From Candidatus Aminicenantes bacterium (GTDB taxonomy: Bacteria > Acidobacteriota > Aminicenantia > UBA2199), in assembly GCA_029938635.1 (NCBI GenBank), contig JAOZUQ010000005.1, forward strand, positions 1,363 through 65,362: a stretch of DNA of 64,000 nucleotides. The letters are read 5' to 3'. A model generated the notes under the pieces. That model had not been told where the DNA came from. It made no database searches and was given only the letters and a program-made list of their open reading frames with translations. Made by a program: the position numbers and the translations under genes. This document shows positions 1 through 64,000 of the stretch, in pieces. Within the stretch, counting starts at the first letter, position 1; every line of letters starts with the position of its first letter.

Positions 1-1907
1 TTGTTTCCATTATCATTCCATCGCACATCAATTTCCCTGAAGCCTACTGTCCAGGTATGGTAAGCAATATCATTACCACTCTGGGATCCGTAACGTGCAA
101 GTGAAAGTTTAACTACATTTTTTCCATTTCCGCTTATATCATAAGTTAGTGAAAACCTTGGAGAAATAACTTCAAATCCTTCCTCAACTTTATATTCAGG
201 AGCAGTCAGAGGACCCAGATAATCTGTAAAGATCGGAACCCCCTCAAACGTTAATGCAGGGGAAGTTGCTTCATTATGAGATCCGGATTCCTTATCATAT
301 CTAATTCCCACATTGGCGGTCAATTTACCGAATGTCATCGTATCTGAAAGGTAAAATGATACTCTTGTAAATCCAAGATCAAGTATTCCATCAGCTCCCC
401 ACCAGATCTCTTTGTAATCATCAGGATTCGTCTGATCATCAATATAAAGCCTTCTTTGATTTGCATATAATGTCTGTGATGTTGTCTGCGCCGTATAATA
501 GTCGACTCCGAAACGGATCTCATGATCACCGCCCATCAAAGCTTCTGCAAAGTAATTGCCGTTTAAAGACATGTTCATGGTATTTCTATTCGTACCATAA
601 TAGTACATACTTCCCCATCCATATCTTGCGGGATAATAACTGATAAAGGCATCGTTTCCCTCAAGGTGCCCTGTAGAAGGATTTACATCTCCCCCTTTGG
701 GGTCCAGAGCAAATCCACCATCAGTATATGCAAACTTTGCACCTAACATCAGATTACCCATAATATGCTGGATAGAACCCAAATAGACTGCCCCGGGGCC
801 TATTTGATCCCAGGTAGAATCAACATCCTGACTCGCCGCTCCATATCTTGATCTTCCCCATTTGTTTTTATTATCACTGGAATATTGAAAATCCGCTGAT
901 GTATTCCCGAGCTGGAAGTTTAACTTCGCATATGCCCCAACCAGCCATGTTGCATCTTCAGTCTGAGCAATTGTTCTGGAATGGATATCCTGAACTGCAT
1001 AGGAACCGAAGAACCAGATCTTATCCTTGATGATCGGGCCACCGAAATTGACTCCATACTGGTATAATCTGTAAATACCGGGAGATTCCAATCCGGCATC
1101 AATCATTTCCTGAGGCAGGGTCTGGCTCATTTCCCACCTCTCATCTTCAACATATAAGTGGAAGTCACCTGAATAAAGGTTTCCTCCACGTTTTGTAACA
1201 AAGTTCAACTGGGTTCCACCAGTCTGGGCTGTAATATCATTCGATCCGAGTGTTACCTGGAGTTCCTCATAAGAGTTAATATTGAGGTATCCGGGGGCAG
1301 CTCCGATAGCGGACGGGTCTGTAATGTTGGCCCCATTAACGTTCCATGTCACATCAGTATCATCGGTTCCATTTCCATAAAAAGATGACTGCTGTCCGGA
1401 TTCGTTACCACCGACATCTTCTCTGTCCACCATCATACCGGGGACCAGATTAAGAACTGACCACGGATTTCTTGCTGTCGGAAGGGATTGGATCATCTCT
1501 TTCGAAATGTTAACTCCTACTGTTGTCTTCCTGGTATCAATAACAGATGCTACACCTTTAACCTCAATAATCTCCTTCAATTTGGTCGTTTCCATCTGTA
1601 CGTTGAATGTCTTATCCTTACCGACAAATAATCTAACCCCTTTCTGAATAACAATTTTGAAACCTTCCAATTCAAACTTCAATTCAACAGTTCCTGGCGG
1701 AATGTGAAGAAATCTGAAGTTTCCTGCTTCGGATGTAACTGTAACTTTCTTACCGATAACGTCACCGGTCAGTGTTACGGCTACTCCGGGGATTGCTGAT
1801 CCATCAGGCAATACTACGGTTCCGTAGATGTCTGATGTTGAGCTCTGTGCGAATGACAGCCCGGTAAGGACTGCTATTGCTACGAGCAATGTGAATAGCT
1901 TTTTCAT
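1..1907 (-). CDS. TonB-dependent receptor-like outer membrane protein with N-terminal carboxypeptidase-regulatory-like domain; 5' partial relative to window (C-terminus off window)
   Basis: Minus-strand ORF runs off the window start. ATG at 1907 is preceded by an AAGGAGG SD. Translation begins MKKLFTLLVAIAVLTGLSFAQSS (signal peptide), then a CarboxypepD_reg-like beta-sandwich segment (DIYGTVVLPDGSAIPGVAVTL...), then glycine/aromatic-rich beta-barrel-like sequence. Confidence 0.7.
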   Translation of the reverse strand, partial: MKKLFTLLVAIAVLTGLSFAQSSTSDIYGTVVLPDGSAIPGVAVTLTGDVIGKKVTVTSEAGNFRFLHIPPGTVELKFELEGFKIVIQKGVRLFVGKDKTFNVQMETTKLKEIIEVKGVASVIDTRKTTVGVNISKEMIQSLPTARNPWSVLNLVPGMMVDREDVGGNESGQQSSFYGNGTDDTDVTWNVNGANITDPSAIGAAPGYLNINSYEELQVTLGSNDITAQTGGTQLNFVTKRGGNLYSGDFHLYVEDERWEMSQTLPQEMIDAGLESPGIYRLYQYGVNFGGPIIKDKIWFFGSYAVQDIHSRTIAQTEDATWLVGAYAKLNFQLGNTSADFQYSSDNKNKWGRSRYGAASQDVDSTWDQIGPGAVYLGSIQHIMGNLMLGAKFAYTDGGFALDPKGGDVNPSTGHLEGNDAFISYYPARYGWGSMYYYGTNRNTMNMSLNGNYFAEALMGGDHEIRFGVDYYTAQTTSQTLYANQRRLYIDDQTNPDDYKEIWWGADGILDLGFTRVSFYLSDTMTFGKLTANVGIRYDKESGSHNEATSPALTFEGVPIFTDYLGPLTAPEYKVEEGFEVISPRFSLTYDISGNGKNVVKLSLARYGSQSGNDIAYHTWTVGFREIDVRWNDNGN

Positions 1908-2157
1908 TTAAGCCTCCTTGTTTTGATCAGAAAAATTATTTTCCGTCACACAATACATTCAGTTTCCTTTCCAAAGCCGGAATATTCACACACAAAACTT
2001 ACCGGATTGCAATAATCAGGGACAAACATACTGATATGAGGGACAAAGCACATATTATGTTTCGTTAAATTGGAGATTATTAGAAATTTACGTGGAGAAT
2101 ACAAATTTTTGGATTATAAAACTCAAAAATATGAATGGAAGAACAATTACCGGATTA

Positions 2158-2505
2158 TTAAAGCGATGAGATGTAAAAATTTTTCAGCAATTGTTCCAAA
2201 TCTTCCGGGCCACGGATCCTTCTACTTTCCTTTATTTGGAATTTTCTTATCTTCTCATTCAGTGTTGTGGGTTTCAGCCCCAGGACAAAAGAGGCGACCC
2301 TTTGATTGCCGCCGGAAATGTTTAAAGCCCTGCTAATCATTTCCTTTTCAAATTCCTTCATGAAACTTTTAAGAGGTACATTACAATTCGTACAATTACG
2401 AAGAAGGAATTTTTTCACAAGCTCATCCCGCAAATTTCCGATCTCTGCTTTCAAGTTGGCCGATTCTATTTCTTTAGCTGAATTTTTTCCGTCTTTCATA
2501 TTCAA
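2158..2505 (-). CDS. Small Fis-family HTH (HTH_8) DNA-binding protein
   Basis: 115 aa. C-terminal ...EKEMISRALNISGGNQRVASFVLGLKPTTLNEKIRKF matches Fis/NtrC-type HTH. 4-nt ATGA overlap with the upstream LytTR gene. Confidence 0.6.
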   Translation of the reverse strand: MNMKDGKNSAKEIESANLKAEIGNLRDELVKKFLLRNCTNCNVPLKSFMKEFEKEMISRALNISGGNQRVASFVLGLKPTTLNEKIRKFQIKESRRIRGPEDLEQLLKNFYISSL

Positions 2506-2843
2506 ACCTTTATCTCCCTGACAATCCTTTCTCTATACCTTCTACCCCAGGCCAGGATCTCCTTGTTTTTCAGAACAATTATATAATCATTACTTCCTGA
2601 ACTTTTCATCTCTTCTATCCTGTCGATATTAACGATAGTAGACCTGTTAACCCTCATAAATCTTTCTGTCCCGAGTTTTTTTTCAAGATAACTGAGTGTA
2701 TTTCTTACAATAAAATTTTTTTCGCCACAAATGATCCTTGAATAATTTCTCTCTGATCTGATCAGGCAAATATCATCCTTTAATACAAAATAGTAATTTC
2801 TACCCCTTTTTACCATGATCTTATTTCCATTTGAAAAATTCAT
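2502..2843 (-). CDS. Stand-alone LytTR DNA-binding domain protein
   Basis: 113 aa. ...ICLIRSERNYSRII...FMRVNRSTIVNIDRIEE matches the LytTR domain signature (h-RxHRS-hVN). Co-oriented and overlapping with the downstream Fis-type gene. Confidence 0.65.
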   Translation of the reverse strand: MNFSNGNKIMVKRGRNYYFVLKDDICLIRSERNYSRIICGEKNFIVRNTLSYLEKKLGTERFMRVNRSTIVNIDRIEEMKSSGSNDYIIVLKNKEILAWGRRYRERIVREIKV

Positions 2844-3023
2844 GATATTTTGGGTTTTATGAAATCAAAAAAAGCCTCATGCAATCCGACTTTTCTTCGA
2901 GCTGAGTTTGGATATCTCCTTCCCATTTTATACTCTCTGAATATTAATACGGATTAAGGACAACTTTTATCACAAAAAAAATAAATTCAACTTCTATTCC
3001 ATATTAAAAGATAGTAAAAAAAA

Positions 3024-3359
3024 CTAAAGAAGAGATATGTTTATTTCATCAATAAGGTATTTGAGGTCTCTCCTTCCCCTGATCTTTTTTATTCTGTTCA
3101 GATCGAATTTTTTTATTTTTTCATTCAGTGTCGTCGGTTTAATTCCGAGGATAAATGAAGCTACCCTCTGGTTCCCTCCGGCTACTTTTAAAGCTTTACT
3201 TATCATATCTTTCTCAATCTCATCGATAAAATTCTTTAACGGCACATTCTTTTTAGTACAATTATTCAATATATAACTCCTGATAAGTGTATCTCTCGGG
3301 CTGTCAACATCTTTACTTCTAATTCCAATTACTTCTTTAATACTTGAATTTTCTTTCAT
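3024..3359 (-). CDS. Small Fis-family HTH protein (paralog of 2158..2505)
   Basis: 111 aa. ...EKDMISKALKVAGGNQRVASFILGIKPTTLNEKIKKF. About half the residues are identical to 2158..2505. Confidence 0.6.
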   Translation of the reverse strand: MKENSSIKEVIGIRSKDVDSPRDTLIRSYILNNCTKKNVPLKNFIDEIEKDMISKALKVAGGNQRVASFILGIKPTTLNEKIKKFDLNRIKKIRGRRDLKYLIDEINISLL

Positions 3360-3360
3360 T

Positions 3361-3687
3361 TCAGATCCTTGTTAACTTAACAAGTTTCTCCCGGTATTTT
3401 CTACCCCATTGAAGAACTTTATTATTGTTAAGAACTATTATGTAATTATGATTCTCAGCTGCTTTCATCTCATTTATCCTTTCAATATTTACAAGTGCCG
3501 ATCTGTTTACCCTTAAAAAGTTATCCGCACCCAGTTTTTCCTCCAGAAATCCCAGAGATCTTTTTACGAGATAAGTCCGATCCTCACAATATATTCGGGA
3601 ATAATTTCTTTCAGACTCAATGAAATTAATGTCATTTTTATTTATAAAGTGATAATTACGTCCTATCTTTATCAATATTTTTTCCAT
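3361..3687 (-). CDS. Stand-alone LytTR domain protein (paralog of 2502..2843)
   Basis: 108 aa. ...FIESERNYSRIYCED...FLRVNRSALVNIERINE. Lies 1 nt upstream of its Fis-type partner. Confidence 0.65.
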   Translation of the reverse strand: MEKILIKIGRNYHFINKNDINFIESERNYSRIYCEDRTYLVKRSLGFLEEKLGADNFLRVNRSALVNIERINEMKAAENHNYIIVLNNNKVLQWGRKYREKLVKLTRI

Positions 3688-3940
3688 ATTCGATCTACCT
3701 CCTGTTCCCTCATATGATTCCCTTCATTCAAATTCATACTCATTTATACGTAAGTAATGCTCATTTTTCATGTGAAAATGGTCAGTTTATTCAAAACATT
3801 ACCTTTTTCACAATTTTATATGGATTTATTTTCGGATTCTTGAACTTATTTTTGCAGAAATTCAAATCTTAAAAAGAGAAAGATACGGTTGATAATAAAA
3901 ATATATAGTTTTATACTCGGTTTCAAATAATGGAGACAAA

Positions 3941-5443
3941 ATGAAAAAATATATAATAATTTCAACAATAATGTTGCTTCTGATTACTGGAACGATCTAT
4001 TCGGCAGATGATATTTATCTAAAAATACCTGTAAGGATCTACAAGGGAAGTGAATACTTGAAAGGGTTGTCTAAGGAAGATTTCACATTGAAGATAAATG
4101 GCAAAGTCAGAACAGTCGAAGAACTCCTGACAGGCGAAAGGTCAATTAACGATATTTCAGAAAGGCGAAATTTTATACTTCAATTTAACCTGACCGATTA
4201 TGGTAAGAATATAACAAAGGGAATTGAATTCTTTATCAATGAAGTTCTAAGGCTGAAGGATAATCTTATCATCTGGTCCCCTGTCAAGGTTTACAGGATG
4301 AGAACAGATAAGTCAAAAAAGGATATCATTTTAGATATTGAGAAGATCGTAAAGGAAGATTCATTTAAGTACAAAAGGGCGAAAGAATCAGCAAGGGAAC
4401 AATTGTTCAGCATTGTTCAAAAATTCATTGATTTTATTCCCAATGTGAAGGACTCGAACCCGTTCTTATCAAATACTTTTAGATTTCTTAACTTCTACAG
4501 CAGTGAATGGCTGAACTTCAAATCAAAATTTCTCATCCCGGATGTAGAAAAATATTATGGAGTGTTTGCTCTCCTCTCTCAAAAATATCCGGGAGAAAAA
4601 TATTTTATCAATTTCCAACAGAGGGAGGTAATTCCTTCATTAAAGAAATATAATTCTGCAAAGCAAAATATATATGATTATATTTCAAGGTGGATGGGAA
4701 CTTCAGAATCTTCATCATTTTCATCAATATCAAGCAAAATAAACAGAATAGATAAATCAATGCTTCTTTCCTATAATTTTGACACAGAAAAACTTATATC
4801 ACCTTTTAAAGGTGCAAATATAAGCTATAACCTTATCCTGTTTAACTCATTCAGGCAGAGTGGTGAAGAAGCTGACTCTGTCTCTCCCGATCTTGATGGT
4901 ATTCTTAGGGATATTTCCAGATCAACAGGCGGAGTAAGTATCAAAACCAACGATTTTGAAAAAGGGATAGATTCAATATTAAAGAAATCTGACAATTATT
5001 ATTTTATTGTCTATAAATTTAATGGAAAAAAGGGAGAAAAGAAAATAGAAATTGAGATAAATGATAAAAAAACAAAATTGTTTTATAAGAAAAATTTCAT
5101 CCCGGAGGAAATTAACCTTCTTATCAAGCTTGCATCCGAACCAAAAATCACCATCTCAGAAGTAAAAATTAAAAGCCATGATCTTTCTTTCTCTATTTCG
5201 GGTTTCTCAAGAACTGGGAAGGGAAAAAAGACAGGAATTATGAAAATAGAAATAAAGTTGATCGACAAGGACAGAAATCCTGTAATGAATAAGGACAACA
5301 CATTGAGAGCTGAGAAAGATTCTATTAAAATATCTCTTAAAGTCTCTCGGGGATTGAAAGGATTTTTTAAACTTAAGATCACGGCAAAAGATATGAATGC
5401 CAATAAAACAGCAAATTTCTCAAAATATATTGAGCTTAAATAA
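3941..5443 (+). CDS. Hypothetical secreted protein
   Basis: 500-aa ORF with a GGAGA SD 7 nt upstream and an N-terminal signal peptide (MKKYIIISTIMLLLITGTIYSADD). No recognisable catalytic motifs. Confidence 0.6.
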   Translation: MKKYIIISTIMLLLITGTIYSADDIYLKIPVRIYKGSEYLKGLSKEDFTLKINGKVRTVEELLTGERSINDISERRNFILQFNLTDYGKNITKGIEFFINEVLRLKDNLIIWSPVKVYRMRTDKSKKDIILDIEKIVKEDSFKYKRAKESAREQLFSIVQKFIDFIPNVKDSNPFLSNTFRFLNFYSSEWLNFKSKFLIPDVEKYYGVFALLSQKYPGEKYFINFQQREVIPSLKKYNSAKQNIYDYISRWMGTSESSSFSSISSKINRIDKSMLLSYNFDTEKLISPFKGANISYNLILFNSFRQSGEEADSVSPDLDGILRDISRSTGGVSIKTNDFEKGIDSILKKSDNYYFIVYKFNGKKGEKKIEIEINDKKTKLFYKKNFIPEEINLLIKLASEPKITISEVKIKSHDLSFSISGFSRTGKGKKTGIMKIEIKLIDKDRNPVMNKDNTLRAEKDSIKISLKVSRGLKGFFKLKITAKDMNANKTANFSKYIELK

Positions 5444-5528
5444 GAGCCAATTGCAAAAATAGATTTTTTATGAAGTTTAGCGAAATTTTTCATGGCAAAG
5501 CATCTGAGTAAAAAAACCGGAAACGTAG

Positions 5529-5556
5529 CCTCAGTGCTACATTGAGGATTTTTTGT
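5529..5556 (+). terminator. Rho-independent terminator downstream of 3941..5443
   Basis: CCTCAGTG-cta-CATTGAGG stem followed by ATTTTTTGT. Confidence 0.55.
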
Positions 5557-5672
5557 GAAGATGTGAAGTCATGGAGAATTGCAGCAAACTGCAATAGAAT
5601 GTATTTTTTCAATTGGCTCATAAGTTTGATTTTTTGAGATTCTGCTGATATAATTTTTAGAGTGGAGGAAAT

Positions 5673-6233
5673 ATGAGAAAACTATTCCTGATCTTTATTA
5701 TAATCACAATGCTCGCAACATTTCAGATGTCCGGAATGATTAATCAAAGCAAATTCTCAATAACAATCGGTGGCGGAATGAGAAACATATCTGAAGAAAT
5801 ATTTGAAACTGTTTATGGAACGAACAACATTGCTTACAGCATAGATTTCGCATATAAACTTGGCAAATCACTTGAAATGTTTGTTCACTCTGACTACCTT
5901 AAAGTTGAAGGTGAACTCAAATTTGACCCGAAAGCTACCACACTCACAATTATGCCTGCTGAAGCCGGGATCAGGATCCTCCTCGGGAAAAGTAAGTTTA
6001 AGCCCTATTTAGGTTTGGGTGCCGGATATTATATGCTGAAGGAAGAGAACTTCATCGGAAAGGTTGATGAAAGCAGTACCGGTTTTTTCGGAGAAGGGGG
6101 ATTCAGATTTTATTTCGGCAAACTCTTCATCGACCTTAAGTTAAAATATATTCAATTAAATTATGATGTTTCCGGAACTAAAGTAGACCTCGGGGGCCTC
6201 TCATACTTTGGTGGTATCGGAATAAGTTTCTGA
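5673..6233 (+). CDS. Outer-membrane beta-barrel (OmpA/opacity-like) protein
   Basis: 186 aa. GGAGG SD, signal peptide, alternating hydrophobic beta-strand pattern, C-terminal ...GGIGISF ending in Phe as expected for OMP barrels. Confidence 0.6.
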   Translation: MRKLFLIFIIITMLATFQMSGMINQSKFSITIGGGMRNISEEIFETVYGTNNIAYSIDFAYKLGKSLEMFVHSDYLKVEGELKFDPKATTLTIMPAEAGIRILLGKSKFKPYLGLGAGYYMLKEENFIGKVDESSTGFFGEGGFRFYFGKLFIDLKLKYIQLNYDVSGTKVDLGGLSYFGGIGISF

Positions 6234-6472
6234 TCCGTTCAGATAGAAAAAGAATTATTTAGATATTATATATCACGAATGTTGTAAATTTGACCGGCTG
6301 GATCAGAGAAAATTGATTATCCAGCTACCCGCAATTATTCCAATGCTCATATATAGGAAAAGTTTGATCCCCTCTTTCCTTATCATTGCCTTATCATCAT
6401 GCCTGATAAATGCAATTATAGTAGAAACGATGCCTGAAAAAACCAGCATCGAGATCAGATGGCTTTTAAAGA

Positions 6473-6874
6473 TCATTTTTCTCCCCCTTTCCTGGCAATA
6501 TCAAATGCATTTAGAGCTACCAGATAATTCAACAGGCCTGCTGATACCAGATAAGTAGTTCCGTAGTGGTATGTAACTGACTCGATATTCCCTTTTGCAA
6601 ATCCCAGCAGGTTTACTATAACATTAAACAATCCAAGGCCAAGATCACCAAGGAAACCGAGAATAAGAAGGGGATGAAATTGCTTTTGTACAACACCGTA
6701 ATTATTGGATGTCTCTGTATAAGGAAGAAAAAACTTACCTTCCATAATAATGCCCAGGATAACAAGAAGGAGAATCCCTGAAAAAAACACCAATGCTTTT
6801 GTATATTTTTTATGGATATAATGTCCTGAGCCCGGGATCAGCCAGGATAGCAAAAATATTAAGTAAGGTCTCAT
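6473..6874 (-). CDS. Hypothetical small integral membrane protein
   Basis: 133 aa with multiple hydrophobic helices (LIFLLSWLIPGSGHY...). Confidence 0.45.
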   Translation of the reverse strand: MRPYLIFLLSWLIPGSGHYIHKKYTKALVFFSGILLLVILGIIMEGKFFLPYTETSNNYGVVQKQFHPLLILGFLGDLGLGLFNVIVNLLGFAKGNIESVTYHYGTTYLVSAGLLNYLVALNAFDIARKGGEK

Positions 6875-6995
6875 TTGATTATTATACTAGATAAACAAAG
6901 TTCATTCAATAATATCGAAGCAACTCATTTTTCAATTTACAGGGTTATATGATAAAATAGAATTTTAAACATATAACTGCCCCTTAGGAGAGAGT

Positions 6996-8375
6996 ATGGA
7001 GTTTAAGAAGAGGATATTATGTATCGGAGCCGGTTATGTTGGCGGCCCGACTATGGCTGTAATCGCACTGAAATGCCCCGAATATAGAATTGACGTTGTT
7101 GATATAAATCAGGACAGGATAAATGCCTGGAACTCAGATGATCTCCCGATCTTCGAGCCGGGACTATTTGAAATTGTAAAGGAAAGGAGAGGGAAGAACC
7201 TTTTCTTTTCAACAGATACAGAAGAAAATATTACTAAAGCTGATATAATTTTTGTATCTGTAAACACCCCGACCAAAACTTTTGGTGAGGGTGCCGGGAT
7301 GGCTTCAGATCTTCAATATTGGGAAGCTACAGCTCACCAGATCGTTAAGCATGCACAGAGTGACAAGATTATTGTTGAGAAAAGCACACTCCCGGTCAGA
7401 ACTGCTGAAGCTATGGAAAGAATTTTAAAAATGCATAGCGGGAATATAAAATTCGAAGTAGTTTCCAATCCGGAGTTCCTTGCAGAGGGGACTGCAATAA
7501 GCGATCTTCTTGAAGCTGACAGAGTATTAATCGGAGCTCATGATACTGAAGAGGGAAATAGAGCTTCTCAGGAGATTGCCGATATATACAGGCACTGGCT
7601 CCCTGAAGAAAAGATTATTACCACAAACTTATGGTCATCGGAACTTTCCAAACTGATTGCAAACGCATTCCTCGCACAGAGAATATCTTCGATCAATTCG
7701 ATCTCAGCACTCTGTGAAAAGACTGATGCCGATATTTCAGAGATTGCTCATGCTATTGGAAGTGATTCAAGGATCGGAAGCAAATTCCTTCAGACAAGTG
7801 TAGGGTTCGGTGGATCTTGTTTTAAAAAGGATATTCTTAATCTGGTTTATATCTCAAAGAGTTACGGGCTTTATGAAGTTGCAGATTACTGGGAATCTGT
7901 TGTAACCATGAATGAATATCAAAAATCAAGATTTGTCCGCAAGATCATAAAGGAGATGTTCAATACAGTTGCAGGTAAGAAGATTACATTGTTCGGTTTT
8001 GCATTTAAAGCCAATACAGGGGATACTAGGGAATCACCGGCAATAGATATAACAAAATCCCTTCTTGATGAAAATGTCAGGGTTACAATTCACGACCCTG
8101 AGGCAATCGAGAATGCAAAGATCGATCTGAAAGGAATTGAAAAAAACATAACATATGAAACTGATCCCTATAGAGCTGCTGCAAATTCAAATGCCATTAT
8201 TATTACAACAGAATGGGAACAGTTCAAAGATTTAGATTATTCAAAGATTTATGATTCAATGGAAAAACCTGCTTTTATATTCGACGGCAGGAATATTCTT
8301 GATCACCGGAAATTATTCAGTATCGGATTTAATGTTTATCCGATCGGGAAACAGCAATTGACTCACTTTTCATAA
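6996..8375 (+). CDS. ugd: UDP-glucose 6-dehydrogenase
   Basis: 459 aa. N-terminal Rossmann GAGYVGGPT. Conserved UGDH catalytic region ...GFGGSCFKKD... AGGAGAG SD upstream. Confidence 0.9.
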   Translation: MEFKKRILCIGAGYVGGPTMAVIALKCPEYRIDVVDINQDRINAWNSDDLPIFEPGLFEIVKERRGKNLFFSTDTEENITKADIIFVSVNTPTKTFGEGAGMASDLQYWEATAHQIVKHAQSDKIIVEKSTLPVRTAEAMERILKMHSGNIKFEVVSNPEFLAEGTAISDLLEADRVLIGAHDTEEGNRASQEIADIYRHWLPEEKIITTNLWSSELSKLIANAFLAQRISSINSISALCEKTDADISEIAHAIGSDSRIGSKFLQTSVGFGGSCFKKDILNLVYISKSYGLYEVADYWESVVTMNEYQKSRFVRKIIKEMFNTVAGKKITLFGFAFKANTGDTRESPAIDITKSLLDENVRVTIHDPEAIENAKIDLKGIEKNITYETDPYRAAANSNAIIITTEWEQFKDLDYSKIYDSMEKPAFIFDGRNILDHRKLFSIGFNVYPIGKQQLTHFS

Positions 8376-8385
8376 CGGAGGAGAG

Positions 8386-10212
8386 ATGTGCGGAATTATT
8401 TGTTACACAGGTAAGAAAAAGGTAATCCCAATCCTTATGGATGGGCTGAAGAGGCTTGAATACCGTGGTTATGACTCAGCAGGACTTGCAGTAGTGGAGA
8501 ATGGAAAAACCTTCATGGTGAAATCTAAGGGAAAAGTTTCGAGCCTGGAAGCCAAATTATCTGATTCATCATCAGAAGCGACTTTCGGAATTGCCCATAC
8601 AAGATGGGCAACACATGGAAAACCCTCTGAGATCAATGCCCATCCCCAATTCGGCTGCAATAATAAAGTGAGTGTAGTGCACAATGGAATAATAGAGAAC
8701 TATCTGGAGATAAAAGAAGAGCTTATTGAAAAAGGACATGAATTTACATCCGATACAGATACAGAAGTAATTGCTCACCTTATCGAACAGAATTTTAACG
8801 GCGACCTCGAGAGGGCGGTCTTAAAATCGATCGAAAAACTTGATGGTGCATTCGGGATAGCGGCAATACATTCTGATGTCGATCATAAGATCGTTGTTGT
8901 CAAGAGAGGAAGCCCGATCATAATAGGGATCGGTGAAAATGAATATTTTGCTGCATCCGATTCTACTGCCCTGGCTCCATATACAAATCAGATGATCTAT
9001 CTCAGTGATGATGAGATGGCTGTTCTTAATAGTACTGAGTATTATATAAAGAACCTGAGCAATGAGGTTCTTAAAAAGAAAGTTGAATTTGTTGATTCAG
9101 ATATATATACAAATGATAAAAAAGGGTTTGAACACTTCATGCTTAAAGAGATCTTTGAACAACCTGAAACCATAGAGAATGCCTTCAGGGGCAGAATTAT
9201 AGAGAGTGAAGGTGTATCCAAGCTCGGTGGACTTGAGCCTGTTATTGACAGACTTAAGAATATGAAAAAGCTGATCATCATTTCCTGCGGCACCAGTTAT
9301 TATTCGGGCCTTATCGGACGTTATATTTTTGAGGAATTAACCGAATTGAATGTTGAAACTGAAGTGGCATCCGAATTCAGGTACAGAAAGCTTAAACTGG
9401 ATAAAAATGTAGCAGTACTTGCTATATCTCAATCAGGTGAAACTGCTGATACTTTAGCAGCATTAAAGGAAGCAAAAAGAAAAGGTGCCCTTCTACTCGG
9501 TATTGTAAATGGAGTCGGGACATCTATTCCCCAGCTGACAGATGCAGGTGTTTATAATCATGCCGGGCCTGAGATCGGAGTTGCTTCAACTAAGATCTAC
9601 ACATCTCAACTTGTGATTCTGACATTAATAGCTCTTCTTATCGGAAGATATCAGGGAATGTCATTTACCGAAGGAAAAGAGATAATCAATGCTATAAAAA
9701 AGCTTCCCGATCAGATCAGAGAGATACTTAGCAATGCAAAAATGATAAAAGAGATTGCACTTAAATATTCTGTTTATAATGACTTTTTATATATAGGAAG
9801 ATTATTTAACTTTCCAACTGCCATGGAAGGCGCTCTGAAACTTAAAGAAATTTCATACATTCATGCTGAAGGATATGCAGCAGGTGAAATGAAACACGGA
9901 CCGATATCCCTTATAGATGAAAATTTTCCTACCGTTGCAATTGCAACCGACGACCTGGTCCTTGAAAAAATACTCAGTAACATGGAGGAGATCAAGGCAA
10001 GGGATGGGAAAATCCTTGCTATTACAAATGAGGGTGAAAAAAAAGTTAAAAAAATCGCAGATGACATTATTGCCGTTCCGAGGACATTGCCGCTGCTTCA
10101 ACCTATCCTGAATGTTATTCCTCTTCAATTGTTCGCATATTACATAGCTGACGAAAAAGGATGTAATATCGACAAACCAAGAAATCTCGCTAAATCAGTT
10201 ACAGTGGAATAG
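8386..10212 (+). CDS. glmS: Glutamine--fructose-6-phosphate aminotransferase (isomerizing)
   Basis: 608 aa beginning MCGIICY (Ntn Cys2), followed by two SIS domains. C-terminal ...KPRNLAKSVTVE. Confidence 0.95.
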   Translation: MCGIICYTGKKKVIPILMDGLKRLEYRGYDSAGLAVVENGKTFMVKSKGKVSSLEAKLSDSSSEATFGIAHTRWATHGKPSEINAHPQFGCNNKVSVVHNGIIENYLEIKEELIEKGHEFTSDTDTEVIAHLIEQNFNGDLERAVLKSIEKLDGAFGIAAIHSDVDHKIVVVKRGSPIIIGIGENEYFAASDSTALAPYTNQMIYLSDDEMAVLNSTEYYIKNLSNEVLKKKVEFVDSDIYTNDKKGFEHFMLKEIFEQPETIENAFRGRIIESEGVSKLGGLEPVIDRLKNMKKLIIISCGTSYYSGLIGRYIFEELTELNVETEVASEFRYRKLKLDKNVAVLAISQSGETADTLAALKEAKRKGALLLGIVNGVGTSIPQLTDAGVYNHAGPEIGVASTKIYTSQLVILTLIALLIGRYQGMSFTEGKEIINAIKKLPDQIREILSNAKMIKEIALKYSVYNDFLYIGRLFNFPTAMEGALKLKEISYIHAEGYAAGEMKHGPISLIDENFPTVAIATDDLVLEKILSNMEEIKARDGKILAITNEGEKKVKKIADDIIAVPRTLPLLQPILNVIPLQLFAYYIADEKGCNIDKPRNLAKSVTVE

Positions 10213-10223
10213 TTGAATTCAAC

Positions 10224-10943
10224 CTAATTTAGTTTGTTAAGGATATCTTCCAGCCATTTTATTTTTGCAGTCTGAATGTTAGGGCTGGGGTGTGAGTAAA
10301 GTTTAGGGTGGCCGGGAGATACGATGCCTGATGTTCTGAAATCTTCCAGAAATTTTAATGCTTTCTCTGCAAGCGGAAGCAGGCTTTTATCCCTGCCCCA
10401 TCCGAGAATTACCGGAGAATCTTTTTTGCACATCTGGAAAACCTTTTCTCTCTCCTTTTTTCTTGTTCCGGAAAAAATTGTATGGACATCATTAAAATTA
10501 ATTTCAAACTCTTTTACCCGTTTGAAGAATTTAAGGCTTTTTGGTTCTCTTAAATCCGAAAGGTTAACGATCCGGACATGGTTCCATCCCATCTCGGCCA
10601 TTATTCTCATGACCTGATATTGAGTAACATCCGGTTTTGCAAAGACCATCTCAAGAGAAGCCAGTAATGGGGGCGCTTCTTTTATAGAGAGACCGGGTTC
10701 ACGGAATCCGAATTGCCTCGGCTCTGAAGAGCCGGGATTCATCATCACAAATATCGAATCTGGTTCAGAAGAGCTCAGGGTTAATGGCTCCGGTATGCTT
10801 TTAAAATATCCCCTCCTGAATATTTCTAGGATATTCCGGCACTTGATCTTCTCTTCACCCTCAGATATAAGATCATAATAACTGCCATAAACCGTAAAGA
10901 TATCTTTCAACTCCTCAGCATAAAGGAATTTAAACATTTTCAA
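10224..10943 (-). CDS. Hypothetical protein
   Basis: 239-aa ORF, 4-nt overlap with the upstream Memo-like gene, convergent with glmS. Contains a VMMNPGSS motif reminiscent of the DUF1643 family, but this is not verifiable here. Confidence 0.5.
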   Translation of the reverse strand: MKMFKFLYAEELKDIFTVYGSYYDLISEGEEKIKCRNILEIFRRGYFKSIPEPLTLSSSEPDSIFVMMNPGSSEPRQFGFREPGLSIKEAPPLLASLEMVFAKPDVTQYQVMRIMAEMGWNHVRIVNLSDLREPKSLKFFKRVKEFEINFNDVHTIFSGTRKKEREKVFQMCKKDSPVILGWGRDKSLLPLAEKALKFLEDFRTSGIVSPGHPKLYSHPSPNIQTAKIKWLEDILNKLN

Positions 10944-11755
10944 TTAATACAGGCACTCAGGTAGCCCACAACCTGATCGAAATCACCGCTTACATATCCG
11001 GAATTTGTGTATTCGATCACTTCGCCTTTTGTCCCACCCAATTCCTTTGCAGCAGTCATCATTATATATGTTGGTGAAACTCCGCACATAGAGATCCTTT
11101 TTAAGTGAACTGTATCAAACAGCCCATCAGGATCCAGTTCTATAATTTTTTCTATAGCTAAATGGTCCAGCACCTTAGCATTTTCCGCACTGATATAATG
11201 GCTCATATCTGTAGATGCAACGATCAGAATATCATCACTATTCTCTTTAATTATTTTTCCTAACTCTATACCACCTTGTTTGATCATTTCCCTGTCATAC
11301 GTTCCTATAGTTATTGGTAATATCTTTGCTGACGGATTCAAAATCTGAATAAAAGGGACCTGTACTTCAAGAGAGTGCTCTTCTTCAGATGCAATTGTAT
11401 CAATACCGAACACACTACTAGTACCTGTGAGCTTTTCTCTCAACTCTTCATCAAGATCAATATCACCTAACGGAGTATTCCATTTCTCGTGACCGTCAAC
11501 TGCCATCACATGTCCGGATCCTCTGTGATTGACACCAAGAATAATAACCCGGCCGGGAATAATTACTTTTCCGAATCCGCTTCCTGCACATCCACCGGAA
11601 TAAACATATCCGGCATGAGGTGAGATCAATCCTATAACTTTGATCTTGTTCTCAGTTTCCTTAATAAGTTCTCCTACTTCGGTTCTTAATACCTCCCCGT
11701 CACCGGGGTAGAACATTCCCGCTACAGAAGGATATCTAGTCATATTCTCCTCCAT
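10940..11755 (-). CDS. MEMO1-family protein (AmmeMemoRadiSam system protein B-like)
   Basis: 271 aa. N-terminal YPSVAGMFYPGD and ...ISPHAGYVYSG are characteristic of Memo-like proteins. Confidence 0.8.
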   Translation of the reverse strand: MEENMTRYPSVAGMFYPGDGEVLRTEVGELIKETENKIKVIGLISPHAGYVYSGGCAGSGFGKVIIPGRVIILGVNHRGSGHVMAVDGHEKWNTPLGDIDLDEELREKLTGTSSVFGIDTIASEEEHSLEVQVPFIQILNPSAKILPITIGTYDREMIKQGGIELGKIIKENSDDILIVASTDMSHYISAENAKVLDHLAIEKIIELDPDGLFDTVHLKRISMCGVSPTYIMMTAAKELGGTKGEVIEYTNSGYVSGDFDQVVGYLSACIN

Positions 11756-11797
11756 TTCATAAAAAATTGTATCATATAGGGAAAAATATATTGAGGG

Positions 11798-13072
11798 TTA
11801 AAACGTGAGCCTGCTTTCATCAACCACAACTTCACCTGATTTGATTATTGTTTTAAAGGGATTTATCCCGAGATGATAGGCAAGGTAACTATAGTCCGGA
11901 ACATCTGCAAGAATAATGTCCATTTTCTTACCAAGAGAGATCGAACCTACACTCTTTTCTCTGTCTATTGAATAGGCCGCATTAATTGTAACAGTATTAA
12001 GAGCTTCTTCAATTGTCAGCCCCATCTTAAAAATTCCGAGATGAAAAATAAAGAATTGTGATGAGACCATTGAGCTTCCGGGATTGAAATCCGAGCCGAG
12101 AGCAACTATAGAATTTGATTCAATCATCTTTCTCACCGGAGCGTATTTATCCATCTTCAGAAAAAATGAAACACCCGGGAGTAGAACTGCCGTTGTATCC
12201 GAGTTGGAAAGTACTTCGATCTCTTCATCAGTGATCTCTATGAGATGCTCTGCAGACACCGCCCCTTTTTTTACAGCAAGGATAGCAGCATTGTTCGATT
12301 TAAACTCATCTGCATGGACCTTCAGTTTAAATCCATTCTTTTTAAGTTCTTCCAGATAGTAGTCCGCTTCGTCATAAGAGAAGTACCCATCCTCACAAAA
12401 TATATCTCCAAATTCGGCAAGGTCATCCTCTTTTACTTTCGGAACAACATCATTAACAAGAAACTTTAAAAAATCCATATTCCTTCCGGTGTATTCTTCC
12501 GGGATCTCATGGGCACCGAGAAAAGTAGGAACCAGATCAACAGGGTGAAAAGAATTTAATGCTTTTATTACCTCAAGCTGCTTCAACTCACTTTCAAGGT
12601 CAAGTCCATAACCACTCTTCGCCTCAACAGTTGTGCTCCCTGATTCAAGCATTCTGTTAAGCCTCCATTCACTTTGGGAAATTAATTCATTAAGGCCGGT
12701 TTCACGTGTCTTCCTGACACTCCCCTTGATACCTCCTCCTTTTGCAGCAATTTCCTGATAACTGACACCCTGAAGTTTCTGCCTGAATTCATCCTGTCTT
12801 GTGCTGGCAAAAGGGAGATGTGTATGTGGATCTACAAGTCCGGGAAGGGCCACAAAATTCGAACCGTCAATTACAACTGCACCACTTTTTAAAACGCAAT
12901 TTTTATTGAAATCCTCCTCAAATCCCAGAAAAGTAATAATTTCACCTGTTGAGCCTATCCAGAGATCTCTCGATATTCTAATTGAATTCAGATCCTTTCC
13001 TCTTACTACTACATCTGAAGCAGGATTAACTAATTCCCTGATATTTTTTATCAGAAGATCAATTTCTATCAT
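11798..13072 (-). CDS. hutI: Imidazolonepropionase (amidohydrolase superfamily)
   Basis: 424 aa. Motifs PGLVDPHTHL, KLQGVSY, AKSGYGL, ELKQL, PVDLV, LGAHE, KVHADE, AVSAEHL, AVLLPG, SDFNPGSS align one-for-one with characterised HutI. Confidence 0.85.
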   Translation of the reverse strand: MIEIDLLIKNIRELVNPASDVVVRGKDLNSIRISRDLWIGSTGEIITFLGFEEDFNKNCVLKSGAVVIDGSNFVALPGLVDPHTHLPFASTRQDEFRQKLQGVSYQEIAAKGGGIKGSVRKTRETGLNELISQSEWRLNRMLESGSTTVEAKSGYGLDLESELKQLEVIKALNSFHPVDLVPTFLGAHEIPEEYTGRNMDFLKFLVNDVVPKVKEDDLAEFGDIFCEDGYFSYDEADYYLEELKKNGFKLKVHADEFKSNNAAILAVKKGAVSAEHLIEITDEEIEVLSNSDTTAVLLPGVSFFLKMDKYAPVRKMIESNSIVALGSDFNPGSSMVSSQFFIFHLGIFKMGLTIEEALNTVTINAAYSIDREKSVGSISLGKKMDIILADVPDYSYLAYHLGINPFKTIIKSGEVVVDESRLTF

Positions 13073-13078
13073 TTTAAC

Positions 13079-14368
13079 TTATTCCGATTTTTTTTCTCTC
13101 TGGAATGTTGGTATATCCAATTCATCTTCAGTATTTTCAAGATTATGCTTCTTGGTCAATCCCGGAAAAGTCCCTTCATTTATATACCCCGGATTAACAT
13201 CCGTCAGATCTGCCGGAGTAATCGGCTTTTCAAATTGATAAGGAATACTTGACGGTGTATCCTTCCTTATAAAATCCTTGCTCGAAACATTGTCTGAATT
13301 ACTTCTGTGAGGCATATTTATAAGTGTAGGAGTAACCGGAAACAACTCCTCTTCACGCATCGTCTTTTTAATTTTATTTTTCTTCCCTGAATTCTCGAAG
13401 CCTGTAGCTATCACCGTTACCCGGATCATCTCGCCCATATTATCATCCTCAACTACTCCGAACTTACTCTTTACATCGGGAGATACTTCCGCATTGATCG
13501 TTTCTGCAATGATCTTCAGCTCATCACGCCTTAATGGAAGTGTGGACGATGTCGTTATATTAAAAAGAAGGCCAGTTGCTCCGCCAATAGATATGTTATC
13601 GAGTAATGGTGAATTAAGTGCTTTGTTTACAGCTTCCTCTGCTCTGTTCTCACCTTTAGACTCGCCTGTCCCCATCATCGTCATCCCCTTCTCTGCCATG
13701 GTTGTTTTTACATCGGCAAAATCAACATTCTGCATGCCGGAAGTGTTTATAATATCGGAAATACCTCTTACAGCACTCAGCAATACTTCATCAACCTTTT
13801 TATATGAATCTTTCAGCGGTATCTGCTCATCATCAATTTCAAATAATTTTTCATTGGGGATAACAATTATGGCATCGACACTTTCCAGAAGGCTTTTTAT
13901 TCCTGCCTCCGCAACTTCCATTCTATGCTTCCCCTCAAATTCAAAAGGTTTGGTCACAACGGCAACAGTAAGAATCCCCATTGATGCAGCATGATTTGCA
14001 ACAACCTGGGAAGATCCGGTTCCGGTTCCCCCTCCCATGCCGGCAGTGATGAAGATCATATCAGCGCCTTCCAGCATATCGGTTATCATCTCTGTACTTT
14101 CAAGAGCCGCTTTCATCCCTATTTCCGGATTCGAGCCGCTCCCCCTGCCTCTTGTAAGTTTCTCTCCAATCTGGAGGGTTAGTGATGGAGAATTAATATT
14201 GGATAAGTCCTGAGTATCGGTGTTTATCGCAATGAATTCCACTCCTGAGAGTTTTTCATCGATCATCCTGTTTATAGCATTCCCTCCGCCTCCTCCGAGG
14301 CCGAGCACTTTCAGAACAGCTCCATCCTTTCTCTTTTTCTTCAAAGTTATTTTAACTTCATCATTCAT
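13079..14368 (-). CDS. ftsZ: Cell division GTPase FtsZ
   Basis: 429 aa. GGGGGNA tubulin signature, full T7 loop region. Long low-complexity C-terminal linker before the conserved C-terminal peptide (DIPTFQREK). Confidence 0.95.
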   Translation of the reverse strand: MNDEVKITLKKKRKDGAVLKVLGLGGGGGNAINRMIDEKLSGVEFIAINTDTQDLSNINSPSLTLQIGEKLTRGRGSGSNPEIGMKAALESTEMITDMLEGADMIFITAGMGGGTGTGSSQVVANHAASMGILTVAVVTKPFEFEGKHRMEVAEAGIKSLLESVDAIIVIPNEKLFEIDDEQIPLKDSYKKVDEVLLSAVRGISDIINTSGMQNVDFADVKTTMAEKGMTMMGTGESKGENRAEEAVNKALNSPLLDNISIGGATGLLFNITTSSTLPLRRDELKIIAETINAEVSPDVKSKFGVVEDDNMGEMIRVTVIATGFENSGKKNKIKKTMREEELFPVTPTLINMPHRSNSDNVSSKDFIRKDTPSSIPYQFEKPITPADLTDVNPGYINEGTFPGLTKKHNLENTEDELDIPTFQREKKSE

Positions 14369-14376
14369 ATTTCCTC

Positions 14377-15600
14377 CTAGAAACCTATAAATTCCCTGAC
14401 CTTCTGAAAAAATCCACTTGAAGAATCTGGCATTACTCCCCTATTCCTCATATCAAGTAATCCATATTTAATCAGACCAAGGGAGGTAGAGAAGTCAGGC
14501 GTATTGACCTTATCGATCAACCCACCCAATCCCGTCGGTCTTCCTACCCTTACAGGAGTTGAAAATATCTCATCTGCAACTTCCAGAAGCCCATCCAATT
14601 GTGAAGTACCACCGGTAAGGACAACTCCTGCATTAATTTTATTTTCAAGCCCTTCCTGTTCTATCTTGTTTCTTATCATTTCAAATATTTCTTCTGCCCT
14701 CGGTTTTAAAATTTCAGTAAGTAATGAAGGATTTATCAACCGCATTTTCTTCCCGCCCACACTTGGTATTTCGATATTCTGGTTCCTCAGATTAGGGTCC
14801 ATCCCCATTCCATATTTTCTTTTTATAATCTCTGCTTTGTCAATGGGAGTTCTTGTCCCTATGGCCAGATCATTCGTAAAATTGAATCCTCCTACCCCTA
14901 TAGTAGATGAGAACTTTAGAGCACCTTTTTCATAAATCGCAAAATCTGTTGTACCGCCGCCGATATCGACCAATGCTACTCCCAATTCCTTTTCATCAGG
15001 TGTGAGAACAGCTTCAGCTGTAGCAATATGGGACAAAACCATTTTCAACACATCAATTTTAGCTTTTTTCAGACATATAAGGAGATTCCTGGTTGCTGCC
15101 TTGGATGCGGTAACAATAAGGATATAAACCTCAAGGCTGTTTCCTGTCATCCCGATAGGATTTTTTATATCATCCTGAGTATCAATAATGAACTCCTGAG
15201 GAAGAACATGTAATATATCCTTGTTATTGGGAAGCATAATACTGCTTCCATGAGTCACTGCCCTGTCAACATCATCTTTGGTTATTTCCCGGTTCCTTCC
15301 TCCTGTAATATTGATACTCCCTTTTGCACTAATTGACTGGACATGACTTCCGGAAATATTTATGTATGCAGATTCAACTTCGACACCTGCTGTCAGTTCA
15401 GCTTCTTTTACAGATCTCTTGATATCTTCAACAGTGTTGTTCATATCAACAATGACTCCCCTCTTTATACCTGAGGAATCAGCGATTCCGTATCCGATAA
15501 CTTCTATTTCGTCTCTCTCATCCTCTGTCTTTACCTGACCTATTATCGTACTGATCTTTTTTGTACCTATGTCTATACCGACTATAAAATTGTTTTTCAT
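14377..15600 (-). CDS. ftsA: Cell division protein FtsA
   Basis: 407 aa. Actin-like ATPase motifs (VGIDIGT..., DIGGGTTD). Confidence 0.95.
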   Translation of the reverse strand: MKNNFIVGIDIGTKKISTIIGQVKTEDERDEIEVIGYGIADSSGIKRGVIVDMNNTVEDIKRSVKEAELTAGVEVESAYINISGSHVQSISAKGSINITGGRNREITKDDVDRAVTHGSSIMLPNNKDILHVLPQEFIIDTQDDIKNPIGMTGNSLEVYILIVTASKAATRNLLICLKKAKIDVLKMVLSHIATAEAVLTPDEKELGVALVDIGGGTTDFAIYEKGALKFSSTIGVGGFNFTNDLAIGTRTPIDKAEIIKRKYGMGMDPNLRNQNIEIPSVGGKKMRLINPSLLTEILKPRAEEIFEMIRNKIEQEGLENKINAGVVLTGGTSQLDGLLEVADEIFSTPVRVGRPTGLGGLIDKVNTPDFSTSLGLIKYGLLDMRNRGVMPDSSSGFFQKVREFIGF

Positions 15601-15604
15601 TTCT

Positions 15605-16399
15605 CTAGATTATCTCCTTGTCAAATTCCAGGTAAAATCTGTTTTTGAATCTAAGATCGACACTTTTTATTATTTTCTGATTATAACCGAGTTTTTTCCT
15701 TATCTTTAGATATTGTTTCACTTTCTTCAGGTCAACATTATTCCCGGTATAGAATATTTCACTTGTCCCCTTCAATTTCAAAGCCGTACCATAAGGTTCC
15801 CTGAAACTTATGTATTCGATAATATTTCTCTTGTCGATCAGACTGGAAATACCGGGAAATATATCCTTAAGGTCTGACGGTTCTATATCCCTTATTACCA
15901 TAATGCCATCTAATTTTTTTCCGGTTTCAGAAAGAATCACACCATTTTTATCAATAACATTGTATTTTCCCTTATACAGGAACTGGAATGCCGGCTGCCT
16001 TAAACTCAGTCTTACTTCTACTGTAGAAGGTAGTTTTCTGGAGATTGAAACTTCATTGATCTCCTTGATTTCCATCAATTCATTGCTCAAATTTGTTGTA
16101 TTCAGAGTAAGGATATTTCCTCCGTATTTTTTCAATATTTCTCTGACTTTATTATTTCTGAACACAGGTGCATTGATTAGTTTAAATGAACGGATATCAA
16201 GTTTTTCCCATCCGGTCATAAACCTGCCGATAGTATAGGCCGCATATCCCGACATCAGGAACAAAACAATTATAAGAAACACATGCAGGCTCCGGATCTT
16301 TATTGACCGTATTTTTTTCTGTCTGTTTACGACTCTGTTATTGTTCTTCCTGAGAAATTCTATCTCAGTCACAGGGCCGTAACCTGCCATCTTTTTCAT
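15605..16399 (-). CDS. ftsQ: Cell division protein FtsQ/DivIB
   Basis: 264 aa. Single N-terminal TM then a POTRA-like region. Positioned between murC and ftsA. Confidence 0.75.
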   Translation of the reverse strand: MKKMAGYGPVTEIEFLRKNNNRVVNRQKKIRSIKIRSLHVFLIIVLFLMSGYAAYTIGRFMTGWEKLDIRSFKLINAPVFRNNKVREILKKYGGNILTLNTTNLSNELMEIKEINEVSISRKLPSTVEVRLSLRQPAFQFLYKGKYNVIDKNGVILSETGKKLDGIMVIRDIEPSDLKDIFPGISSLIDKRNIIEYISFREPYGTALKLKGTSEIFYTGNNVDLKKVKQYLKIRKKLGYNQKIIKSVDLRFKNRFYLEFDKEII

Positions 16400-17781
16400 C
16401 TTTTTTCTATCTCCATTAATTTTGCAAATGAGTGTGCGGTCTTAGTCAGGTCTCCGGCTGAAAGGAATACTATTGCATCACCCTCTTTTGCTTCACTCTG
16501 TAAATATGACAAAATATCCTTACTTCCATCTATATACAAAATTTCCCGGGAGCTGCTTCTTCTCATCAGATCAGCAAGTACTCCACTACTTACTCCCTCT
16601 ATTTCCTTCTGATTTGCACTATATAGTTTTGCAAGGACAACAATATCAGAGTTTTCAAATGATTTTGAAAACTCTTCCATGAGGCTTTCCAGCCTTGTAA
16701 ATCTATGAGGCTGAAACACTGCAATAATGCGACGGAATCCGCCATGATTTAAAGTATCAAGTGTTACTCTGATCTCTGTTGGATGGTGAGCATAATCATC
16801 AACTACAAGAATCTTGTCACTCCGGTACAACACCTGGAATCTCCGGTCAGGAAGTGAGAATTTTGAAAGTCCTGATATTACATCATCAATATCTATTCCC
16901 GATTCAAGTGCAGCAGAAATAGCTGCAAGACTGTTCAGGACATTATGGTGCCCACCTACATTAAGATGAACTTTCCCATTGTCAATGCCTTTAATAACCA
17001 GGTTGAAAGTTGAACCAAAAGTTCCCGGCACTATATTTTTCGCTCTTATATCTGCATTTTTTGATACACCGAATGTAATTACTTTCTTATTTATTTCGGA
17101 GAGTATCTCTTTAGAATTAGGGCAATCGATATTAATAGCAACCGAACCAAAAAAAGGGACCTTATTTCCAAAGTCCGTAAAAGCCTCCTTTAGTGATTCG
17201 AAGCTTCCATAATGGTCCAGATGATCATCTTCAATATTGGTAATAACTGCTATAGTAGGGAATAATTTTAGGAAACTCCCATCCGACTCATCTGCTTCCG
17301 CCACGAGGAACTCTGATTTACCCAATTTTGCCCCACTCTCCTCTGTCTTCAATTTACCTCCGACCACATAAGTCGGATCCTTTTTTGCTTCATTAAGAAT
17401 TGAAGCGATCATTGAAGTTGTTGACGTTTTTCCATGTGTCCCGGCAACCGCAATAGCAAATTTAACCCTCATAAGTTCAGCCAACATTTCAGCTCTGGGA
17501 ATCACCGGTATTTTCATTTTAACTGCAGTTTTAACCTCAACATTATCTCTGTTTATAGCGCTGGAATATACGAGGGTCTCAACACCTTCGACATTTTCCT
17601 TCCTGTGTCCTATATGAATTTTTATTCCGGACTTCCTCAGCCTTTCAACAACTTGACTTTCCTGAATATCAGATCCTGATATTTCAAATCCCATATTGTT
17701 CAGCACTTCAGCAATACCGGACATTCCTGCACCGCCTATACCGGCAAAATGAATTTTCCTGACTCTGCTGTGGCTAATCAT
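16396..17781 (-). CDS. murC: UDP-N-acetylmuramate--L-alanine ligase
   Basis: 461 aa. N-terminal IHFAGIGGAGMSGIAEVL, Mur ligase P-loop GTHGKTSTT. Confidence 0.9.
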   Translation of the reverse strand: MISHSRVRKIHFAGIGGAGMSGIAEVLNNMGFEISGSDIQESQVVERLRKSGIKIHIGHRKENVEGVETLVYSSAINRDNVEVKTAVKMKIPVIPRAEMLAELMRVKFAIAVAGTHGKTSTTSMIASILNEAKKDPTYVVGGKLKTEESGAKLGKSEFLVAEADESDGSFLKLFPTIAVITNIEDDHLDHYGSFESLKEAFTDFGNKVPFFGSVAINIDCPNSKEILSEINKKVITFGVSKNADIRAKNIVPGTFGSTFNLVIKGIDNGKVHLNVGGHHNVLNSLAAISAALESGIDIDDVISGLSKFSLPDRRFQVLYRSDKILVVDDYAHHPTEIRVTLDTLNHGGFRRIIAVFQPHRFTRLESLMEEFSKSFENSDIVVLAKLYSANQKEIEGVSSGVLADLMRRSSSREILYIDGSKDILSYLQSEAKEGDAIVFLSAGDLTKTAHSFAKLMEIEKR

Positions 17782-18880
17782 TAAGAAGCACCGTTTTTCT
17801 GTGTCTTGAGATATTTAGTATTAATCCGCCTATCAACAGGCTCGAGATAAGAGAACTCCCTCCATTTGAAATGAAAGGCAATGGAATTCCTTTCGTAGGA
17901 AAGATCCCTATTGTCACAGATATATTTATCATCGCCTGAAATACTATAAGAAAGGTCAACCCTGTAACAAAAAGATATGTGTATCTGTTCCCGGACAACT
18001 TTGCAATATTAAGTCCACGAACAAGAAAAAGGCTGAACATACAGACTACTAGGAAAGATCCAATCAGTCCGGCTTCCTCTCCTATTACTGCAAATATAAA
18101 ATCTGAATATGCATATGGAAGGAAATAAAGTTTTTGTACTGAATTACCGAGTCCCTGTCCGAATATCCCTCCGGATCCTATCGCATATATAGACTGAAGG
18201 GCCTGGAAACCGTATGTTGATGAATAAGCTTCCGGATTAAGAAATGCAAATATTCTTCCCATCTTTTCAGGGTTATATTTCAGAATCAGCACAAATGAAG
18301 GGAGCATGAAGATTGCTGAAGCCAAAAGATACCTGAATTTCAGCCCTGCTACAAAAAGAATAACAACAGAAATTATAAGGATAAGTGCAAATGTCCCGAT
18401 ATCCGGTTCCCTGAGAATCAGGATCTCAATGATAATAACCGGAATGAGTATAAAAAATAATTTCTTCAGATCATTAACATCTGTTTTTTTCCTGCTCAGC
18501 ATAAAAGAGAGATAAAGGATGACAGCAATCTTTGCAAATTCTGAAGGCTGGATCGTTAAATCTCCAAATTTAATCCATCTGAAACTATTATTGATCTTAC
18601 CTGTAAAAAAGACGGCAACAAGTCCTGTAATTGCTGCAAACATCGAAAAGAAGACAAAATTCCTTTCCAGGTAAAACGGCTTCTTCAGTGAAGTAATAAA
18701 AACGAGAATTAAACTTCCGATGATAAGCCATCCGATCTGCCTCTTCAAATAATAGAAGCTGTCCCCGAATTTTTCCTTGGCAAGGATAGAAGTAGAATTG
18801 TGGACCATTATAATCCCGAATAGTGTAAGCATCACTATAACTGCGATCAGGACCTTATCCACACCTATACTCTTTACCAT
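17774..18880 (-). CDS. ftsW: SEDS-family peptidoglycan glycosyltransferase FtsW
   Basis: 368 aa polytopic membrane protein. FtsW/RodA conserved C-terminal ...PTKGIPLPFISNGGSSL. Confidence 0.9.
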   Translation of the reverse strand: MVKSIGVDKVLIAVIVMLTLFGIIMVHNSTSILAKEKFGDSFYYLKRQIGWLIIGSLILVFITSLKKPFYLERNFVFFSMFAAITGLVAVFFTGKINNSFRWIKFGDLTIQPSEFAKIAVILYLSFMLSRKKTDVNDLKKLFFILIPVIIIEILILREPDIGTFALILIISVVILFVAGLKFRYLLASAIFMLPSFVLILKYNPEKMGRIFAFLNPEAYSSTYGFQALQSIYAIGSGGIFGQGLGNSVQKLYFLPYAYSDFIFAVIGEEAGLIGSFLVVCMFSLFLVRGLNIAKLSGNRYTYLFVTGLTFLIVFQAMINISVTIGIFPTKGIPLPFISNGGSSLISSLLIGGLILNISRHRKTVLLND

Positions 18881-20251
18881 TTATCCCTCTTCTATAAATT
18901 TTCGTACATCATTTTTAAAAACATCACCACGCTCTTCATAATTTTTAAACATGTCAAAGCTGGCACAGCCGGGAGCGAGGAGGACAGTCCCCCCGTTCCC
19001 GGCCAATACCTCATAGCCCTTTCTCAACGCTTCATCCAGGGTGTTAGCCCTGGTGAAAAATGTTTTTTCCGAATTTATTCCGGCTGCGATTGTCGCTGCC
19101 GCCTCTCCAATTAAAATGATTTTTTTAATTTTTCTATTTAAATATTCTTTCAGAACGGAAAAATCGCCGCCCTTATCCTTGCCCCCGAGAATCAATGCGA
19201 TATCATCTTCGATACCTGTAATAGATTTAAGGGTTGCTTCAACATTAGTTGCTTTTGAATCGTTTATGAATCTTACCCCTTTTTTTTCACCGCAGACCTC
19301 CATCCGGTGTGGCAGCCCTGTAAAACTCTTTAGTGCTTCCGACAGGTCACCCACAGATAATCCTGTTAACGAAACCGCCAGGAATGATGCCAGTATATTT
19401 TCAATATTGTGTGATCCTATAAGTGGATTCCCTTCAAGTGAGATTTCTTGTTCTTTCCCGTTTATCTTTAATGTAGCTTGATTATCAGTGAACCATCCTC
19501 CTTCATCAAAACCTGACTCTTTAACTGAGAACCAGATCTTCCTGAAGTTGCATTTATCCCGGCCATAGAAAGTTTTACGGAGGAAAAGATCATCATAATT
19601 AAGGATAACCGGATCATTCTCTGAAAGATTTTTTAGAATATTCAGTTTTGCTTCTCTGTATTCAGAGAGTGTAGGATAGCGATCAAGATGATCAGGAGTA
19701 ACATTCAGGATCATCGTTATTCCGGGCTTAAAATCTTCGATCTCTTCCAATTGAAAACTTGAAACTTCCAGGACAACTACACTTTTATCACTGATCCTGT
19801 TTACCTCCGAAATGAGCGGAACTCCTATGTTACCCGTGAGACGCGAATCAATTCCCGATCTGTCAAGAATATGGTGTATGAGGCAAACAGTTGTCGATTT
19901 CCCGTTAGTGCCGGTAACTGCTATGATCTCTGAATCGATCAATGATGAAGCAAATTCCATTTCAGATACTATTTTTACTCCCGATTCCCTTATTGGAAGA
20001 AATCTTTCATCCCTGCCGTTTACACCGGGGCTGAATATCACAAGATCAGATCCGGATAATTTTTTTATCCCCTCTTCCCCTGAAAGCAATTCCACACCCA
20101 TGTTGGCATATCCTGAAGGCAGCCTTTCCCGGTCAATATTTTTATCATCAAATATCATAATATCTGAAACACCGGGATCATCCAGGAGGAAAGAAAAAAG
20201 CCCCTCTCCTGTTCTCCCGAACCCTATGATGCCTACCTTTTTTCTATCCAT
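18881..20251 (-). CDS. murD: UDP-N-acetylmuramoylalanine--D-glutamate ligase
   Basis: 456 aa. VGIIGFGRTG N-terminus, P-loop VTGTNGKSTT. Confidence 0.9.
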   Translation of the reverse strand: MDRKKVGIIGFGRTGEGLFSFLLDDPGVSDIMIFDDKNIDRERLPSGYANMGVELLSGEEGIKKLSGSDLVIFSPGVNGRDERFLPIRESGVKIVSEMEFASSLIDSEIIAVTGTNGKSTTVCLIHHILDRSGIDSRLTGNIGVPLISEVNRISDKSVVVLEVSSFQLEEIEDFKPGITMILNVTPDHLDRYPTLSEYREAKLNILKNLSENDPVILNYDDLFLRKTFYGRDKCNFRKIWFSVKESGFDEGGWFTDNQATLKINGKEQEISLEGNPLIGSHNIENILASFLAVSLTGLSVGDLSEALKSFTGLPHRMEVCGEKKGVRFINDSKATNVEATLKSITGIEDDIALILGGKDKGGDFSVLKEYLNRKIKKIILIGEAAATIAAGINSEKTFFTRANTLDEALRKGYEVLAGNGGTVLLAPGCASFDMFKNYEERGDVFKNDVRKFIEEG

Positions 20252-21674
20252 TTTTTATCTTTTTTATTGCATTTTCAAGCTTAATTCCCCTGGATGCTTT
20301 AAAAAGTAAAACACTGCTCTCCTTAATATTATTTCTAATAAATTCACCCGCTTCTTCTGAAGTTTTAAAAGTTTTTATATCCACTCCCGGGAATCCACCG
20401 GACTCTGCACCTTTTGCAAGCTGCTCAGATCTTTTTCCCACAGTTATTAACATTTCATAATTAAGCTCTGAGAAAAATTTCCCGGATTCGAAATGGTATT
20501 TGTTTTCTTCTTCGCCAAGTTCCAGCATATCTCCCAATACCGCAACCTTGGAATTATCAAACTCATCATTGACCCACTCAAGTGTTTTATGAAGTGCGAC
20601 AGGATTCGAATTATAGGTTTCATCTATTATCGTGAAATTCCCGGTGTTTTTTATCTCTCCACGTCCTGATACAGGTTCAATATTCTTTACGGCATCTGAT
20701 ATCTCAAAATTTTTCATCCCCGAGTATTGAGCGGCAATAATTGCAGCAAAAAGATTTTCGATCTGAACTTTATTTATCAGGTTAGTTTCGAACCTTGCTT
20801 CAATACCATAGAAATCAATAAAGAAGCTGCTTTTTTTCACACTTCTCTCAATACTTCTTAATATGATATCATTCGCTCCTTCAGACCTTCCGAAAAAAAC
20901 TTTTCTTCCCCTTTTAACTTTCACTTCATCTTTTAAAAACTCAGAATCTCCTGAAATAAATGATATCCCATCCGCATCCAGATAATTCAGAATCTCAGCT
21001 TTCCCTTTTGCTACATTCTTCAGGGTTTTGAGAAATTCCATATGTACCGGGAAAACATTCAGTATCAATGCAATATCCGGCCGTAGAATATCGGCCAGGA
21101 GATCGATCTCCCCGATTCCCGGATAGCTCATGGCCAATTCGAATATAGCAAAATCTTCATCTCCCCTGATCTTTAACATGGAGAAAGGTAATCCGATCCA
21201 ATTATTCCAATTCCGGTAAGATCTGAACACTTTATATTTAGTAGAAAGGATCTGCGAAACAAATTCCTTGGTTGTGGTTTTACCGGCACTTCCTGTAATT
21301 CCAATATATTTTATTTTCCTGAATTTACTCCTTACATTTGATGCAAGTTTATGTGCTGCTTTTAATGTGTCATCCACTACTAAAAGAGGAATTTTTATCC
21401 CTGACCTGTCAAAATCCTTATTAACAACTGCTGCTGCTCCCTTGAAATTATTCAGACCGGCAACAAATTTGTGCCCATCACCATTATCAGAACTTAGTGC
21501 AAAGAAAAGTGTATTCTCATTTTTTATATTACGGGTATCAAATTCAAATTCAGAGAAATACTCTTTTCCCTTAAAGTTAAAAGATTCTCCACCGGTAATT
21601 CTAAGGATCTCTTCAATTTTAAATTCAGACACCTTTCGCCTCCATGAGTTTTGCAACAACTTCATAATCATCAA
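20244..21674 (-). CDS. murF: UDP-N-acetylmuramoyl-tripeptide--D-alanyl-D-alanine ligase
   Basis: 476 aa. P-loop GITGSAGKTTTKE. MurF-type N-terminal domain. The true start may be an internal Met a few codons downstream. Confidence 0.85.
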   Translation of the reverse strand: MMIMKLLQNSWRRKVSEFKIEEILRITGGESFNFKGKEYFSEFEFDTRNIKNENTLFFALSSDNGDGHKFVAGLNNFKGAAAVVNKDFDRSGIKIPLLVVDDTLKAAHKLASNVRSKFRKIKYIGITGSAGKTTTKEFVSQILSTKYKVFRSYRNWNNWIGLPFSMLKIRGDEDFAIFELAMSYPGIGEIDLLADILRPDIALILNVFPVHMEFLKTLKNVAKGKAEILNYLDADGISFISGDSEFLKDEVKVKRGRKVFFGRSEGANDIILRSIERSVKKSSFFIDFYGIEARFETNLINKVQIENLFAAIIAAQYSGMKNFEISDAVKNIEPVSGRGEIKNTGNFTIIDETYNSNPVALHKTLEWVNDEFDNSKVAVLGDMLELGEEENKYHFESGKFFSELNYEMLITVGKRSEQLAKGAESGGFPGVDIKTFKTSEEAGEFIRNNIKESSVLLFKASRGIKLENAIKKIKNG

Positions 21675-23085
21675 AATGGATCACTTCTTTTCCCAGGATC
21701 TGATAATCCTCATGCCCCTTGCCTGCAATAATAACGACATCCCCTTTCGCGGCAATATTTATTCCCGCAGCTATCCCCTTCTCTCTGTCCTTCTCTATCT
21801 GATAAGATTTGAATCCATGGGGGAACCCTGCAACGATCTGCTTAATTATTGCACCGGGATCCTCATCCCTGGGATTGTCACTGGTTACAATAACTTTATC
21901 CGCATGCTCAGCTGCAACTGCACCCATTCTCGGCCTTTTTGTTATATCTCTTGACCCGCCGGCTCCAAAAACAAGGATTATCTTTCTGAAATTTAATTCT
22001 TTCACACTCAGCAAAAGATTTTCGAGGGCATTATCTGTGTGAGCGTAATCTATAATGACAGTAAAATCATTCTCAAATACCGTATCAAGCCTCCCCTTCA
22101 CATTCTTGAATTCTTTCATAGCAGCTGCAATATCTTCGAAACCTATATCCCTTACAATTGCAGAAGCAACAGCTGCAAGGATATTCAACAGGTTTATCCT
22201 GCCGATCAGGCTGCTTTCTATCTGTATATCACCCGCGGGAGTTGAAACAAGAGCCTTAATACCCTTTGCGGTCAATTTGTAACTGACCGGTCTCACATCT
22301 GCTTCACTCGAAAATCCGTAGGTAATATACTTTGAATCTATTATTTCAATGATTGCTTTTCCCTTTTCATCATCAATATTTAGTATCGCCCATTTATCCG
22401 GGGTTAAAGATCTGAAGAGTAACAACTTTGAATCAAAATAATTTTCCATATTGTAGTGGAAATCAAGATGGTCCCCCGACAAATTTGTGAAGATAGCCTG
22501 AGAAAAGCCTATTCCCGTCACCCTGTCCAATTCAAGAGCAACTGATGATACTTCCATTATCAAATTTTCAAAATCACCGCTGCATTCCTCGGCAAGAAAT
22601 TTATATATATCATTTGCTTCAGGTGTTGTAAGAGAAGCTTTCCTTCCGTTCATCCCGCACCATGCACCAAGAGTACCGAACTTTACAGTCCTCATCTTTC
22701 TTCTAAAGATAGAATCGATCAGAGCAACCACCGTTGTCTTTCCATTTGTCCCGGTAACCCCTACAACATATTTATCCTTCAGAGGATCTCCATGAAAATT
22801 GAGGCTTATTGTTGCAAATGCTTTCCTGATATTTTTAAGGCGAACCCATGTTACTCCGGGATAATTACCAGCAGGGGATGTTTCAGATATCACAAGTATT
22901 GCACCTTTAGAAACTGCATCATCAATATATTTATTTCCATCATCCTTATATCCTGAGATGGCAATGAAACAATTCCCTTCATTTACCTGTCTGGAATCTT
23001 GAGTGATTCCGGTAATTTGAATATCCAGAGAGCCTCTCACCTCTATTGTCTCTATTCCTGCGAGGAGATTCCTTATATTACTCAT
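21625..23085 (-). CDS. murE: UDP-N-acetylmuramoyl-L-alanyl-D-glutamate--2,6-diaminopimelate ligase
   Basis: 486 aa. P-loop VTGTNGKTT. DNPR motif (SDNPRDEDP) typical of MurE. Confidence 0.9.
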   Translation of the reverse strand: MSNIRNLLAGIETIEVRGSLDIQITGITQDSRQVNEGNCFIAISGYKDDGNKYIDDAVSKGAILVISETSPAGNYPGVTWVRLKNIRKAFATISLNFHGDPLKDKYVVGVTGTNGKTTVVALIDSIFRRKMRTVKFGTLGAWCGMNGRKASLTTPEANDIYKFLAEECSGDFENLIMEVSSVALELDRVTGIGFSQAIFTNLSGDHLDFHYNMENYFDSKLLLFRSLTPDKWAILNIDDEKGKAIIEIIDSKYITYGFSSEADVRPVSYKLTAKGIKALVSTPAGDIQIESSLIGRINLLNILAAVASAIVRDIGFEDIAAAMKEFKNVKGRLDTVFENDFTVIIDYAHTDNALENLLLSVKELNFRKIILVFGAGGSRDITKRPRMGAVAAEHADKVIVTSDNPRDEDPGAIIKQIVAGFPHGFKSYQIEKDREKGIAAGINIAAKGDVVIIAGKGHEDYQILGKEVIHFDDYEVVAKLMEAKGV

Positions 23086-24782
23086 ATCCTCACTCCTGGA
23101 AGTTTCTGATCTTCATAACCGATATTCTGACTCATGATCACTCTTTTTGATATTTCTTTAAACAATGGAGCAGCAACATCTCCTCCATAGAACAACCCTT
23201 TCGGTTCATCTATCACAATAAAAATCGTTATTTCCGGATCATCAACAGGGAAGAAACCACCGAAAGATGATACATAGAGTTTCCTGAACTTCCCCAATTT
23301 ATATTTCTTTGCTGTTCCCGTTTTTCCTGCCACTTTGAGATCGGCCAGGGTAGCTTTCTTTCCTGTGCCGATATCAACAACATCTACCATTATATCTGTC
23401 ACTAAAGAAGAAGTATTTTCGGATATTATCCGCTTCGGTTTGCTGTTTCTGAAAAGGACACCATCTATTGATTTTAAGATTTTCGGCTCTACAAGATAGC
23501 CGCCTGAAGCTATTACATTTAACGCCCTGATCATTTGAATCGGAGAAACATAAATTTCATAACCATGAGCAATATATGCAGAAGAGTACCTGTTCCACCT
23601 TTTTAACGGATTAACAATCCCTTTTTCAGCAGCAGGGAGTCTGATATCCGGCTCATTCCCGAAACCGAATTTTTTTATATAGTTATAATATCTTTTGTCT
23701 CCTAGCCTCATCCCGATTTGTGCTGCTCCGATATTGCTGGAATACACAATGATATCCCTGAAACTAAGGGTGGCGTATGGATGAACATCCTGAATTTTCA
23801 GATCATTCATTGAATATTCACCGTTGTAGCAATTGAATTTGTAGTCTACATCACACACTTTATTCTCAAGAGCTGAAGATGCCAATATGACTTTGAATGT
23901 CGAGCCCGGGTAATAAAGGAATGAGAGTGCATTGTTTCTCAGTACAGATTGCTTTGTATGACTGATATTTGATGGATCATATCCCGGGTAGCTGGTCATT
24001 GCCAGAAGAGAACCATCCTTCGAATTCATAACAATTACCGATCCACCTTTTGCATTATATTTTTTCACAACTTCTTCAAGTTTTTTCTCTACAAAATATT
24101 GGATTGGAAGATCTATTGTAAGGTGAAGGTTTTTCCCCGGAATCTCACTTTCAAGATATTCAAGACTGAATATCTGACTTCGCGCATCAAGTTGGGCATC
24201 AACTTTCCCCCCTTTTCCTTTAATGACCGCATCGAGTGAAAATTCTATTCCGGAAAGGCCCTGCTCATCGATCCCGACTCCGCCGAGGATGTGTGAAGCA
24301 ACCTTTTTCTGTGGATAGATCCTTTTATATTCATCGATAAATCCAATCCTTGAACTAAAACCTTCTTCATTTACTTTTTCAATTCTCAGGAACTCCTTTT
24401 CCGACAATTTTCTCTTTATCCAGATGAAATGCTTTCCTGCAGAGATCCTTTTTCTTATATTCAGGCGTTCCTTGTATGACAGAGAGATCTTTTTCCCAAT
24501 TTTTCCATAGAGTGTTCCGGATTCTCCCTTGTCCTTGTTTGAAATAAATGCTGATTTTGAAAGAACTGAAATGGCAAGAATGTCACCATGTTTATCATAA
24601 ATAGTGCCTCTTTTCGGATGGAGAGAGAAAATACGATTAGTCTGGTTCCTGATCTTCTGTGTATACTTCCCGTAATTAAAAACCTGAAGTTTTACAAGTA
24701 CACCAAGGATCAGGATCACCCAGGCCATGAAAGAGAAGAAAACAATTATTACTCTCTTCCTCTCCCCCCTGTTTATCTTCAT
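23082..24782 (-). CDS. ftsI: Penicillin-binding protein (FtsI/PBP3-like transpeptidase)
   Basis: 566 aa. N-terminal TM, PBP dimerisation domain, transpeptidase motifs STFK, SSN, KTGT. Confidence 0.9.
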   Translation of the reverse strand: MKINRGERKRVIIVFFSFMAWVILILGVLVKLQVFNYGKYTQKIRNQTNRIFSLHPKRGTIYDKHGDILAISVLSKSAFISNKDKGESGTLYGKIGKKISLSYKERLNIRKRISAGKHFIWIKRKLSEKEFLRIEKVNEEGFSSRIGFIDEYKRIYPQKKVASHILGGVGIDEQGLSGIEFSLDAVIKGKGGKVDAQLDARSQIFSLEYLESEIPGKNLHLTIDLPIQYFVEKKLEEVVKKYNAKGGSVIVMNSKDGSLLAMTSYPGYDPSNISHTKQSVLRNNALSFLYYPGSTFKVILASSALENKVCDVDYKFNCYNGEYSMNDLKIQDVHPYATLSFRDIIVYSSNIGAAQIGMRLGDKRYYNYIKKFGFGNEPDIRLPAAEKGIVNPLKRWNRYSSAYIAHGYEIYVSPIQMIRALNVIASGGYLVEPKILKSIDGVLFRNSKPKRIISENTSSLVTDIMVDVVDIGTGKKATLADLKVAGKTGTAKKYKLGKFRKLYVSSFGGFFPVDDPEITIFIVIDEPKGLFYGGDVAAPLFKEISKRVIMSQNIGYEDQKLPGVRI

Positions 24783-24783
24783 C

Positions 24784-25065
24784 TTATTCTCCGTAAATCT
24801 TTATGATCTGCCCTTTCTTCGGATAATCATATCCAAGCTTCTGAACAACAATTCGTTCAACCCTTCCAAGATCGAGCAGTATCGCTTTCTTTGCACTTAA
24901 CAGATCGATCGTTTCTTTAAGTTCTTTTTTTCTATTTTTCAGTCTTTGCTTTTCATAACCATAATCTGTATTCCTCAAGTTCAGGCTTGAGTAGGTGAAA
25001 AGGAGTGTAAACAATACAAATGCAGTTAGCGCTATAAGCTTTCCGTAGTTGCTCTTTTTTTTCAT
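24784..25065 (-). CDS. ftsL: Cell division protein FtsL-like (septum formation initiator)
   Basis: 93 aa. Single TM followed by a coiled-coil. Canonical position between rsmH and ftsI. Confidence 0.6.
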   Translation of the reverse strand: MKKKSNYGKLIALTAFVLFTLLFTYSSLNLRNTDYGYEKQRLKNRKKELKETIDLLSAKKAILLDLGRVERIVVQKLGYDYPKKGQIIKIYGE

Positions 25066-25943
25066 AATATTGCAACAGCCCTTAATTTTGCCGATCTTGA
25101 CGGGTTGTTCTCTCTGACCTCCTCATCTGACGGCTTCATCGGGAACGGTTTTATCAGTTCCACAATTCCTGAATTTTTCAACTTCCGGAACACCTCTTTG
25201 ATCATCCTGTCTTCCAGAGAATGGAAAGTCAGGAAAGCAATCCTTGCACCTTTTTTAAGACGTCCGGAGAGAGCTTCTACAAATTCACTTATACCTTCCA
25301 GCTCGTCATTGACATAGATTCTTAAAGCCTGAAACACCCTGGCAGCAGGATGTGTTCTCCCTCTCTTTGGCCTCCATCCGAAAAAATCTTCAGTGATCTT
25401 CCTTAATTGTTCTGATGTGTCAATTGCCCCAAAAAGCCTCCGCTCAATGATCCGTTTCGCAAAACCCTTTGCATTTCTGATCTCTCCATATTTTTCAAAG
25501 ATCTCTGAAAGTTCCTTTTCACTGAATTTATTTACAACCTCATGAGCAGAGATCCCTTTTCCGATCTCTTTTCTCATGTCAAGCCTGGAATTCTCTGAAT
25601 GAGAAAACCCTCTTCCGCCTGACTTAATCTGATATACCGAAAGACCTGGATCCACAAGGACACCCGATATTCTGTCCCATTCGACCCCTTCAATTTCGAA
25701 TACACTGGTAAACCGTGTCAGGATAAATCTGACTCTGTCCCCATATGAAGCCATGTTTGTTTTCGCCATTTCTATACTTTCACTATCAGCATCAATTGCA
25801 ATCAGTTCAGATCCGGGGAATTCATCCAGGATAAGCGATGCATGACCGCCCATCCCGACTGTACAGTCAAGAAAAAGATCTCCGTCCGAACCTCTCAGGA
25901 CAGAGATCACTTCATTATTCATCACCGGATAGTGGGAGTTCAT
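25062..25943 (-). CDS. rsmH: 16S rRNA (cytosine1402-N4)-methyltransferase
   Basis: 293 aa. HYPVM, DCTVGMGGHA and SAM-MTase motifs characteristic of RsmH/MraW. Confidence 0.95.
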   Translation of the reverse strand: MNSHYPVMNNEVISVLRGSDGDLFLDCTVGMGGHASLILDEFPGSELIAIDADSESIEMAKTNMASYGDRVRFILTRFTSVFEIEGVEWDRISGVLVDPGLSVYQIKSGGRGFSHSENSRLDMRKEIGKGISAHEVVNKFSEKELSEIFEKYGEIRNAKGFAKRIIERRLFGAIDTSEQLRKITEDFFGWRPKRGRTHPAARVFQALRIYVNDELEGISEFVEALSGRLKKGARIAFLTFHSLEDRMIKEVFRKLKNSGIVELIKPFPMKPSDEEVRENNPSRSAKLRAVAIL

Positions 25944-26406
25944 TGTTCAACAACCTCGAAATCTCATCCATTTCACTATCTGAAAAGCTTTTTGAAGAAT
26001 ATTTTTCCTCAAATACTTCATTGTTCCAGATAGCTATATGATCGATCTGCCCTATAATGAGCACACTGTCCTTTAACTTGATCTTCTCTCTGAGATCGGG
26101 TGGGATTAAAATTCTCCCTTTAGGGTCAAGCTCCGACTCGGTTCCCCAATACCCCGTAACTCTTACAAAATCTTCAACTTTTCTCGTCCGCAATTGTATT
26201 TTCGCTATTTTTTGTTCTATAATCTCCCATATATGAAGTGGATAAAAAAGAATGTGGTCATCGTTTGCGGATGTGAGGTAAACCTCTCTTCCGAACTGGG
26301 TTTCCAGGATGGTTCTGTAGCGGGAAGGGACAATTATTCTGCCCCTGTCGTCTATTTTTAGGGTATAACTACCCCTGAATCGCCTGTTCATCCCATTTTG
26401 TCCCAT
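25915..26406 (-). CDS. mraZ: Transcriptional regulator MraZ
   Basis: 163 aa. Duplicated MraZ/SpoVT-AbrB motifs (FRGSYTLKIDDRGRIIVP... and ...DPKGRILIPPDLRE). The true start may be the internal Met giving MNRRFRGSY. Confidence 0.9.
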   Translation of the reverse strand: MGQNGMNRRFRGSYTLKIDDRGRIIVPSRYRTILETQFGREVYLTSANDDHILFYPLHIWEIIEQKIAKIQLRTRKVEDFVRVTGYWGTESELDPKGRILIPPDLREKIKLKDSVLIIGQIDHIAIWNNEVFEEKYSSKSFSDSEMDEISRLLNNELPLSGDE

Positions 26407-26507
26407 TTCTTCCCATTCATCTTAATATATATATACTTTAAATGTCAAGAAATTTCAAAAAAAAATCACTTTTTTTCAAATAAAAATAATTTTTTCAAAA
26501 AAAAGAG

Positions 26508-26536
26508 TTGACACACCATATGTAGTGTTTTAAAAT
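26508..26536 (+). promoter_or_regulatory. Sigma70-like promoter of nrdJ (TTGACA-N17-TAAAAT)
   Basis: TTGACA at 26508-26513, 17-nt spacer, TAAAAT at 26531-26536, about 30 nt upstream of the nrdJ SD/ATG. Confidence 0.55.
26512..26527 (+). promoter_or_regulatory. Candidate NrdR box overlapping the nrdJ promoter spacer
   Basis: ACACCATATGTAGTGT is a 16-bp near-palindrome resembling the NrdR operator consensus acacwAtATaTwgtgt. A second imperfect palindrome CTGGTAACTAGATATACCAG lies at 26540-26559. Confidence 0.35.
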
Positions 26537-26569
26537 TTTCTGGTAACTAGATATACCAGGAGGAGATGG

Positions 26570-28654
26570 ATGGAAAATTTTTCAGAGAATGCCTTGAAAA
26601 TTCTACGGGCCAGATATTTCAAAAAAAATGCTGATGGGGAGCTGACAGAGAAAAAACCTTCCGACCTGTTCGAGCGGGTCTCAAAATATATAGCAAAAGC
26701 CGAAAAAAATGAAGATGACAGGAAATTCTGGGAGGATAAATTCTACAATTCCATGATGAACAGGGATTTCATGCCGAATTCTCCAACTCTTACAGGAGCG
26801 GATAGAGGAATGTGTCTCTCCGCCTGCTTTGTACTCCCGATCAAGGATTCACTTGAAAAGATCTTTGAAACAGTAAAAAATGCCGCCCTCGTTCACAAAG
26901 AAGGAGGTGGAACCGGATTTGACTTTTCACTTATAAGGCCTCAGGGTAGTTTTGTTAAAAAAACTCAGGGGATTGCCTCCGGGCCTGTTTCATTCCTTAA
27001 AGTAATAGATGCCGGCACTGAAGCTGTAAAACAGGGCGGGACAAGGCGTGGCGCCAACATGGGAGTTCTGAGAGTAGATCATCCCGATATCAAAGAATTT
27101 ATCACGATGAAAGATGACGGAAAAACAGCCCTGAACTTTAATATTTCCGTTGCAATTACAAATGATTTTATTGAAGCAGTTAAGAATAAAACAACTTATG
27201 ACCTGATCGATCCCAAGGACAATGAGGTCGTAGGGAAAATGTCCGCAACCGAAATAATGGAACTGATAGTGGATTCCGCCTGGAGGACAGGCGATCCGGG
27301 ACTGATATTCATTGATAAAGTGAATGAGTTGAATCCGACAAGAATGCAGGGGCCGATCAGAGCGACAAACCCCTGCGGAGAGCAGCCACTTCATGATTTT
27401 GAATCCTGTAATCTCGGATCCATTAATGTATCAAATTTTTTCTCACCTGATAAAGAGGATATGTTCGATTGGGAACGGTTTACAGAGATGATCCAGATGG
27501 GGATCAGGTTTCTGGATAATGTCATTGATGTTAACAAATACCCATTGAAAGAAATTGATAAAATAGCCAAAAGCAACCGGAGGATCGGACTGGGTATCAT
27601 GGGATTTGCAGATCTTCTTATCAAAAAAGAGCTCAGATATGATTCGGATGAGGCACTCGAATTCGGGAGAAAGATCGCAACTTTCCTAAGAAGTGAAGCG
27701 GAGAATGCATCAAGAGGCCTTGCGAAAGAAAGAGGTAACTTCCCGGGTATTGATCAATCGATATACAAAGGGAAACAGATGAGGAATGCAACAGTTCTTA
27801 CCATTGCCCCCACAGGAACAATCTCAAGGATAGCGGGCTGCTCATCCAGTATAGAGCCAGTATTTGCTTTTAAGATCATATCGAAGATCCTGGATAGTGA
27901 AATAAAGGATTTCCACCCGCTCTATCAGGAATGGGAAGAGAAACACGGAGATGAAGCGGTTCCTGAATATTTCATTTCAGCCTCTGAGATCTCACCTGAT
28001 AATCATATAAAAATGCAGGAAGTATTCCAGCTGAGTGTAGACAGTGCCGTTTCAAAAACAATCAATTTTGCAAACAATGCATCAAGAGAAGATATATCCG
28101 ATGCCTATATTATGGCATTCGGCATGGAAGTGAAGGGGATAACTGTATACAGGGACGGATGCCGTGCAATACAGGTGCTTAATAATATGGATAAAAAAGG
28201 CAATCCTGAGCCTCTCGGGAGGCCGGATTCACTCCCGTCAATGACTCATAAAGTTTCTACGGGACTGGGCAGGCTCTATATTACAATATCACACTTTAAT
28301 CATAAACCTTTTGAGGTTTTCTGTTCTATCGGTAAGAGCGGATATTCTACAATGGCAGATGCAGAAGCGATCGGAAGGCTTACATCACTGGCACTAAGAA
28401 GCGGCATCTCAGCTGAAGCGGTTGTGAGTCAGCTTAAAGGGATCGGTGGATCTGAACCGACCTTCCACAATGGAGCTTTGATCCAGTCCATCCCGGATGC
28501 AATAGCACAGGCTCTGGAAAAACATATTGGAGAGGTTATAACTAACAATCAGGATATGAACTCCATTACATGCCCGATGTGCGGAGCATCATTACCTGAT
28601 GAAAAGTGTCCGACCTGCCCGAATTGTGCATGGACAAAATGCGGCGGAACCTGA
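26570..28654 (+). CDS. nrdJ: Class II (adenosylcobalamin-dependent) ribonucleoside reductase
   Basis: 694 aa. N-terminal ...ILRARYFKK...FMPNSPTLTGA..., C-terminal Cys-rich zinc ribbon CPMCGASLPDEKCPTCPNCAWTKCGG. AGGAGG SD 5 nt before the ATG. Confidence 0.9.
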   Translation: MENFSENALKILRARYFKKNADGELTEKKPSDLFERVSKYIAKAEKNEDDRKFWEDKFYNSMMNRDFMPNSPTLTGADRGMCLSACFVLPIKDSLEKIFETVKNAALVHKEGGGTGFDFSLIRPQGSFVKKTQGIASGPVSFLKVIDAGTEAVKQGGTRRGANMGVLRVDHPDIKEFITMKDDGKTALNFNISVAITNDFIEAVKNKTTYDLIDPKDNEVVGKMSATEIMELIVDSAWRTGDPGLIFIDKVNELNPTRMQGPIRATNPCGEQPLHDFESCNLGSINVSNFFSPDKEDMFDWERFTEMIQMGIRFLDNVIDVNKYPLKEIDKIAKSNRRIGLGIMGFADLLIKKELRYDSDEALEFGRKIATFLRSEAENASRGLAKERGNFPGIDQSIYKGKQMRNATVLTIAPTGTISRIAGCSSSIEPVFAFKIISKILDSEIKDFHPLYQEWEEKHGDEAVPEYFISASEISPDNHIKMQEVFQLSVDSAVSKTINFANNASREDISDAYIMAFGMEVKGITVYRDGCRAIQVLNNMDKKGNPEPLGRPDSLPSMTHKVSTGLGRLYITISHFNHKPFEVFCSIGKSGYSTMADAEAIGRLTSLALRSGISAEAVVSQLKGIGGSEPTFHNGALIQSIPDAIAQALEKHIGEVITNNQDMNSITCPMCGASLPDEKCPTCPNCAWTKCGGT

Positions 28655-28656
28655 TT
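28605..28656 (+). repeat. Direct repeat copy 1 (last 16 codons + stop of nrdJ)
   Basis: AGTGTCCGACCTGCCCGAATTGTGCATGGACAAAATGCGGCGGAACCTGATT is identical to 36211..36262. Confidence 0.9.
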
Positions 28657-28661
28657 TGTTT

Positions 28662-29531
28662 TTAAAGAATCAATTGTCTTGTGGCAGAACCCGGGAAATT
28701 GGGATCAAAGCGAATTAACGACAATTCCGGCCCGTCATGAGATCCGTTGAAAGCCTCAGTTCTTCCGATTTTATCTCTCCACGACCCTGTCAATCTTGCA
28801 GATTCATGTACGTGTCCATGAAGAGTTAAAAGCGGCGATTTCTCCTCAATGAATCTTTTAATTGCAATACTTCCTATATTTACATCTAAAGGGACATGAT
28901 CAATCATTTTTCCATCCAGGGCTGCTCTGTCCAGACTGGTTTTATATGGCGGAGAGTGGAAAAGAAAGATCGACTTGGATAATTTTCGATTTTGCGTTAA
29001 TTCTTCAAGATCATCTGCAATTGTCCGGAATTTCAGGTCGTATTCTCGTACCGGAATTGAGAGCGCACCTTCATCCGGCGCCGTACACCCGGGATCAACA
29101 TACCGTGACACATCATACCTTTCCCAATCTTTCAATCTAAATGGTGAAGGGGGAATAAATGAGTACCCAAAAATAAGAAAAGAGTTCCAATTAATCATCT
29201 TATTATGAGCATAATGCCAAATTCCATCCATGGCTGCATCAAGAATTGTGGCCTCCTCCATTCTTCCATCATCATTCCCTAATATTATAAACACATCAGG
29301 ATATCTGCTTTTTAGTTTCTTTCTTATCCTCTGCAAGGTTTTTACAAGGAAATCATTAACAAAATCTTCATGCTGGAAATCCAGGGCAGTCAACGAAGAA
29401 AGAGGTGATGGTAACAGATCTCCTCCAAAAAAAACCGCAGCAGGAGACTCTGATAAAATCTTCTCAAACAAGATTTCATATTTCCTCACATCGCCATGGA
29501 GATCGGTCACAAAAAAGCAGGGCAAACTCAT
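28662..29531 (-). CDS. Calcineurin-like metallophosphoesterase
   Basis: 289 aa. MPE motifs DLHGD, GGDLLP, ILGNDD, FHSPPY, LHGHVHE. Stop codon is 7 bp from the convergent nrdJ stop. Confidence 0.8.
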   Translation of the reverse strand: MSLPCFFVTDLHGDVRKYEILFEKILSESPAAVFFGGDLLPSPLSSLTALDFQHEDFVNDFLVKTLQRIRKKLKSRYPDVFIILGNDDGRMEEATILDAAMDGIWHYAHNKMINWNSFLIFGYSFIPPSPFRLKDWERYDVSRYVDPGCTAPDEGALSIPVREYDLKFRTIADDLEELTQNRKLSKSIFLFHSPPYKTSLDRAALDGKMIDHVPLDVNIGSIAIKRFIEEKSPLLTLHGHVHESARLTGSWRDKIGRTEAFNGSHDGPELSLIRFDPNFPGSATRQLIL

Positions 29532-29601
29532 TTCGCTGCAAATATTAGAGCTCCTTGTTTAAAAAAAGATTAAAAAATACTCTGATAATCATTTTTTTAT
29601 A

Positions 29602-32600
29602 TCAGCTAACGCTGTTTTTCATTTTAAGTTCTCTTGCCGAATCCGTAACCGCATTTATCTTTACTGCAAAACTATTTTTCTCAGCAATCTCTTTATCTGA
29701 TATCAAATGGATATCAAGCAGTCCCTCTGTTTTGTATCCGGTCCTTTGATAGTTCAATTCAGCAAGTGTAAGACTCCATCCGTCAAGCCATAATAACAGA
29801 TCACTTTTTTGCCTTTTTGTTCCGTCAAAATGAACCAGCAGATCAATATCACTACAAGGCCCGGCTGTTGCATTTTTAGTACTTCCGAAAACATAGATAG
29901 CTTTTACCCCAAAACGATCCGGGTCTAAATTAGCACTGATCTGTTCGGCCATTCTCAATCTCCATTTCCAATAATCATCCGCAACAAAGAATGGGCCTGA
30001 TTTGATGTCATCCTGTTTTTCACTCACCTGATCAGTACCGGATTTCGTTATAACAGCAATTGCCTCCCCCAGGTCTGAGTTCATTAATATCTGCAATGGC
30101 TCTCCATCGCAATTATCAGGAACGTCAATTACTTTAACAACATTTTCCATATCTTTATATTCGGGGACAATATCACCCAATATGTTTTTTGACCTGAGAA
30201 AAAAATCTTCTTTAAATACTATATCTTTGTCATCAGGATAAAGTGGAAGATACCTTATCGAGGCTTCTACAAGATCTTGAAAAAAGTGTGTCCCGAATGA
30301 CAATTCGGGAGTATAATTCCCTTTGGACCTTGCAATTTCAATTAATGCAGCAGTATTATTAATGTCTGAATATGTAACATTAACTCCAAGTTTTATATCA
30401 CCCCTGGAACCCCATCTACCCGGCCCAAGTAATATGAATTGCCTTTTAGGCAGAATATTATTCAGTTTCCCGACTATTCTCCCGATCTTCTTAAGATCTT
30501 CAAGGTTTGATAGTTTTGAATATTCATTCGGATCAACGTAAACAACATGTGTAACATTAGGAATAAATCCATCTGAAATATATTTATTTCCTGTAAAAAT
30601 TATCCTTTCATGAGGAATATTCCGTGGTATTGGAACAGAATGTGTGCTATGGAAGTAACTTTGAGCTCTGCATTGTAAAAGATATAAATTTGTCCCGTCA
30701 TGGGCAAATTCAATATCAACCGGAGTCTTAAGTTTTGTTTTCAACGTATCCATCATCCAGTTCATTTGATTAAGGAACTCGGATCCTTCCAGAAACCCCT
30801 GAAAGTTAACTACCAATTCATCTTCCTTAAATTTAATATTAAAGGCAGAAGCAGGTTTCTGGATCATATCTTCTTTTACAACAGATACCATATTATGAAT
30901 TCCGGGGATTAATGCACCGTGAGATTTTAAAAAATCTTCGATTTCGATCGTTTCAAAAATATTACTTTCAAGATTCAGTACATCAATATTTTTTGGCGAA
31001 TATCTTATAACTTCATCAGGAGTTATATTTACATTTAACCCTGGTTTTTTAGGTGCAATCAGGATCGGATAATCCTCGGCAATCCTGTCTACCGCTCTTG
31101 TTCCCAGTCCGGGGACCAATCTTATAAGCCCGTCATCCCTTTTAATCCTGGGGGACCATCTGAATTCATTACTACTGAATGCAACACCGGCAAAACTCGG
31201 TAAAAAATATTTTCCGATTTTTGTACCTACGACCTCCTGAATAATAATCCCCATTTCTTCATTAAAATCTAATAGTTCACGTTCTGCCCTGTATTGGATA
31301 GGATCAGGCCCGAATATGGATGAATAGACCTCTGCAATTGCATCGGTCAGAGCATTTAATTTCATTTCAGCAGTGCCCTGATTAGCAAGAAATAAACTTT
31401 TATATTTCCCGGAAAAACTGGCTCCGACCCTGTCTTCCAACAAACTTGAACTTCGGACAATAATCGGATTATCACCAAAATATTCAATAACCACTTTTAA
31501 TCCTCTCAGAATTTCAGGAGGAAATTGAGAGTTTTTTAAGATTTGTATAATATTAGGGTATTCCAGATGAATTTCACCTATATCCTTATATTTTTGCTCA
31601 TAGACATTCTCCAGATTATTATAGTGCAAAAAGTCGATTAATCCATCTGAAGTGATATACCATGTTTTTGGAATTTTAATCTTATGGGGAAACTTATCAA
31701 ACCCTGCAGAATTTTTTATAATGCTTGCGGCAAGAAAAAGGCCGGAACTTTTCCCCCCCAGTTTACCGAAACTATTTGAAGGAGACAGGATCTGTTTTAT
31801 AACACTAAAAAAATCCTCCAGATTTATATTATCTTTTGCAATTTTTATAAATTCCATTTGATCTGACAAGATCTTTCTGATAACGGAAGTTTTTATACTT
31901 TTTTCAGTTGCTGGTGACAATTTGACCTTTCCACTATTTAAAAATTTAAACCGTGTCAATGCGTTAATTATGTCAACAAGAGAGGAATTCGGATTTTCCA
32001 GGATAGTAACAAGAAATCTGGATTTCTCCTCATCAATCCAATTTCTGATAAGAGGCATTATATATTCATCAGCAAAATTTTTTGAAGCCAGGTCAAAAAT
32101 ATCATTACTAAATGAAATAATTTGATCCATCGAATCTTTTCTGGATGGTTGATTGATATCTTCAAAAAATACACTATTCTCACTTTTATTCTCAACTTCT
32201 TCATAGGTTTGAATTAATATGTCATTCGCTTCTGTAATGCTGTTTAAAAGGAGGTGATAAAGCATTTTTCTGGATATATATATATACAATTTAAGATTTG
32301 AATCTTTGAGCAGGTCTACGATCACCCGCCACTGAGGGCTTGATTCTAAAGCGATCTTTTCATCTGCTCTCTCCCATTTATTATGAATGCTTTTCAATTT
32401 TGAGTATAGGAAAACATGGCTTAATCTCTCAGCAATTGATTTGATCAATTGTCTCTCTTCCTTTAAAAACAAATTATCGATAGCTTCGTTTATTTTTCCT
32501 TTATAGGAAATAGTTATTTCGCCTGTTTCTTCTCCCTGAATTCTGATTTTTGCAGAAAGACTTTTTGAAGTTTCTTCATAATCTTCAAAACGATATTCCT

Positions 32601-32808
32601 GGCTTTCATAATCAATCTTTGCCTGAGCATTTTTTGGGAATTGCATCCCTTCAGGAATTGTTCTGATCACTGCATAGATAAGTTCATCAAGTGCTAATTC
32701 ACTATTTTCTAAAATCTCCTCGATACGATAGAGACAATTTAATTCCTTTTGCCTTTCCTGTAGAGAATGTAATAAAGTACTCGAATCTTTTTTTTTTGAA
32801 TCATTCAT
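29602..32808 (-). CDS. Multidomain protein: N-terminal helical region + PEP/pyruvate-binding (PPDK_N-like ATP-grasp) domain + C-terminal minimal nucleotidyltransferase (Pol-beta-type) domain
   Basis: 1068 aa. Middle region ...SFGKLGGKSSGL...IVRSSSLLEDRVGASFSGKY...GIIIQEVV... resembles the nucleotide-binding domain of PEP synthase/PPDK. C-terminus ...IYVFGSTKNATAGPCSDIDLLVHFDG... carries the hG[GS]-x(9-13)-DhD NTase signature. 4-nt overlap with the upstream paralog. Confidence 0.75.
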   Translation of the reverse strand: MNDSKKKDSSTLLHSLQERQKELNCLYRIEEILENSELALDELIYAVIRTIPEGMQFPKNAQAKIDYESQEYRFEDYEETSKSLSAKIRIQGEETGEITISYKGKINEAIDNLFLKEERQLIKSIAERLSHVFLYSKLKSIHNKWERADEKIALESSPQWRVIVDLLKDSNLKLYIYISRKMLYHLLLNSITEANDILIQTYEEVENKSENSVFFEDINQPSRKDSMDQIISFSNDIFDLASKNFADEYIMPLIRNWIDEEKSRFLVTILENPNSSLVDIINALTRFKFLNSGKVKLSPATEKSIKTSVIRKILSDQMEFIKIAKDNINLEDFFSVIKQILSPSNSFGKLGGKSSGLFLAASIIKNSAGFDKFPHKIKIPKTWYITSDGLIDFLHYNNLENVYEQKYKDIGEIHLEYPNIIQILKNSQFPPEILRGLKVVIEYFGDNPIIVRSSSLLEDRVGASFSGKYKSLFLANQGTAEMKLNALTDAIAEVYSSIFGPDPIQYRAERELLDFNEEMGIIIQEVVGTKIGKYFLPSFAGVAFSSNEFRWSPRIKRDDGLIRLVPGLGTRAVDRIAEDYPILIAPKKPGLNVNITPDEVIRYSPKNIDVLNLESNIFETIEIEDFLKSHGALIPGIHNMVSVVKEDMIQKPASAFNIKFKEDELVVNFQGFLEGSEFLNQMNWMMDTLKTKLKTPVDIEFAHDGTNLYLLQCRAQSYFHSTHSVPIPRNIPHERIIFTGNKYISDGFIPNVTHVVYVDPNEYSKLSNLEDLKKIGRIVGKLNNILPKRQFILLGPGRWGSRGDIKLGVNVTYSDINNTAALIEIARSKGNYTPELSFGTHFFQDLVEASIRYLPLYPDDKDIVFKEDFFLRSKNILGDIVPEYKDMENVVKVIDVPDNCDGEPLQILMNSDLGEAIAVITKSGTDQVSEKQDDIKSGPFFVADDYWKWRLRMAEQISANLDPDRFGVKAIYVFGSTKNATAGPCSDIDLLVHFDGTKRQKSDLLLWLDGWSLTLAELNYQRTGYKTEGLLDIHLISDKEIAEKNSFAVKINAVTDSARELKMKNSVS

Positions 32809-34553
32809 TTAAAGATCACTCCCTCACTTTTTCTCCCGTCAACTTTAATTTTCATAGGAGATTTTAATTTTATATGGCGGATATATTTCCCTTTCCATTT
32901 TATTTCTTGTTGACCCAACCAGTCCCAGTCAATGGGGATCCGGCTTTTCGTTGAAATTGAAAAATAAAAAATTCCGAGATTTGAAATATTATGGAAAAAA
33001 TGTGACCCTTGGCTCATATCAACAAATACACTTGCCAGAGAAGATTCGATTATCACTTCTGCTCCTGAAATCTCACCCCAGGTCACAGGAATTCCCAGCC
33101 ATGGATCAGATGAACCCCACCTTCCGAATCCGATCAAAGTATAATTTTCGTTTTCATTTACCAGGGTTCTGTTTACCATTGCAATCTCAGAAGCAATTTC
33201 TCTCGTATTTTTCAGATTGAAGGTCTCCGGCATAACATAAACGATATCTCTAATGTTATCTTTCTCACCATTGCCTAAAATGTTGTCTCCTGCAGTTAAA
33301 ACTGTTTCAGGGCTCCAACTCTCTTTTTCTGTATCCACAGGGTTGGAAAATGTCGCCATCGGGCGTACCTGCAACAAACTGAATTTATTCTTATCAGAGA
33401 TACTTTGCCCCAAAGATATGGCAAACTCAATCTCCACATCTGAGTTAAAATGAGATTCACATAGTTTTAAAATATCAATGATCAAATCATTCACAGGCAA
33501 TAATTTACTCTGAAGGATAGGGGCAAAATTTATCAACCTTGCACCCTTGTTTGCCACACCTATATCAAACCTGTCCGATTCATAATTGTAAGTGGAAGCA
33601 ATTTTTGATAATGAATTGTCATATTCCGCATCATTTATTGATAATTGAATTAGATATTCAGTTTCTTTGATCGGATCATAGGTCTTTATTTCACCCATAT
33701 TTACTGCCCAGAATTCTGTTTGAGATTGTTTCAGCAGATCATTAGCACTATTAAAAGGTGGTGGCGCATCGGGATATATCGGGCAATAATCCCATGAATT
33801 TCCTCCATCTACGATTGATTTGCCCAAACCCAAAGCTAAGCTGACCACACCATCTTCGGGTTCCGAATGCCCGGATGTATAAAAATTATAAGATTTAGCA
33901 ACTCCTGATATATTCGGATAGAACCTGTTATGATGTTGTTGTCCTACAACTTCCTGAATAATAACACCCATTTTTTCTTCATTTATATCTTTTCCTGTTG
34001 ATTTCAGATATGTTTTTGCATTAATGAAAAATGTTGATGAATAAATAAATTTTATTGCTTCTACAAGTTTTTTAAATCTTACATCAGGGTCCGGATGATT
34101 GTTCGGGATCATTTTTGTTTCATAAACACCTGCAAGTGGAATATTCAAGCTGTCTTCCAGAAGACTTGAAGATCTTATTGCGAGAGGCAATTTCATTTTT
34201 TCAATCAATCCTCTTATATCTCCCGATAACCTGACAGGTAACTCGGAATTCAAAAAATGATGTGCAATTCGTTCATCACTTTGCTCTGATAATGCAACTT
34301 TATACAGATTGTTCTGCTTCAGGAATTCATCAAAATATTGAGTTGTGATAACAATTGTCCTGGGAATACTAATTTCGAATTTCAGATCTTTTTCTTCATC
34401 TCCATATGAAAGTAATTTATTCCGGATTTTTGCCAATCCACCGGCTTTTCCGCCAAATTGACCTTTTCCGATAAATGTAAAATCATTGGATTCATCATAA
34501 AAATCCCTGTTAAAAGGGTTAATTCCTTCTAAGTGATTATCTGATCCTTCCAT
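32805..34553 (-). CDS. PEP/pyruvate-binding (PPDK_N-like) domain protein, paralog of the central domain of 29602..32808
   Basis: 582 aa. ...GKGQFGGKAGGLAKI...LAIRSSSLLEDS...GVIIQEVVG...GFGRWGSSDP... parallels motifs in the neighbouring 1068-aa protein (GGKSSGL, VRSSSLLED, IIQEVVG, GPGRWGSRGD). No PEP-utilizing His domain or TIM-barrel. Confidence 0.75.
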   Translation of the reverse strand: MEGSDNHLEGINPFNRDFYDESNDFTFIGKGQFGGKAGGLAKIRNKLLSYGDEEKDLKFEISIPRTIVITTQYFDEFLKQNNLYKVALSEQSDERIAHHFLNSELPVRLSGDIRGLIEKMKLPLAIRSSSLLEDSLNIPLAGVYETKMIPNNHPDPDVRFKKLVEAIKFIYSSTFFINAKTYLKSTGKDINEEKMGVIIQEVVGQQHHNRFYPNISGVAKSYNFYTSGHSEPEDGVVSLALGLGKSIVDGGNSWDYCPIYPDAPPPFNSANDLLKQSQTEFWAVNMGEIKTYDPIKETEYLIQLSINDAEYDNSLSKIASTYNYESDRFDIGVANKGARLINFAPILQSKLLPVNDLIIDILKLCESHFNSDVEIEFAISLGQSISDKNKFSLLQVRPMATFSNPVDTEKESWSPETVLTAGDNILGNGEKDNIRDIVYVMPETFNLKNTREIASEIAMVNRTLVNENENYTLIGFGRWGSSDPWLGIPVTWGEISGAEVIIESSLASVFVDMSQGSHFFHNISNLGIFYFSISTKSRIPIDWDWLGQQEIKWKGKYIRHIKLKSPMKIKVDGRKSEGVIFK

Positions 34554-34644
34554 TAAATTAATTTCCCCTCTGCGAAATTTAATATTTTAAAATAATAATT
34601 CAATTATTATGAATTATGCAAAGTTAATGATATTGGAAAGTTTC

Positions 34645-34680
34645 TTTTTTTTCAATAATAGAGGGGGTTTCCCCCCTCCA
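34645..34680 (-). terminator. GC-rich hairpin downstream of gdhA (probable terminator)
   Basis: GAGGGGG-ttt-CCCCCCTC perfect hairpin in AT-rich DNA about 35 nt past the gdhA stop. A run of T precedes it on the plus strand. It is followed by UAUUAUU on the minus-strand transcript. Confidence 0.5.
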
Positions 34681-34712
34681 TATTTAATGTCACAACAAAA
34701 TAATTTATACTT

Positions 34713-36032
34713 TTAAATCCAGCCTCTGTTTTTACAAGCCAGATTTACTCTGTCTATTGCAATAACATAAGCAGCATCCCTCATATACAAATCTCTCTCT
34801 TTAGCCATTTCACTAACGGCAATGAAAGCAGCGGTCATCTTAGAATCCAGTTTCCCGAGAACCTCATCTTTTGACCAGAAATAGTTCATATTGCACTGGA
34901 CCTGTTCAAAATAACTGCAGGTTACTCCGCCGGCATTTGCAAGAAAATCAGGAATCATAAATATTCCCTTCTCTTTTATAACCTGGTCTGCTTCAGGGGT
35001 TGTCGGGCCGTTTGCCCCTTCAGCGATTATTTTTACTCTGGCTCCGATCTTTTTAACTGAATCTTTATTGATCTCATTTTCAAGAGCAGCAGGCATTAAA
35101 ATATCTACATCCTGCTCAATCCATGCATCTCCGGGTAATACTTCATACCCCAGAGTTTCTGCTTTTTCTTTATCAATTCCACCATAATTATCAGTGATAC
35201 CCAACAATTCTTTCAGATTTATTCCGGATTTATTACGGTATGTAAACCCTTTCTGCTCTTTCTGGCTCCAACTGGAAACAGATATAACCTTACCTCCATA
35301 TTGCTCATAAAGTTGAATTGCGTATTGGGAAACATTGCCAAACCCCTGAAAACTGGCAGTCGTATCTTCCGGGCGAATACCTAATTCTTTCAAGGCTTCC
35401 CGGAGAGTAAAGATTACTCCATAACCTGTTGCTTCAGTTCTTCCCAGTGAACCACCCATTCCTACTGGCTTTCCGGTTATAAACCCGGGATATTTCTCTC
35501 CACGAATTGTCTCATATTCATCAAGCATCCACAGCATATGCTGAGCATTCGTCATAACATCAGGAGCTGGAATATCTGTGATCGGTCCAACATTCTTTGC
35601 TAACTGGCGGACCCAACCTCTGCATATTCTTTCCTGCTCATTTTTACTGAGATTATGAGGATCACATATAACTCCGCCCTTTCCTCCACCGAGAGGAATA
35701 TCCACTACTGCGCACTTCCATGTCATCCACATAGATAATGCTCTCACAGTATCAATTGTCTCCTGCGGGTGAAAACGGATACCCCCTTTCCCGGGTCCTC
35801 TTGCATCATTATGTAGAACTCTGAAGCCTCTGAAAACCTTTTTGCTCCCATCATCCATTGTGATAGGGATACTAAAATGAAATTCACGCAAAGGTTCCCT
35901 CAAAAAATCTTTTGTGGCCTGGTCAAGACCTAATATCTCGGCCACTCCGTCAAATTGTTCCTGAGCTGTTTCAAAAGCATTATAGTTTTTGTTTTCCAAA
36001 TCTAGCCTCCCTGAAATTATTTTTTTTATCAC
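34713..36032 (-). CDS. gdhA: NADP-specific glutamate dehydrogenase
   Basis: 439 aa. Glu/Leu/Phe/Val DH signature ...VDIPLGGGKGG..., NAD(P) Rossmann GFGNVSQY. Confidence 0.95.
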   Translation of the reverse strand: MIKKIISGRLDLENKNYNAFETAQEQFDGVAEILGLDQATKDFLREPLREFHFSIPITMDDGSKKVFRGFRVLHNDARGPGKGGIRFHPQETIDTVRALSMWMTWKCAVVDIPLGGGKGGVICDPHNLSKNEQERICRGWVRQLAKNVGPITDIPAPDVMTNAQHMLWMLDEYETIRGEKYPGFITGKPVGMGGSLGRTEATGYGVIFTLREALKELGIRPEDTTASFQGFGNVSQYAIQLYEQYGGKVISVSSWSQKEQKGFTYRNKSGINLKELLGITDNYGGIDKEKAETLGYEVLPGDAWIEQDVDILMPAALENEINKDSVKKIGARVKIIAEGANGPTTPEADQVIKEKGIFMIPDFLANAGGVTCSYFEQVQCNMNYFWSKDEVLGKLDSKMTAAFIAVSEMAKERDLYMRDAAYVIAIDRVNLACKNRGWI

Positions 36033-36210
36033 TCTGATATCATGATCTTATCAGTAAAATATCTTATAATTTGAAGCTAGATTATAGTATGATTTTTTAT
36101 ATTTTTCAACAAAAAAATTAAACGATTAATTTTTTTTTGAACACAAATATTGACAACAATTTCAGTGTGAAAGAGAGAGATATTTAGAAGAGGATTACGA
36201 AATGAAAATG

Positions 36211-36262
36211 AGTGTCCGACCTGCCCGAATTGTGCATGGACAAAATGCGGCGGAACCTGATT
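36211..36262 (+). repeat. Direct repeat copy 2 (orphan fragment of nrdJ 3' end)
   Basis: 52/52 identical to 28605..28656. Not in frame with any start codon, so not a coding duplicate. Sits upstream of gdhA and beside a GC-rich terminator. Confidence 0.9.
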
Positions 36263-36275
36263 CAATCTAATTTAT

Positions 36276-36312
36276 TCTCAAAATAAGAAGGGCGGGGCTG
36301 ATGCCCCGCCCT
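36276..36312 (-). terminator. Rho-independent terminator of 36354..37445 (possibly bidirectional)
   Basis: GGGCGGGGC-tgat-GCCCCGCCC hairpin followed on the minus strand by UUCUUAUUUU. Confidence 0.65.
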
Positions 36313-36353
36313 GTATTTCCTGAAAATCTAAAAATTTTAATTCTTGTTTACTC

Positions 36354-37445
36354 CTATTTATAATTGGTACCTATCGGCCCATCCACAAGAAGCTTTATCT
36401 GATATATAATAGTGTCACCCGGTGTCACTTTCCATTCAATGCCTGTGGTCCAGTCGGATGATCCCACAGGGAGAGCTGGTGAAGGATTCTTAATTATTTC
36501 ATCACTTGAAGTCTTTTTCCACTGATGTTTTACCATTTTCTTAAATACCCATCCGTTCTTCAGAGAAATGTGATATGAATCAGTCCCTTTATCATCACCT
36601 ATTGCTCCCCACATGTTCTTATGAAAACCGCCTATAGCAATCTCAGGCCCGTCGGTGACATTGCAGGCATCAAAATTACTATCATCCCCACAGTGAAGAC
36701 AGGTTACATCCCCAAAGGCCACCCATTTTTCCTCTCTCCCTTTGAACTGGGGTTTACCGAATGGATCGCTTTTAAAATTAAACTTAGATACAACAACCAC
36801 ACTGACAATCTGGTTCGGCTGGCCGTTGGCAGACTGCGGAATATATCCATTTGCTCTTTCATTACCTTCCCATGTGACATTTTCAAGCTCAATATGCCCC
36901 CCCGGGAAATTTCCCTTAATAAGGATCCTTCCTTTCTGGGGTCCGAAAATTTTTCCCTTGACAAACAACTGAGTTCCAGACTGTAATGCACCCAGTGGAA
37001 TCGGCAATATAGATTCAACAACAGGCTTAAACATCCCCGGTTTGGGTTTGAACTGTGGTTTTTTCTTTATTTTCTTAATCACACCGGGATTGATAAGGAA
37101 TTTAGTCTTAATTTCGAATTCATTACTATCCCCTAGACATGTGTTCTCAGCTTTCACCCTTATCACATAGGTCCCTGCTTCAAAATCTGCAGGAATTTTC
37201 CAGTTCTTTTGGGTCACTCCGGAAGCAGTAAGCTGAAGTTTGAAATTAGCCTGATCGACACTCCCCTTGAAAATATTGATCTTATAATCCGTTTCCTGAC
37301 ACCCGTTTGGCGTCCATTTGATTAAATAAGTATTTCCCTTGAACCAGCCAACACTCCCGTCAGGTTTATTAACAGTAATTGCTGCTCCTGATACCTGAAA
37401 AACACCAAAAATCACCAACAATAAAACTAAATAAAACTTTTTCAT
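36354..37445 (-). CDS. Secreted protein with Kre9/KNH-like (Ser/Thr-rich GPI-anchored family) beta-sandwich domain; paralog of 39498..40634
   Basis: The ORF extends to 37529, but the likely start is ATG at 37445 (MKKFYLVLLLVIFGVFQVSGA signal peptide, AAGGAGATGG SD). Domain ITVNKPDGSVGWFKGNTYLIKWTPNG...YKINIFKG...QLTASG...GTYVIRVKAE...GDSNEFEI fits the Kre9_KNH pattern. Confidence 0.7.
   Translation of the reverse strand: MKKFYLVLLLVIFGVFQVSGAAITVNKPDGSVGWFKGNTYLIKWTPNGCQETDYKINIFKGSVDQANFKLQLTASGVTQKNWKIPADFEAGTYVIRVKAENTCLGDSNEFEIKTKFLINPGVIKKIKKKPQFKPKPGMFKPVVESILPIPLGALQSGTQLFVKGKIFGPQKGRILIKGNFPGGHIELENVTWEGNERANGYIPQSANGQPNQIVSVVVVSKFNFKSDPFGKPQFKGREEKWVAFGDVTCLHCGDDSNFDACNVTDGPEIAIGGFHKNMWGAIGDDKGTDSYHISLKNGWVFKKMVKHQWKKTSSDEIIKNPSPALPVGSSDWTTGIEWKVTPGDTIIYQIKLLVDGPIGTNYK
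36725..37382 (-). repeat. ~650-bp near-identical nucleotide block shared with 39916..40569
   Basis: Hand alignment shows >90% nucleotide identity across the N-terminal halves of the two paralogous genes. The spurious 105-aa ORFs at 36704..37021 and 39893..40210 are near-identical for the same reason. Confidence 0.85.
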
Positions 37446-37488
37446 TTTTCCATCTCCTTTTGAATTTATTTGTTCATCTGAATTAACT

Positions 37489-39345
37489 TTAATCCTTTTC
37501 GAGGATCTCAATTTTAAGTTTAATTCCATTCAGAAAAATCTTGCATTTGGATTGATTGTGCTGGAAACTTTCATCCGGTCCGACAAACATTATTCCGTGA
37601 TTGCTGTTCGGGAAGCCCATCCATCCCTGGGCAGCAGTAGTCATATTCGATTTTGGATCAGGTATCAGGCCCATATTAACAATAAAACCATCACTAAAAG
37701 GAGCGTTAACTTTGTAAACCGACACATTGCAATCCACAGGGTAATAGGTTTTATTATACTTAAGCTTTGCGCTCAGGATAATACCTTTCCCCTTGAATTG
37801 TTTAAGATCGAAATATGCATGGGTTCTCCATATATCGCCGTAATAGGTCTTCCCGTGATTAGCCGCATAATTTGAATATCCGGTCCATCCCTGAGAACTC
37901 CCCCCGGCCGCCACACAGCCGCCTACCTGGGACTCCAAGTGAGCCAGATTACCAGCATCTACCGCCCAGGTAGATCTTTTGCAATAATTTCCGAACGAAC
38001 CGTTTATCTCATAAGTTTTTACTTTGGTTCCTATCTGGACCGTGAACATTCCACTTTTGCCTGATGCTTTGCCGTCTGTCCTGGATATTTTTATTACATA
38101 TTTTGCCGGGCCGGTACCTTTGGGAATGAACCAGTTGTATGTTGATGTATCCGGAGGTTTACCTCCCCCTTTGTAAAGCTTTACTACATTTACACCAAGG
38201 ATAGTTTTTATTGTTCTTACGAATGTATTTCCTGAATAATTATAAAGATCTATCTTTATTGTATTTTTCTTTGTAAATTTATTTTTCCATTTAATAAGGT
38301 GGGTTTTACCTTCCTTCCAGAAACTTGATGTTGACGGCTTTAATATTTCTATATTACCATGAATGGGCGTAATTACCATTTCCGGGGTGATCTGAAATTT
38401 TGGCTTGATCATGAATGGGTCCGAATCATCTGTCACCTGATCATCGCTCATGATCCTCAGGCGATATGTCCCGGTCGCATAATTTCCCGGTATCTTCCAG
38501 CTTTTTGACCCGTTGTTGGATCCGGTCAATTGCTCAAGAAAATTTGGCTGGGAAATAACTGAACCTCTATAGATGTTGATCTTAACACCTGCAGATTGCT
38601 GCCCGGTCTTGTCCCATGTTATTAAATTTGTGATCCCTTTTCTCCAGATTGTGCTGGAGTCAGGTTTTAAAATTGTGATCGACGGTTCTTCTTCCGGTAG
38701 TGCATCTTCGATAACAAGTAATCCGCTGTCACCGACACATAAGTTGTCATCGGTCTTAATCCTTATATAATAGTTCCCCGGATCAAAAGTATTCGGGATC
38801 GTCCAACTTTTTGTATTTGTACCTGAAGCTGTCAATTGAAGCTTAAAGTTCGACTGATTGATACTATCTTTAAAAATATTGATCTTATAACTGGTAACCG
38901 AACAATTTGTCGGGACCCATGTAATTGAATGTGTGGAACCTTTTTTCCAGACCGCCCCCGGCCCGGGACTGGTAACTGTAATTGAGGCTGATTGAGGTTT
39001 ATCTGCAATAATAAATAATCCACTATCTCCTACACACAGGTTGTCATCCGTTTTGACCCTTATAATATAATTTCCTGAGTCAAAGGTGCCCGGTATCGTC
39101 CAGCTTTTTGTATTTGTGCCTGAAGCAGTCAGTTGAAGCTTAAAGTTCGGCTGACTGATACTATCTTTAAAAATATTGATCTTATAACTGGTAATCGAAC
39201 AATTTGACGGAGTCCAGGTGATGTTGTGAGTGTCACCTTTGTACCAGGTAACTCCATTCCCGGGAGCTGTAACATTAATACTCTGTGACCAGATCACTCC
39301 GCTAAAAAACATAATTAGTAATAATAATATCCTGAATTTTTTCAT
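37489..39345 (-). CDS. Secreted protein with three tandem Kre9/KNH-like ~90-aa repeats plus a distinct C-terminal domain
   Basis: 618 aa with signal peptide. Repeats NVTAPGNGVTWYKGDTHNITWTPSNCSITSYKINIFKDSISQPNFKLQLTASGTNTKSWTIPGTFDSGNYIIRVKTDDNLCVGDSGLFII (x2 almost identical), then a third, more divergent copy. Confidence 0.75.
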   Translation of the reverse strand: MKKFRILLLLIMFFSGVIWSQSINVTAPGNGVTWYKGDTHNITWTPSNCSITSYKINIFKDSISQPNFKLQLTASGTNTKSWTIPGTFDSGNYIIRVKTDDNLCVGDSGLFIIADKPQSASITVTSPGPGAVWKKGSTHSITWVPTNCSVTSYKINIFKDSINQSNFKLQLTASGTNTKSWTIPNTFDPGNYYIRIKTDDNLCVGDSGLLVIEDALPEEEPSITILKPDSSTIWRKGITNLITWDKTGQQSAGVKINIYRGSVISQPNFLEQLTGSNNGSKSWKIPGNYATGTYRLRIMSDDQVTDDSDPFMIKPKFQITPEMVITPIHGNIEILKPSTSSFWKEGKTHLIKWKNKFTKKNTIKIDLYNYSGNTFVRTIKTILGVNVVKLYKGGGKPPDTSTYNWFIPKGTGPAKYVIKISRTDGKASGKSGMFTVQIGTKVKTYEINGSFGNYCKRSTWAVDAGNLAHLESQVGGCVAAGGSSQGWTGYSNYAANHGKTYYGDIWRTHAYFDLKQFKGKGIILSAKLKYNKTYYPVDCNVSVYKVNAPFSDGFIVNMGLIPDPKSNMTTAAQGWMGFPNSNHGIMFVGPDESFQHNQSKCKIFLNGIKLKIEILEKD

Positions 39346-39419
39346 GTAATTCTCCTATTTATATAGATAAAACTTTTAGTATTAATATCTCAAAAATAAT
39401 TTATCATGTAACTAATTCT

Positions 39420-39453
39420 GAGATAAGAGAAGGCGGGGCATTGAGCCCCGCCC
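39420..39453 (-). terminator. Rho-independent terminator of 39498..40634
   Basis: GGCGGGGC-attga-GCCCCGCC hairpin, same family as the hairpin at 36290-36312. Confidence 0.6.
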
Positions 39454-39497
39454 TGTACTTTATGATTCAACAACCAAATGCATCAAAAATATATATA

Positions 39498-40634
39498 TTA
39501 TTTATAATGAGTGCCGAGGGGTCCTTCGACAATTATTTTAATCCTGTACCGGACATTGTCATTAGGTGTTACTTTCCAGTGAACAATAGCACTCCAGTTC
39601 GGTTGACCAGCTGGAAATGAAGGGGTAGGACCTGACAACACTTCATCCCCTGAACTCTTAGACCACTCAACTTTCTGCATACTTTTCAGGACCCAACCGT
39701 TTTTAAGACTAATTGAGTAGACATCATCTCCCACATCATCACCTATGGCTCCCCATACGTTTGAATGATAACCACAAATCGCATAAGCTGTAGCACATCC
39801 CACAGTAAATTCCTCTCCTGGCCAGATATCACCACTTCCAGATGAAACACCATTACAAACATTACTGTTACCATCATTTCCGCAACTGACACCTACTGCA
39901 TCAGCAGTAAGCACTTTTTCTTCTCTCCCCTTGAACTGGGGATTACCGAATGGATCGCTTTTAAAAGTAAACTTAGATACAACAACCACACTGACAATCT
40001 GGTTCGGCTGACCGTTGGCAGACTGAGGAATAAATCCATTTGCCTTTGAATTAATTTCCCATGTGACATTTTCAAGCTCAATATGCCCCCCCGGGAAATT
40101 ACCCTTAATAAGGATCCTTCCTTTCTGGGGTCCGAAATTTTTTCCCCTGACAAACAACTGAGTCCCAGGTTGTAACGCACCCAGTGGAATCGGCAATATA
40201 GATTCAACAACAGGCTTAAACATCCCCGGTTTGGGTTTGAACTGCGGTTTCTTCTTGAACTTCTTAATCACATCAGGATTGATATAGAATTTGTTTTTTA
40301 TCTCAAACAGTTTGCTATCCCCTAGACATGTATTCTCAGCCTTAACCCTGATCACATACATCCCTACTTCAAAATCTGCAGGGATTTTCCAGTTCTTTTG
40401 GGTCACTCCGGAAGCAGTAAGCTGAAGTTTGAAATTTGCCTGAAGGACACTCCCCTTGAAAATATTGATCTTATAATCAGTTTCCTGACATCCGTTTGGC
40501 GTCCATTTGATTAAATAAGTATTTCCCTTGAACCAGTCAACACTCCCATCCGGTTTGTTGACAGTAATGGATCCAGGAAAGATCAAGCCTGTACAAATCA
40601 AAATAGTAATAAATAAAACTGATAATTTTCTCAT
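39498..40634 (-). CDS. Secreted Kre9/KNH-like domain protein, paralog of 36354..37445
   Basis: 378 aa with signal peptide. N-terminal ~220 aa nearly identical to 36354..37445. C-terminal Cys/Gly-rich region diverges. Confidence 0.75.
   Translation of the reverse strand: MRKLSVLFITILICTGLIFPGSITVNKPDGSVDWFKGNTYLIKWTPNGCQETDYKINIFKGSVLQANFKLQLTASGVTQKNWKIPADFEVGMYVIRVKAENTCLGDSKLFEIKNKFYINPDVIKKFKKKPQFKPKPGMFKPVVESILPIPLGALQPGTQLFVRGKNFGPQKGRILIKGNFPGGHIELENVTWEINSKANGFIPQSANGQPNQIVSVVVVSKFTFKSDPFGNPQFKGREEKVLTADAVGVSCGNDGNSNVCNGVSSGSGDIWPGEEFTVGCATAYAICGYHSNVWGAIGDDVGDDVYSISLKNGWVLKSMQKVEWSKSSGDEVLSGPTPSFPAGQPNWSAIVHWKVTPNDNVRYRIKIIVEGPLGTHYK
39916..40569 (-). repeat. Second copy of the ~650-bp near-identical block (partner of 36725..37382)
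   Basis: See 36725..37382. Confidence 0.85.
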
Positions 40635-40794
40635 ACTCGTCTCCTTACTTATATATAAAACCGGGGGAATAGAAATCTCAAATAAAAATCGCTGCTAATA
40701 AATTAACCTAATAATTGATATGACACAGCTATGGCATATTTTATTGTAAATCAGTGGAAAAACCGGGAAAACAAATTTGGAAGAAAAAGAAAAA

Positions 40795-40827
40795 TATAAA
40801 AAAAAAGGCAGGGATTAACCTGCCTCT
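40795..40827 (-). terminator. Rho-independent terminator of the thioredoxin gene
   Basis: GGCAGG-ttaat-CCCTGCC hairpin followed by U8 on the minus-strand transcript. Confidence 0.75.
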
Positions 40828-40845
40828 AGTATTTGAATACTTGGT

Positions 40846-41202
40846 TTATGCTTCTACTTTCAGTACTGTTTTGATAGCTTCTTCAAAACTTTCCTTTGGA
40901 AGAGCGCCCATTGACATTTGAGGTTTGTCGTCCTTCGGAATGAATAATATTGATGGGATACTTGTGATCTGAAATATCCCTGCAAGTTCGCCCTGGGCCT
41001 CAGTATCAACTTTAAATATATTGATCTTACCGTCAAACTCCTTGGAAAGCTTCTCCAGAACAGGAGCAACCATCTTGCAGGGCTGACACCAGTCTGCATA
41101 AAAATCAATTATTGCAGGAAGTTCCCCTTTGAATTTCCATTCCTTCTCATTTTCAAAATCAAATATTTTTTCAACGAATGTTTCTTTTGTTAAATGTTCC
41201 AT
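40846..41202 (-). CDS. Thioredoxin-family protein (active site WCQPC)
   Basis: 118 aa. ...FYADWCQPCKMVAPVLE... thioredoxin fold with CxxC. Q replaces the usual G of WCGPC. Confidence 0.85.
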   Translation of the reverse strand: MEHLTKETFVEKIFDFENEKEWKFKGELPAIIDFYADWCQPCKMVAPVLEKLSKEFDGKINIFKVDTEAQGELAGIFQITSIPSILFIPKDDKPQMSMGALPKESFEEAIKTVLKVEA

Positions 41203-41281
41203 CTTACATATCTCCTAAGTGTTTTTGTTAATATTTAATTATACCACTTTTTGCCTTTCGGGTCAATGCTGCAATCGACCT

Positions 41282-42391
41282 CTAGTAATTCTCCAGACGT
41301 GTCAATGTGGTGCTCAATTCAAGTACTTCCACCGGGCAATCCTTCCATCCACTTTCCCAGCATACAAGTAGTTCGCAGTTCTTCGTAAGCCTTTCGTTTT
41401 TTTTCAGATCGAGACTGTTTAGCGCAAATCCAAGGTTAACAGCTTCCCATTTTTCCTCTTCAGACGACTTGTTTCTTTTCCCTGAGAAACAATACCGGTC
41501 TAACCCGAAAGACTCAACTATAAAGTTCAACTCTTCACAAACCACTCCGAATATAAATATCACTCCCCGTGTATCGATCGGAGCAAATTTAATTCCTCTG
41601 AAATTCAGTGGGTTACCCTTTTCTTTTTCAGATTTTGTAATTGCAGGCTTAATAGTTTCAGGAATTATTTTTTTCTTCTTCTTTTTCTGAACATCCATAG
41701 CCATCAGGTTCTCGATCCCACCACCATCATCCGGAACATAATCAAAACTGGGCTCCGACTCTTCTTTACTCTTCCTGCTCTTCTCCTTATTTTCGATCTC
41801 ATCAATTGTAAGGATATTATCACTTCCGAAATTATCGCTGAATTTATCCGATTCGGATTTTTCAATGCCCATTTCATTTTTTTTAATGGAAACAAGTGTC
41901 TCCTCAAAATTTATCTTTGACTTCTTTTTGCTATCCTTTTTTTTGGTAACCATAATCGTTTTATCAGGAGAAACAATCTCGATAGGCCCTTCATCCATCA
42001 CAATGGTTTTATCAGGAGATGGCGCCGATTTCCGGTCATACTTGGATTTAGCAAGATTAAGTGCATCAGTAAGAGTTCTCCACCTCTGCTCATAATCTTC
42101 TTTTGAATATCTTCCGTTCTTTTCTATTAATGCATATGTAGGAGTTTCTCCGAACTCCTTCTCAATCCTGAGCAGGTCTTTAAGCAGGTCCTTATCTTTG
42201 ACCTCTTCAACAAAAGTCCCGTCTTCAAGTCCTGCTTCCCTCAGGGCATCATGCCATGAGCTGATATAGAAATTTATTGTACTAACAGGGATCATTGTAT
42301 TCTTTATGAAGTCTTTTTTCTTAAGGCTACTGGTTTTAAGGTTGGATGCCACCCTTTTTATCTCTTCTATGATCTGATTTTTATCATACAT
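41282..42391 (-). CDS. Hypothetical protein: two globular domains joined by a Lys/Glu/Ser-rich low-complexity linker
   Basis: 369 aa. Long KK/EE/SD-rich central region. C-terminal ~110 aa carries conserved Cys/Trp (..LLVCWESGWKDCP..). 2-nt spacing to the upstream purA. Confidence 0.55.
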   Translation of the reverse strand: MYDKNQIIEEIKRVASNLKTSSLKKKDFIKNTMIPVSTINFYISSWHDALREAGLEDGTFVEEVKDKDLLKDLLRIEKEFGETPTYALIEKNGRYSKEDYEQRWRTLTDALNLAKSKYDRKSAPSPDKTIVMDEGPIEIVSPDKTIMVTKKKDSKKKSKINFEETLVSIKKNEMGIEKSESDKFSDNFGSDNILTIDEIENKEKSRKSKEESEPSFDYVPDDGGGIENLMAMDVQKKKKKKIIPETIKPAITKSEKEKGNPLNFRGIKFAPIDTRGVIFIFGVVCEELNFIVESFGLDRYCFSGKRNKSSEEEKWEAVNLGFALNSLDLKKNERLTKNCELLVCWESGWKDCPVEVLELSTTLTRLENY

Positions 42392-42392
42392 A

Positions 42393-43664
42393 TCATTCCT
42401 TGCAGTTTTTTATGGTCTGCTCACTGCTAACCCCAACAGAAACCGCCCTGACAGGAATTTCTGAAAATTCTTCTATAAATCTGATATATTCTTTAGCTTC
42501 TTCAGGAAGGTCTTTATAAACCTTAATTCCGGATGTATCCGATCTCCATCCTCTGAACTTTTTTAAAACCGGAGTTACATTGTCAAGATAGATGTGGTCC
42601 GGTTCAAAGATTGTACTTATATCACCATCAGTTTGATATCCGGTCACCATTTCGATCTCTTCAAGTTCATCAAGAACATCAAGTTTTGTTAAGAAAATGT
42701 CATCAACTCCATTCACCATCACAGCATACTTCAAGGCGACAAGGTCCAGCCATCCTACCCTTCTCGGCCTTCCTGTGGTTGACCCGTATTCATTCCCTTG
42801 TTTCCGGAGATATTCACCGGTATCTCCTTTCAGTTCTGAGGGGAATGGGCCGCCACCGACCCTTGTAGTATAAGCTTTTGATATTCCGGTGATCGTGTCA
42901 AGGCTTTTATGTGGGAGCCCTGTCCCTGTAAACATCCCGCCTACAGTTGGATTTGAAGAAGTGACAAAAGGAAAAGTACCAAAGTTTATGTCCAGAAGGA
43001 CTCCCTGAGCGCCTTCGAACAATATCTTCTTCCCCTGCTTCAGAAAACCATTCAATAAATAAATAGAATTTTTTGTGAATTCTTTTAGAAATTTTCCATA
43101 TTCGATATATTCGTCAATATAAGATTCCAGTTCGATCTCTTTACCGTTAAAAGTTCTGATAAGTTTGTTGTAATATTCATTAAGAGGCTTGATCTTATTG
43201 TAAAATCTATCCTTATCAAAGAGATCTCCGGTAAAAACGGCCCTCCTTCCTGTCAGGTCCTCATAAGCAGGCCCTATTCCTCTCCTGGTTGTTCCGATCT
43301 CAATATAACGGGAATTTTCAAATACCACATCTAATTGCTGATGTTCAGGAAGTATCAGAGGTGCTGTGGAACTGAGCACAAGATTATTACAATTAACTCC
43401 GAATTTTTCAACTCCTTTGATCTCTTCAGTTAGCTTGACAGGATTGACAACAACTCCGTTCCCGATGACCGAGACAGTAGAAGGTGAGAATATACCTGAA
43501 GGAAGCAGGTGAAGAATAATCTTTTCACCTTTATGGTAAATAGTATGGCCTGCATTGTGCCCGCCCTGATATCTTACTACGACCTCATATTCAGGAGCAA
43601 GATAATTAATAGCTTTTCCTTTCCCTTCATCTCCCCACTGAAGCCCGATCACAGCTAAGTTCAT
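42393..43664 (-). CDS. purA: Adenylosuccinate synthetase
   Basis: 423 aa. N-terminal GLQWGDEGKGK P-loop, ...GGHNAGHT..., typical PurA length. Confidence 0.95.
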   Translation of the reverse strand: MNLAVIGLQWGDEGKGKAINYLAPEYEVVVRYQGGHNAGHTIYHKGEKIILHLLPSGIFSPSTVSVIGNGVVVNPVKLTEEIKGVEKFGVNCNNLVLSSTAPLILPEHQQLDVVFENSRYIEIGTTRRGIGPAYEDLTGRRAVFTGDLFDKDRFYNKIKPLNEYYNKLIRTFNGKEIELESYIDEYIEYGKFLKEFTKNSIYLLNGFLKQGKKILFEGAQGVLLDINFGTFPFVTSSNPTVGGMFTGTGLPHKSLDTITGISKAYTTRVGGGPFPSELKGDTGEYLRKQGNEYGSTTGRPRRVGWLDLVALKYAVMVNGVDDIFLTKLDVLDELEEIEMVTGYQTDGDISTIFEPDHIYLDNVTPVLKKFRGWRSDTSGIKVYKDLPEEAKEYIRFIEEFSEIPVRAVSVGVSSEQTIKNCKE

Positions 43665-43732
43665 ATAAAATTCCCCCGGTTTGTACTCGGTACAACCTGA
43701 CTAATTTTATCAGAGAAAAAGAGACAAATCAA

Positions 43733-44494
43733 TCAGAACCTCAGTGACATACATGTAAGGCCTCCATCCATCTTCCTCACTTCACTTACATTCAGGGTTA
43801 TTACCGGCTTATCAAGAGCGGCAAGCTGCTTGTGAGTATCGGGGAAACCTGCAGGAGTTATAAATGTTCCGTTTATCAGGAGTGTGTTTGCCGCATACTC
43901 TTCACCTTCTTTGATTATAAGCCTTTCGAAATCTGAAAACCCGGGAATATCTCTGAATACATATGTCATCAACATTTTCCCGTCTCCAAGATAATTCACC
44001 CCTGACTTAAGATGCAGTCCGTCACCTACACTAACTATATCAACAATATATCCGAATCTTTTCAGAATATCTGAAAGCTGATCTGCACCTTCTCTGTTCG
44101 TCCTTTCAGAGAGCCCAATAAAAAAATGGTTGTTTGCCTGCAGCACATCTCCTCCGTCAAGTACTCCCGGAGGTTTTATTCTCAGAGTATCTCTGAATCT
44201 CATCAGGATGAACTCAATTCCATCTTCTTCACCTTTTCTTGATTGTGCTCCGGGATTCGTTATAATTCCAATCTCAGGTATTATAACAGCTGTATCCTCT
44301 ACAAAATAAGCATCGGGATAACCAGGGAGAGGATCAAGTACAATAACATCAAGGCCGAGTTGTTTAAGAATATTTGTATATTCATTATGCTGAGACAAGA
44401 TCATATTGAAATCAGGATTTCCGAGTTCAGAGGTTGTTTCCCCACTACCGAAGTCTTCTCCCGGCATCCTTAGAATTGCAGTTTTAAAGCTCAT
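43733..44494 (-). CDS. Dimethylarginine dimethylaminohydrolase (DDAH)/amidinotransferase-family protein
   Basis: 253 aa. N-terminal ...AILRMPGEDF..., ...YFVEDTAVII..., C-terminal catalytic Cys context (GGLTCMSLRF) typical of the pentein fold. Confidence 0.75.
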   Translation of the reverse strand: MSFKTAILRMPGEDFGSGETTSELGNPDFNMILSQHNEYTNILKQLGLDVIVLDPLPGYPDAYFVEDTAVIIPEIGIITNPGAQSRKGEEDGIEFILMRFRDTLRIKPPGVLDGGDVLQANNHFFIGLSERTNREGADQLSDILKRFGYIVDIVSVGDGLHLKSGVNYLGDGKMLMTYVFRDIPGFSDFERLIIKEGEEYAANTLLINGTFITPAGFPDTHKQLAALDKPVITLNVSEVRKMDGGLTCMSLRF

Positions 44495-44594
44495 AAGCTC
44501 TCCTGAGAATTAATATTTAAACGTAGGAAAAAATAAAAATTTTTGCAATGATACAGCTGCCCGGAGGCAGCTGTAATATCGACAAAAAATAAAA

Positions 44595-46745
44595 TTACTT
44601 CTTAAGTCCTCTTTTTTTGAGAAGGGCATCTATCTTAGGTTCAGCTCCTCTGAACTTTTTGTAAAGTACCATCGGTTCTTCGGAACCACCTCTCGCAAGG
44701 ACATTATCCCTGAAAGCTTTAGCAGTTTTCTGATCAAAAAGTCCATTCTCCTTGAAAGCCTCAAATGCATCTGAATCGAGTACTTCCGCCCAGATATAAG
44801 CATAATAACCGGAATCATATCCACCTATTATATGAGCGAAATATGTGCTTCTGTATCTTGGAATAATCTCAGGGATCAGGCCTATTTTATTAAGATAATC
44901 TTTTTCAAATTTGTTTGTATCCCTTAGCTTCTCATCCTTCAATGTGTGCCAGTTCAGATCAAGATAACAGGCAGCAAGATATTCGAGTGTAACAAATCCC
45001 TGATTAAAAAGTTTGCTTGCATTTAACTTGTCAAGAAATTCCTGAGGGATCGGTTCCCCGGTTTTATAATGTTTTGCATAAACTTTCAGAACTTCAGGAT
45101 GAAGAGCCCAATGCTCCATGATCTGTGACGGGAGTTCAACAAAATCCCATGCAACATTTGTACCGGAAATCGACTCATATTTAACTGTTGAAAGAAGATT
45201 GTGAAGAGCATGCCCGAATTCATGAAAAAGTGTTGAAGCATCATCAGGGCTCAGAAGCGCCGGTTTGTCTCCAACCGGCTTTGAAGCATTAAGCACCATA
45301 TATACTACGGGAGTTATTTCCTTCCCGTTCTTATAATGGTAATCACGTACACTGCCGCACCAGGCACCACCCCTTTTGCTCTCTCTGGGGAAAAAGTCCA
45401 TATAGAGGATCCCGATATGGCTTCCATCCGATTCCAACACTTCAAAAGTAGTTACATCCTTATGATAGAGGGGGATATCCTTTCTCTCTACAAATTTTAT
45501 TCCATAGAGTTTATTTGCAACATAAAAAGCTCCTTCCCTTACATTCTCAAGTTTAAAATAAGGGCGGAGAACACCTTCATCAAAATCAAATTTTTCTTTT
45601 CTCAGTTTTTCCGTATAATACCACCAGTCCCAGGATGCAAGTTTAAATTTGCCACCCTCCTTGTCAATGATTTTCTGAAGTTCAGCTGCTTCACTTTTTG
45701 CATTTTTCAATGCGGGAACCCAAATTTGATCCAGAAGCTTATAAACATTCCCCGGGTTTTTTGCCATATTACGTTCAAGCCTGAAATCAGCGTGAGTATC
45801 AAAACCCATGATATTCGCCCTCTTTACCCTGAGCGATGCGATTTTTGCTACGATCTTTTTATTGTCGTTCTTATTGTTGTTATCACCACGGAAAATATAA
45901 CCTTTGTATAATTTTTCCCTCAGATCCCGTTTTTTTGAATACTTCAGGAATGGGGTCCAGCTCGGCCTCTGAGGAGTGAAAATCCATTCCCCTTTTTCTC
46001 CCATTGCCTCAGCCGTTTCTGCAGCTCCGTCAATAACAGATTGAGGAAGTCCTTCAAGATCCTCTTTCTTATCAATTACCATCTTAAATCCGTTAGTTTC
46101 AGCAAGAAGATTCTTTCCGAATTGCAGGCCTAATATGGATAATTCCTGATTGATCTTCCTTAGTTTTGTCTTATCCTCTTCATTCAGGTTCGCGCCGCCT
46201 CTGACAAACCCCTTATAATACTCCTCAACCACTTTCTTCTGTTCGAGATTGAGATTAAATTTGTCAACATTATCAAAAACACTTTTTACCTTTTTGAACA
46301 ATTTTGCACTCAAATTGATATCATCTCTATGCTTGGAGAGAAGAGGGGACATCTGTTTTGCAATATCTTGCATATGTTTGTTCGTCAAACTGCTGTAGAG
46401 GCTGAAGAAAACTCCGGAAACTTTAGATAAAAGTTCTCCGCTATACTCGAGAGCTTCGATCGTATTAACAAAATTCGGCTCTTTTTTACAGTCAATAATA
46501 GCCTGAATTTCTTTTTTGTGATCTTCCATCCCCTTTTTAAAAGCCGGAACATAATGGTCCTCTTTTATAAGATTAAAAGGCGGTACCTCAAACGGCGTAT
46601 CATACTTCTTAAAAAAAGGATTATCACACATCTTTTTCTCCTCCACCTTATCACCTGCCATAACAATTCCGCTGAGCAAAATAAACGTAATTATAAATAC
46701 CGGCAGTGAACCTAAAATTGATTTTTTCATATTTAATATTTTCAT
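44595..46745 (-). CDS. dcp: Secreted M3-family zinc metallopeptidase (peptidyl-dipeptidase Dcp/oligopeptidase-like)
   Basis: 716 aa. Signal/TM N-terminus. HEFGH zincin motif (LFHEFGHALHNLLS) and downstream Glu ligand region. Confidence 0.85.
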   Translation of the reverse strand: MKILNMKKSILGSLPVFIITFILLSGIVMAGDKVEEKKMCDNPFFKKYDTPFEVPPFNLIKEDHYVPAFKKGMEDHKKEIQAIIDCKKEPNFVNTIEALEYSGELLSKVSGVFFSLYSSLTNKHMQDIAKQMSPLLSKHRDDINLSAKLFKKVKSVFDNVDKFNLNLEQKKVVEEYYKGFVRGGANLNEEDKTKLRKINQELSILGLQFGKNLLAETNGFKMVIDKKEDLEGLPQSVIDGAAETAEAMGEKGEWIFTPQRPSWTPFLKYSKKRDLREKLYKGYIFRGDNNNKNDNKKIVAKIASLRVKRANIMGFDTHADFRLERNMAKNPGNVYKLLDQIWVPALKNAKSEAAELQKIIDKEGGKFKLASWDWWYYTEKLRKEKFDFDEGVLRPYFKLENVREGAFYVANKLYGIKFVERKDIPLYHKDVTTFEVLESDGSHIGILYMDFFPRESKRGGAWCGSVRDYHYKNGKEITPVVYMVLNASKPVGDKPALLSPDDASTLFHEFGHALHNLLSTVKYESISGTNVAWDFVELPSQIMEHWALHPEVLKVYAKHYKTGEPIPQEFLDKLNASKLFNQGFVTLEYLAACYLDLNWHTLKDEKLRDTNKFEKDYLNKIGLIPEIIPRYRSTYFAHIIGGYDSGYYAYIWAEVLDSDAFEAFKENGLFDQKTAKAFRDNVLARGGSEEPMVLYKKFRGAEPKIDALLKKRGLKK

Positions 46746-46866
46746 ATGGTTTTTACGAAATACAAATAATTATAGTTTTGTATTTCACCTCCTTTATTCT
46801 ATGATTATATAACGAAATCCTGAATTTTCAAATTACAAAAACAGGGTAGGATCAAGCGGATCTTAT

Positions 46867-47247
46867 TTACACCCTTCCTTCGGTAAGTTTCCTTATCATT
46901 CCGGTAAATTCTGATATATTTTTAATAGGCTTTTTGAACACAAGTTCGTCGGAAATCCCCAATTCTGCCAGAGACTCAGGGAGCGAATAGCCCATAGATC
47001 CGGTATGAATTATGAACTTCATTTCAGGCAGCAGTTTATTCAGTTTCGATATCAGCACATTTCCGTCTATACCGGGCAATCTCATATCAATAATACCAAT
47101 ATCCACTTTTTGATCAACAATCCTCTCAAGTGCTTCTTCACCGCTGTTAGCAGAAATAACTGTATATCCTTCATCTTCAAGATAAGCTTCAAGAGTAATA
47201 CGTACGATTTCTTCATCATCAACAAGCAATATTTTCACTGAAGACAT
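46867..47247 (-). CDS. Single-domain response regulator (CheY-like receiver, no output domain)
   Basis: 126 aa. ILLVDDEE...D (phospho-acceptor region IGIIDMRLPGIDG)...K. No DNA-binding domain. Stop/start overlap with the upstream kinase. Confidence 0.85.
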   Translation of the reverse strand: MSSVKILLVDDEEIVRITLEAYLEDEGYTVISANSGEEALERIVDQKVDIGIIDMRLPGIDGNVLISKLNKLLPEMKFIIHTGSMGYSLPESLAELGISDELVFKKPIKNISEFTGMIRKLTEGRV

Positions 47248-49442
47248 TATTTCTCCTCCAGAGGGAGTTTTATTATAAATTTTGTCCCTTTACCGGGTGT
47301 GGAGATCACATACATGGTTCCTTTATGGATATTTGTTATAATAAAATATGATACAGAAAGGCCCAGGCCGGTCCCGACTCCGATCTCCTTTGTTGTAAAG
47401 AATGGCTCAAATACCCTTTTTGTTGTCTCCCTGTCCATGCCCGGCCCGTTATCCTCAACTTCTATTACACCCAAAGACCCTTCTTTGAACAACCTTAGAG
47501 TAATCTCCGGATCTTCGGATTTTTCCTTGTTATCACTGATTGCATGTACAGCATTCTTCAAAAGGTTCAATAACACTTGCTGAAGCTCGTTCTCTGCACA
47601 TAAGATCTCAGGGAACTCATTCTCAAATTCCCGGGTAATTTTAATATGTCTGAAATCATACTTTTTCTTCAGATCATAATCATTCGTAGCAAGTTCAATT
47701 GTATTTTCAATAATAGAAGAGATATCTGCTTTTTCAAATTGCGATTCCGATCTTCTACTGAAATTCAGCATATTTGTAACTATATCTGAGGCCCTCTCGC
47801 CTGATCTTTGTATTACCTCAAGGAAATATATTATCTTTTGTTTCTCCAGATATTTAAAAATATCTTCAAGGTTAAGGTTAAGTTCCTCAGCTTTCTCACG
47901 ATTTACTTTAAAATCAGGTGAGACCCTTCTGAGAATATTCTGGACGCCCAGAAGTATTCCACCCAGAGGATTGTTGATCTCATGAGCCATCCCTGCAGCA
48001 AGGCCTCCCACAGACATCATCTTCTCAGTCTGGACCATCATATCCTCTATACGAATCCTGGTCGTAATATCATCCATTCTGATAACAGCACCTTCAACTC
48101 CATTTGATATCAAAGGATAGATCATTATGTCATTATATTTGAGTTCATCATCGACACGTTCAACAATTTTTTCCATTTTCTGGGGGATCTTCTCTTTTAT
48201 CGATTTCTGAAATTTTTCCAGCTGGGATGCGAATTGCGGGAATATATCCTCTATTTTTTTTCCGATAGCATCTTCAGGTACAAGTCCGGATTTTTTTTCA
48301 GCTTCAACATTCCATTGGGTAACTTTTCCATCCCTGTCAATTCCAATCAAAACCGAGGGCATAGAATCTATCATGTTCTTCAGGTAAAGCTGCATTTTCT
48401 CCATATCTTTTTTCTGAATTTTCAGGGATTCAGCCATTGAATTAAAAAGCTTTGAGAGATCTCCTATCTCATCTTTTGATTTGATCCCGATCTTGATATC
48501 AAAGTCCCCTTTTGAAATGGACTGTGCGCTTTCCGATAGAGTCTTTAACGGCTTCCCTAACCATCTACCGATCAAAACACTCACAATTATTACAATGAAA
48601 AACACTGTGAAGAATACCAGCATCATACTCCGGACATCCAGATTCTTAGTTTTAAGAATGTCACTTATATCGTAGGCAACTATTACACTACCGATCTCCT
48701 TGTCTACATGATCATATATCTTAAAAGTTCCGATCAGGTACTTTTCCTCCCCAATGGTCATCTCCCCTTTGGCGTTTATCAGATCAAAAGAATCTGGAAA
48801 AAATCTCTCACCATTATTATCGAGCATGGTTGTCCCTATCCCTTTGTCATCCGAGAAGATAAAAATTTCTGCTCTCACCATATTCCTTATCTGATCGGAA
48901 AACTCAGAATCGAGAGGCAACTCAAGTACCAGATCTCCCACTTTTTCAAAAGTATTCTGGTTCATTATAGGAGAGATGGAAACAAAGCATATATTTTCTC
49001 CCAAATTTACAATTCCTGTCTTTCTGAGCAATGAATTCCGGCTTCTCTTAAAAAATGGTTCATAAAGGAGTGTTTTCTCATTTATATAACTCTCTGATGA
49101 ATTTTTCACATCAACTATAATCCTGTTATCAAGATCTACTACTTTGGCATTGATTGAACTGAGGAAGAAAACTTTCAGTTCAAGTGACGTTGCTATTTCT
49201 TCGGGTTCGTCAATATTCCCGGCAATTTCATTCAATTCTGATATGAACAATCCTTTTCTTGATAATTCACCCAGATACCCGTGAAAGACCCCCGCCGTCT
49301 GTTCTTTCAACTTTAGAAGGTTCTCTTTTGCCGTGTTCTCATATTTGGTTGACAAAAAGTTGATCGAATAATAGATCGAAAATAATGATGAGATCCCTGC
49401 CACAATTATCAGGAACACTAGAATTTTAGTTCTTATTTTCAC
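47247..49442 (-). CDS. Sensor histidine kinase (periplasmic sensor domain, TM, HAMP, PAS, HisKA, HATPase_c)
   Basis: 731 aa. ~270-aa extracytoplasmic region between two TM segments, HAMP (...LSESAQSISKGDFDIK...), H-box MAHEINNPL, N/G1/G2 boxes (NLLKNAVHA, DNGPGM, GTGLGL). Confidence 0.9.
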   Translation of the reverse strand: MKIRTKILVFLIIVAGISSLFSIYYSINFLSTKYENTAKENLLKLKEQTAGVFHGYLGELSRKGLFISELNEIAGNIDEPEEIATSLELKVFFLSSINAKVVDLDNRIIVDVKNSSESYINEKTLLYEPFFKRSRNSLLRKTGIVNLGENICFVSISPIMNQNTFEKVGDLVLELPLDSEFSDQIRNMVRAEIFIFSDDKGIGTTMLDNNGERFFPDSFDLINAKGEMTIGEEKYLIGTFKIYDHVDKEIGSVIVAYDISDILKTKNLDVRSMMLVFFTVFFIVIIVSVLIGRWLGKPLKTLSESAQSISKGDFDIKIGIKSKDEIGDLSKLFNSMAESLKIQKKDMEKMQLYLKNMIDSMPSVLIGIDRDGKVTQWNVEAEKKSGLVPEDAIGKKIEDIFPQFASQLEKFQKSIKEKIPQKMEKIVERVDDELKYNDIMIYPLISNGVEGAVIRMDDITTRIRIEDMMVQTEKMMSVGGLAAGMAHEINNPLGGILLGVQNILRRVSPDFKVNREKAEELNLNLEDIFKYLEKQKIIYFLEVIQRSGERASDIVTNMLNFSRRSESQFEKADISSIIENTIELATNDYDLKKKYDFRHIKITREFENEFPEILCAENELQQVLLNLLKNAVHAISDNKEKSEDPEITLRLFKEGSLGVIEVEDNGPGMDRETTKRVFEPFFTTKEIGVGTGLGLSVSYFIITNIHKGTMYVISTPGKGTKFIIKLPLEEK

Positions 49443-50968
49443 TGTTTCCCCAGCAGGAACAGATCAATCATTCCCAGACTGTCCAATTTGATCTTCCCCA
49501 GTTTTTTGTTATAAAGGATCAGATTGATATCCTGGTAAAGTGGAATGAGCAAAGCCCTTTCAACTACCAGATTGTTCAGTTTTATATAATATCTTCCTCT
49601 CTTGACGGGATCTTTTATAGTCCTTGCCTTTTCAATCATTTTAAGAATATCAATATTTTTCCCGGTTGAAAAATTAGCCAAACCTTCACTCTGTATTTTC
49701 TTGGAAAACAAAGGACTTATTATACTGAACGGATCAGGATAATCTGCTATCCATGAAGAAAATGTAAGGTCATAATCTCCCTTCGAAACTCTGGAAAAAT
49801 ATTCATTCATATCTACAATAACCACTTTAAGCCGAATCCCGACTTTTTTCAGATTTTTTGAAAAAATATTAACAATTGGGAGATGAAGGTCTGTATCCCT
49901 GTGTAACAGGAAGCTCAGTTGAAATCCTTTTTGTAATCCCTCTTTATTCAGTAATTTACGGGCTTTCTCTACAGACAGAGGGTATTTGTCAAGGTCACAA
50001 TCATAACCGGACATCCCCTGTGGGAAAAGAGAGCACAGAGGCTTTACGTGATTCTGATAGACCAGCTTTAATATATCCTTATTCCATAAATAATTAATAG
50101 CTTTTCTTACACCGGTCTTTTTCAGATACCTGTTTTTCATATTGAAGGCTATATAAGAAGTGGAAAGAGAAGAGGAATATGAATATCCCACCCACTCATA
50201 TCCTTTGAATATAACCATTTTTGAAATCGAAAAACTGGTTAAAACATCAATCTTCTGTTTTCTGAAAAGCTCAAATAATTTGTCCATATTTGGTTCAATA
50301 ATTGTAATGTATTTATCGATACCGGGTTTCCCTTTCCAATAACCATTGAAAGATTCAAGTACTATTTTTTTCCCTTTTTTCCACTCCTTTACTCTGTAAG
50401 GGCCTGTCCCCACAGGTTTTAAACGGAATTTTTCTTTCATCCTTTTTAAAGCTGCAGGCGAAACTATCGAAGTGCAGCTTACAGACAAAGTAGCAGGAAA
50501 TGGGAAGAAAGGTTCTTTTAAAATGAATTGGACTTTATACTTGCCGACCTTTTTTATACCTTTTAAAAATGGGAAAATTTCTTTAAAAAGGACAAATTCC
50601 CCATATTTATATTTCTCCTCCATTTGCCTTTCAAACGTAAAAACAACCGCATCAGCATCAAATGGCGTGCCATCATGAAATTTCACTCCACGCCTCAACC
50701 GGAATGTCCATACTTTCCCTTCTTTGTCCGAATCCCATGCTAAAGCAAGAGAAGGTTTGATCTTCAGAGTTCCCGGCTCCAATTCGACGAGCCTGTTAAA
50801 AATATTTGCAAGATAAACAGATGATGTATTATCCCACGCTTCTGCAGGATCAAGCGTTGTGGGCCCTCCTCTGTTTCCGGATCTGATCACTCTCTCTTTT
50901 CCGGCTGCTATTGGAATCGTAATCAACAAAACAATCAGAAATAAAATGAGCCCTTTATAGTATTTCAA
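49439..50968 (-). CDS. ABC-type family-5 (peptide/nickel/opine) solute-binding protein, no cognate transporter genes
   Basis: 509 aa. Signal peptide, SBP_bac_5 hallmarks (...RFHDGTPF..., ...PVGTGPY...). 4-nt overlap with the kinase gene. Confidence 0.85.
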   Translation of the reverse strand: MKYYKGLILFLIVLLITIPIAAGKERVIRSGNRGGPTTLDPAEAWDNTSSVYLANIFNRLVELEPGTLKIKPSLALAWDSDKEGKVWTFRLRRGVKFHDGTPFDADAVVFTFERQMEEKYKYGEFVLFKEIFPFLKGIKKVGKYKVQFILKEPFFPFPATLSVSCTSIVSPAALKRMKEKFRLKPVGTGPYRVKEWKKGKKIVLESFNGYWKGKPGIDKYITIIEPNMDKLFELFRKQKIDVLTSFSISKMVIFKGYEWVGYSYSSSLSTSYIAFNMKNRYLKKTGVRKAINYLWNKDILKLVYQNHVKPLCSLFPQGMSGYDCDLDKYPLSVEKARKLLNKEGLQKGFQLSFLLHRDTDLHLPIVNIFSKNLKKVGIRLKVVIVDMNEYFSRVSKGDYDLTFSSWIADYPDPFSIISPLFSKKIQSEGLANFSTGKNIDILKMIEKARTIKDPVKRGRYYIKLNNLVVERALLIPLYQDINLILYNKKLGKIKLDSLGMIDLFLLGKQ

Positions 50969-52506
50969 TTTTCCTCCACATATGCATCCTTGAAGATTAC
51001 ATGGGACAATTGGTTTAGATACAAGCCTTTAATTTTATTCTTAAAAACAAGGAAATCATTAACATTGTAAAGGGGGATCCAGGGACAATCCCTTGCAATG
51101 ATCTCCTGTGCCCTGAAATACATTTTTTCTCTCTTCTTATTATCTCGGATTCCACTTGCATCATTAAGCAGTCGGGTAAGCTCAGGATCCGAATACCCTG
51201 ACCGATTGAACTCACTATTCTTATCAGCAAATGTATCGAATAAAAAAACATCAGGATCGGGAATATCGGCTGACCATCCCATCATAATCATATCATGTCG
51301 TTTACTTCCGGCTGCTTTTCTCAGATCAGTGAAAGAAAGCGGTACTTTATAAACATGTATTCCGACTCTGGCTGCAAATTTTTTGATCACTCCGGCAATC
51401 TCCTCAAGAGGTTTTGAATTCCCTGAATAGTAAAGAGACACCCTGGTACCTTTTTTTATTTGTCCCCGTTTCAACAGATCCCCGGCTTTTTCCAGATCAA
51501 AAGATCTATCTTTAATATCAGGATTAAACCCGAAAATACCACTTGGAATGGGAGTAGTTGAATTTGATGCAAAATTCTGGAAAATTCTTCCTATTAACGG
51601 GCCTTTATTTATCAGGTGAGCAAACGCAATTCTGGCATTTCTGTTTTGAAATATGCCTTTTTGTGTGTTGAATGCAAGATAGTGTACAGAAACAGAGGGA
51701 ACAGAAATGGTATTGAATTCACGTCTTCCCCTGATCTCCTCATATTCTTTTGATGATCTCACCATCAATAAAGATGCTTTCCCGGATTTCAGTTGTATCA
51801 TCCTCCATGCAACATCATTAACGACCTTAAAAACAATCTTGGGAATCCGAACCTCCTTTCCCCAATATTTTTCATTCCTTATCACTGTAAGATATTTATT
51901 TTGAACACTTTTAAAATATTTATAGGGGCCGGTCCCTATCGGCCTGAATTCCTCTGAGACATAGGATAAAGGTGCAACTATCATATGCTTGGGACTTGCC
52001 AGGGAATAAAGGAAAGGGACAAAAGGTTTTTCCAGTACTATCTCAATTGTATATTCATCAATACTGCCAATACTTAAAATATGGGAATGAATTCTGTTCC
52101 AGTTATAGTACTTTTTTTTATTCAGCATCCGGGTTCTGAAATTCAATTCAACTGCAGCAGAATTAAATTTTTCCCCATTGTGAAATCTCACTCCTTTCCT
52201 TAACTTAAATATCCACTTTTTCCCGTCATTTTCAGTCCTCCAACTGACAGCAAGTGCAGGTTCAACACGGGAAGATCCTTTTTTATATCTGACCAGACCT
52301 TCATAAATGTTGGATATGGCCTCGGACGAATACACATCTGATGTAAGTCCCGGATCAAGGGTGGAAATATATGTACTCTTCAGATAGATAAGGGGGGAAT
52401 CTGCAGCATAAAATGGAATAATGAATAAGATTAAGAGAATGACCAGTCCCGTTGCAACTCCGGACTTACCAATAGAAAATCTACTATTCATTTCAATATG
52501 CTCCAA
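50965..52506 (-). CDS. Family-5 solute-binding protein (paralog)
   Basis: 513 aa. Signal peptide, ...RFHNGEKF..., ...PIGTGPY... 4-nt overlap with the downstream SBP. Confidence 0.85.
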   Translation of the reverse strand: MEHIEMNSRFSIGKSGVATGLVILLILFIIPFYAADSPLIYLKSTYISTLDPGLTSDVYSSEAISNIYEGLVRYKKGSSRVEPALAVSWRTENDGKKWIFKLRKGVRFHNGEKFNSAAVELNFRTRMLNKKKYYNWNRIHSHILSIGSIDEYTIEIVLEKPFVPFLYSLASPKHMIVAPLSYVSEEFRPIGTGPYKYFKSVQNKYLTVIRNEKYWGKEVRIPKIVFKVVNDVAWRMIQLKSGKASLLMVRSSKEYEEIRGRREFNTISVPSVSVHYLAFNTQKGIFQNRNARIAFAHLINKGPLIGRIFQNFASNSTTPIPSGIFGFNPDIKDRSFDLEKAGDLLKRGQIKKGTRVSLYYSGNSKPLEEIAGVIKKFAARVGIHVYKVPLSFTDLRKAAGSKRHDMIMMGWSADIPDPDVFLFDTFADKNSEFNRSGYSDPELTRLLNDASGIRDNKKREKMYFRAQEIIARDCPWIPLYNVNDFLVFKNKIKGLYLNQLSHVIFKDAYVEEN

Positions 52507-52560
52507 GAAATAACCATCACAATATAAAATAATAAATAAAATGAACTAAATTATCAAATA

Positions 52561-54132
52561 CTATTCCTGTACAACCTTTTTGTTATCGAAGAACACATCT
52601 CTGAAGTTCAAAAATGAAAGCGGCTGGATAGAGAGATTTCTTACATTTTTATTGCGGACCAAAATATTGTTCATGTAGAAAAGGGGTATCCATGGGAGAT
52701 CTCTGTGAATGATCTTCTGAGCATTCCAATACAAACTCTCTCTTGTTTTTTTGACAGAAGTTTTTCGTCCTTTATCTATTAATCCGGTAACTTGTTTATT
52801 ATAATATCCGGATCTGTTCAACCTTCCGGAATTTTCGGTAAAGTTTGAATATAGATAAACGTCAGCATCCGGTATATCCCCGGCCCATCCAAGCATGAGC
52901 ATATCATGCTTCTCATATCCGATGTTAACAAGCTCGGTGAATGGGATCGGCATTTTTTTTATGTTCATCCCTATCTTCCTGGCTGAACGGGACAAAACAC
53001 TGGCAATATTTCCAAGATTCTTCGAATTCTCTGAATAATAGAGAGAAACCTCGATTTTATCTTTATATCCTGACTCATCTTTCAATCTTGCGGCTTTATT
53101 GATGTTAAACTCATAATCTTTCAGATCCGGATAATGACCGAACATCCCCGGAGGAACAGGGGTTGTAGCGTTTATTGCAAATTCCTGGAAGATATTTTTT
53201 ACCATTACTTTCTTGTTAAAAAGATGAGCAAGTGCCTGACGCATTTTTTTGTTCTTAAACGGACCTTTCCTAACATTGAAAGCAAGGTAATGGACTGAAG
53301 TAGACAATCCTGAAATAATTTTCAAAACCTTAGAATTTGCAACCTCATTATATTCATGCCATGACTCGATATAGGCAACATCAGCACTCCCGTTCTTCAT
53401 CTGAAGAACACGCCAGTTTTGATCTTTAACAACTTTAAATATAACACCTGACAAATACGCAGGCTTCCCCCAATATGAATCATTTCTGATCAACTTGACA
53501 AATTTACCCTCCTTCCTGTTTCCGAACCTGAAAGGCCCGGTCCCATATGGAATAAAATTTCCGGCTTTATAAGATGAAGGTGCAATTATTGATGAATGAG
53601 GACTGGCCATCTGAAACAAAAAAGGGGCAAAAGGCTCTGAAAGAATAAATTCCACCACATAATTATCAATCTCTCTGACTTTCTTAAGATAACTATAGAA
53701 TGAATTCCATTCTTTATACTTTATTTTATCGGATAGTCTTGTGTTGAAAGATTTTACTACAGCTGAAGCATTTAAAAGTTCACCATTATGGAACTTCACA
53801 CCTTTTCTGATCTGAAACTCCCACCTCTTTCCATTATTACTCATCGTCCAGCTTTCAGCAAGGCAAGGTTCTATATCAGGCCTCTCCTTTTTATATCTGG
53901 TCAATCCTTCAAATATATTCGTGATTATTTGAGAAGAATATTTGTCTGTGGTAAGCCCCGGGTCGAATGTGATCACATCCACATGGCCAAGATATATCAG
54001 AGTATTATCCTGAGATGATGAATAAATTGATGGAAAAAACAATAAAACCAACAGGATAGATAAAACAACAACCTTAATCCTCGGGAAACTTTTTTTATCC
54101 TGCACGAGTCTTTGATAAAAGAAGTTCCCCAT
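52561..54132 (-). CDS. Family-5 solute-binding protein (paralog)
   Basis: 523 aa. Signal peptide, ...KFHNGELL..., ...PYGTGPF... Confidence 0.85.
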   Translation of the reverse strand: MGNFFYQRLVQDKKSFPRIKVVVLSILLVLLFFPSIYSSSQDNTLIYLGHVDVITFDPGLTTDKYSSQIITNIFEGLTRYKKERPDIEPCLAESWTMSNNGKRWEFQIRKGVKFHNGELLNASAVVKSFNTRLSDKIKYKEWNSFYSYLKKVREIDNYVVEFILSEPFAPFLFQMASPHSSIIAPSSYKAGNFIPYGTGPFRFGNRKEGKFVKLIRNDSYWGKPAYLSGVIFKVVKDQNWRVLQMKNGSADVAYIESWHEYNEVANSKVLKIISGLSTSVHYLAFNVRKGPFKNKKMRQALAHLFNKKVMVKNIFQEFAINATTPVPPGMFGHYPDLKDYEFNINKAARLKDESGYKDKIEVSLYYSENSKNLGNIASVLSRSARKIGMNIKKMPIPFTELVNIGYEKHDMLMLGWAGDIPDADVYLYSNFTENSGRLNRSGYYNKQVTGLIDKGRKTSVKKTRESLYWNAQKIIHRDLPWIPLFYMNNILVRNKNVRNLSIQPLSFLNFRDVFFDNKKVVQE

Positions 54133-54270
54133 CTTTATAATATAGTATAGGCTTACAGGTTATTCAATAATTAACTCCTGGAAAAGGAGAGTGATTATCA
54201 TAGTTGACGAGAATTCATGCTCAGGAGCCTGTATTAAAACTATGAATAAACGGAGCTATTATATTAGAGA

Positions 54271-55839
54271 CTATTCCTGCACAGACTCATTATCACTGAA
54301 AAACACATCATTAAAATTTATTAGAGACAAAGGTTGTATTATAAGGTTTTTTACACTTTTATTGTGAATAAGAAATTTTTTCCTGTAATACAAAGGCAAC
54401 CAGGGAAGATCATCATGAAGGATCCTCTGCACTTCCATATATAACTTTATCCTCACTTCTGTATTTGATATCATTCGTGCTTGATTAAGAAGTTTTGACA
54501 CTTCCGGATTATTATATCCCGTACTGTTAGAACTGCTCACGCCGCTAATAAAATTTGGATAAAGATAAACATCTGCATCAGGTATATCGCCTATCCATCC
54601 AAGAATAAGCATATCATGCTTTTCAAATCCAAGATTCACAAGTTCGGAAAAAGGTACAGGCATTCTTTTAATGTTCAGCCCTATCTTCTTTGCGGAACGG
54701 GCTAAGACAACAGCAATGTTTTCATAATTTTCTGAACTATCGGAATAGTAGAGAGAAACATCGACCTCTGATTTGTATCCCGCATCATTTTTCTTTTTTT
54801 TTGCTTCCGCAATATTAAAACTATAATCTTTCAATTCCGGATTATGACCAAACACCTGAGGCGGTACAGGAGTTGTTGCATTTTCAGCAAATGATTGAAG
54901 TATTTTTTTTACTACTGCTTCTTTTTTGATAAGATGTGCTACTGCCTGCCTCATTCTTTTGTCCCGAAAGGGCCCCTTCATCGTATTAAAAGCTATGTGA
55001 TAGATCCCGGGAGACTGCCCGGATATGATATCCACATTCTTTTCACTTGCAACATCTTCAAGGATAATTTCAGATTCAATCAGAGCAGCATCCGCATTCC
55101 CGTTCTTAATCTGAAGTATCCGCCAATTCTGGTTCTTGACAACCTTGAAGATTACGGCAGAAAGAAGTGGCCGGTTACCCCAATAAAAATTATTCCTGAG
55201 AAGCTTTACAAACTTCCCCTTTTTCCTCTCACCAAATCTGAAAGGGCCGGTGCCGATAGGAGAGAAAACTTCCCCATCATAAGAGGAGGGGGCTATAATT
55301 GAAGCATTTGTACTTGCCAACCGGTAAAGAAACGGAGCATAAGGTTCAGTGAGAAGGAACTCCACCGTATAATTATCAATTTCCCTGACCCTCCTCAGAT
55401 ATGTATAGTATGTATTCCATTCATGATAATTTTTTTTATTATTCAGCCTTCTGGAGAACGAACTCACAACAGAAGCAGCGTTAAATAATTCACCATTGTG
55501 AAATTTAACCCCCTTTCGCAATATGAAAACCCACCTCTTCCCGTTATCATATATTTTCCAACTTTCTGAAAGTCCGGGCTTGATCTTAATAGTTCCGGAT
55601 TTATAGCTGGTCAAACCCTCAAAGATATTCTCAATTATTTGAGATGAATACATATCACCGACCATCCCAGGATCACTTGTGATCATATCCACAGGGCTGA
55701 GAAAGATCAGGGTATTATCCAGAGGAGATGAATAAACTGATGGGAAAAACAATAAAACCAGCAGGATAGACAGAACAACCTTGATCCCCGTGAGTCTGAT
55801 ATTATCCAGTTTGTCACTCCTATAACAGAGATACTGCAT
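54271..55839 (-). CDS. Family-5 solute-binding protein (paralog, ~65% aa identity to 52561..54132)
   Basis: 522 aa. Signal peptide, ...KFHNGELF..., ...PIGTGPF... Confidence 0.85.
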   Translation of the reverse strand: MQYLCYRSDKLDNIRLTGIKVVLSILLVLLFFPSVYSSPLDNTLIFLSPVDMITSDPGMVGDMYSSQIIENIFEGLTSYKSGTIKIKPGLSESWKIYDNGKRWVFILRKGVKFHNGELFNAASVVSSFSRRLNNKKNYHEWNTYYTYLRRVREIDNYTVEFLLTEPYAPFLYRLASTNASIIAPSSYDGEVFSPIGTGPFRFGERKKGKFVKLLRNNFYWGNRPLLSAVIFKVVKNQNWRILQIKNGNADAALIESEIILEDVASEKNVDIISGQSPGIYHIAFNTMKGPFRDKRMRQAVAHLIKKEAVVKKILQSFAENATTPVPPQVFGHNPELKDYSFNIAEAKKKKNDAGYKSEVDVSLYYSDSSENYENIAVVLARSAKKIGLNIKRMPVPFSELVNLGFEKHDMLILGWIGDIPDADVYLYPNFISGVSSSNSTGYNNPEVSKLLNQARMISNTEVRIKLYMEVQRILHDDLPWLPLYYRKKFLIHNKSVKNLIIQPLSLINFNDVFFSDNESVQE

Positions 55840-55963
55840 GTTATAAGTATAGTATCAGAGAACAGATTATTCAAGAAATTTACATGACAAAAAACATTAT
55901 CAGCTAATTCAGTCTCCTTTTTAGAACATATCATCTGTGCTATAATTTTTCCGGAGGTATTTT

Positions 55964-57199
55964 ATGGAATTTCCCGGAATGATGGACAGGTTTTTCAGTT
56001 ATGTAAAGATAGATACTCAGTCTGATGAGGAGTCGGAATCTTATCCTTCAACAAAGAAACAATTCGACCTTTTAAACAAATTAGAAGTTGAACTGAAGGA
56101 ATTGGGGCTTGATGATGTTGAGCAGAACAAGTGGGGGTACGTCACAGCCACACTAAAGACAAATCAAAAAAGTGATGTCCCGACTATCGCACTTATTGCT
56201 CATGTTGACACATCGCCGGATGTATCAGGAAAAGATGTTAATCCTGTTATCCATAATAATTATGACGGAAAAGATATAGTCCTCTCAGAAAAAGAGAACG
56301 TGATCTTAAAAGTTGATGAAAATCCGATGCTGAATGACAAGATAGGAAAGACGGTGTTCACAACAGACGGGACAACTCTGCTTGGTGCCGACAACAAGGC
56401 AGGAATTACAGAGATAATTTGTGCTGTAAAATACCTTAAGGAGAACCCGGAGGCTCCAAGACCGAACATCAGAATACTTTTCACTCCGGATGAGGAGGTC
56501 GGCCGGGGAACTGAGAATATCACCAATGAAAATATTAAAGCCGACTATGGTTATACAATAGATGGTGAAAGACTAGGGGAGATCGAGGACGAAACCTTCT
56601 GTGCAGATACACTTGAACTGGATGTCACAGGGATAATGGTCCATCCCGGATATGCTAAAGATAAAATGATAAATGCTATAAAAATAGTTTCAGAGATCGT
56701 TGACCATTTCCCGAAGAACGGCCTTGCGCCGGAGACAACGGAAAAGAGAGAAGGTTATATTCACCCCTTTACAATTTCCGGCGGTGGAGAGAAAACAAGT
56801 GTAAAGATCCTGCTCAGGGACTTCGAAGAATCGGGACTCAGAGAAAAAGAGAATTACATAAGAGAAGTTGTTGACACCATAATGAAAAAATATAAGGGAG
56901 CTAAAGCGGAGATCAAAGTTTCAGAATCCTACAGGAACATGAAACAGATCCTCGATAAATATCCTGAAGTGACCAACAAAGCGATAAAAGCTGTGGAAAT
57001 GGCCGGTATAGAACCTCTCAAGAATATAATTCGTGGAGGGACAGATGGAGCAAGGCTCAGTTTCATGGGACTCCCGACACCGAATATTTTCACGGGCGGA
57101 TCAAATTTTCATTCAAGATATGAGTGGATCACCCTTGAGGATATGTACAAAGCATCAGAAGTGATCGTCAACCTGATGAAACTCTGGACCATTAAATAA
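55964..57199 (+). CDS. pepT: Peptidase T (tripeptide aminopeptidase, M20B)
   Basis: 411 aa. N-terminal MMDRFFSYVKIDTQSDE..., metal-ligand motifs ...IAHVDTSPD..., ...GADNKAG..., C-terminal ...GGTDGA... Confidence 0.9.
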   Translation: MEFPGMMDRFFSYVKIDTQSDEESESYPSTKKQFDLLNKLEVELKELGLDDVEQNKWGYVTATLKTNQKSDVPTIALIAHVDTSPDVSGKDVNPVIHNNYDGKDIVLSEKENVILKVDENPMLNDKIGKTVFTTDGTTLLGADNKAGITEIICAVKYLKENPEAPRPNIRILFTPDEEVGRGTENITNENIKADYGYTIDGERLGEIEDETFCADTLELDVTGIMVHPGYAKDKMINAIKIVSEIVDHFPKNGLAPETTEKREGYIHPFTISGGGEKTSVKILLRDFEESGLREKENYIREVVDTIMKKYKGAKAEIKVSESYRNMKQILDKYPEVTNKAIKAVEMAGIEPLKNIIRGGTDGARLSFMGLPTPNIFTGGSNFHSRYEWITLEDMYKASEVIVNLMKLWTIK

Positions 57200-57235
57200 A
57201 TAGCTTCACAAACATCATCAATTTGAAATTATAGT

Positions 57236-57365
57236 CAGGCTTTCGCCATCATCTGCTTTGCTCCCGCTCCGGATGTTCTCATCCGTCCCCGCTTCCTGTC
57301 CCCGGGGTGATCGATATTAACGAGTCACCCCTGAGGTGGCCGCTACAGCAGATAAGATGGCTACG
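57236..57365. ncRNA. Unclassified GC-rich structured element (possible small RNA or 3'UTR structure)
   Basis: ~130 nt at well over 50% GC in a mid-30s % GC genome. Nested hairpins CGGATG-ttct-CATCCG and GGGGTGA-N14-TCACCCC. Long-range complementarity ATCATCTGCT(57249-)/AGCAGATAAGATG(57345-). No ORF. Confidence 0.25.
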
Positions 57366-57459
57366 CCTAATACACTCCCTGCTTGTAAAACAAAACTATG
57401 TTGACACACAAGTGAATGTTTGATATCTTGTCAACGTTTCTTCTTCAGAGCCTTTAGCT

Positions 57460-57735
57460 ATGAAGACGAGGTGAGAGCCCGGTACTCTACGACCCTCACC
57501 AACCTGTTCTGACAGGGATAAGGTGGTTTACCGGATAGGGTTACAAACCCTGAAATAGTGATCGGGAGGCTGTAATGAATTCATTAATGATAATGTGAAG
57601 CCCTTAGGGGCATTCCAGTCTGTTATCTTCCGGATCGAATTCTGATCTGGCCAGAGGTTATAGGTCAGAGGTATAAAGAGTTTGAAAGTTACCGCTAACC
57701 CCTTACCTATTACCTGAATCTCAAAAATAAATTAA
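57460..57735 (+). promoter_or_regulatory. Candidate lysine riboswitch (L-box) leader of asd-lysC
   Basis: Long GC-enriched untranslated leader before an asd-lysC operon. Contains GAGGTG..., CTGAAA..., ...TCTGGCCAG..., ...GTCAGAGG... elements similar to L-box conserved blocks. A TTGACA-N17-TATCTT promoter-like sequence lies at 57403-57431. Identification is tentative. Confidence 0.3.
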
Positions 57736-57744
57736 GGAGAAGAA

Positions 57745-58773
57745 GTGAAGAATAATAATAAAATAAATGTTTGTGTTATGGGGGCCACAGGTTTGATCGG
57801 ACAGGCCTTCGTTAATATATTATCATCTCATCCTGTATTCCAAATTGTTTCTTTGACCGGGAGCAAAACAGGAATAGGAGAGAAATACAGGGATGCAATA
57901 AACTGGAAACTGCCTTTGGCTTTTCCGGACAAAGCAGGAGATATAATTATCAGTAAACCGGATAAAAAATCTCTTGGAAACAGAGGAATTCAAGTAGTAT
58001 TTTCGGCATTGCCATCTGATATTGCCGGAGATATTGAAGATGATCTCAGGAATGAGGGATTTTTTGTTTTTACTAATGCAGGAGCTCACAGATATGATAC
58101 AGATGTACCGATATTAGTACCTGATATTAACCCGGGTTCCATAAAACTGATAGAAGAACAGGGATTCCCGAAAAGCGGTTTTATAATAACAAATCCGAAT
58201 TGCAGTTCAGCCGGCCTTTCAGTTGCACTTGCTCCATTAAAAAGATTCGGGATAGAAGAAGTGACTGTCTCCACTTATCAGGCAATATCCGGAGCTGGAT
58301 ATCCGGGACTATCTGCAATGGACATTTCAGGAAATGTGATCCCTCATATTGAAGGTGAAGAGGAAAAGATAGAGAAAGAGACCAGGAAAATATTGGAGAT
58401 TGATCCTGAAATATTTGCAACATGTGTGAGAGTACCCGTTCTCTATGGTCATTTAGAAACTATATGGGTTGAATTTTCCGGATCTCCATGCCCGGAAGAT
58501 ATTCAAAAAGCATGGTCAAAATCTGTTCCGGAATTCAACTTACCATCACTGACAAGCAGATCTGTGGAATATTTGACCGGGCCGGGATATCCCGGCAATC
58601 ACCTCTCTTTCCGGGGAGATCCTCCCGGAATGCAGGTTTACACTGGCGGATTGAAAAAGAGAGGGCGGCGGATCGGATTCAACCTCCTTGTAAACAATCT
58701 GGTAAGAGGCGGAGCAGGCGGTTCTGTAGCTAATGCTGAACTTTTTCATGAGATCTACCGGGGGAGCAAATGA
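57745..58773 (+). CDS. asd: Aspartate-semialdehyde dehydrogenase
   Basis: 342 aa. GTG start 5 nt after an AAGGAGA SD. NAD(P)-binding VCVMGATGLIGQ, catalytic-region ...NCSSAG..., C-terminal dimerisation domain. Confidence 0.9.
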   Translation: MKNNNKINVCVMGATGLIGQAFVNILSSHPVFQIVSLTGSKTGIGEKYRDAINWKLPLAFPDKAGDIIISKPDKKSLGNRGIQVVFSALPSDIAGDIEDDLRNEGFFVFTNAGAHRYDTDVPILVPDINPGSIKLIEEQGFPKSGFIITNPNCSSAGLSVALAPLKRFGIEEVTVSTYQAISGAGYPGLSAMDISGNVIPHIEGEEEKIEKETRKILEIDPEIFATCVRVPVLYGHLETIWVEFSGSPCPEDIQKAWSKSVPEFNLPSLTSRSVEYLTGPGYPGNHLSFRGDPPGMQVYTGGLKKRGRRIGFNLLVNNLVRGGAGGSVANAELFHEIYRGSK

Positions 58774-60167
58774 AAAAAATAGTAGTTAAATTCGGAGGGT
58801 CTGTTCTAAAAAATCCCGAAGGCCTGCAAAAAATAGAGAAAATTATCAACTCATATAACAATTATCTGATAATTGTGGTCTCTGCTTTGTTTAGTGTTAC
58901 TGACAAATTATCTGAAATTCTGGCAGGAGGAAATTTGTCAGGTGCAAATATTTCAAGGTTGATCAAAAGCCTCAGAAGAATACATCATGATTTCCTGGAT
59001 CACAACATTAATAACCTTTCAACAATCAAATTGATAAAAATAGACCTTGAGATGATGCTGGTAGTATTAAATGATCATTTAACAGGGCTTATGTTGATCG
59101 GAGATATTCCCGAGTCCTCACATGCATTTGTTATTAGTTTCGGTGAAAGACTTTCATCAATGGTAATTACTTCCATATTGAATAGTAAAGGAATCGGGAT
59201 ATGTAAATCTACACCTGAAGAAATTGGGCTTTACACTTCCGGAAGGTCTTTAGATGCAAGAATTGACCTTGAAAGATCCAGGACAGAGGTTAAGAAAAAG
59301 CTTTCAGCTGAAAAGCATTATTTAATTCCCGGTTTTTACGGTATCAACAATAATAATAAAGTATCCGTCTTCGGAAGAGGGGGGAGTGATTATAGTGCTG
59401 CAGTTATTGCAGAATGTATAGATGCCGAATATTGCGATCTCTGGAAAGATGTGAACGGCTTCATGACTGCAGATCCTGTACTGATAAAAAACGCATCCAC
59501 AATACCTCTGCTATCCTATGGAGAAGCTGCTGAATTATCCTACTTTGGAGCCGGTATTACTCACCCGGATACTTTTGCACCGGTCAGGTTAAAAAATATC
59601 CCTCTCAGGATATTCAGTATCGAACAACATATTGAGAGAGAACTCCTCCCTCCGGCATCAACTTTAATAAACTCAAAGAGAGAACGGAATAAAAATGTAA
59701 TAAAAAGTATAACCTATAGTAATAACTTTGCATTGTTGAGGATAAAAGGGAGTGGTGTAGGAATACATCCCGGAATAATCTCAAATATTTCCCGGAAGCT
59801 AAGTGAGAAAGGGATCAATATCAGGTCAATAATAACTTCGCAAACAACTATCAATTTTCTGCTCTCTTCTAAGAATATTGAGGAAGCATCATCAATCGTC
59901 AGGGAACTCAACCTTCCTGATGCCGAGGAGATAAGTATTGATGAAAACATAGCGTTGATAGCTGCAGTCGGGTATGGTTTCAGAGAAACATATGGTGTCG
60001 CTGCAAAGATCCTGACAACTCTGTCTGAGGAAAAGATAAATGTGACTCTCATGACAGCCGGGGCATCTGATGATGCGATATATTTGACAATAAGAAAAAA
60101 TGAATGTGAAAAAGCGGTCAGATCACTTCATCATGAATTCTTTGAGGTACAGCACCACAATAAGTAA
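58770..60167 (+). CDS. lysC: Aspartate kinase (monofunctional, with C-terminal ACT domains)
   Basis: 465 aa. KFGGS N-terminal kinase motif, amino-acid-kinase fold, two ACT-like repeats at the C-terminus. 4-nt overlap with asd. Confidence 0.9.
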   Translation: MKKIVVKFGGSVLKNPEGLQKIEKIINSYNNYLIIVVSALFSVTDKLSEILAGGNLSGANISRLIKSLRRIHHDFLDHNINNLSTIKLIKIDLEMMLVVLNDHLTGLMLIGDIPESSHAFVISFGERLSSMVITSILNSKGIGICKSTPEEIGLYTSGRSLDARIDLERSRTEVKKKLSAEKHYLIPGFYGINNNNKVSVFGRGGSDYSAAVIAECIDAEYCDLWKDVNGFMTADPVLIKNASTIPLLSYGEAAELSYFGAGITHPDTFAPVRLKNIPLRIFSIEQHIERELLPPASTLINSKRERNKNVIKSITYSNNFALLRIKGSGVGIHPGIISNISRKLSEKGINIRSIITSQTTINFLLSSKNIEEASSIVRELNLPDAEEISIDENIALIAAVGYGFRETYGVAAKILTTLSEEKINVTLMTAGASDDAIYLTIRKNECEKAVRSLHHEFFEVQHHNK

Positions 60168-60210
60168 GTTTGGTAAAAAATCTGTGTTGTGATATTTTTA
60201 TAACCCTACC

Positions 60211-61800
60211 ATGAAAAATTCTGAAACTTATGATTATATTATTATCGGCTCGGGTTTTGGCGGAAGTGTTTCAGCTCTCCGGTTAGCAGAGAAAGGGTAT
60301 AAGGTTCTCATAATTGAGAGTGGCAGGAGATACAGGCCTGAGGACTTCCCGAAAACCAATTGGAACCTGAGAAAGTGGCTATGGGCACCCAGACTCTTCT
60401 GCTATGGCATACAAAAGATCCATATGCTGAAAAATGTCCTGATCCTGGCTGGAAGCGGCCTCGGAGGAGGAAGCCTGGTCTATGCCAACACACTTCTTGT
60501 CCCTCCTGACCCGTTTTTTAAAGACCCGGATTGGAGTAGCCTTGACAAGGACTGGAAAAAAGAACTGATGCCGTTTTACGAAAAAGCAAAAACAATGCTC
60601 GGTGTTACAACAAACCGGCATCTGTCAGTCCCGGATGACCTGCTTAAAAAATATGGTAAAGAGATCGGCAGGGAAAAATATTTTCATCCGACAGAAGTGG
60701 GAGTCTTTTTCGGAGAACCCGGAAAAACTGTCCCCGATCCTTTCTTTAATGGAAAGGGCCCGGAAAGGAGAGGGTGCACATTAACAGGCCATTGCATGGT
60801 CGGATGCAGGGATGGCGGGAAGAACAGCCTGGATAAGAACTATCTGTGGCTTGCTGAAAACCTTGGTGTCGATATTCTGACAGAGCATAAGGTTAAAGAT
60901 GTCATGCTAATGGAGAATGGAGAGTATGAAGTAAAGGCAAAAAAGGTTACAGGATTTCTATTTAAAAGATCAAAAAAAATCCGGACAAATGGAATAGTCT
61001 TCTCTGCAGGTGCACTTGGGACAAATGATCTTCTTGCAAAATGCAAAGAGAACGGACACCTTCATGACCTTTCAGAAACACTTGGTGAAAATTCAAGAAC
61101 AAATAGTGAAGTTATGACCGGACTCACTGCCGGAAATAAGGTTGATTTCAACCCTGAGGGGGTTGCCATAACCTCAGGACTTTTTGTAAATGAAAATACT
61201 CATATTGAGGTCGTCAGGTATCCGAAGGGTTCAAGCGCAATGATCTTTCTTACGACACTGTTGATAGACAAAAAGAACGGCAGGTCAAGAACATGGATGC
61301 TTTTAAAAGAGATGTTGAAACATCCCTTGAAAATGGCCCGCATATCGATCCCGTTCGGTTGGGCACGCCGTTCTGTGATACTTCTGGTCATGCAGATAAT
61401 TGACAATAAGATAAAACTTATAAGAAAGAGGAGATGGTGGTCACCATTTAAAAAAGCTCTCACATCAATTAATACGGGGAAAAAAATACCTGCTTATATT
61501 CAGGAAGCAAATGATGCCGCCGGATCAATGGCAAAGAGAGTTGAAGGGATCCCGCAAAGTGCAATTACAGAGATATTGTTTGACATCCCTGTTTCCGCAC
61601 ATATTCTCGGCGGGTGTGTGATGGGGGAAAACATAGAAGAGGGCGTGACCGATAAATATCACAAAGTGTTCGGATATAAGAACATGTATATTCTGGATGG
61701 ATCTGTCATCCCGGCAAACCTCGGTGTAAATCCGAGCCTGACAATTGCAGCCATGTCCGAAAGGGCTATGAGCTACATACCTGAAAAAAAGAGAGTTTGA
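60211..61800 (+). CDS. GMC-family FAD-dependent oxidoreductase
   Basis: 529 aa. N-terminal FAD Rossmann YDYIIIGSGFGGSVSALRLAEKGYKVLIIESG, C-terminal GMC region ...ILGGCVMG... / ...LYILDGSVIPANLGVNPSLTI... Confidence 0.8.
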   Translation: MKNSETYDYIIIGSGFGGSVSALRLAEKGYKVLIIESGRRYRPEDFPKTNWNLRKWLWAPRLFCYGIQKIHMLKNVLILAGSGLGGGSLVYANTLLVPPDPFFKDPDWSSLDKDWKKELMPFYEKAKTMLGVTTNRHLSVPDDLLKKYGKEIGREKYFHPTEVGVFFGEPGKTVPDPFFNGKGPERRGCTLTGHCMVGCRDGGKNSLDKNYLWLAENLGVDILTEHKVKDVMLMENGEYEVKAKKVTGFLFKRSKKIRTNGIVFSAGALGTNDLLAKCKENGHLHDLSETLGENSRTNSEVMTGLTAGNKVDFNPEGVAITSGLFVNENTHIEVVRYPKGSSAMIFLTTLLIDKKNGRSRTWMLLKEMLKHPLKMARISIPFGWARRSVILLVMQIIDNKIKLIRKRRWWSPFKKALTSINTGKKIPAYIQEANDAAGSMAKRVEGIPQSAITEILFDIPVSAHILGGCVMGENIEEGVTDKYHKVFGYKNMYILDGSVIPANLGVNPSLTIAAMSERAMSYIPEKKRV

Positions 61801-61806
61801 CAATAG

Positions 61807-63684
61807 ATGAAAACGGTTTACGGCACAACTGACAGAATACTTGAAATAGATCTGACCTCAGGAAAATTCAATGAAATAAAGATCCCTGAAAAGGATAGAA
61901 AAGAATATCTCGGAGGAAAGGGGCTTGCATTAAAACTACTTTATGACCAGCTTACTCCCGGGATCGACCCCTTGAGTGAAGATAATATATTCATTCTGAC
62001 AACCGGGGTGCTGATAGGTACAGGCGCCCCTAATTCAGCCAGATTCTCAGCTGTTTCAAAATCTCCTCTGACTGGAATAATCACACATTCATCATGCGGT
62101 GGGCCGTTCGGGAATGCACTTAAAACATCAGGCTGGGATGGAATAATTCTTAAGGGTAAATCAGTTTCCCCCATTTTCTTGTCGATCAACTCCCTCGGAG
62201 TAAAATTTGAGAGTGCAGAAAAAATCTGGAATAAAACCACTTCGGAAACCGAAAAATATTTATCTGCTATTGGAAAAGGCTCTTTGTCAATCGGCCCGGC
62301 AGGAGAAAATCTTGTCAGGTTTGCAAATATTTATTCAGGAGGCAGATTTCTTGGCAGAGGTGGACTTGGAGCTGTTCTCGGATCCAAGAATGTGAAAGGG
62401 ATAACGGCTAAGGGGGGAGAAATAGAAATATCCCCGGCTGATCCGGAAAACTTTAAGAAGTATTCTTCAAGAGGATTCAAATTTATAAAAAGAAATTATT
62501 TTACCGGACATAAATATAAAAATTACGGGACCCTGATGCATCTAAACACAAACAATAAAGCCGGTATCATGCCTGTAAATAATTTCACATTTTCATCCAG
62601 TGAAAAAGCAAAGATCTTAACAGGTGAATTCCTGAATGAAACCAGGAATACAAAATTTGAAAGTTGCAGAAATTGCTCAATCCTTTGTGGACATTCGGGT
62701 GAGTTCAATGGAAAGAGGACAAGTGTCCCTGAATATGAAACAACTTCTCTCCTCGGTTCTAATCTCGGAATCTTCGATATTGACAAAATATCGGAATGGA
62801 ATGATAAATGCGGAGAGTTGGGGATTGATACAATATCTGCAGGAGGCACAATTGCTTATGTTATGGAAGCGGCTGAAAAAGGGCTTATTAATTCTCCACT
62901 CAGATTCGGAAACTCTGATCATATTACTAAAACGATTGAGGACATATCATTTTTGAAAGGTTTCGGGTCAGAGATGGCTGAAGGCAGCAGGAAGCTTTCC
63001 GAAAAATATGGCGGTAAAGAATTCTGTATGACAGTTAAAGGACTGGAAATGAGCGCATATCATCCTGTAGGCAGCGTTGGAATGGGACTTAATTATGCTG
63101 TTGCCAATAGAGGAGGGTGCCATTTATCTTCAACAATATTCGGACTTGAAATTGACACTAATTTCCTCAATCCTTTAAAAACATTCAGGAAAGCGACCTA
63201 TGTCGAAATGCTTGAAAATATATTTTCCGGTATTAACTCTCTCCACACATGTCACTTTACAATTTACCCTTATCTACTTGAATCGATAAGGCTGAGATAT
63301 ATTCCGAAACCGTTAGTTAAGTTTTTTATGCTGTTACTTCCATCTGTTGCAAAACTTTTTATTGATGTCACTATGTATTCAGGTTTATTCTCATCTGTAA
63401 CAGGGATTAAAATCTCTGCAGGGGATTTCCAGTCAGCCGGGAAAAGGATTCATGTTCTTGAAAGATATTTGAATACCAGAGAAGGGATCAGTATTGTTGA
63501 TGATACTCTGCCCGAAAAAATTATTTCCGGAGGAATTAGAGGAAAGATTCAGAAGCCTTATCCTCTCCAAAAGATGCTTCACCAATATTATAAAATAAGA
63601 AAGTATGATGAGAATGGGATCCCGCGGCAATCCTCTCTTAAACGTCTTGGTATTGATACAGAGGGGAAACAGATTAGAACCTGA
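61807..63684 (+). CDS. Aldehyde:ferredoxin oxidoreductase (AOR) family tungsto/molybdopterin enzyme
   Basis: 625 aa. N-terminal AOR_N domain (...ILEIDLTSGK...YLGGKGLALKLLYD...), Cys ligand context ...CRNCSILCGH... for the 4Fe-4S cluster. Confidence 0.85.
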   Translation: MKTVYGTTDRILEIDLTSGKFNEIKIPEKDRKEYLGGKGLALKLLYDQLTPGIDPLSEDNIFILTTGVLIGTGAPNSARFSAVSKSPLTGIITHSSCGGPFGNALKTSGWDGIILKGKSVSPIFLSINSLGVKFESAEKIWNKTTSETEKYLSAIGKGSLSIGPAGENLVRFANIYSGGRFLGRGGLGAVLGSKNVKGITAKGGEIEISPADPENFKKYSSRGFKFIKRNYFTGHKYKNYGTLMHLNTNNKAGIMPVNNFTFSSSEKAKILTGEFLNETRNTKFESCRNCSILCGHSGEFNGKRTSVPEYETTSLLGSNLGIFDIDKISEWNDKCGELGIDTISAGGTIAYVMEAAEKGLINSPLRFGNSDHITKTIEDISFLKGFGSEMAEGSRKLSEKYGGKEFCMTVKGLEMSAYHPVGSVGMGLNYAVANRGGCHLSSTIFGLEIDTNFLNPLKTFRKATYVEMLENIFSGINSLHTCHFTIYPYLLESIRLRYIPKPLVKFFMLLLPSVAKLFIDVTMYSGLFSSVTGIKISAGDFQSAGKRIHVLERYLNTREGISIVDDTLPEKIISGGIRGKIQKPYPLQKMLHQYYKIRKYDENGIPRQSSLKRLGIDTEGKQIRT

Positions 63685-63720
63685 TATTCTTTTAATGTAT
63701 AATATCTCCAAAATATCATT

Positions 63721-64000
63721 ATGAAGAAGAAGATCATTATCATACTATCACTGATCGGTGTGGGACTCTTCATAAATCTCATTGTTAAGATCGGACTCGA
63801 AACAATATGGGACACTGTAAAAAATATTTCTCCCGAATATTTTCTGATCCTTCTTCTGATCAGATTTGTTTTCTGGTATATCAGAACACTCAATTGGAAG
63901 ATAATTATGGAGAAATGTCAGATCACAATGCCCTTCTGGAAAATATTTAAGGCCAGGGTTGCAGGTTTCGCTGTCAACTATCTTACTCCATCTGCAAACA
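63721..64000 (+). CDS. Membrane protein, 3' partial (flippase-like/lysylphosphatidylglycerol-synthase TM-region-like)
   Basis: ORF starts MKKKIIIILSLIGVGLFINLIV and runs off the window. Hydrophobic helices. Resembles the UPF0104 family. Confidence 0.45.
   Translation, partial: MKKKIIIILSLIGVGLFINLIVKIGLETIWDTVKNISPEYFLILLLIRFVFWYIRTLNWKIIMEKCQITMPFWKIFKARVAGFAVNYLTPSAN

Follow-up and report, generated by a model that had tools for sequence, protein, structure and literature searches.

Islands and ICEs that enter the 3′ ends of genes (tRNA and tmRNA genes, guaA and other protein genes) are bracketed by attL and attR and restore the gene that they target. In a 64-kb stretch of DNA from a metagenome-assembled Aminicenantes genome, hereafter the window, the end of nrdJ looks as if it had received such an insert: a direct repeat of the gene's 3′ end flanks several genes, nrdJ itself is intact, the displaced end lies distally together with a terminator, and relatives with an empty site exist. 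A preliminary description interpreted the repeat as an attL/attR scar of site-specific integration, with another duplication or recombination event as its fallback. Is this really an island? A perfect direct repeat of a gene 3′ end around several kilobases resembles an island scar, but it need not be one.

Other known arrangements also come close. With arrays grown by tandem segmental duplication, the locus shares units ordered head to tail and a copy number that varies between close relatives, and with arrays under concerted evolution it shares paralogs that are more alike within a genome and a block of perfect identity that abuts diverged sequence. Unlike in tandem duplication arrays, one unit position is here held by an apparently relocated 7.4-kb metabolic cluster, and the recurring fragment comes from an essential neighbouring gene, not from the amplified gene. 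Integron cassette arrays (intI, attI, attC) are similar in that most units hold a single gene, all point the same way, a short sequence recurs between them, and the array is anchored at a fixed site. Finally, the silent pilS copies of Neisseria are promoterless, start-less 3′ partial copies near the expressed gene, pilE, with which they exchange sequence by recombination, and the copies of the nrdJ end have the same appearance. Unlike pilE, however, the nrdJ tail with its six essential Cys is strongly conserved and not diversified, and its fragments decay neutrally, so that any exchange would be incidental and not a variation system. We prefer, with a probability of roughly 60%, a reading in which segments were duplicated, the copies were recently homogenised by gene conversion or unequal crossover, and a core gene cluster was relocated into a hypervariable array, that is, ordinary genome plasticity.

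The repeated end of nrdJ

nrdJ (26570-28654, + strand) encodes a class II, B12-dependent ribonucleotide reductase of 694 aa with the RNR all-alpha, barrel and TSCPD domains (Pfam Ribonuc_red_lgN/lgC/TSCPD), which scores 640 bits against NCBIfam TIGR02504 at a cutoff of 400. The C-terminal tail of the product is rich in Cys, CPMC-x8-CPTCPNC-x4-C, and fits the six-Cys pattern known to be essential (PMC5704485). It is the DNA for this tail that is repeated. The window contains two exact occurrences of a 52-mer, AGTGTCCGACCTGCCCGAATTGTGCATGGACAAAATGCGGCGGAACCTGATT, one at 28605-28656 (copy 1) and one at 36211-36262 (copy 2), both on the + strand and identical at 52/52 positions, as had been claimed. 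No third copy exists in the window even if up to three mismatches are allowed (<=3), and 0/100 dinucleotide shuffles matched the 52-mer. Copy 1 starts at the second base of the Lys codon AAG and holds 15 full nrdJ codons (CPTCPNCAWTKCGGT), the stop codon and TT; the earlier count of 16 codons plus stop was thus right about the stop and one too many in codons. Beyond the 52 nt, gapped homology extends to the 5′ side, where 28591-28656 aligns with 36194-36262 at 63/66 identical positions with a 3-nt insertion in copy 2. The 52/52 block therefore adjoins 17 nt (36194-36210) that carry 3 mismatches and the 3-nt indel.

Copy 2 in this wider sense (36194-36262, + strand) is not a second nrdJ, in agreement with the preliminary description. 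There is no ATG, GTG or TTG in the nrdJ frame between the upstream stop codon and the fragment. A 22-codon ORF runs over it in another frame (36202-36270), and no in-frame conservation of this ORF is seen among the nrdJ-end copies of relatives. Neither strand of the 69-nt fragment folds better than its shuffled versions do (z = -0.57 and -0.26), and the nrdJ-end site has no obvious inverted-repeat architecture. Most likely, copy 2 is a non-coding relic of the nrdJ end, a leftover fragment that has recently been re-homogenised.

A variable interval between nrdJ and the thioredoxin gene

What follows copy 2 in the window follows nrdJ itself in relatives. Positions 36263-36312 consist of the native nrdJ 3′ spacer (TCAATCTAATTTATTCTCAAAATAAGAA) and a bidirectional terminator hairpin found by a terminator scan (36289-36312; the nrdJ-type hairpin folds with z = -3.2), and this sequence lies directly 3′ of nrdJ in seven related loci (L001, L002, L003, L007, L009, L012 and L022). 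Next comes a gene for a secreted Ig-like protein, P391 (36354-37445, - strand; the ORF extends to 37529, with the likely start at Met29, 37445), and then one for a secreted protein of 618 aa, related to the same paralog family, in which Ig-like domains of the Kre9_KNH type are repeated (37489-39345, - strand; Pfam). A second nrdJ-type terminator hairpin at 39432-39452 is accompanied by a remnant of the spacer and lacks the nrdJ-end fragment. It precedes the paralog P378 (39498-40634, - strand), which has three all-beta Ig-like domains. Synteny with relatives resumes at the thioredoxin gene (40846-41202, - strand), the right edge of a variable interval that spans 28657-40845, or 12.2 kb, in the window.

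P378 and P391 are 69% identical in amino acids by BLASTP and 91% in nucleotides over 654 nt, and homologues of P378 number only 33 in 5.8 billion proteins. In a comparison of several genomes, the paralogs of the window share 72% aa identity against <=53% to those of other genomes, and the pair in L012 is likewise 72% identical. Since resemblance within a genome thus exceeds that between genomes, concerted evolution is indicated for the secreted paralogs at this locus.

How does the same interval look in relatives? The comparison covers about 10 related loci, mostly short contigs that break at the repeat. In L003 and L004, nrdJ is followed by its terminator and then the thioredoxin gene with nothing else between, so relatives in which nrdJ runs directly into sequence beyond 36262 do exist, as the island reading foresaw. 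The empty site, however, lacks the whole 12.2-kb interval, not just the 7.6 kb between the repeats. Secreted paralogs of relatives always lie between nrdJ and the thioredoxin gene, and their number is 0, 1, 2 or more: L023 has one, and L022, L007, L001, L012 and the window have two or more, while the gap in L009 holds a 526-aa relative of the family. In Aminicenantes, secreted Ig-like proteins are here encoded at a locus that is hypervariable and restricted to the lineage.

In two of these arrays the nrdJ end recurs together with its downstream parts. In L001, nrdJ itself ends in the module of nrdJ end, spacer and terminator, a further module lies at about 3660-3711, and the last stretch of the contig (5040-5122) has the nrdJ end with the start of the spacer once more. 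Besides the module that belongs to the gene, L012 has one at 6375-6421 and another at about 7740-7800. One paralog gene comes after each module copy in L001 and L012, and the head-to-tail units are made up, in this order, of nrdJ-end fragment, spacer, terminator, paralog gene and upstream region. A model of recombination sites, or cassettes, would likewise predict that the boundary of each unit bears a repeated sequence. Compared with the nrdJ end of their own genome, the copies have decayed to 64/73, 45/57, 50/53 and 51/68 identical positions. Their reading frames differ, and in the one called L001_C the nrdJ frame is interrupted by TGG>TGA. The window (39432-39452) and L022 also have duplicates of the terminator alone, and the paralog arrays of L007 have no nrdJ-end copies at all. 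The best-kept 3′ portion in all the copies is ACAAAATGC.GCGG.ACCTGAT.

These arrays bear on the idea that the nrdJ end is an attachment site of a recombinase that has been lost or acts in trans, with the 7.6-kb segment and the paralog units as its elements or cassettes. This idea is in line with the direct repeats that bound units in the window, L001 and L012, with the empty sites, with an order and number of units that vary between genomes, and with the fact that the same 3′ portion is best kept in every copy. On the other hand, no integrase, transposase or integron integrase was detected by Pfam in 30 ORFs, namely those of the complete interval from nrdJ to the thioredoxin gene and those next to it, in a window with about 25 further long ORFs, nor by NCBIfam and PADLOC in the scanned genes, nor at the related loci. 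The absence of an integrase between the repeats had already been noticed. Moreover, the repeated module runs through spacer and terminator and recurs two to three times with single paralog genes, which speaks for duplication of whole units and not for a bare core site, and copies decay or vanish without loss of the unit. The L007 arrays have none at all. A site with neither a fold nor obvious inverted repeats is a further point against it. Compared with integrons in particular, no intI or Phage_integrase-type match is found among the 30 scanned ORFs, the short sequence that recurs comes from a coding gene and lacks an attC-like fold (z about -0.3 to -0.6), and the units have promoter regions and terminators of their own. 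We give a lost or distant recombinase only a small chance. That the copies are working sites of an undescribed cassette system, with a recombinase encoded elsewhere and the 3′ end of an essential gene as docking site, has a faint chance at best; if true, such a system would move cassettes for secreted proteins, and now and then an entire metabolic operon, into and out of the gap between nrdJ and the thioredoxin gene.

The four-gene block and its junctions

The two copies do bracket the four genes named in the preliminary description, all on the - strand. The left-most is a metallophosphoesterase gene (28662-29531, 289 aa; Pfam Metallophos) whose homologues are widespread at about 60% identity. 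It is followed by genes for a PPDK_N plus nucleotidyltransferase protein of 1068 aa (29602-32808) and a PPDK_N protein of 582 aa (32805-34553), both assigned by Pfam and NCBIfam, and by the right-most gene, gdhA for glutamate dehydrogenase (34713-36032; Pfam, NCBIfam and comparison with relatives). Where did this block come from? L003, whose nrdJ site is empty, and L024, which carries the four-gene block, are two contigs of the same assembly, GCA_942492175.1. In L024, and in L014 from another genome, the four genes lie in the same order and adjoin a sigma-54 activator; L019 and L020 have the same cluster at the sigma-54-activator locus, and the cluster is present also in more distant Aminicenantes. 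Homology between the window and the native locus in L024 and L014 is confined to 28702-35998, and there is no nrdJ-end sequence at these two native loci. Since this conserved Aminicenantes cluster sits elsewhere in a genome with an empty nrdJ-thioredoxin site, the block is, as judged by sequence comparison, a core cluster that was relocated and not acquired from outside.

Its composition agrees with this origin. GC3 of the block genes is 0.30-0.36 and their codon-usage distance 0.15-0.37, inside the range of the flanking genes or just beside it, and the proposed comparison of GC and codon usage thus gave a native, not a foreign, composition. There are no plasmid or phage matches of the block beyond generic gdh, and PADLOC returned only marginal, sub-domain matches (E 1e-7 to 3e-6). 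Of the earlier statement that the enclosed genes were likely horizontally acquired or rearranged, the second half holds and the first is not supported. A core cluster of native composition that moved within the lineage is also not the cargo expected from the attachment-site idea or from known attL/attR islands.

The left junction of the block is tight: nrdJ and the metallophosphoesterase gene converge, and only 7 nt (28655-28661) separate their stop codons. Neither the spacer nor the terminator native to nrdJ is present here, and there is an ATT microhomology at the join. L016 has the same junction at 82% nucleotide identity. The junction is old, since it is common to two loci with only this identity. 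In other relatives the block is placed differently. Directly 3′ of nrdJ in the window and L016, it lies after an nrdJ-end copy, terminator and 65 nt in L017, where the 116 nt at the nrdJ-block junction are made of spacer, terminator and these 65 nt. In L012 it comes after two paralog units and a degenerate nrdJ-end copy, from which 29 nt separate it. A possible 3′ remnant of a paralog to the left of the block in L017 is marginal, its score being reached by 1/500 shuffles against one reference and not significant against four.

On the right side, L017 is again instructive. The flanks of copy 2 are 84-92% identical between L017 and the window, whereas 36101-36238 is only about 60% identical, and the copy to the right of the block has decayed so far that only 22/23 nt are left. 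Relatives carrying the segment without any repeat had been named as the finding that would speak against an integration scar, and L017 comes near to this, with its small remainder of the copy. Because the position of the block relative to the copies varies and the right-hand copy is decayed in L017, the repeat is not, on these comparisons, a scar or target duplication of block insertion. Block edges that lie off the repeat in L017 and L012 also separate the locus from attL/attR islands and weigh against an attachment site. Altogether, the fallback of another duplication or recombination event is the part of the preliminary interpretation that stands, while attL/attR integration is not supported: no recombinase is found among the 30 ORFs scanned, whole units are repeated in two to three copies, the left edge of the block is not tied to the repeat, and a copy has decayed.

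An insertion is also conceivable without any dedicated recombinase. A circular DNA carrying the block and an nrdJ end, either cut out of the array at another place or imported from a related strain, might recombine homologously with the chromosomal nrdJ end in the manner of Campbell, giving nrdJ-end/block/nrdJ-end and pushing the original end and its terminator distally. Homology of 52-66 nt is sufficient for RecA-dependent exchange. The topology of a single crossover is indeed seen, with native spacer and terminator after copy 2 and block DNA after copy 1; the block occupies different places relative to paralog units in L012 and the window, and a lack of integrases among the scanned ORFs is what one would expect. 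Yet the nrdJ-block junction is old, as its sharing with L016 tells, and perfect identity of the copies would still need later homogenisation. The extra sequence between copy and block in L017 (terminator and 65 nt) and in L012 (29 nt) is unexpected from a crossover inside the repeat, and a single longer array in an ancestor, shortened by different deletions, could account for the differing gene orders as well. Such an insertion is a serious candidate, though an unlikely one.

Could the arrangement simply be an error? Since the window is part of a metagenome-assembled genome and the repeat is where several related contigs break off, one may suspect that the assembler joined two unrelated regions via a shared k-mer or made two similar sequences identical by collapsing them. 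However, the nrdJ-block junction recurs in an independent assembly of a different genome, L016 (82% nt), and the junction of gdhA upstream region, nrdJ-end fragment, terminator and secreted-protein gene recurs in a third genome, L017 (87% nt). In addition, an independent Logan contig, L013, equals the window from 28627 to 32810 at 100% and ends 30 nt inside the repeat; 30 nt is k-1 for k = 31, as expected at a true branch of the graph. An assembly artefact is very unlikely and receives hardly any weight from us. It is to be noted that, in this clade, metagenome assemblies break up at the nrdJ-end repeat, at a place that can be predicted.

Possible history of the locus

The order of events given here is a reconstruction from about 10 loci, mostly short contigs. 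According to segmental duplication with later homogenisation, the reading we prefer, the array of fast-evolving secreted Ig-like genes between nrdJ and the thioredoxin gene would have grown by segmental, probably tandem, duplication, as its anatomy suggests. The duplicated unit may have begun inside the 3′ end of nrdJ and taken spacer and terminator along, so that partial nrdJ ends became scattered through the array. By comparison of the loci, the gdhA/PPDK_N/PPDK_N-NTP-transferase/metallophosphoesterase cluster moved into the array in the common ancestor of the window, L012, L016 and L017. Later, in the lineage of the window and L016, a deletion of about 110 nt would have taken out the terminator between nrdJ and the block, and copy 2 with its terminator may then be regarded as the nrdJ-end module preceding the next paralog gene.

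Why, then, are the two copies perfectly identical? The 52/52 block stands beside diverged sequence on its 5′ side, and the corresponding copy in L017 is decayed, so that a recent RecA-type homogenisation of the two copies, by gene conversion or unequal crossover, is suggested. Gene conversion is inferred here from this patchy pattern of identity. Such a history changes nothing in the current understanding of mobile elements or ribonucleotide reductase.

The relocation may have had a consequence for the cluster itself, since it exchanged the neighbourhood of the sigma-54 activator for a new upstream region and its regulation may have changed. The region upstream of gdhA in the window (36033-36193, - strand) is unrelated to that of native gdhA. 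Its similarity to the regions upstream of paralog genes in relatives other than L001 is not significant. Against the region upstream of the secreted-paralog gene in L001, 36 AT-rich nt (36106-36141) are weakly similar, with 2/300 shuffles reaching the score. The gdhA upstream region of the window holds a sigma-70-like promoter, TTGAAA-17-TATAAT at 36109-36081.

The repeat and its surroundings

The 52-mer (AGTGTCC...CCTGATT) is present exactly twice in the window, both times on the + strand, at 28605-28656 (copy 1) and 36211-36262 (copy 2), as a perfect direct repeat just as the preliminary description had it; no third match with three or fewer mismatches was found in the window, and none in 100 shuffles. 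Copy 1 is the 3' end of nrdJ (26570-28654, + strand), whose 694-aa product has the ribonucleotide reductase (RNR) lgN, lgC and TSCPD domains and scores above the TIGR02504 cutoff. It comprises two bases of a Lys codon, the final 15 nrdJ codons (CPTCPNCAWTKCGGT), the stop codon and TT, and includes four of the six cysteines of the Cys-rich zinc-finger tail of NrdJ. In a class II RNR all six tail cysteines are needed for turnover (PMC5704485). If gaps are allowed, the homology exceeds 52 nt: 28591-28656 and 36194-36262 are identical at 63 of 66 positions, and copy 2 carries 3 inserted nt.

Read in the nrdJ frame, copy 2 lacks a start codon, and it is not a second nrdJ, as had been stated. A small protein, whether one imitating the NrdJ redox tail on its own or the product of a 22-codon ORF (36202-36270), was considered and rejected because of this missing start, because the nrdJ frame is interrupted by a nonsense codon in a copy at the related locus L001 (L001_C), and because open frames vary between copies. 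A small RNA was rejected as well, since no + strand promoter-like site lies upstream of copy 2 and the corresponding fragment in the relative L017 has decayed. No Rfam family, tRNA or tmRNA was detected in the whole window, and thus the repeat is neither a known RNA element nor a tRNA-type att site.

nrdJ is the sole + strand gene within a long stretch of - strand genes, with the dcw cluster (mraZ, mraW and onward) to its left. Four - strand genes, here called the block, are enclosed between the two copies: a metallophosphoesterase gene (28662-29531), a gene for PPDK_N plus nucleotidyltransferase (PPDK_N-NTP, 29602-32808), a PPDK_N gene (32805-34553) and gdhA (34713-36032). nrdJ is convergent with the metallophosphoesterase gene, and their stop codons are separated by only 7 nt and no terminator. 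With the nrdJ terminator lost (28652-28664), read-through would give antisense RNA across the metallophosphoesterase gene. Directly 3' of copy 2 comes a spacer, then a hairpin (36289-36312) that forms a strong bidirectional terminator. Next are two genes for secreted paralogs (36354-37445 and 39498-40634; 69% aa identity by BLASTP), which flank that of a 618-aa Ig-repeat protein, and then thioredoxin (40846-41202). A second instance of the nrdJ-type terminator, without an nrdJ fragment, is located at 39432-39452. Adjoining thioredoxin, a 369-aa protein with a 'homing endonuclease associated repeat' (HNH_repeat; 41282-42391) keeps its position in the relatives L003, L007, L009 and L023.

A hypervariable gap between nrdJ and thioredoxin

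How does this region look in related genomes? The nearest ones are Candidatus Aminicenantes MAGs, in which synteny is kept from the dcw cluster through nrdJ and picks up again at thioredoxin (~40846). The gap between them holds terminators alone in L003 and L004, one paralog in L023, a 526-aa Ig-repeat protein in L009, and several paralogs plus a membrane protein in L007, while in L022 the nrdJ terminator is followed by a 230-aa Ig protein, a paralog, a duplicated terminator and another paralog. In all six, nrdJ directly precedes the same spacer and hairpin as are found after copy 2 in the window, and therefore copy 2 with its terminator represents the native 3' flank of nrdJ. The earlier prediction of an empty site was thus right in that nrdJ runs straight into the sequence beyond 36262, but what is missing measures 12.2 kb instead of 7.6 kb. 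Bounded by the convergent genes nrdJ and thioredoxin, the whole segment 28657-40845 is hypervariable and holds from 0 to 3 or more paralog genes across the compared genomes.

Just 33 of 5.8 billion proteins belong to the paralog family, and all recovered contexts are the nrdJ-thioredoxin gap. In alignments its members are 35-73% identical between genomes, and 72% within the window as well as within the metagenome contig L012. The predicted fold consists of three all-beta Ig-like domains (pLDDT 82), for which a fold search gave generic structural matches only (Ig, FN3, MG-domain). The idea that the 391-aa and 378-aa paralogs of the window are divergent integrases was rejected in view of their signal peptides and this all-beta fold.

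Relic copies of the nrdJ end

Additional nrdJ-end copies exist in relatives. L001, whose NrdJ is 96% identical in aa, has three: the gene's own, a diverged one at ~3660-3711, and one at 5040-5122, at the contig end. Each of the first two is followed by a spacer, a terminator and one paralog gene; the third ends 13 nt into the spacer. In L012 the order is nrdJ, terminator, paralog, copy, terminator, paralog, degenerate copy and then the metallophosphoesterase/PPDK_N block (91% nt identity). Compared with the nrdJ end of their own genome, the copies in L001 and L012 are identical at between 45/57 and 64/73 positions; since open frames vary and the nrdJ frame of one is broken by a nonsense codon, they are non-coding relics. 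The contigs L001, L013 and L017 end inside the repeat, as is expected if the repeat is real. Misassembly of the window is very improbable. A scan of metagenome contigs with an exact pattern taken from the conserved 3' portion of the nrdJ end yielded four loci only, L009 and L012 being relevant and L010 and L011 having no similarity to the window. An exact database look-up of the window NrdJ, the window GdhA and the near-identical GdhA P0158 returned no record. The terminator hairpin at 36289-36312 and that of L001 (2357-2379) have the same stem with the 4-nt loop inverted (TGAT in the window, ATCA in L001), which looks like a small hairpin-loop inversion.

The native locus of the block

Homologues of the metallophosphoesterase and GdhA led to another locus, in L014 (a 751-kb contig) and L024, at which the four block genes stand in the same order. 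L024 (CALODR010000001.1) belongs to the same assembly, GCA_942492175.1, as L003, whose nrdJ-thioredoxin site is empty. The neighbours of the cluster at this native locus are a divergent sigma-54 activator and a small ORF. Only 28702-35998 of the window, that is, the four genes without flanks, has homology there, and nrdJ-end sequence is absent (L014, L024). Even in more distant Aminicenantes, gdhA, PPDK_N and PPDK_N-NTP are retained together with the activator. GC3 and codon usage of the block, compared with the flanks as had been proposed, fall inside or adjoin the range of neighbouring genes, and plasmid and phage collections contain no match to the block past generic gdh similarity. The block as a defence island was also rejected, because PADLOC matches were marginal and sub-domain only. 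Thus, the block has moved within the lineage and was not imported. Of the earlier expectation that the enclosed genes were horizontally acquired or rearranged, rearrangement holds, as the four genes occupy another locus in L014 and L024, and acquisition does not, for a core cluster of native composition.

The gdhA/PPDK_N cluster and the divergent activator adjoin each other at 8209-10000 in L024, 1724-3520 in L014 and 7276-8785 in L020. Recombinase-type genes (PF10136 SpecificRecomb, a Phage_integrase-family protein and a Y1_Tnp transposase) lie 3-9 kb from the native gdhA/PPDK_N locus in three relatives (L024 20345-21287; L020/L021 about 10200-10950; L014 19462-20442). In the more distant L019 (10001-14095) and L020 (82-4162), the metallophosphoesterase gene is convergent with PPDK_N-NTP, whereas the two are co-oriented in the window, L014 and L024, pointing to a single-gene inversion within the cluster. 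Relocated gdhA has a new upstream region (36033-36110) with a predicted near-consensus sigma-70-type promoter, TTGAAA-17-TATAAT (36109-36081). A search for sigma-54 promoters gave 2-mismatch GG-N10-GC candidates only, too weak to use, upstream of the native clusters of L024 and L014, and none in the window or L017. Regulation of the cluster may have been rewired by the relocation.

Block edges and the origin of the perfect repeat

The left edge of the block occurs in three settings. In the window and L016 it follows the stop codon of nrdJ directly; in L017/L018 it is preceded by an nrdJ-end copy, spacer, full terminator and 65 nt; in L012 it is preceded by two paralog units, a degenerate copy and 29 nt. 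The nrdJ/block junction of L016 (910-925) matches that of the window (28652-28664) at only 82% nt identity, and hence the junction is old. Alignment reveals that the window/L016 form equals the L017 form minus ~110 nt, joined at an ATT microhomology, which is why the repeat extends 2 nt beyond the stop codon. To the right, L017 and the window stay collinear across the gdhA upstream region, fragment, terminator and paralog, but all that is left of the nrdJ end in the right-hand copy of L017 is its final 22/23 nt. Identity between the two is 84-92% in the flanks and only ~60% in 36101-36238. Judging from these alignments, the repeat is not the scar of the block's move. A Campbell-type insertion, in which a circle bearing an nrdJ-end copy entered by homologous recombination, seems unlikely.

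The old arrangement, the decayed copy in L017 and a copy that is 52/52 identical right up to a diverged 5' part together argue for recent homogenisation, by gene conversion or unequal crossover, and the perfect identity would then be a recent conversion tract. A synonymous AAG codon, common only to the two window copies and an L001 relic, hints at exchange between relics and the nrdJ gene. In the course of events that we infer, an array would have grown by segmental duplication of a unit with its left breakpoint inside the nrdJ end, the block would have landed in one array unit, a small deletion would then have taken out the terminator between nrdJ and the block, and recent conversion would have made the 52 nt perfect. 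That the block took the place of the coding region of a paralog, of which a 3' remnant and the upstream region would have stayed, is only suggested by two marginally significant details: L017 may retain such a remnant, and over 36 nt the gdhA upstream region resembles that of a paralog.

Comparison with known systems

In appearance the feature resembles an attL/attR island in a gene 3' end, as which it had first been read, but the edges of the block lie off the repeat in L017 and L012 and the cargo is native. Neither integrase, transposase nor other recombinase was found among 30 Pfam-scanned ORFs, from mraW to the HNH_repeat gene plus both window ends (~25 long ORFs, mostly in the dcw cluster, at 49-55 kb and at 60-64 kb, lay outside the scan); the genes between the repeats, for which lack of an integrase had been noted, were covered. 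An integron is distinguished by intI, not found among the scanned ORFs, and by attC-like folding, which the copies do not show (z = -0.6 and -0.3). A recombinase-dependent att or cassette system is thus quite improbable. What the feature does match is a tandem segmental-duplication array with concerted evolution, and it is a further case of a well-known sort of genome plasticity. Its chief use is as a caution when genomic islands are called; it also draws attention, in Aminicenantes, to a secreted-protein locus that is hypervariable and to a gdhA cluster that was relocated.

Elsewhere in the window, two adjacent - strand genes (52525-54170 and 54235-55877; 523 and 522 aa) are tandem paralogs with ~68% nt identity. 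At 2158-3359, three consecutive small - strand genes encode a Fis-type HTH_8 protein (115 aa), a LytTR protein (113 aa) and another HTH_8 protein (111 aa), and 2239-2398 is ~72% identical to 3105-3264.

Follow-up and report, generated by a model that had tools for sequence, protein, structure and literature searches.

Two adjacent paralogous genes for dikinase-like proteins, preceded by one for glutamate dehydrogenase (GDH) and followed by one for a phosphoesterase, raise the question of what such a set of enzymes does, and on which substrate. The genes, here designated A, B and C, lie in a 64,000-nucleotide stretch of a Candidatus Aminicenantes genome (contig JAOZUQ010000005.1; hereafter the window). 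Their coordinates, with those of the domains and flanking elements, are collected in Table 1.

Table 1 Features of the gdhA-A-B-C locus in the window
Feature	Position	Strand	Basis or remark
Right 52-nt direct repeat	36211-36262	+	exact copy; orphan copy of the RNR 3' end, just ahead of a strong hairpin (36289-36312)
gdhA	34713-36032	-	hexameric GDH, Pyrococcus/Thermotoga type; Pfam ELFV_dehydrog_N and ELFV_dehydrog
gdhA/A intergenic signals	34627-34676	-	terminator-like hairpin (34676-34662), then sigma70-like promoter match (34655-34627)
Gene A	32805-34553	-	582 aa; ORF call
A, PPDK_N ATP-grasp domain, residues 32-407	33333-34460		Pfam, E 5e-39
A, swivel-like C-terminal domain, residues 418-582	32808-33302	-	invariant H518, codon 33000-33002
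Gene B	29602-32808	-	1068 aa; ORF call
B, GAF-like sensor module, residues ~10-140	32389-32781	-	weak Foldseek GAF matches; BLASTP
B, PPDK_N ATP-grasp domain, residues 350-721	30646-31761	-	Pfam, E 3e-53
B, domain homologous to A C-terminal domain, residues ~730-920	30049-30621	-	homolog alignments
B, MNT-type Pol-beta nucleotidyltransferase, residues 945-1068	29605-29976	-	Pfam NTP_transf_2 and Polbeta
Gene C	28662-29531	-	289 aa; ORF call
Left 52-nt direct repeat	28605-28656	+	exact copy; 3' end of class II ribonucleotide reductase (RNR) gene

Domain architecture of A, B and C

The domain analysis shows that A and B are paralogous truncated dikinases. Both carry the ATP-grasp domain of PEP synthase, PPDK and rifampin phosphotransferase, with every conserved ATP-site motif. 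The Pfam matches support the PPDK_N assignment made in an initial annotation of this DNA, and all of the motifs it had reported as shared by A and B (GGKAGGL/GGKSSGL, [IV]RSSSLLED, IIQEVVG and G[FP]GRWGS) were found, invariant or nearly so across homologs. In homolog alignments, the GGK, RSS, E and QxR elements of the B domain are invariant, and its Foldseek matches are RPH, HpeI, PEPS and PPDK. No PEP/pyruvate-binding or other recognisable acceptor-binding domain was found in A or B; the structural model of A likewise predicts only ATP-grasp and carrier-like domains, with no acceptor-binding domain beyond them.

Following the ATP-grasp domain, both proteins probably contain a highly divergent phosphohistidine-type domain. 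In the structural model, the C-terminal domain of A has the phosphoryl-carrier fold of PPDK, and fold matches agree. The homologous region of B contains GPGRWGS and an invariant T840-H841 within LSFGTHFFQDL (His codon 30286-30288); because residues 796-859 were modelled poorly (pLDDT <50), its carrier-like fold is deduced from that of A. The assignment is one of fold only: the domain showed no sequence similarity to PF00391 in hhalign and gave no PEP-utilizers (PF00391) match in Pfam. The canonical GGxTSH carrier motif is absent from A and B, which have GRWGS and G[ST]HFF there instead, and the invariant His may lie off the canonical position. The earlier statement that neither protein has a phosphohistidine swivel probably overlooks a divergent carrier-fold domain with an invariant His.

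The N-terminal ~350 residues of B had been described as a helical extension. The extension is not simply helical: residues ~10-140 form a GAF-like sensor module, marked by the motifs ER.KEL.CLY, IP.G[WM]Q[FY]P and FLKEE. The Foldseek match to GAF domains is weak (4g3v, E 0.097, prob 1.0), and BLASTP relates the module to the N-termini of two histidine kinases (E 6e-19 and 3e-23; loci L063 and L068) whose genes adjoin those of NtrC-type regulators in the vicinity of gdhA-(A)-B. The N-terminus is variable among family members.

At its other end, B carries the minimal Pol-beta nucleotidyltransferase (NTase) that had been noted from the sequence. Both PF01909 (NTP_transf_2, E 1e-7) and PF18765 (Polbeta, E 1e-6) score above their cut-offs around residues 965-1013, and G975-S976, D987-x-D989 and D1032 are invariant in 26 sequences from several phyla. 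The domain has the MNT motif, hG[GS]-x(9-13)-DxD with a downstream acidic residue, in a Pol-beta NTase fold. Foldseek matched it to the MNT/MntA structures 2rff, 8xeh and 7bxo, while the NCBIfam MntA model NF047752 was sub-threshold (22.4 bits against a cut-off of 60). No HEPN gene was found in the neighbourhood. B homologs are 47-60% identical over their full length across phyla; some family members (~920 aa) lack the MNT domain.

The third protein, C, is a calcineurin-like metallophosphoesterase, as first annotated (Pfam PF00149, Metallophos; 31.1 bits, cut-off 21.5; E 4e-7). D10, H12, G36-G37-D38, G85-N86-D87-D88, H192 and H238-G-H240-x-H242 are invariant in 22 sequences, giving the motifs DxH, GGD, GNDD, H192 and GHVH. 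In the third of these, GNDD replaces GNH[DE], a variant that occurs in diesterase-type metallophosphoesterases such as YfcE and MJ0936. Profile matches of C in the PDB, to aq_1956 and YfcE, are weak.

No description of the module was found among curated families, the PDB, defence models or the literature, and A and B had no sequence matches in the PDB. Their homologs bear generic names, some of them ‘pyruvate, water dikinase’, in keeping with the earlier view that the domain fusion is not a described family.

Conserved linkage to glutamate dehydrogenase

A neighbourhood census shows that the conserved unit is gdhA-A-B, usually together with C. A GDH ortholog (64-80% identical) lies within 3.5 kb upstream of A-B or B in 71/74 informative species-level loci, and in 68 of these it is on the same strand as the module. 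The linked loci come from Aminicenantes, Acidobacteriota, Planctomycetota, Ignavibacteria, Calditrichota, Spirochaetota, Cloacimonadota, Zixibacteria, Krumholzibacteriota, Myxococcota, Bacillota, Anaerolineae and others. A is directly 5' of B in 62/78 loci, and A-B fusions of ~1630 aa occur in several lineages. In 40/68 informative loci C is the next gene after B, convergently in 36 of those 40, and it is missing from the immediate neighbourhood in ~40%; in an independent look-up of C homologs, three of three adjoin B and GDH. Because C is convergent to B in most genomes, the trio is not generally one operon, and the three-gene operon originally proposed as the unit has to be redrawn. Beyond the module genes and GDH, the census found no conserved neighbours. 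The module occurs once per genome, beside a core metabolic enzyme, in more than 500 species, and the 582-aa and 1068-aa architectures are kept intact in hundreds of them.

We regard the adjacency to gdhA as the strongest functional clue. The initial annotation had correctly placed gdhA next to the trio, and mentioned this only in passing. In the window, the top PDB matches of the gdhA product are the Thermococcus and Pyrococcus enzymes (E 1e-124), and the linked GDHs in general are of the ordinary hexameric type, with two small clade-specific insertions only. The stop codon of A is overlapped by B by 4 nt (ATGA), as reported earlier. The terminator-like and promoter-like sites between gdhA and A, located by consensus scans only, suggest that separate expression of A-B and gdhA is possible.

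A second, paralogous module consists of an E. coli-type NADP-GdhA (NF006929, 757 bits, above cut-off), a 995-aa protein with receiver and PPDK_N domains (A') and C; it has no MNT domain. It often adjoins the first module, for example as GdhA'-A'-GDH-A-B in locus L035. The two GDH types are only ~34% identical and each has its own A-type paralog, which argues for a protein-specific partnership and not for a shared small substrate.

Candidate functions of the module

The most attractive reading is a modification-plus-reversal cycle. Specifically, we propose, as a possibility that falls somewhat short of probable, that the module is a signal-gated cycle of covalent modification acting on GDH, combining phosphoryl transfer from a phosphohistidine, AMPylation by the MNT domain and erasure by C. 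A and B would act together; the two genes are translationally coupled and, in several lineages, fused. A signal would be sensed by the N-terminal domain of B, or by the receiver domain of A'. The ATP-grasp domain would then phosphorylate the carrier-domain His from ATP, yielding AMP and Pi as in dikinases, and the adjacent GDH, standing in for the missing acceptor domain, would receive the phosphoryl group from the carrier domain. The MNT domain would place a second mark, AMP, on GDH or on the A/B complex, and hydrolysis of the mark by C would return the system to its starting state. In sum, GDH activity would be switched reversibly, in response to a signal, at the glutamate/2-oxoglutarate/ammonium node. 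That A and B should be the first protein-modifying enzymes of the dikinase fold, phosphorylating and AMPylating GDH with C as eraser, is a more tentative suggestion.

The inputs of this cycle are of a signalling type, namely an N-terminal module that B has in common with histidine kinases and the receiver domain of A', and enzymes that AMPylate proteins, MntA for example, are among the nearest characterised relatives of the MNT domain. Against it, we know of no PPDK_N-family enzyme that phosphorylates a protein in trans; the substrates of all characterised members, to our knowledge, are small molecules or glucans. The linked GDHs look ordinary, and C is often absent nearby and mostly on the opposite strand. 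Moreover, since the MNT domain is missing from some family members and from the A' module, AMPylation cannot be the core activity.

The known substrate range of PPDK_N enzymes instead favours the main rival, a small-molecule dikinase/phosphatase pathway at the glutamate/2-oxoglutarate node, which we consider rather unlikely. Here A/B would catalyse X + ATP + H2O -> X-P + AMP + Pi in a metabolic route with GDH, on glutamate, 2-oxoglutarate, an intermediate or a nicotinamide cofactor, while C, as the pathway phosphatase, would take off an activating phosphate that is only transient, and the same or a related metabolite would be nucleotidylated by the MNT domain. The nearest structures (rifampin phosphotransferase, HpeI, PEPS and PPDK) fit such a role, and a shared substrate could account for the adjacency to GDH. 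Precedents are AcvAB/AcvF and phenylphosphate synthase/carboxylase, where dikinase and phosphatase share one catabolic operon (bioRxiv 10.1101/2022.04.28.489975). A PPDK-like kinase that forms an N-P bond on an amino group has also been reported (PMC6482885). However, an acceptor-binding domain is not recognisable in A, the conserved neighbourhood contains no additional pathway enzyme, both GDHs look canonical, and sensor and receiver domains typify regulators and not pathway enzymes. A shared metabolite would not call for a separate paralog for each of two GDH types with one and the same reaction, and a kinase and a phosphatase acting on one metabolite with nothing between them would run a futile cycle. 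Less probable still is a system that leaves GDH covalently unmodified, in which A/B/C would sense energy charge or else produce and break down a signal derived from a nucleotide. This signal, a phosphorylated or adenylylated nucleotide, would be made by the ATP-grasp/His unit together with the MNT domain, with C as its phosphodiesterase, and would control GDH allosterically or act on nitrogen-related transcription. The combination of sensor, NTase and phosphoesterase, the GNDD variant of C with its weak matches to aq_1956 and YfcE, and a convergent, separately transcribed C, as expected of a synthase/hydrolase pair under different control, are all consistent with this. Yet many members do without the MNT domain, as does the A' module, two paralogous dikinase units each with a catalytic His are hard to explain, and GDH is the only effector or receptor candidate; a messenger synthase with this combination of folds is not known to us.

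Two further readings carry very little weight. The four genes C-B-A-gdhA are bracketed by the two perfect 52-nt repeats, in line with the repeat-bracketed segment of the initial annotation; their G+C is below that of the surroundings, and in the closest relative the cassette is at a different locus. This could point to mobile defence or toxin–antitoxin-like cargo, an MNT-type NTase with accessory enzymes merely travelling with gdhA, which we judge highly improbable. The PADLOC-DB matches, to the candidate-system models PDC-S09 and PDC-S10, are weak and cover only ~35 residues of the NTase core of B and 58 residues of C, part of the Metallophos fold; A matched no component model. The surroundings in this genome are housekeeping genes, and neither a HEPN partner nor an integrase or phage gene accompanies the trio. 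Occurrence once per genome beside a core enzyme in so many species also speaks against cargo, and the 47-60% identity across phyla indicates slow, housekeeping-like evolution, unlike that of defence genes. The earlier idea of a defence/signalling island is thus not upheld, the context being housekeeping and the PADLOC matches limited to generic MNT and Metallophos regions. There is next to no probability that A and B are PEP synthases or PPDKs, whether ordinary, split or degenerate, even though some homologs are so named and PPDK_N is the only strong Pfam match. The PEP/pyruvate TIM barrel (PF02896) gave no Pfam match in either protein, A ending after the carrier-like domain and B running into the MNT domain; the canonical GGxTSH motif is lacking, and the architectures are intact in hundreds of species. 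Scores against the NCBIfam equivalogs (TIGR01418, NF005057, NF004881 and others) are 34-54 bits where the cut-offs are 598-883, the best being 54 against 598 and 46 against 883, which with the absent PF02896 rules this identity out, as first argued. The rifampin phosphotransferase and PigC types were also rejected (RIF_Ptrans_rph 13-24 bits, cut-off 999; PigC 41-49, cut-off 1300; NCBIfam).

Relation to known systems

A and B resemble PEP synthase and PPDK in having an ATP-grasp domain with GGK, RSS, E and QxR, followed collinearly by what is probably a divergent domain of the carrier (swivel) fold; they differ in lacking the TIM barrel, in the GRWGS and G[ST]HFF motifs that replace GGxTSH, in the added sensor and NTase domains of the module and in its linkage to GDH. 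Rifampin phosphotransferase and the two-subunit aryl dikinase systems (phenylphosphate synthase, AcvAB/AcvF and HpeHI) differ from A/B in possessing a canonical His domain and a domain or subunit devoted to binding the small molecule; they have no GDH linkage and no sensor or MNT domains. The aryl systems moreover use a HAD phosphatase, whereas C is a metallophosphoesterase.

With the MntA-HepT type VII toxin–antitoxin system, in which MntA AMPylates a protein, the C-terminal domain of B shares the minimal-NTase fold and motif; unlike MntA, it has no HEPN partner, forms part of a fusion with a 940-aa enzyme and is not present in all members of the family. The likeness to GlnE/GlnD is one of functional logic only: in the proposed GDH cycle, a Pol-beta-superfamily NTase, a reversing activity and a signal input would serve a central enzyme of ammonium assimilation. 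A, B and C gave no Pfam or NCBIfam matches to the tandem NTase of GlnE or to the NTase, HD and ACT domains of GlnD. Here a dikinase-like enzyme forms the core, the target is putative, and the mark would be removed by a separate metallophosphoesterase and not by phosphorolysis. AceK, likewise, phosphorylates and dephosphorylates a dehydrogenase at the 2-oxoglutarate node in a dedicated cycle, as proposed here for GDH, but is a single bifunctional protein of unrelated fold with a proven target, isocitrate dehydrogenase. If the GDH cycle is correct, the module would be a new GDH switch comparable to GlnE or AceK, acting on catabolic as well as NADP-anabolic isozymes across many bacterial phyla, most of them uncultured.

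Domain content and architecture of A, B and C

The three minus-strand ORFs agree with the initial annotation, including the 4-nt overlap of A and B. Pfam assigned PPDK_N to A and B, a nucleotidyltransferase to B and a metallophosphoesterase to C, as had been proposed, and the motifs quoted earlier were found in A and B. Pfam returned no PEP-utilizers or PEP/pyruvate TIM-barrel match in A, B or C, and the scores of A and B on the curated models for PEP synthase, rifampin phosphotransferase and PigC are in the tens of bits, where the cut-offs are 600–1300. Neither protein is thus a PEP synthase or PPDK, as first claimed, and their reading as ordinary members of those families was rejected.

Features of the C-B-A-gdhA segment and of related loci (L-numbers denote genome loci carrying B relatives; other coordinates refer to the window)
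Feature	Location	Strand	Length	Assignment
A	32805..34553	-	582 aa	PPDK_N, residues 32-407, E 5e-39 (Pfam)
B	29602..32808	-	1068 aa	PPDK_N, residues 350-721, E 3e-53; NTP_transf_2 and Polbeta around residues 965-1013 (Pfam)
C	28662..29531	-	289 aa	Metallophos, above cut-off (Pfam)
Exact direct repeat, left copy	28605-28656		52 nt	3' end of class II ribonucleotide reductase gene, stop codon included
Exact direct repeat, right copy	36211-36262		52 nt	With the left copy brackets C-B-A-gdhA
Class II ribonucleotide reductase	26570-28654	+		TSCPD domain; Cys-rich C-terminal tail (…CPTCPNCAWTKCGGT, then stop)
Histidine kinase with B-type sensor and NtrC-type sigma54 response regulator	L012 2902-6154
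Same pair	L063 5235-7876
Same pair	L068 19171-22272
GdhA'-A'-C module	L044 13855-19149	-		Also in L003, L008, L022, L035, L047, L051, L062

PDB sequence searches with A, B and C gave no match, and the sole matches in PDB profile searches were RPH, over the RSS region, and aq_1956/YfcE for C. C thus has no close solved relative in either search; all of its metal-binding motifs are present, the third as a GNDD variant. The ATP-site motifs of A and B (GGK, RSS, E, QxR) are intact and invariant in both paralogs.

The AlphaFold model of A, built on a 150-sequence alignment, is confident (pLDDT 88.8, pTM 0.89), and Foldseek finds a collinear alignment of it with PPDK that spans ~690 columns (1kbl, E 4.5e-10). 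This qualifies the initial statement that A and B have no swivel domain: there is indeed no PF00391 match, but the collinear region includes a C-terminal domain with an invariant histidine (H518 in A, H841 in B) and the most conserved motifs of the family, G[FP]GRWGS and [QF]G[ST]HFF. By hhalign this domain shows no similarity to canonical PPDK carrier domains, and no canonical GGxTSH protein occurs in any locus examined. Given this divergence from the canonical carrier, H518 and H841 are putative phospho-carrier residues.

The model of B is moderate (pLDDT 68.8) and leaves its most conserved segment, residues 796-859, unmodelled. Foldseek matched the C-terminal ~120 residues to MNT/MntA minimal nucleotidyltransferases, confirming the fold first suggested, whereas the N-terminal ~140 residues resemble GAF domains only weakly. 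The nucleotidyltransferase catalytic residues are invariant in the homolog alignment.

The N-terminal module of B (motifs ER.KEL.CLY, IP.GWQFP and FLKEE) has no Pfam model. It recurs at the N-termini of histidine kinases (30-33% identity, E 6e-19 and 3e-23), and in the three tabulated loci such kinases are encoded at a distance of a few kb from gdhA-(A)-B. This sharing with histidine kinases marks the B N-terminus, judged by sequence, as a genuine signalling input module. Some family members lack the MNT domain (~920 aa) and others have different N-termini (~770-880 aa), in which Pfam found nothing besides PPDK_N among 10 representatives. One long-read assembly carries the B ortholog as two ORFs of 573 and 496 aa (L087 9857-13052, minus strand); possible causes are a frameshift, an error of assembly and a true split of the gene.

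Control of the genes by sigma54 was also considered and discarded: only 5 of 80 loci have an enhancer-binding protein within 10 kb, and only 2 of 68 have promoter-like motifs upstream of GDH, with none near gdhA in the window.

Linkage to two types of glutamate dehydrogenase

For a neighbourhood census across phyla, the A, B, C and GDH sequences of the window were used as tblastn queries against 80 genome loci, the best of at least 531 species. In 71 of 74 informative loci, B is preceded by a GDH ortholog (64-80% identical) at a distance of no more than 3.5 kb, and in 68 the two share a strand. A is directly upstream of B in 62/78 loci, and the two are fused into a protein of ~1630 aa in several lineages. 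C directly follows B in 40/68, on the opposite strand, and thus convergent, in 36 of the 40; the co-directional C of the window is a minority layout. All three C homologs taken from C's own match list adjoin B or an A-B fusion, together with GDH. Clustering of all ORFs in the 80 loci revealed no other conserved neighbour. These counts show that, of the three-gene operon originally described, the coupling of A and B holds, but the conserved unit is gdhA-A-B, with C as a frequent, separately transcribed fourth member.

The GDHs linked to A and B carry two small insertions relative to Pyrococcus/Thermococcus GDH (residues ~240-255 and ~279-283 of the window gdhA). The insertion at ~240-255, with the consensus S-c-W-d-Q...Y, immediately follows the second Rossmann strand, a position that determines coenzyme specificity, and might, speculatively, be a docking or modification site.

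A second, paralogous module occurs in at least seven loci. Its GdhA is NADP-specific and of E. coli type, exceeds the cut-off of NF006929 with 757 bits and shares only ~34% identity with the window GDH; it is followed by A', a ~995-aa paralog of A. A' comprises a response-regulator receiver, a DUF5752-like linker, and an A-type PPDK_N with the C-terminal domain; in four loci it is followed by a co-directional C. The second module is often adjacent or convergent to gdhA-A-B, and in L035 the two form the order GdhA'-A'-GDH-A-B on one strand, with C convergent. As each of two GDH isozymes has its own A-family paralog, these pairs are the strongest argument that A-family proteins act on or with GDH itself. 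In L044, a streptomycin-adenylyltransferase-like gene and a DUF2383 gene stand beside the second module; they are not conserved elsewhere and were rejected as members.

Genomic setting and distribution

C, B and A lie in ordinary chromosomal DNA (~39% G+C), flanked by gdhA and, on the other side, by a dcw cluster (mraZ, rsmH, a PBP and others) together with the class II ribonucleotide reductase. Further housekeeping genes of the window are glmS, a UDP-glucose dehydrogenase, purA and peptidases; we found no tRNA genes or Rfam matches in it. The bracketing repeat noted initially is real: an exact 52-nt direct repeat surrounds the four genes, and the duplicated sequence is the tail-coding end of the reductase gene. 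The bracketed 7.6 kb contains no integrase and has 36.4% G+C, against 38.6% for the whole window. The flanking reductase gene and a 391-aa gene are missing from all related loci, including L006, the Candidatus Aminicenantes MAG that is the closest genome among the matches listed (B 88% identical). Taken together, the repeat, the lower G+C and the missing flanks suggest that the four genes were inserted here as a single unit, which supports treating them as one functional cassette. L006 has a 76-nt direct repeat of its own (4781-4856 and 14159-14234; copies 74% identical, sequence unlike the window repeat) that brackets a PAS-sigma54 enhancer-binding protein (5034-6320, minus strand), a small ORF and GDH-A-B-C.

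Nearby, three consecutive minus-strand genes of the window (36354-40634; 391, 618 and 378 aa) encode Kre9_KNH/Ig-like, GEVED and MG2-type domains and have long internal DNA repeats in common (among them 300 nt at 93%, 36726-37025 and 39915-40214; 279 nt at 78% identity, 38704-38982 and 39001-39279). The genes probably arose by recent duplication and code for surface or secreted proteins. A 369-aa minus-strand ORF at 41282-42391 carries homing-endonuclease-associated HNH_repeat domains.

B has thousands of database relatives; the top 120 match over the full length at 49-100% identity and bear generic names only, and the picture is the same for A and C. With one genome scanned per species, a B relative is present in at least 531 species, and the relatives form 828 representative clusters (50% clustering, E <= 1e-30). 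The best 80 genomes belong to Aminicenantes, Acidobacteriota, Planctomycetota, Ignavibacteria/Melioribacteraceae, Calditrichota, Spirochaetota, Cloacimonadota, Zixibacteria, Krumholzibacteriota, Eisenbacteria, Fermentibacteria, Fibrobacterota, Myxococcota, Bacillota and Anaerolineae. The module is large and evolves slowly, with 47-60% identity across phyla, and it adjoins gdhA in more than 500 species-level genomes. Many of these belong to abundant lineages of sediments, soils and bioreactors, such as Aminicenantes, Acidobacteriota, Ignavibacteria, Planctomycetota, Calditrichota and Cloacimonadota.

Possible function of the module

Glutamate dehydrogenase connects carbon with nitrogen metabolism. 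The covalent switch of bacterial glutamine synthetase (GlnE/GlnD/PII) is well understood; to our knowledge, no system dedicated to the modification of GDH has been described. We tentatively favour, at rather less than an even chance, a signal-gated modification cycle on GDH. The ATP-grasp domain would phosphorylate the carrier-domain histidine from ATP by dikinase chemistry, and the carrier domain would hand the phosphoryl group to GDH, which would supply the acceptor site missing from A and B. The MNT domain of B might place AMP on GDH or on the complex, and C would remove the mark.

The main rival, which we regard as unlikely, is a small-molecule dikinase/phosphatase route at the glutamate/2-oxoglutarate node, for which AcvAB/AcvF and phenylphosphate synthase offer precedents (bioRxiv 10.1101/2022.04.28.489975). 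However, A and B lack an acceptor domain, each GDH type pairs with its own paralog, the presence of sensor domains indicates regulation, and no further pathway genes are conserved nearby. A pair that synthesises and hydrolyses a nucleotide signal seems improbable. The defence module suggested initially, or a toxin-antitoxin system, is essentially excluded, as PADLOC gave only generic matches, no HEPN protein was found and the surroundings are housekeeping.

Dikinase, MNT and metallophosphoesterase are familiar folds, whereas the system they form here is not a known one: among curated families, solved structures, defence models and the literature, our searches turned up nothing that covers this architecture or a gdhA-PPDK_N link, in keeping with the original view that the domain fusion is not a described family. 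Where ProFaNA mentions PPDK_N, the subject is SelO neighbourhoods. We also followed a lead from Bacteroides thetaiotaomicron. Baggio and Morrison reportedly described, in 1996, a trans-acting DNA segment downstream of its gdhA; if that gene is BT1970, as we assume, the neighbours are a malic enzyme (BT1969) and a catalase (BT1971), neither of A' type, and the lead was therefore dropped.

A small-molecule target would mean an unknown ATP-consuming reaction at the glutamate/2-oxoglutarate node. A GDH switch would instead establish a new regulatory principle, give the PEP-synthase/PPDK fold a new biochemical role in protein-directed phosphoryl transfer, and offer a handle on the control of ammonium release and assimilation in uncultured protein-fermenting bacteria. 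That the module regulates GDH in a manner new in kind is a realistic possibility, which we advance with some doubt. In its logic, the proposed A/B/C cycle on GDH would resemble the action of GlnE on glutamine synthetase and of AceK on isocitrate dehydrogenase.

Follow-up and report, generated by a model that had tools for sequence, protein, structure and literature searches.

Organization of the locus

The window, that is, the whole stretch of 64,000 nucleotides analysed here, comes from an Aminicenantes (Acidobacteriota) chromosome and contains, between thioredoxin and ribonucleotide-reductase (RNR) genes, three consecutive open reading frames on the minus strand: A (36354-37445), B (37489-39345) and C (39498-40634). 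The neighbouring genes have housekeeping functions (thioredoxin, HNH-repeat protein, purA, GDH, PPDK_N proteins and RNR), and the content of the trx-RNR interval was different in every relative examined. All three proteins (3/3) carry a signal-peptide-like hydrophobic segment at the N-terminus. A sequence-only reading of this DNA had proposed three consecutive minus-strand genes for signal-peptide proteins made of Kre9/KNH-type modules, and both the reading frames and the PF10342 profile agree with it.

Gene C encodes a protein of 378 aa, identical to P0001 in public assemblies. According to the AlphaFold model and Pfam, it comprises a signal peptide (residues 1-21), a Kre9/KNH-like Ig module (22-117), a Lys/Pro-rich linker (118-140), a TIG-like beta-sandwich (141-231) and a "C-type" C-terminal domain (232-378). 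The 363-aa product of gene A has the same architecture, but with an "A-type" C-terminal domain (residues 232-363, positions 36357-36752). Its start is the ATG of MKKF at position 37445, preceded by a GGAG ribosome-binding site, and not the ORF-maximal one at 37529; the same start and length were called in a separate ENA assembly, whose protein (P0004) is one substitution apart. Gene B (618 aa) encodes a signal peptide, four Kre9/KNH modules and a C-terminal domain without annotation. As gene A begins 43 nt past the stop codon of B and there is no hairpin in the gap, the two genes are probably co-transcribed. Neither A nor C is truncated: both genes have a signal peptide, a GGAG ribosome-binding site and a terminator-like hairpin of their own.

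The hairpin downstream of A, AGGGCGGGGC-ATCA-GCCCCGCCCT (36289..36312, minus strand), is GC-rich, is followed by a T-rich tail and resembles a terminator, as does the GC-rich hairpin AGGGCGGGGC-TCAAT-GCCCCGCCTT downstream of C (39430..39454, minus strand). Sites of the form GGGCGGGGC-loop-GCCCCGCC occur only twice in the 64 kb, after A and after C, with 0 expected; the near-identical hairpins reported after both flanking genes are thus real. An Rfam search returned sub-threshold noise only. In the close relative L012, the A-side hairpin directly abuts the convergent RNR gene and the C-side hairpin has a counterpart with stem mismatches.

Domain content of the three proteins

In a Pfam profile search, PF10342 (Kre9_KNH) matched four stretches of B with 70.1 bits (E 2.7e-19). 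The scores of A (19.8 bits) and C (17.2 bits) were both under the Pfam gathering threshold of 24.6 bits, and it is through the 50-56% identity between their module and modules 1 and 2 of B that they are linked to the Kre9/KNH type, which had been proposed from the sequence. Several close homologues have precomputed PF10342 matches. In the AlphaFold model of C (mean pLDDT 86, three beta-sandwich domains), residues 22-113 are modelled as an eight-strand Ig-like beta-sandwich, with block pLDDT values of 90-94.

Gene B had been credited with three copies of the module and contains four, all on the minus strand: M1 (38986-39282), M2 (38689-38985), M3 (38380-38670) and M4 (38035-38358), the last of which matched PF10342 in isolation with an E-value of 1.8e-4. 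Identity reaches 75% between modules 1 and 2, about 40% for module 3 and about 28% for module 4. When B was compared with a 91%-identical relative, the number of modules differed by exactly one 297-nt unit, which the relative lacks. The C-terminal domain of B (about 180 aa, 37492-38034, minus strand) is unannotated and gave no match in Pfam, NCBIfam or PDB sequences. For the TIG-like domain, no Pfam match was obtained with residues 129-231 of C even at E<=10; the homologue P0029 carries a precomputed PF01833 (IPT/TIG) match, and there was a weak profile match to residues 498-575 of CGTase (E 0.29).

The idea that the module is uncommon in bacteria was not supported: one search gave 182 matches, and most of the 120 matches listed have a precomputed PF10342 annotation. 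The few named carriers among these 120 belong to Aminicenantes/Acidobacteriota, Bacteroidetes, Ignavibacteriaceae and two archaeal MAGs. The PF10342 papers found in a literature search were all fungal, and the search brought up nothing on prokaryotic PF10342 or on the A/C protein family. NCBI names some of the homologues as a Ser-Thr-rich GPI-anchored family, whose hallmarks, a Ser/Thr-rich region and a GPI-attachment signal at the C-terminus, are absent here.

We then looked at export and anchoring. Among the sorting signals that the sequence-only reading had advised looking for (T9SS CTD, LPXTG, lipobox), none was found. No T9SS CTD (TIGR04183, PF18962) scored above the cutoff, the sole match (17.3 bits for a cutoff of 23) lying inside a Kre9 module of B and not at the C-terminus. 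A regex and hydropathy scan detected no LPXTG, no lipobox and no transmembrane helix (maximum KD of 1.05 outside the signal peptide); no signal-peptide cysteine is conserved across the family alignment, and NCBIfam gave nothing for A or C. In the PDB, the full-length model matched best to proteins with Ig-like domains in tandem, among them Bacteroides SGBP-B and complement MG domains. These matches were generic tandem-Ig ones, with a TM-score of about 0.2. From the models, we infer that A and C may be secreted binding proteins made of a stalk and a head.

Genes A and C share a sharply bordered block

Codons 22-240 of A and C, which encode the Kre9 module, the linker and the TIG-like domain, form a common block located at 36726..37382 in A and at 39915..40571 in C (both minus strand). 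The two copies are in direct orientation, 3.19 kb apart, and their alignment is gap-free, with 60 differences over 657 nt (90.9% identity). The block of about 650 bp with more than 90% identity noticed beforehand is thereby confirmed, with coordinates correct within 2 nt, and the self-alignment value lies above the limit of ~85% set in advance as refuting. Such a similarity cannot be chance. Outside the block, identity falls to 40% on the signal peptide side and to about 55-60% in the C-terminal part, and the borders are sharp. The duplication had been called internal; the repeat is one between two genes and does not lie within one.

Synonymous divergence follows the same borders. In the block, dS is 0.30 and dN 0.05 (dN/dS of about 0.17), as compared with a dS of 1.8 in the signal peptide and 2.4, that is, saturation, in the tail. 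The duplication is therefore not "very recent" as had been thought: judging from the saturation in the tail and from its type-specific clades (see below), the A/C split is older than the divergence of the genomes compared. Identity inside the block is also patchy, 60-nt bins of 96-98% alternating with a stretch of 76-80% at the end of the module and in the linker. With an overall identity of 91% and a dS of 0.30, the last full-length conversion between A and C, as read from the sequence, is not recent, and only sub-tracts are 96-98% identical. The sequence from the end of the block to the hairpin is highly diverged between A and C. The proposal that the duplication included the terminator remains plausible, as GGGCGGGG-type hairpins also follow family genes in relatives; the event would be old and not recent.

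Probable concerted evolution in related genomes

Tandem pairs are also present in L001, L003 and L008, and all genome comparisons were made on metagenome-assembled contigs. For the N-terminal part (N-part), the nucleotide identity of A and C within a genome was 91, 87 and 84% (window, L001 and L003, respectively), compared with 73-77% between the window and L001 and 55-58% between either of these and L003. The C-terminal part (C-part) clusters by subtype, with 65-83% nucleotide identity among A-types and 66-67% among C-types, versus 59-66% between A and C of the same genome. Neighbour-joining trees gave the same picture. In the N-part tree, the A and C genes of the window group together with 100% bootstrap, and the two genes of L001 are sisters, as are those of L003, whereas in the C-part tree the A gene of the window belongs to an A-type clade with P0005, P0010 and P0015 (92.5%, or 99% with P0019). 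The two trees are incongruent. In the three pairs (window, L001 and L003), the 3' border of the homogenized part falls at the GREEK motif.

Since the N-part groups by genome while the C-part groups by subtype in three lineages, these comparisons argue for gene conversion, as the sequence-only reading had suspected: over the block, the two paralogues of one genome resemble each other more than orthologues from different genomes do. Taken as a whole, the explanation that we regard as very probable is that these secreted, all-beta proteins of several domains are encoded in a variable island, in which A and C would be ancient tandem paralogues under concerted evolution by gene conversion over their Ig and TIG part. 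The tandem pairs of L008 and L021 show little or no homogenization of the N-part, so that conversion appears to be lineage-specific, with no family-wide rule.

Two further observations concern this gene family. P0003 is a mosaic protein, which may be an indirect hint of conversion variants in a population, as may the contig break within the block in one relative. The single-copy gene of L002 (P0010) might be a pop-out recombinant joining the 5' part of C to the 3' part of A, but the signal-peptide type does not track the subtype (the A-type protein of L004 has a "GLIFP" signal peptide).

The exchange had been tentatively connected with adhesin or S-layer-like proteins or phase-variable antigens, a connection that the analysis did not support. 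Programmed antigenic or phase variation of a surface antigen, by cassette conversion, slipped-strand switching or promoter inversion, would fit with gene conversion operating in a variable locus, with the number of B modules changing among relatives and with a G7 run found in both copies. However, this run, the sole homopolymer, is absent from relatives, and both copies are full-length, expressed-looking genes, with no silent cassettes and no promoterless or truncated donors. Neither inverted repeats flanking a promoter nor an invertible element was found, and no surface anchor either. Moreover, it is the conserved part that is exchanged, the reverse of what happens in cassette systems of the pilE/pilS, vlsE or msp2 style. 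We consider programmed variation very improbable.

A recent duplication of the whole gene, followed by very fast divergence of the signal peptide and tail under positive selection, would explain both the highly identical central block and the homologous hairpins that follow the two genes. It is extremely unlikely given that the tail subtypes are common to other genomes, where they form the clades described above, that synonymous sites are saturated in the tail (2.4 vs 0.30 in the block) and that the same mosaic is seen in three lineages.

An assembly or binning artefact, in which strain variants would have been joined into a chimeric MAG contig, also deserved attention, as the MAG assembly of one relative does break at the repeat. 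Yet 60 sites distinguish the two copies, whose flanks are unrelated; NCBI and JGI records contain identical proteins on a contig of 92.7 kb, and gene A recurs in the independent ENA assembly. L012, although without gene A, matches the C-B junction as well as the hairpin/RNR-tail sequence downstream of A, and the recurrence of tandem pairs in L001, L003 and L008 is a last argument that makes an artefact scarcely credible. As for purifying selection or codon constraints maintaining the block alone, with no DNA exchange, the low dN/dS would agree with it, but the eight-fold contrast in dS means that protein-level selection cannot explain the identity of the block, nor can it bring paralogues of one genome closer than orthologues or produce incongruent trees, and this reading is next to untenable.

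The C-terminal domain of A and C

The tails of A and C had been described as different domains. They are homologous, with 50% aa identity and the invariant residues in common, and represent two anciently diverged subtypes. In C, this family-defining, all-beta domain of about 145 aa (39501..39941, minus strand) was delineated by an alignment of 33 homologues, in which the invariant residues are C251, C260, H290, N292, G302, D304, N312-G313-W314, S328, W347, W353, D359, Y363 and G371-P372. The motifs of the tail are CGxDGNxNxCN, HxNxWGAxGDDxGxD and LKNGW, the first of which would be a disulfide-closed hairpin. The model of the domain has a pLDDT of 87.7 and a pTM of 0.82.

The tail family has 391 cluster representatives at E<=1e-3 among 1.84 billion, and those checked had no annotation; ten distant members showed no informative Pfam domains or names. 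The tail itself has no Pfam match, its best Foldseek E-values were 0.07 in the PDB and 0.045 in BFVD, and sequence and profile searches of the PDB gave no significant match. By hhalign, it is unrelated to the tail of B and its family. A word-index homology search with the tail alignment retrieved 2 fragments only, and locus scans with narrow search patterns identified 4 genome loci and 10 metagenome loci. It is possible, though rather doubtful, that the tail is an undescribed fold or family that marks some 390 secreted-protein clusters from uncultivated bacteria and whose co-resident subtypes are held distinct by selection while conversion locks the stalks. If true, this would amount to a two-headed or heteromeric binding system in which a common stalk has to stay matched to one partner.

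Discussion

In the mechanism that we propose, RecA-type non-reciprocal recombination between the direct copies would repeatedly overwrite the Ig and TIG part and keep it at about 91% identity. The conversion tracts would halt at GREEK, where the divergent tails start, a pattern that at least three related lineages seem to have acquired independently of one another; conversions running into the tail would be purged by selection or blocked by tail divergence. The proteins would be exported by Sec and signal peptidase I and be soluble or non-covalently held. Their Ig/TIG part could be a common stalk or interaction module, and the two tail subtypes heads with different, possibly metal- or glycan-dependent, ligand specificities. 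That the same 3' border recurs in three lineages suggests that neither tail subtype can functionally replace the other.

No new mechanism is revealed here, and the case is one of clean but ordinary concerted evolution. It nevertheless provides a tidy natural instance of concerted evolution confined by domain limits, from a candidate-phylum-level lineage for which metagenomes are almost the only source, and it flags a tail domain family, unannotated but confidently modelled, for structure and ligand work. Repeats of this kind also break MAG assemblies; in one relative the contigs stop within the block, where the final 67 codons of L004 overlap the start of P0005.

The N-terminal Ig module of ~95 aa, predicted to be a beta-sandwich, relates the Aminicenantes proteins to the fungal ones of PF10342, namely Kre9/Knh1 and the Ser-Thr-rich GPI-anchored (SGP1-type) proteins. 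They depart from these in lacking both a region rich in Ser/Thr (S+T 11-18%) and a hydrophobic GPI signal at the C-terminus, which is polar; in addition, the host is bacterial and the module is one unit within multi-domain proteins. The best structural match, Bacteroides SGBP-B (PDB 6e9b/6e57, E 7e-7), is likewise a string of Ig-like domains bearing a C-terminal domain, but with a TM-score of only 0.18 the similarity is a generic tandem-Ig one, and the Aminicenantes proteins have neither a lipoprotein anchor nor SusC/D or glycoside-hydrolase neighbours.

Gene conversion is known to drive concerted evolution in bacterial paralogues such as tufA/tufB and the Helicobacter pylori outer-membrane paralogues of the babA/babB type. 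In these systems, non-reciprocal exchange keeps some parts near-identical while the ligand-specific segment stays divergent, which results in mosaic identity and incongruent trees. The Aminicenantes pair has no known host-interaction or antigenic context, and it differs from both systems in that its members are in tandem, 3.19 kb apart, with putative conversion tracts delimited by domains and covering the Ig and TIG part only.

Organization of genes A, B and C

Genes C (39498-40634, 378 aa), B (37489-39345, 618 aa) and A are consecutive ORFs on the minus strand. The ORF of A extends up to 37529; we took the MKKF ATG at 37445 as its real start (363 aa), since it is preceded by GGAG and since P0004, a homologue from an independent ENA assembly, is the same 363-aa protein apart from one substitution. 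C and A are each followed by a GC-rich hairpin resembling a terminator (39430-39454 and 36289-36312, respectively), and none lies in the 43 nt between the B stop and the A start; thus, C is likely transcribed alone and B together with A.

The neighbours of the cluster are housekeeping genes: thioredoxin (trx), an HNH-repeat protein and purA on one flank, and glutamate dehydrogenase, two PPDK_N proteins, a metallophosphoesterase and class II ribonucleotide reductase (RNR) on the other. The HNH_repeat (homing-endonuclease-associated) protein (41282-42391, minus strand, 369 aa) has a long Lys/Glu-rich low-complexity middle, and the order purA - HNH_repeat gene - thioredoxin is kept in all relatives. 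The adjoining PPDK_N genes (29602-32808 and 32805-34553, both minus strand) overlap by 4 nt and each encode a PPDK_N (PEP/pyruvate-binding) ATP-grasp domain, fused in the larger one with a Pol-beta-type nucleotidyltransferase domain; the same gene pair adjoins family genes in the relative L003. Those homologues that bear names come from Candidatus Aminicenantes/Acidobacteriota MAGs.

Evidence for gene conversion between A and C

Codons 22-240 of A and C could be aligned without gaps (36726-37382 and 39915-40571) with 60 differences in 657 nt (90.9% identity), so that the coordinates proposed in the sequence-only reading proved essentially exact. Outside this block identity was 40% in the signal-peptide codons and about 55-60% in the C-terminal third. 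The block itself is patchy: identity reaches 96-98% in several 60-nt bins but is 76-80% where the Ig module ends and in the linker. By the Nei-Gojobori method, dS was 0.30 in the block (dN 0.05), 1.8 in the signal peptide and 2.4, a saturated value, in the C-terminal domain or tail (dN 0.42).

That reading had described a very recent duplication with different C-terminal domains. The two tails are in fact homologous (50% aa identity), and both subtypes, A-type (WLV..CLHCGDDGNFNACN...) and C-type, recur across other genomes; tandem A-type and C-type pairs were found in L001 (P0005 and P0002, MAG GCA_039714475.1) and L003 (P0015 and P0011, JGI contig). Taking the conserved GREEK motif at the tail start as the boundary, we compared the N-part (Kre9 Ig module and TIG-like domain) and the tail separately. 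N-part nucleotide identity within a genome was 91% (window), 87% (L001) and 84% (L003), compared with 73-77% between the window and L001 and 55-58% between either of these and L003. The tails, by contrast, cluster by subtype, with 65-83% nucleotide identity among A-types, 66-67% among C-types and 59-66% between A and C within a genome. Bootstrapped neighbour-joining trees of 20 family members disagreed between the two parts: in the N-part tree, A and C of the window are grouped at 100% bootstrap and the L001 and L003 pairs are each sisters, whereas in the tail tree the A-type clade (window A, P0005, P0010 and P0015) is found at 92.5%, or at 99% with P0019. Along the genes, identity falls off abruptly at the same GREEK border in each of the three pairs, and there is a dip in the linker. 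Incongruent trees, an eight-fold lower tract dS and recurrent, co-located borders thus argue from sequence comparison for an old duplication on which gene conversion has acted repeatedly and independently in each lineage; the conversion already proposed is upheld, the recency is not. Conversion is lineage-specific rather than universal, since two further tandem pairs, L008 and the distant, high-GC L021, show little or no homogenisation.

A G7 homopolymer (36930-36936 and 40119-40125, FPGG codons), found in A and C alike, spread between them along with the conversion block; in relatives these residues are encoded without such a run, which is therefore probably no conserved slippage site. Phase or antigenic variation, as earlier suggested, finds no support: silent cassettes are absent, we detected no invertible element, the G7 run is not shared by relatives, and the exchanged part is the conserved and not the variable one.

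The inverted motif GGCGGGG...CCCCGCC occurs in the 64-kb window only in the two hairpins, with none expected by chance. Homology between the two is recognisable over the hairpins and some 55 nt of surrounding sequence (about 70-75% identity), but not in the adjacent 3' UTR and tail coding sequence. Relatives likewise have one GGGCGGGG-type hairpin behind the leading gene of the tandem pair and another behind the gene that precedes RNR (L001, 1053-1077 and 3012-3037; L003, 6374-6396 and 7750-7776), the copy nearest RNR being a shared convergent terminator. The ancestral duplication probably took in a terminator, as had been proposed, but this event was old and does not speak for recency.

A recombinationally active locus between trx and RNR

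Each of the relatives examined has a different gene content between trx and RNR: a single A-type gene in L002, B (521 aa) and one family member in L005, B (620 aa) - A-type - C-type - 230-aa Kre9 protein in L004 and L001, C-type - A-type in L003, and C - B only in L012. L004 (9911-10111) and L001 (1-1011) are contigs of MAG GCA_039714475.1 that end and begin in one A-type gene; the break falls within the homogenised tract. L004 stops with 67 codons that overlap the P0005 start, and the overlapping residues are identical. Short-read assemblies are evidently broken by the repeat. L012 (GCA_023139515.1), whose locus is missing gene A, carries a B orthologue (286-1848) with 91.2% nucleotide identity to window 37489-39345 and lacking exactly 297 nt, one Kre9 module period, with an in-register join within modules 1/2; this gap reflects either unequal crossover, with real copy-number variation, or assembly collapse. 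In P0003 (L013, 386-1459), which comes from another sample, the Kre9 module is by eye near-identical to that of window C and the TIG-like domain and tail are clearly more divergent (about 70% overall), which suggests a further mosaic and domain-wise exchange between strains. The locus is thus recombinationally active.

A 52-nt exact direct repeat (28605-28656 and 36211-36262) corresponds to the RNR 3' end (...CPTCPNCAWTKCGGT*), one copy being the true gene end and the other an orphan adjoining the hairpin of A. The 7.55 kb between them hold the metallophosphoesterase, the PPDK_N proteins (1068 aa, with the nucleotidyltransferase domain, and 582 aa) and glutamate dehydrogenase. Since the hairpin lies directly against the real RNR end in L012, this four-gene block looks inserted or translocated, with duplication of the junction.

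Domain architecture and predicted function

Pfam assigned the repeat unit (about 95 aa) to PF10342 (Kre9_KNH), as first read: B scored 70 bits, clearly over threshold, and A and C fell just under it. The match in B covers four stretches instead of the three copies initially counted, the fourth module being divergent (28% identity). The module had been thought uncommon in bacteria; however, PF10342 is present in numerous other prokaryotic proteins, among them most of the 120 matches listed, and is therefore not rare in prokaryotes (named matches among those listed: Bacteroidetes, Ignavibacteriaceae, Aminicenantes/Acidobacteriota and two archaeal MAGs). In the literature searched, PF10342 is treated for fungi only. 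The module in the window has neither the Ser/Thr richness nor the GPI features of the fungal proteins that name the family; the S+T content of A, B and C is ordinary.

As modelled by AlphaFold (mean pLDDT 86), C comprises three beta-sandwich domains, namely the Kre9-type Ig module, the TIG-like sandwich and, at the C-terminus, a domain of about 145 aa, with a low-confidence Lys/Pro-rich linker between the first two and a second low-confidence loop (residues 271-279) within the tail. Aligning 33 homologues showed that the TIG-like and C-terminal domains form the conserved core of the family; more distant homologues have a different N-terminal module or several copies of it. The tail, modelled alone with confidence (pLDDT 87.7, pTM 0.82), has as invariants C251, C260, H290, N292, D304, NGW312-314, S328, W347, W353, D359, Y363 and GP371-372. 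It matched no family in Pfam, nothing in PDB sequence and profile searches, and nothing by Foldseek (best E 0.07 in PDB and 0.045 in BFVD, TM <= 0.35, counted as no match). When 1.84 billion cluster representatives were searched exhaustively with a profile, 391 proteins were retrieved (E<=1e-3), in which the domain is almost always C-terminal, in proteins of 280-480 aa; of ten checked, none was named or carried a further domain that was informative. The C-terminal domain of B (about 180 aa) is unannotated and unrelated to the A/C tail.

All three proteins carry signal-peptidase-I-type leaders. Of the sorting signals looked for in A, B and C, neither a lipobox nor LPXTG was found, nor any hydrophobic segment past the leader, and the sole match to a T9SS sorting domain was sub-threshold and internal. 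We thus predict that the proteins are periplasmic, released or non-covalently held. The most economical reading would be an Ig/TIG stalk bearing a ligand-binding head: the A-type and C-type heads would provide two specificities preserved by selection, the stalks drifting together through conversion. One may speculate that the acidic/Asn-rich invariant motifs (DGNxN, GDDxGxD) form a metal-assisted binding site. The likeness of the full-length model to known strings of Ig-like domains, those of Bacteroides SGBP-B and of the complement MG arrays, is a generic one (TM about 0.2).

Follow-up and report, generated by a model that had tools for sequence, protein, structure and literature searches.

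Family-5 solute-binding proteins as probable peptide co-sensors of a histidine kinase in Candidatus Aminicenantes

A locus carrying four genes for family-5 solute-binding proteins (SBPs), a sensor histidine kinase (HK) and a receiver-only response regulator (RR) was analysed in a MAG of the uncultured Candidatus Aminicenantes. The locus probably encodes a two-component system, akin to LuxPQ and CBP-ChiS, that senses extracytoplasmic peptides by way of its SBPs, which would act as co-sensors and not as components of import. As the pairing of SBP and kinase without a transporter recurs in about 22 related loci, the SBPs are most likely to be peptide co-sensors.

Organization of the locus

The whole stretch of DNA analysed, 64 kb in length, is referred to as the window. 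The SBP_bac_5, kinase and regulator genes were called as ORFs on the minus strand between 46867 and 55839, and are listed below together with the neighbouring features.

54271 to 55839, minus strand: SBP1, family-5 solute-binding protein of 522 aa (PF00496, E 1.9e-79)
52561 to 54132, minus strand: SBP2, family-5 solute-binding protein of 523 aa (PF00496, E 1.5e-83)
50965 to 52506, minus strand: SBP3, family-5 solute-binding protein of 513 aa (PF00496, E 1.3e-74)
49439 to 50968, minus strand: SBP4, family-5 solute-binding protein of 509 aa (PF00496, E 3.3e-83)
47247 to 49442, minus strand: HK, sensor histidine kinase of 731 aa (Pfam HAMP, PAS, HisKA and HATPase_c)
48639 to 49355, minus strand: extracytoplasmic sensor domain of HK, residues 30-268 (AF2 model and Foldseek)
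46867 to 47247, minus strand: RR, receiver-only response regulator of 126 aa (PF00072)
44595 to 46745, minus strand: secreted M3 peptidyl-dipeptidase, Dcp-like, directly downstream of RR (PF01432, E 1e-136)
55964 to 57199, plus strand: PepT, tripeptide aminopeptidase, divergent from SBP1 (NCBIfam PepT, 535 bits)
55846 to 55874, minus strand: promoter-like site upstream of SBP1, TTGAAT-17-TATACT (promoter-motif scan)

The first-pass annotation had described four consecutive, signal-bearing SBP_bac_5 genes on one strand, and PF00496 was indeed found in all four at 252-281 bits (cutoff 32.4; E 1e-75 to 1e-84). The translations of SBP1-4 begin with a hydrophobic export signal without a lipobox Cys, and small-residue cleavage motifs can be read among them (VYS/SP, IYS/SS, FYA/AD and IAA/GK). 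An OMP beta-barrel gene is also present in the window and supports a diderm envelope. The junctions between SBP3 and SBP4 and between SBP4 and HK were both measured as 4-nt overlaps, as annotated, and the overlap described between the kinase and the single-domain receiver is 1 nt; SBP4 appears to be translationally coupled to HK. Intergenic gaps of 138 nt and 54 nt separate SBP1 from SBP2 and SBP2 from SBP3, respectively. In a promoter-motif scan of which the overall site number equalled chance expectation, a site homologous to that of SBP1 was detected upstream of SBP2 (54139-54167), and the aligned upstream regions of both genes share a TTGAATAA...ATACTATA block. This similarity is suggestive of duplication of the promoter-like site along with the SBP gene.

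Neither permease nor ATPase genes were detected at the locus, in agreement with the annotation. LSGGQ, Walker-A and EAA motifs were absent from all frames of the 64 kb, and BLASTP comparison with E. coli DppB/C/D/F gave no match in the window. Pfam annotation of the called genes showed no BPD_transp_1 permease or ABC_tran ATPase, and ABC genes were also absent from about 3 kb past the right end of the window.

Conservation of the SBP-kinase pairing

We then surveyed about 22 distinct related loci, which fall into three clades and some remote members, together with flanks of up to 10 kb per side; the DNA read comprised the window and stretches of up to 20 kb from the relatives. Wherever a kinase in these loci has this sensor domain, the gene directly upstream encodes a family-5 SBP and in most cases overlaps the kinase gene by 4 nt; this holds down to a kinase identity of about 21-28%. 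The SBP4-type overlap is kept in the orthologous loci. Co-occurrence of SBP and kinase in relatives, which had been proposed as a check, was thus observed as an invariant adjacency. In 19 of the roughly 22 loci at least two SBP genes, usually two, adjoin the kinase. The SBP(s) and this sensor domain are the only constant partners, while transmitter, PAS content and output vary. Within the flanks of up to 10 kb per side, neither DppB/C/D/F homologues (BLASTP) nor Pfam ABC or permease annotation was found at any of these loci; ABC permease or ATPase genes in the operon of relatives, the finding named beforehand as favouring an ordinary transporter, were therefore absent from the surveyed DNA.

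Peptide co-sensing by SBPs and a kinase has precedents in some 10 characterised SBP-kinase systems, the family-5 pair CBP-ChiS among them (PMC8050422, PMC9602780). Several of these systems employ transporter SBPs (Table 1 of PMC8050422). As in CBP/ChiS and BctC/BctE, the SBPs of the window might present ligand to the kinase and in addition feed a distal Opp/Dpp-type ABC importer. Family-5 SBP genes away from a permease are known, mppA and hbpA being listed as 'mppA/-' and 'hbpA/-', that is, without an adjacent transporter (PMC8050422). The separate promoter-like sites and intergenic gaps of SBP1 and SBP2 could allow independent and abundant expression of the two genes, as for transport SBPs, which is compatible with this dual role. 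We nevertheless consider it unlikely, because the flanks of the related loci, up to 10 kb per side, are free of permease and ATPase genes, and because the CBP and BctC genes stay in the transporter operon whereas here the SBP gene stays with the kinase through a 4-nt overlap.

Origin of the four SBPs

Two old SBP lineages, A and B, were recognized by tree analysis of the related loci. Each reproduces the clade structure of the kinases, indicating that the three genes were inherited as a unit. As two SBP genes are usual and belong to these old lineages, the ancestral unit is SBP-A/SBP-B/kinase, consisting of two distinct SBPs and the kinase. SBP3, of which orthologues occupy the equivalent position in all clade-1 loci, is the ancestral lineage-A member of this conserved triad, and SBP4 the ancestral lineage-B member. 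The identity between SBP1 and SBP2 was 60%, lower than the 65% or so given by the first-pass annotation; both are 40-45% identical to SBP3, and SBP4 shares no more than 26-28% identity with any of these three. SBP1, the youngest lineage-A ('a0') duplicate, clusters in the tree with SBP2, L005_a0 and L007_a0, and no separate counterpart of SBP1 was present among the sampled relatives. SBP2 is an 'a0' copy of lineage A that is single in the closest relatives L005, L007 and L008, and in the first two of these a gene 58-61% identical to SBP2 occupies the same position. SBP1 and SBP2 are, as judged from this grouping, young lineage-A duplicates. The recent expansion proposed earlier is confirmed by the number of SBP genes per locus, which is two or three in relatives and four in the window. 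The extra lineage-A copies would widen or split the ligand range.

The best PDB match was H. pylori AibA/HbpA (6ofq, E 1e-66) for SBP3 and E. coli DppA (8z1y/1dpp, E 1e-59) for SBP4. Orthology to a named SBP was rejected, as all NCBIfam equivalog cutoffs were missed: DppA scored 202 against 1005 bits, NikA 196 against 393, and GsiB 193 against 594.

Prediction of the ligand

In E. coli DppA and in OppA, an Asp (D408 and D419, respectively) forms a salt bridge with the peptide alpha-amino group, and DppA R355 binds the C-terminal carboxylate of the dipeptide. By alignment, the equivalent Asp is present in all four SBPs of the window and is invariant in lineage B, where it lies within an OppA-like WxADYP(D/E)P motif (WIADYPDP in SBP4); in SBP1 it sits in the motif GWIGDIPDA. 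Neither of the E. coli controls in the same alignment, GsiB and NikA, has this Asp. Peptides, opines and nickel had been put forward as ligands. The presence of the Asp in the SBPs and its absence from the controls favour peptides over the other two.

A non-peptide ligand presented to the kinase, such as a metal chelate or nickel, an opine, glutathione, haem, AI-2 or an oligosaccharide, was also considered. The NCBIfam NikA, GsiB, SapA and CntA models score about equal to DppA on these SBPs, all far below their cutoffs, and AibA, the top match of SBP3, is annotated as AI-2/haem-binding. Lineage B as a whole does not conserve the Arg equivalent to R355: the alignment places an Arg there only in SBP4 and a few orthologues from this lineage, within a gapped and variable region. 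At the remote locus L027 the SBPs have both DppA anchors, D408 and R355. Lineage A of clade 2 has lost the Asp and has a NikA-like deletion, so that some members may have a ligand other than a classical peptide. For the window we regard a non-peptide ligand as rather improbable, since the residue anchoring the amino terminus is kept in SBP1-4 and the flanking genes encode peptidases.

The kinase and its sensor domain

HK consists of TM1, an extracytoplasmic tandem-PAS/dCache-like domain of about 240 aa, TM2, HAMP, PAS, HisKA and HATPase_c, in this order, and the large periplasmic domain of the annotation thus corresponds to the residues between the two TM segments. Its catalytic boxes are intact as read from the translation (AHEINNPL as the H-box, LLKNAVHA, DNGPGM, FEPFFTTK and GTGLGLS). 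The best NCBIfam match was an AtoS-like transmitter (229 bits, below cutoff), and all orthologues, which are 47-100% identical to HK, come from Aminicenantes/'Acidobacteriota' MAGs. The sensor-domain family is small: of 1.84 billion cluster representatives only 26 proteins reach E<=1e-10, and all carry the domain close to their N-terminus, the full-length kinases being about 650-885 aa and the rest fragments of such proteins.

The AF2 model of the sensor domain (residues 30-268; pLDDT 88.7, pTM 0.86) gave as top Foldseek PDB matches the LuxQ periplasmic domains 3c38, 2hje, 2hj9 and 1zhh, with TM 0.60-0.71; 2hj9 and 1zhh are chains from the LuxP-LuxQp complex. The dCache domains of Mlp24/37, PctA and DctB were matched as well, TMt being 0.70 for LuxQp and about 0.45-0.55 for ligand-binding dCache_1 domains. 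The profile of the sensor sequence found no sequence-level match in PDB, and no LuxQ chain at E<=10. Membership of the LuxQ family proper was rejected, the NCBIfam LuxQ_Vibrio model scoring only 81 bits against a cutoff of 1200, and the resemblance is one of fold only. LuxQp lacks a ligand pocket and signals solely via its SBP, LuxP. The fold modelled here is thus of a type known to dock SBPs, and we propose that the sensor domain may serve as a docking platform for the SBPs. The resemblance to SBP-dependent signalling, for which the first-pass annotation had named LuxP/LuxQ, gains support from this structural match.

It is very doubtful that the SBPs are solely accessory to a distal peptide ABC importer, with a kinase that senses directly or via its cytoplasmic PAS domain and whose tie to the SBP genes is no more than regulation or co-regulation: SBP(s) and sensor domain are the sole constants among the related loci, the best structural match is the pocket-less LuxQp, and it is atypical for a transport SBP to be coupled in translation, as SBP-B appears to be, to a low-abundance kinase, even though dCache-type folds bind small ligands directly in many receptors and adjacent sbp and kinase genes can lack a functional link, as for AgtS and AruS, for which no interaction was found (PMC11113362).

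The receiver and predicted signalling

Residues D10/D11, D54, T82 and K106 of RR are intact as read from the translation, and Response_reg is its sole significant Pfam domain. Neither a DNA-binding nor an enzymatic output domain was found in its 126 aa, and no other RR is encoded in the locus. The closest solved relatives include the single-domain receivers Spo0F, Thermotoga RR468 and TrrA. Receivers 46-55% identical to RR follow kinases with the same transmitter but unrelated sensors, and the pair of kinase transmitter and receiver is a reusable cassette. Outputs differ among the related loci (stand-alone REC, none, hybrid HK-REC or REC-GGDEF). A chemotaxis-like or phosphorelay partner had been suggested downstream of RR; the hybrid kinases and REC-GGDEF regulators of remote relatives point to multi-step or branched signalling more than to chemotaxis.

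For peptide co-sensing we propose the following scheme. The exported DppA/OppA-like SBP4 of lineage B and SBP3, SBP2 and SBP1 of lineage A would bind periplasmic peptides, which may include dipeptides freed by the secreted Dcp-like enzyme of the neighbouring gene. The loaded SBPs would dock onto the LuxQ-like tandem-PAS sensor domain, and the change would be relayed via TM2, HAMP and PAS to the HisKA/HATPase core, which would set the phosphorylation state of D54 of RR. The receiver would then act on a partner, through contact between the proteins or as one element of a multi-step relay.

Peptide catabolism may be the output. The Dcp-like peptidase has an N-terminal signal sequence (read from the translation) and scores 670 bits with NCBIfam Dcp, below the cutoff of 944; its gene follows RR in L002, L005, L006, L007 and L008, whereas L001 and L004 lack it. 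The enzyme is a candidate producer of a dipeptide signal, a candidate regulon member, or both. PepT (cutoff 255 bits) is transcribed away from the first SBP gene in all clade-1 loci for which the upstream sequence reaches far enough, and is likewise a candidate regulon member.

Comparison with known systems

The LuxP-LuxQ sensor of AI-2 in Vibrio resembles the window system in having a dedicated SBP without transporter, encoded directly upstream of the kinase, and in the periplasmic tandem-PAS domain that gave the best structural match; the remote relatives are, moreover, hybrid kinases like LuxQ. The two systems differ in that LuxP belongs to Peripla_BP_4 and the window SBPs to SBP_bac_5, that the sensor domains share no sequence similarity, and that the present system has two to four SBPs per kinase, with a non-hybrid kinase and a stand-alone receiver.

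CBP-ChiS, the chitin sensor of Vibrio, is the only characterised case of a kinase under control of a family-5 (PF00496) SBP, and the ChiS sensor has been described as dCache-like (PMC8050422). CBP is encoded in the ABC-transporter operon for (GlcNAc)2 and its ligands are chitin oligosaccharides, whereas the window SBPs have no linked transporter and possess the Asp anchor of the peptide type. ChiS is an atypical kinase that binds DNA, in contrast to the bare receiver as the output here. The closest sequence relatives of SBP4 and SBP3, E. coli DppA and H. pylori AibA/HbpA, are also family-5 SBPs that signal to a membrane receptor, but the partners in DppA-Tap and AibA-TlpB are chemoreceptors (four-helix-bundle or sCache) and not kinases, and DppA, unlike the window SBPs, has its own DppBCDF transporter adjacent.

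In TorT-TorS, XylFII-LytS, HptA-HptS and AioX-AioS, signalling-only SBPs are encoded beside the kinase as here, and binding of the ligand-loaded SBP displaces TM helices. These SBPs are of other families, with one SBP per kinase, and the regulators, unlike RR, are DNA-binding proteins with known regulons. The orphan family-5 SBPs MppA of E. coli (with OppBCDF) and HbpA of H. influenzae, which are served by distal permeases, share with the window SBPs the lack of an adjacent permease or ATPase gene. Neither is linked to a kinase, whereas in the window system the linkage between SBP and kinase is the conserved feature.

Organization of the SBP-kinase operon

The region between 46867 and 55839 carries six genes, all on the minus strand in one orientation; on either side of this operon lies a peptidase gene.

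Genes of the operon and its flanks
55964-57199, upstream and divergent: PepT
54271-55839, minus strand: solute-binding protein SBP1, PF00496
52561-54132, minus strand: solute-binding protein SBP2, PF00496
50965-52506, minus strand: solute-binding protein SBP3, PF00496
49439-50968, minus strand: solute-binding protein SBP4, PF00496
47247-49442, minus strand: histidine kinase (HK) with HAMP, PAS, HisKA and HATPase_c
46867-47247, minus strand: 126-aa regulator, receiver domain (REC) only
44595-46745, downstream of the operon: Dcp-like M3 peptidyl-dipeptidase with signal sequence

The four SBPs matched family 5 (SBP_bac_5) with E-values of 1e-75 to 1e-84. In HK, about 240 extracytoplasmic residues between two transmembrane segments precede the HAMP, PAS, HisKA and HATPase_c domains. 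Overlaps of 4 nt were found at SBP3/SBP4 and SBP4/HK, and 1 nt is common to HK and the regulator; the gaps SBP1-SBP2 and SBP2-SBP3 are 138 and 54 nt, respectively. SBP1 and SBP2 are 60% identical to each other and 40-45% to SBP3, and SBP4 shares 26-28% with the other three. The layout described in the first-pass annotation, four SBPs with a kinase and a receiver-only regulator but no ABC genes, was right save for minor numerical details.

Promoter and terminator scans gave site counts equal to the shuffled expectation, and an Rfam scan of 44000-58000 detected no regulatory RNA. A promoter-like block, TTGAATAA-N-ATACTATA, is duplicated upstream of SBP1 (55846-55874, minus strand) and SBP2 (54139-54167, minus strand). 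Its -10 element ends about 6-8 nt ahead of ATG, so that the SBP1 and SBP2 mRNAs may be leaderless or carry very short leaders. That SBP1 and SBP2 each have a promoter-like site of their own is a caveat on the signalling reading of the operon.

Search for a cognate ABC transporter

In annotation pipelines these SBPs bear only the name 'ABC transporter substrate-binding protein'. Across all frames of the 64-kb window, no LSGGQ, Walker-A or EAA motif was detected, BLASTP with E. coli DppB, DppC, DppD and DppF gave no match there, and none of the remaining window genes provides a transporter for SBP1-4. Beyond the right window end, about 3 kb was recovered and contained no ABC genes. The search was extended to related loci, and neither DppBCDF homologues nor Pfam ABC or permease annotations were found within up to 10 kb on each side in any of about 22 distinct loci. 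This lack of ABC permease and ATPase genes in relatives backs the initial proposal of SBP-dependent signalling. A dual role, in which the SBPs also serve an Opp/Dpp permease encoded at a distance, would escape a search of neighbourhoods, and we consider it unlikely.

Conservation of the SBP-kinase pairing

Full-length HK orthologues (47-100% identical) and 14 genome loci all belong to Candidatus Aminicenantes MAGs, some of them labelled 'Acidobacteriota' or mis-binned. In clade 1 of the kinase relatives (52-88% identical), a divergent PepT gene is followed by SBP-A, SBP-B, HK and REC genes, and often then by an M3 peptidase gene; each of the three closest relatives has three SBPs, as against four in the window. 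Only this clade-1 adjacency suggests that pepT and dcp are under control of the system. In clade 2 (about 32% identical overall, about 40% in the sensor), SBP-A, SBP-B and HK stand without receiver among unrelated housekeeping genes, and in clade 3 two SBP genes precede a hybrid HK-REC. More remote members, recovered with a profile of the sensor domain or through distant similarity to SBP4, showed the orders SBP-SBP-hybrid HK followed by REC-PAS-HK, and SBP-HK-REC-SBP, the latter with both SBPs 37-38% identical to E. coli DppA. A family-5 SBP gene lies directly upstream of the kinase in all of the approximately 22 loci, mostly with a 4-nt overlap, and at least two SBP genes adjoin the kinase in 19 of them.

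By neighbour-joining, the SBPs split into lineage A (SBP3 and its duplicates) and lineage B (SBP4), with SBP1 and SBP2 forming a young lineage-A offshoot. The kinase clades are mirrored in each lineage, indicating that the SBP-A/SBP-B/kinase triad is inherited as a unit. The HK transmitter plus 126-aa receiver cassette recurs with unrelated sensors, for example a multi-pass membrane N-terminal domain, indicating that the constant partner of the SBPs is the sensor domain and not the output.

Such reuse, with receivers 46-55% identical, was seen at 4811-9281 of locus L020, where the cassette follows a multi-pass membrane sensor and adjoins a REC-HD-GYP-type protein, and at 1242-8076 of locus L021. 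In L021 the cassette kinase has a large periplasmic domain, an overlapping gene for a 579-aa protein without Pfam match precedes it, and a hybrid kinase and an M1 aminopeptidase come after. An SBP domain fused to the transmitter-sharing kinases of about 860-970 aa was ruled out; their N-termini are multi-pass membrane domains. In locus L002 a CARDB protein separates PepT from the first SBP gene. In L008 (5230-12077) and L023 (9533-12598), SBP and kinase genes are broken into several ORFs or called differently; these contigs measure several hundred kb to more than 1 Mb, and frameshift-type assembly errors are more likely than pseudogenisation.

P0238, a distant SBP4 relative (31% identical) chosen as positive control for a classical ABC operon, turned out to be an SBP-dCache_3 kinase pair. 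On its contig (JGI 3300072015, 8001-13347) the SBP gene is immediately followed by genes for a dCache_3-HAMP-GAF kinase and a REC-GGDEF regulator, which suggests that the pairing also feeds c-di-GMP signalling.

Sensor domain of the kinase

HK residues 30-268 were modelled with AF2 from 17 orthologues (pLDDT 88.7, pTM 0.86); in the model a long helix at the N-terminus leads into two alpha/beta modules. The best Foldseek matches in PDB were LuxQ periplasmic domains (3c38, 2hje, 2hj9 and 1zhh; TMq 0.60-0.64, TMt about 0.70), including chains crystallised with LuxP; ligand-binding dCache domains ranked behind (TMt about 0.45-0.55). At sequence level the sensor profile found no match in PDB, and Pfam gave only weak CHASE4, dCache_3 and sCache_3 signals. 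Exhaustive search of 1.84 billion cluster representatives yielded 26 proteins at E<=1e-10, whereas a word-indexed search with the same profile returned four fragments only. In all 26 the domain lies near the N-terminus, the proteins being about 650-885 aa in full length or fragments of such, and wherever domains or gene context were inspected they were histidine kinases.

Predicted ligands

The nearest solved relatives are E. coli DppA for SBP4 and H. pylori AibA/HbpA for SBP3. The aspartate of DppA D408 and OppA D419, the residue that binds the peptide alpha-amino group, is present in SBP1-4. Every lineage-B member has it, as part of an OppA-like WIADYPDP motif, and it is missing from GsiB and NikA of E. 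coli, which served as controls. This pattern favours peptides, and we infer from these residues that they are most likely the ligands of SBP1-4. The arginine equivalent to DppA R355 occurs in SBP4 and is not conserved, and lineage A of clade 2 has lost the D408-type aspartate. We consider a ligand other than peptide unlikely.

Other features of the window

Genes for glutamate dehydrogenase, a DDAH/arginine-deiminase-fold enzyme and aldehyde:ferredoxin oxidoreductase lie near the locus, which fits a peptide-fermenting lifestyle; the amino-acid catabolism genes are at 34713-36032 (minus), 43733-44494 (minus) and 61807-63684 (plus). The window also holds genes of cell division and nucleotide catabolism. 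A strong GC dip (0.32-0.33) with GC-skew switch at 2001-6000 contains an OMP beta-barrel gene (5673-6233) and a 500-aa ORF (3941-5443) that has no Pfam match. Two overlapping genes (4 nt; 29602-32808 and 32805-34553, minus strand) have products with PPDK_N (PEP-utilising, ATP-grasp) domains, to which the larger adds a C-terminal nucleotidyltransferase domain; GC is low where the pair lies (0.35, as compared with about 0.39), and the two genes are missing from the syntenic region of L001 and L002. Adjoining secreted paralogues (37489-39345 and 39498-40634, minus strand) are built from a recurring module about 100 aa long (NITWTP..C..YKINIFK...LQLTASG...IRVK); Pfam gave weak matches to Kre9_KNH and other Ig-like families for the 618-aa protein, and no match for the 378-aa one. 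A 369-aa protein (41282-42391, minus strand) with an N-terminal HNH_repeat (homing-endonuclease-associated repeat) and a Lys/Glu-rich middle is found in every clade-1 relative at the same place, between purA and thioredoxin.

Proposed mechanism

The exported SBPs would bind peptides, perhaps dipeptides made by Dcp, and dock on the LuxQ-like sensor domain; docking would modulate the kinase via TM2-HAMP-PAS, and the kinase would control whether D54 of the bare receiver is phosphorylated. The hybrid kinases, second-tier REC-kinase and REC-GGDEF of relatives suggest multi-step or branched signalling.

A wider reading, which we regard as quite unlikely, makes HK an obligate two-SBP receptor. Lineage-A and lineage-B SBPs would occupy different modules or protomers of a tandem-PAS dimer, so that the kinase reads two peptide pools together, either as an AND or as their ratio. 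The lineage-A duplicates (SBP3, SBP2 and SBP1) would be an exchangeable co-receptor array retuning one kinase to several ligand classes, and DppA/OppA-like SBP plus dCache_3-type kinase a widespread, undescribed module whose outputs can be exchanged (bare REC, hybrid kinase or REC-GGDEF).

A further caveat is that neighbouring sbp and kinase genes need not work together: no interaction was found in the cases of AgtS and AruS (PMC11113362). We consider transport by the SBPs only, with a kinase sensing its own signal independently, very unlikely.

Comparison with known systems

Control of kinases via SBPs is established in about 10 systems (PMC8050422, PMC9602780), and family-5 SBPs with known signalling are DppA-Tap, AibA-TlpB and CBP-ChiS. 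Among these approximately 10 systems, none relies on peptide binders of the DppA/OppA type that act as dedicated co-sensors without a transporter, and none has a kinase with two distinct SBPs that are both conserved. Searches of the literature on peptide sensing in Aminicenantes, on DppA-kinase systems and on dCache_3 with SBP gave no description of such an arrangement, nor of a kinase of this kind coupled to two DppA/OppA-like SBPs. We conclude that the feature is real. The control principle is already known; what is new is that the architecture with two SBPs is conserved, that no transporter accompanies it, that the ligands are probably peptides, and that the SBPs have recently expanded to four. 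If true, signalling by SBP1-4 would show extracellular-peptide sensing in the protein-fermenting uncultured lineage Aminicenantes, offer a compact model for several SBPs sharing one receptor, and flag a recurrent family-5 SBP plus dCache_3-kinase module. HK is not a LuxQ-family member by sequence, and the window SBPs differ from CBP in being free of its transporter linkage. The dedicated SBP and similar sensor fold are nevertheless shared with LuxPQ, and the family-5 SBP with dCache-like kinase is shared with CBP-ChiS, and by analogy the system may work like both.
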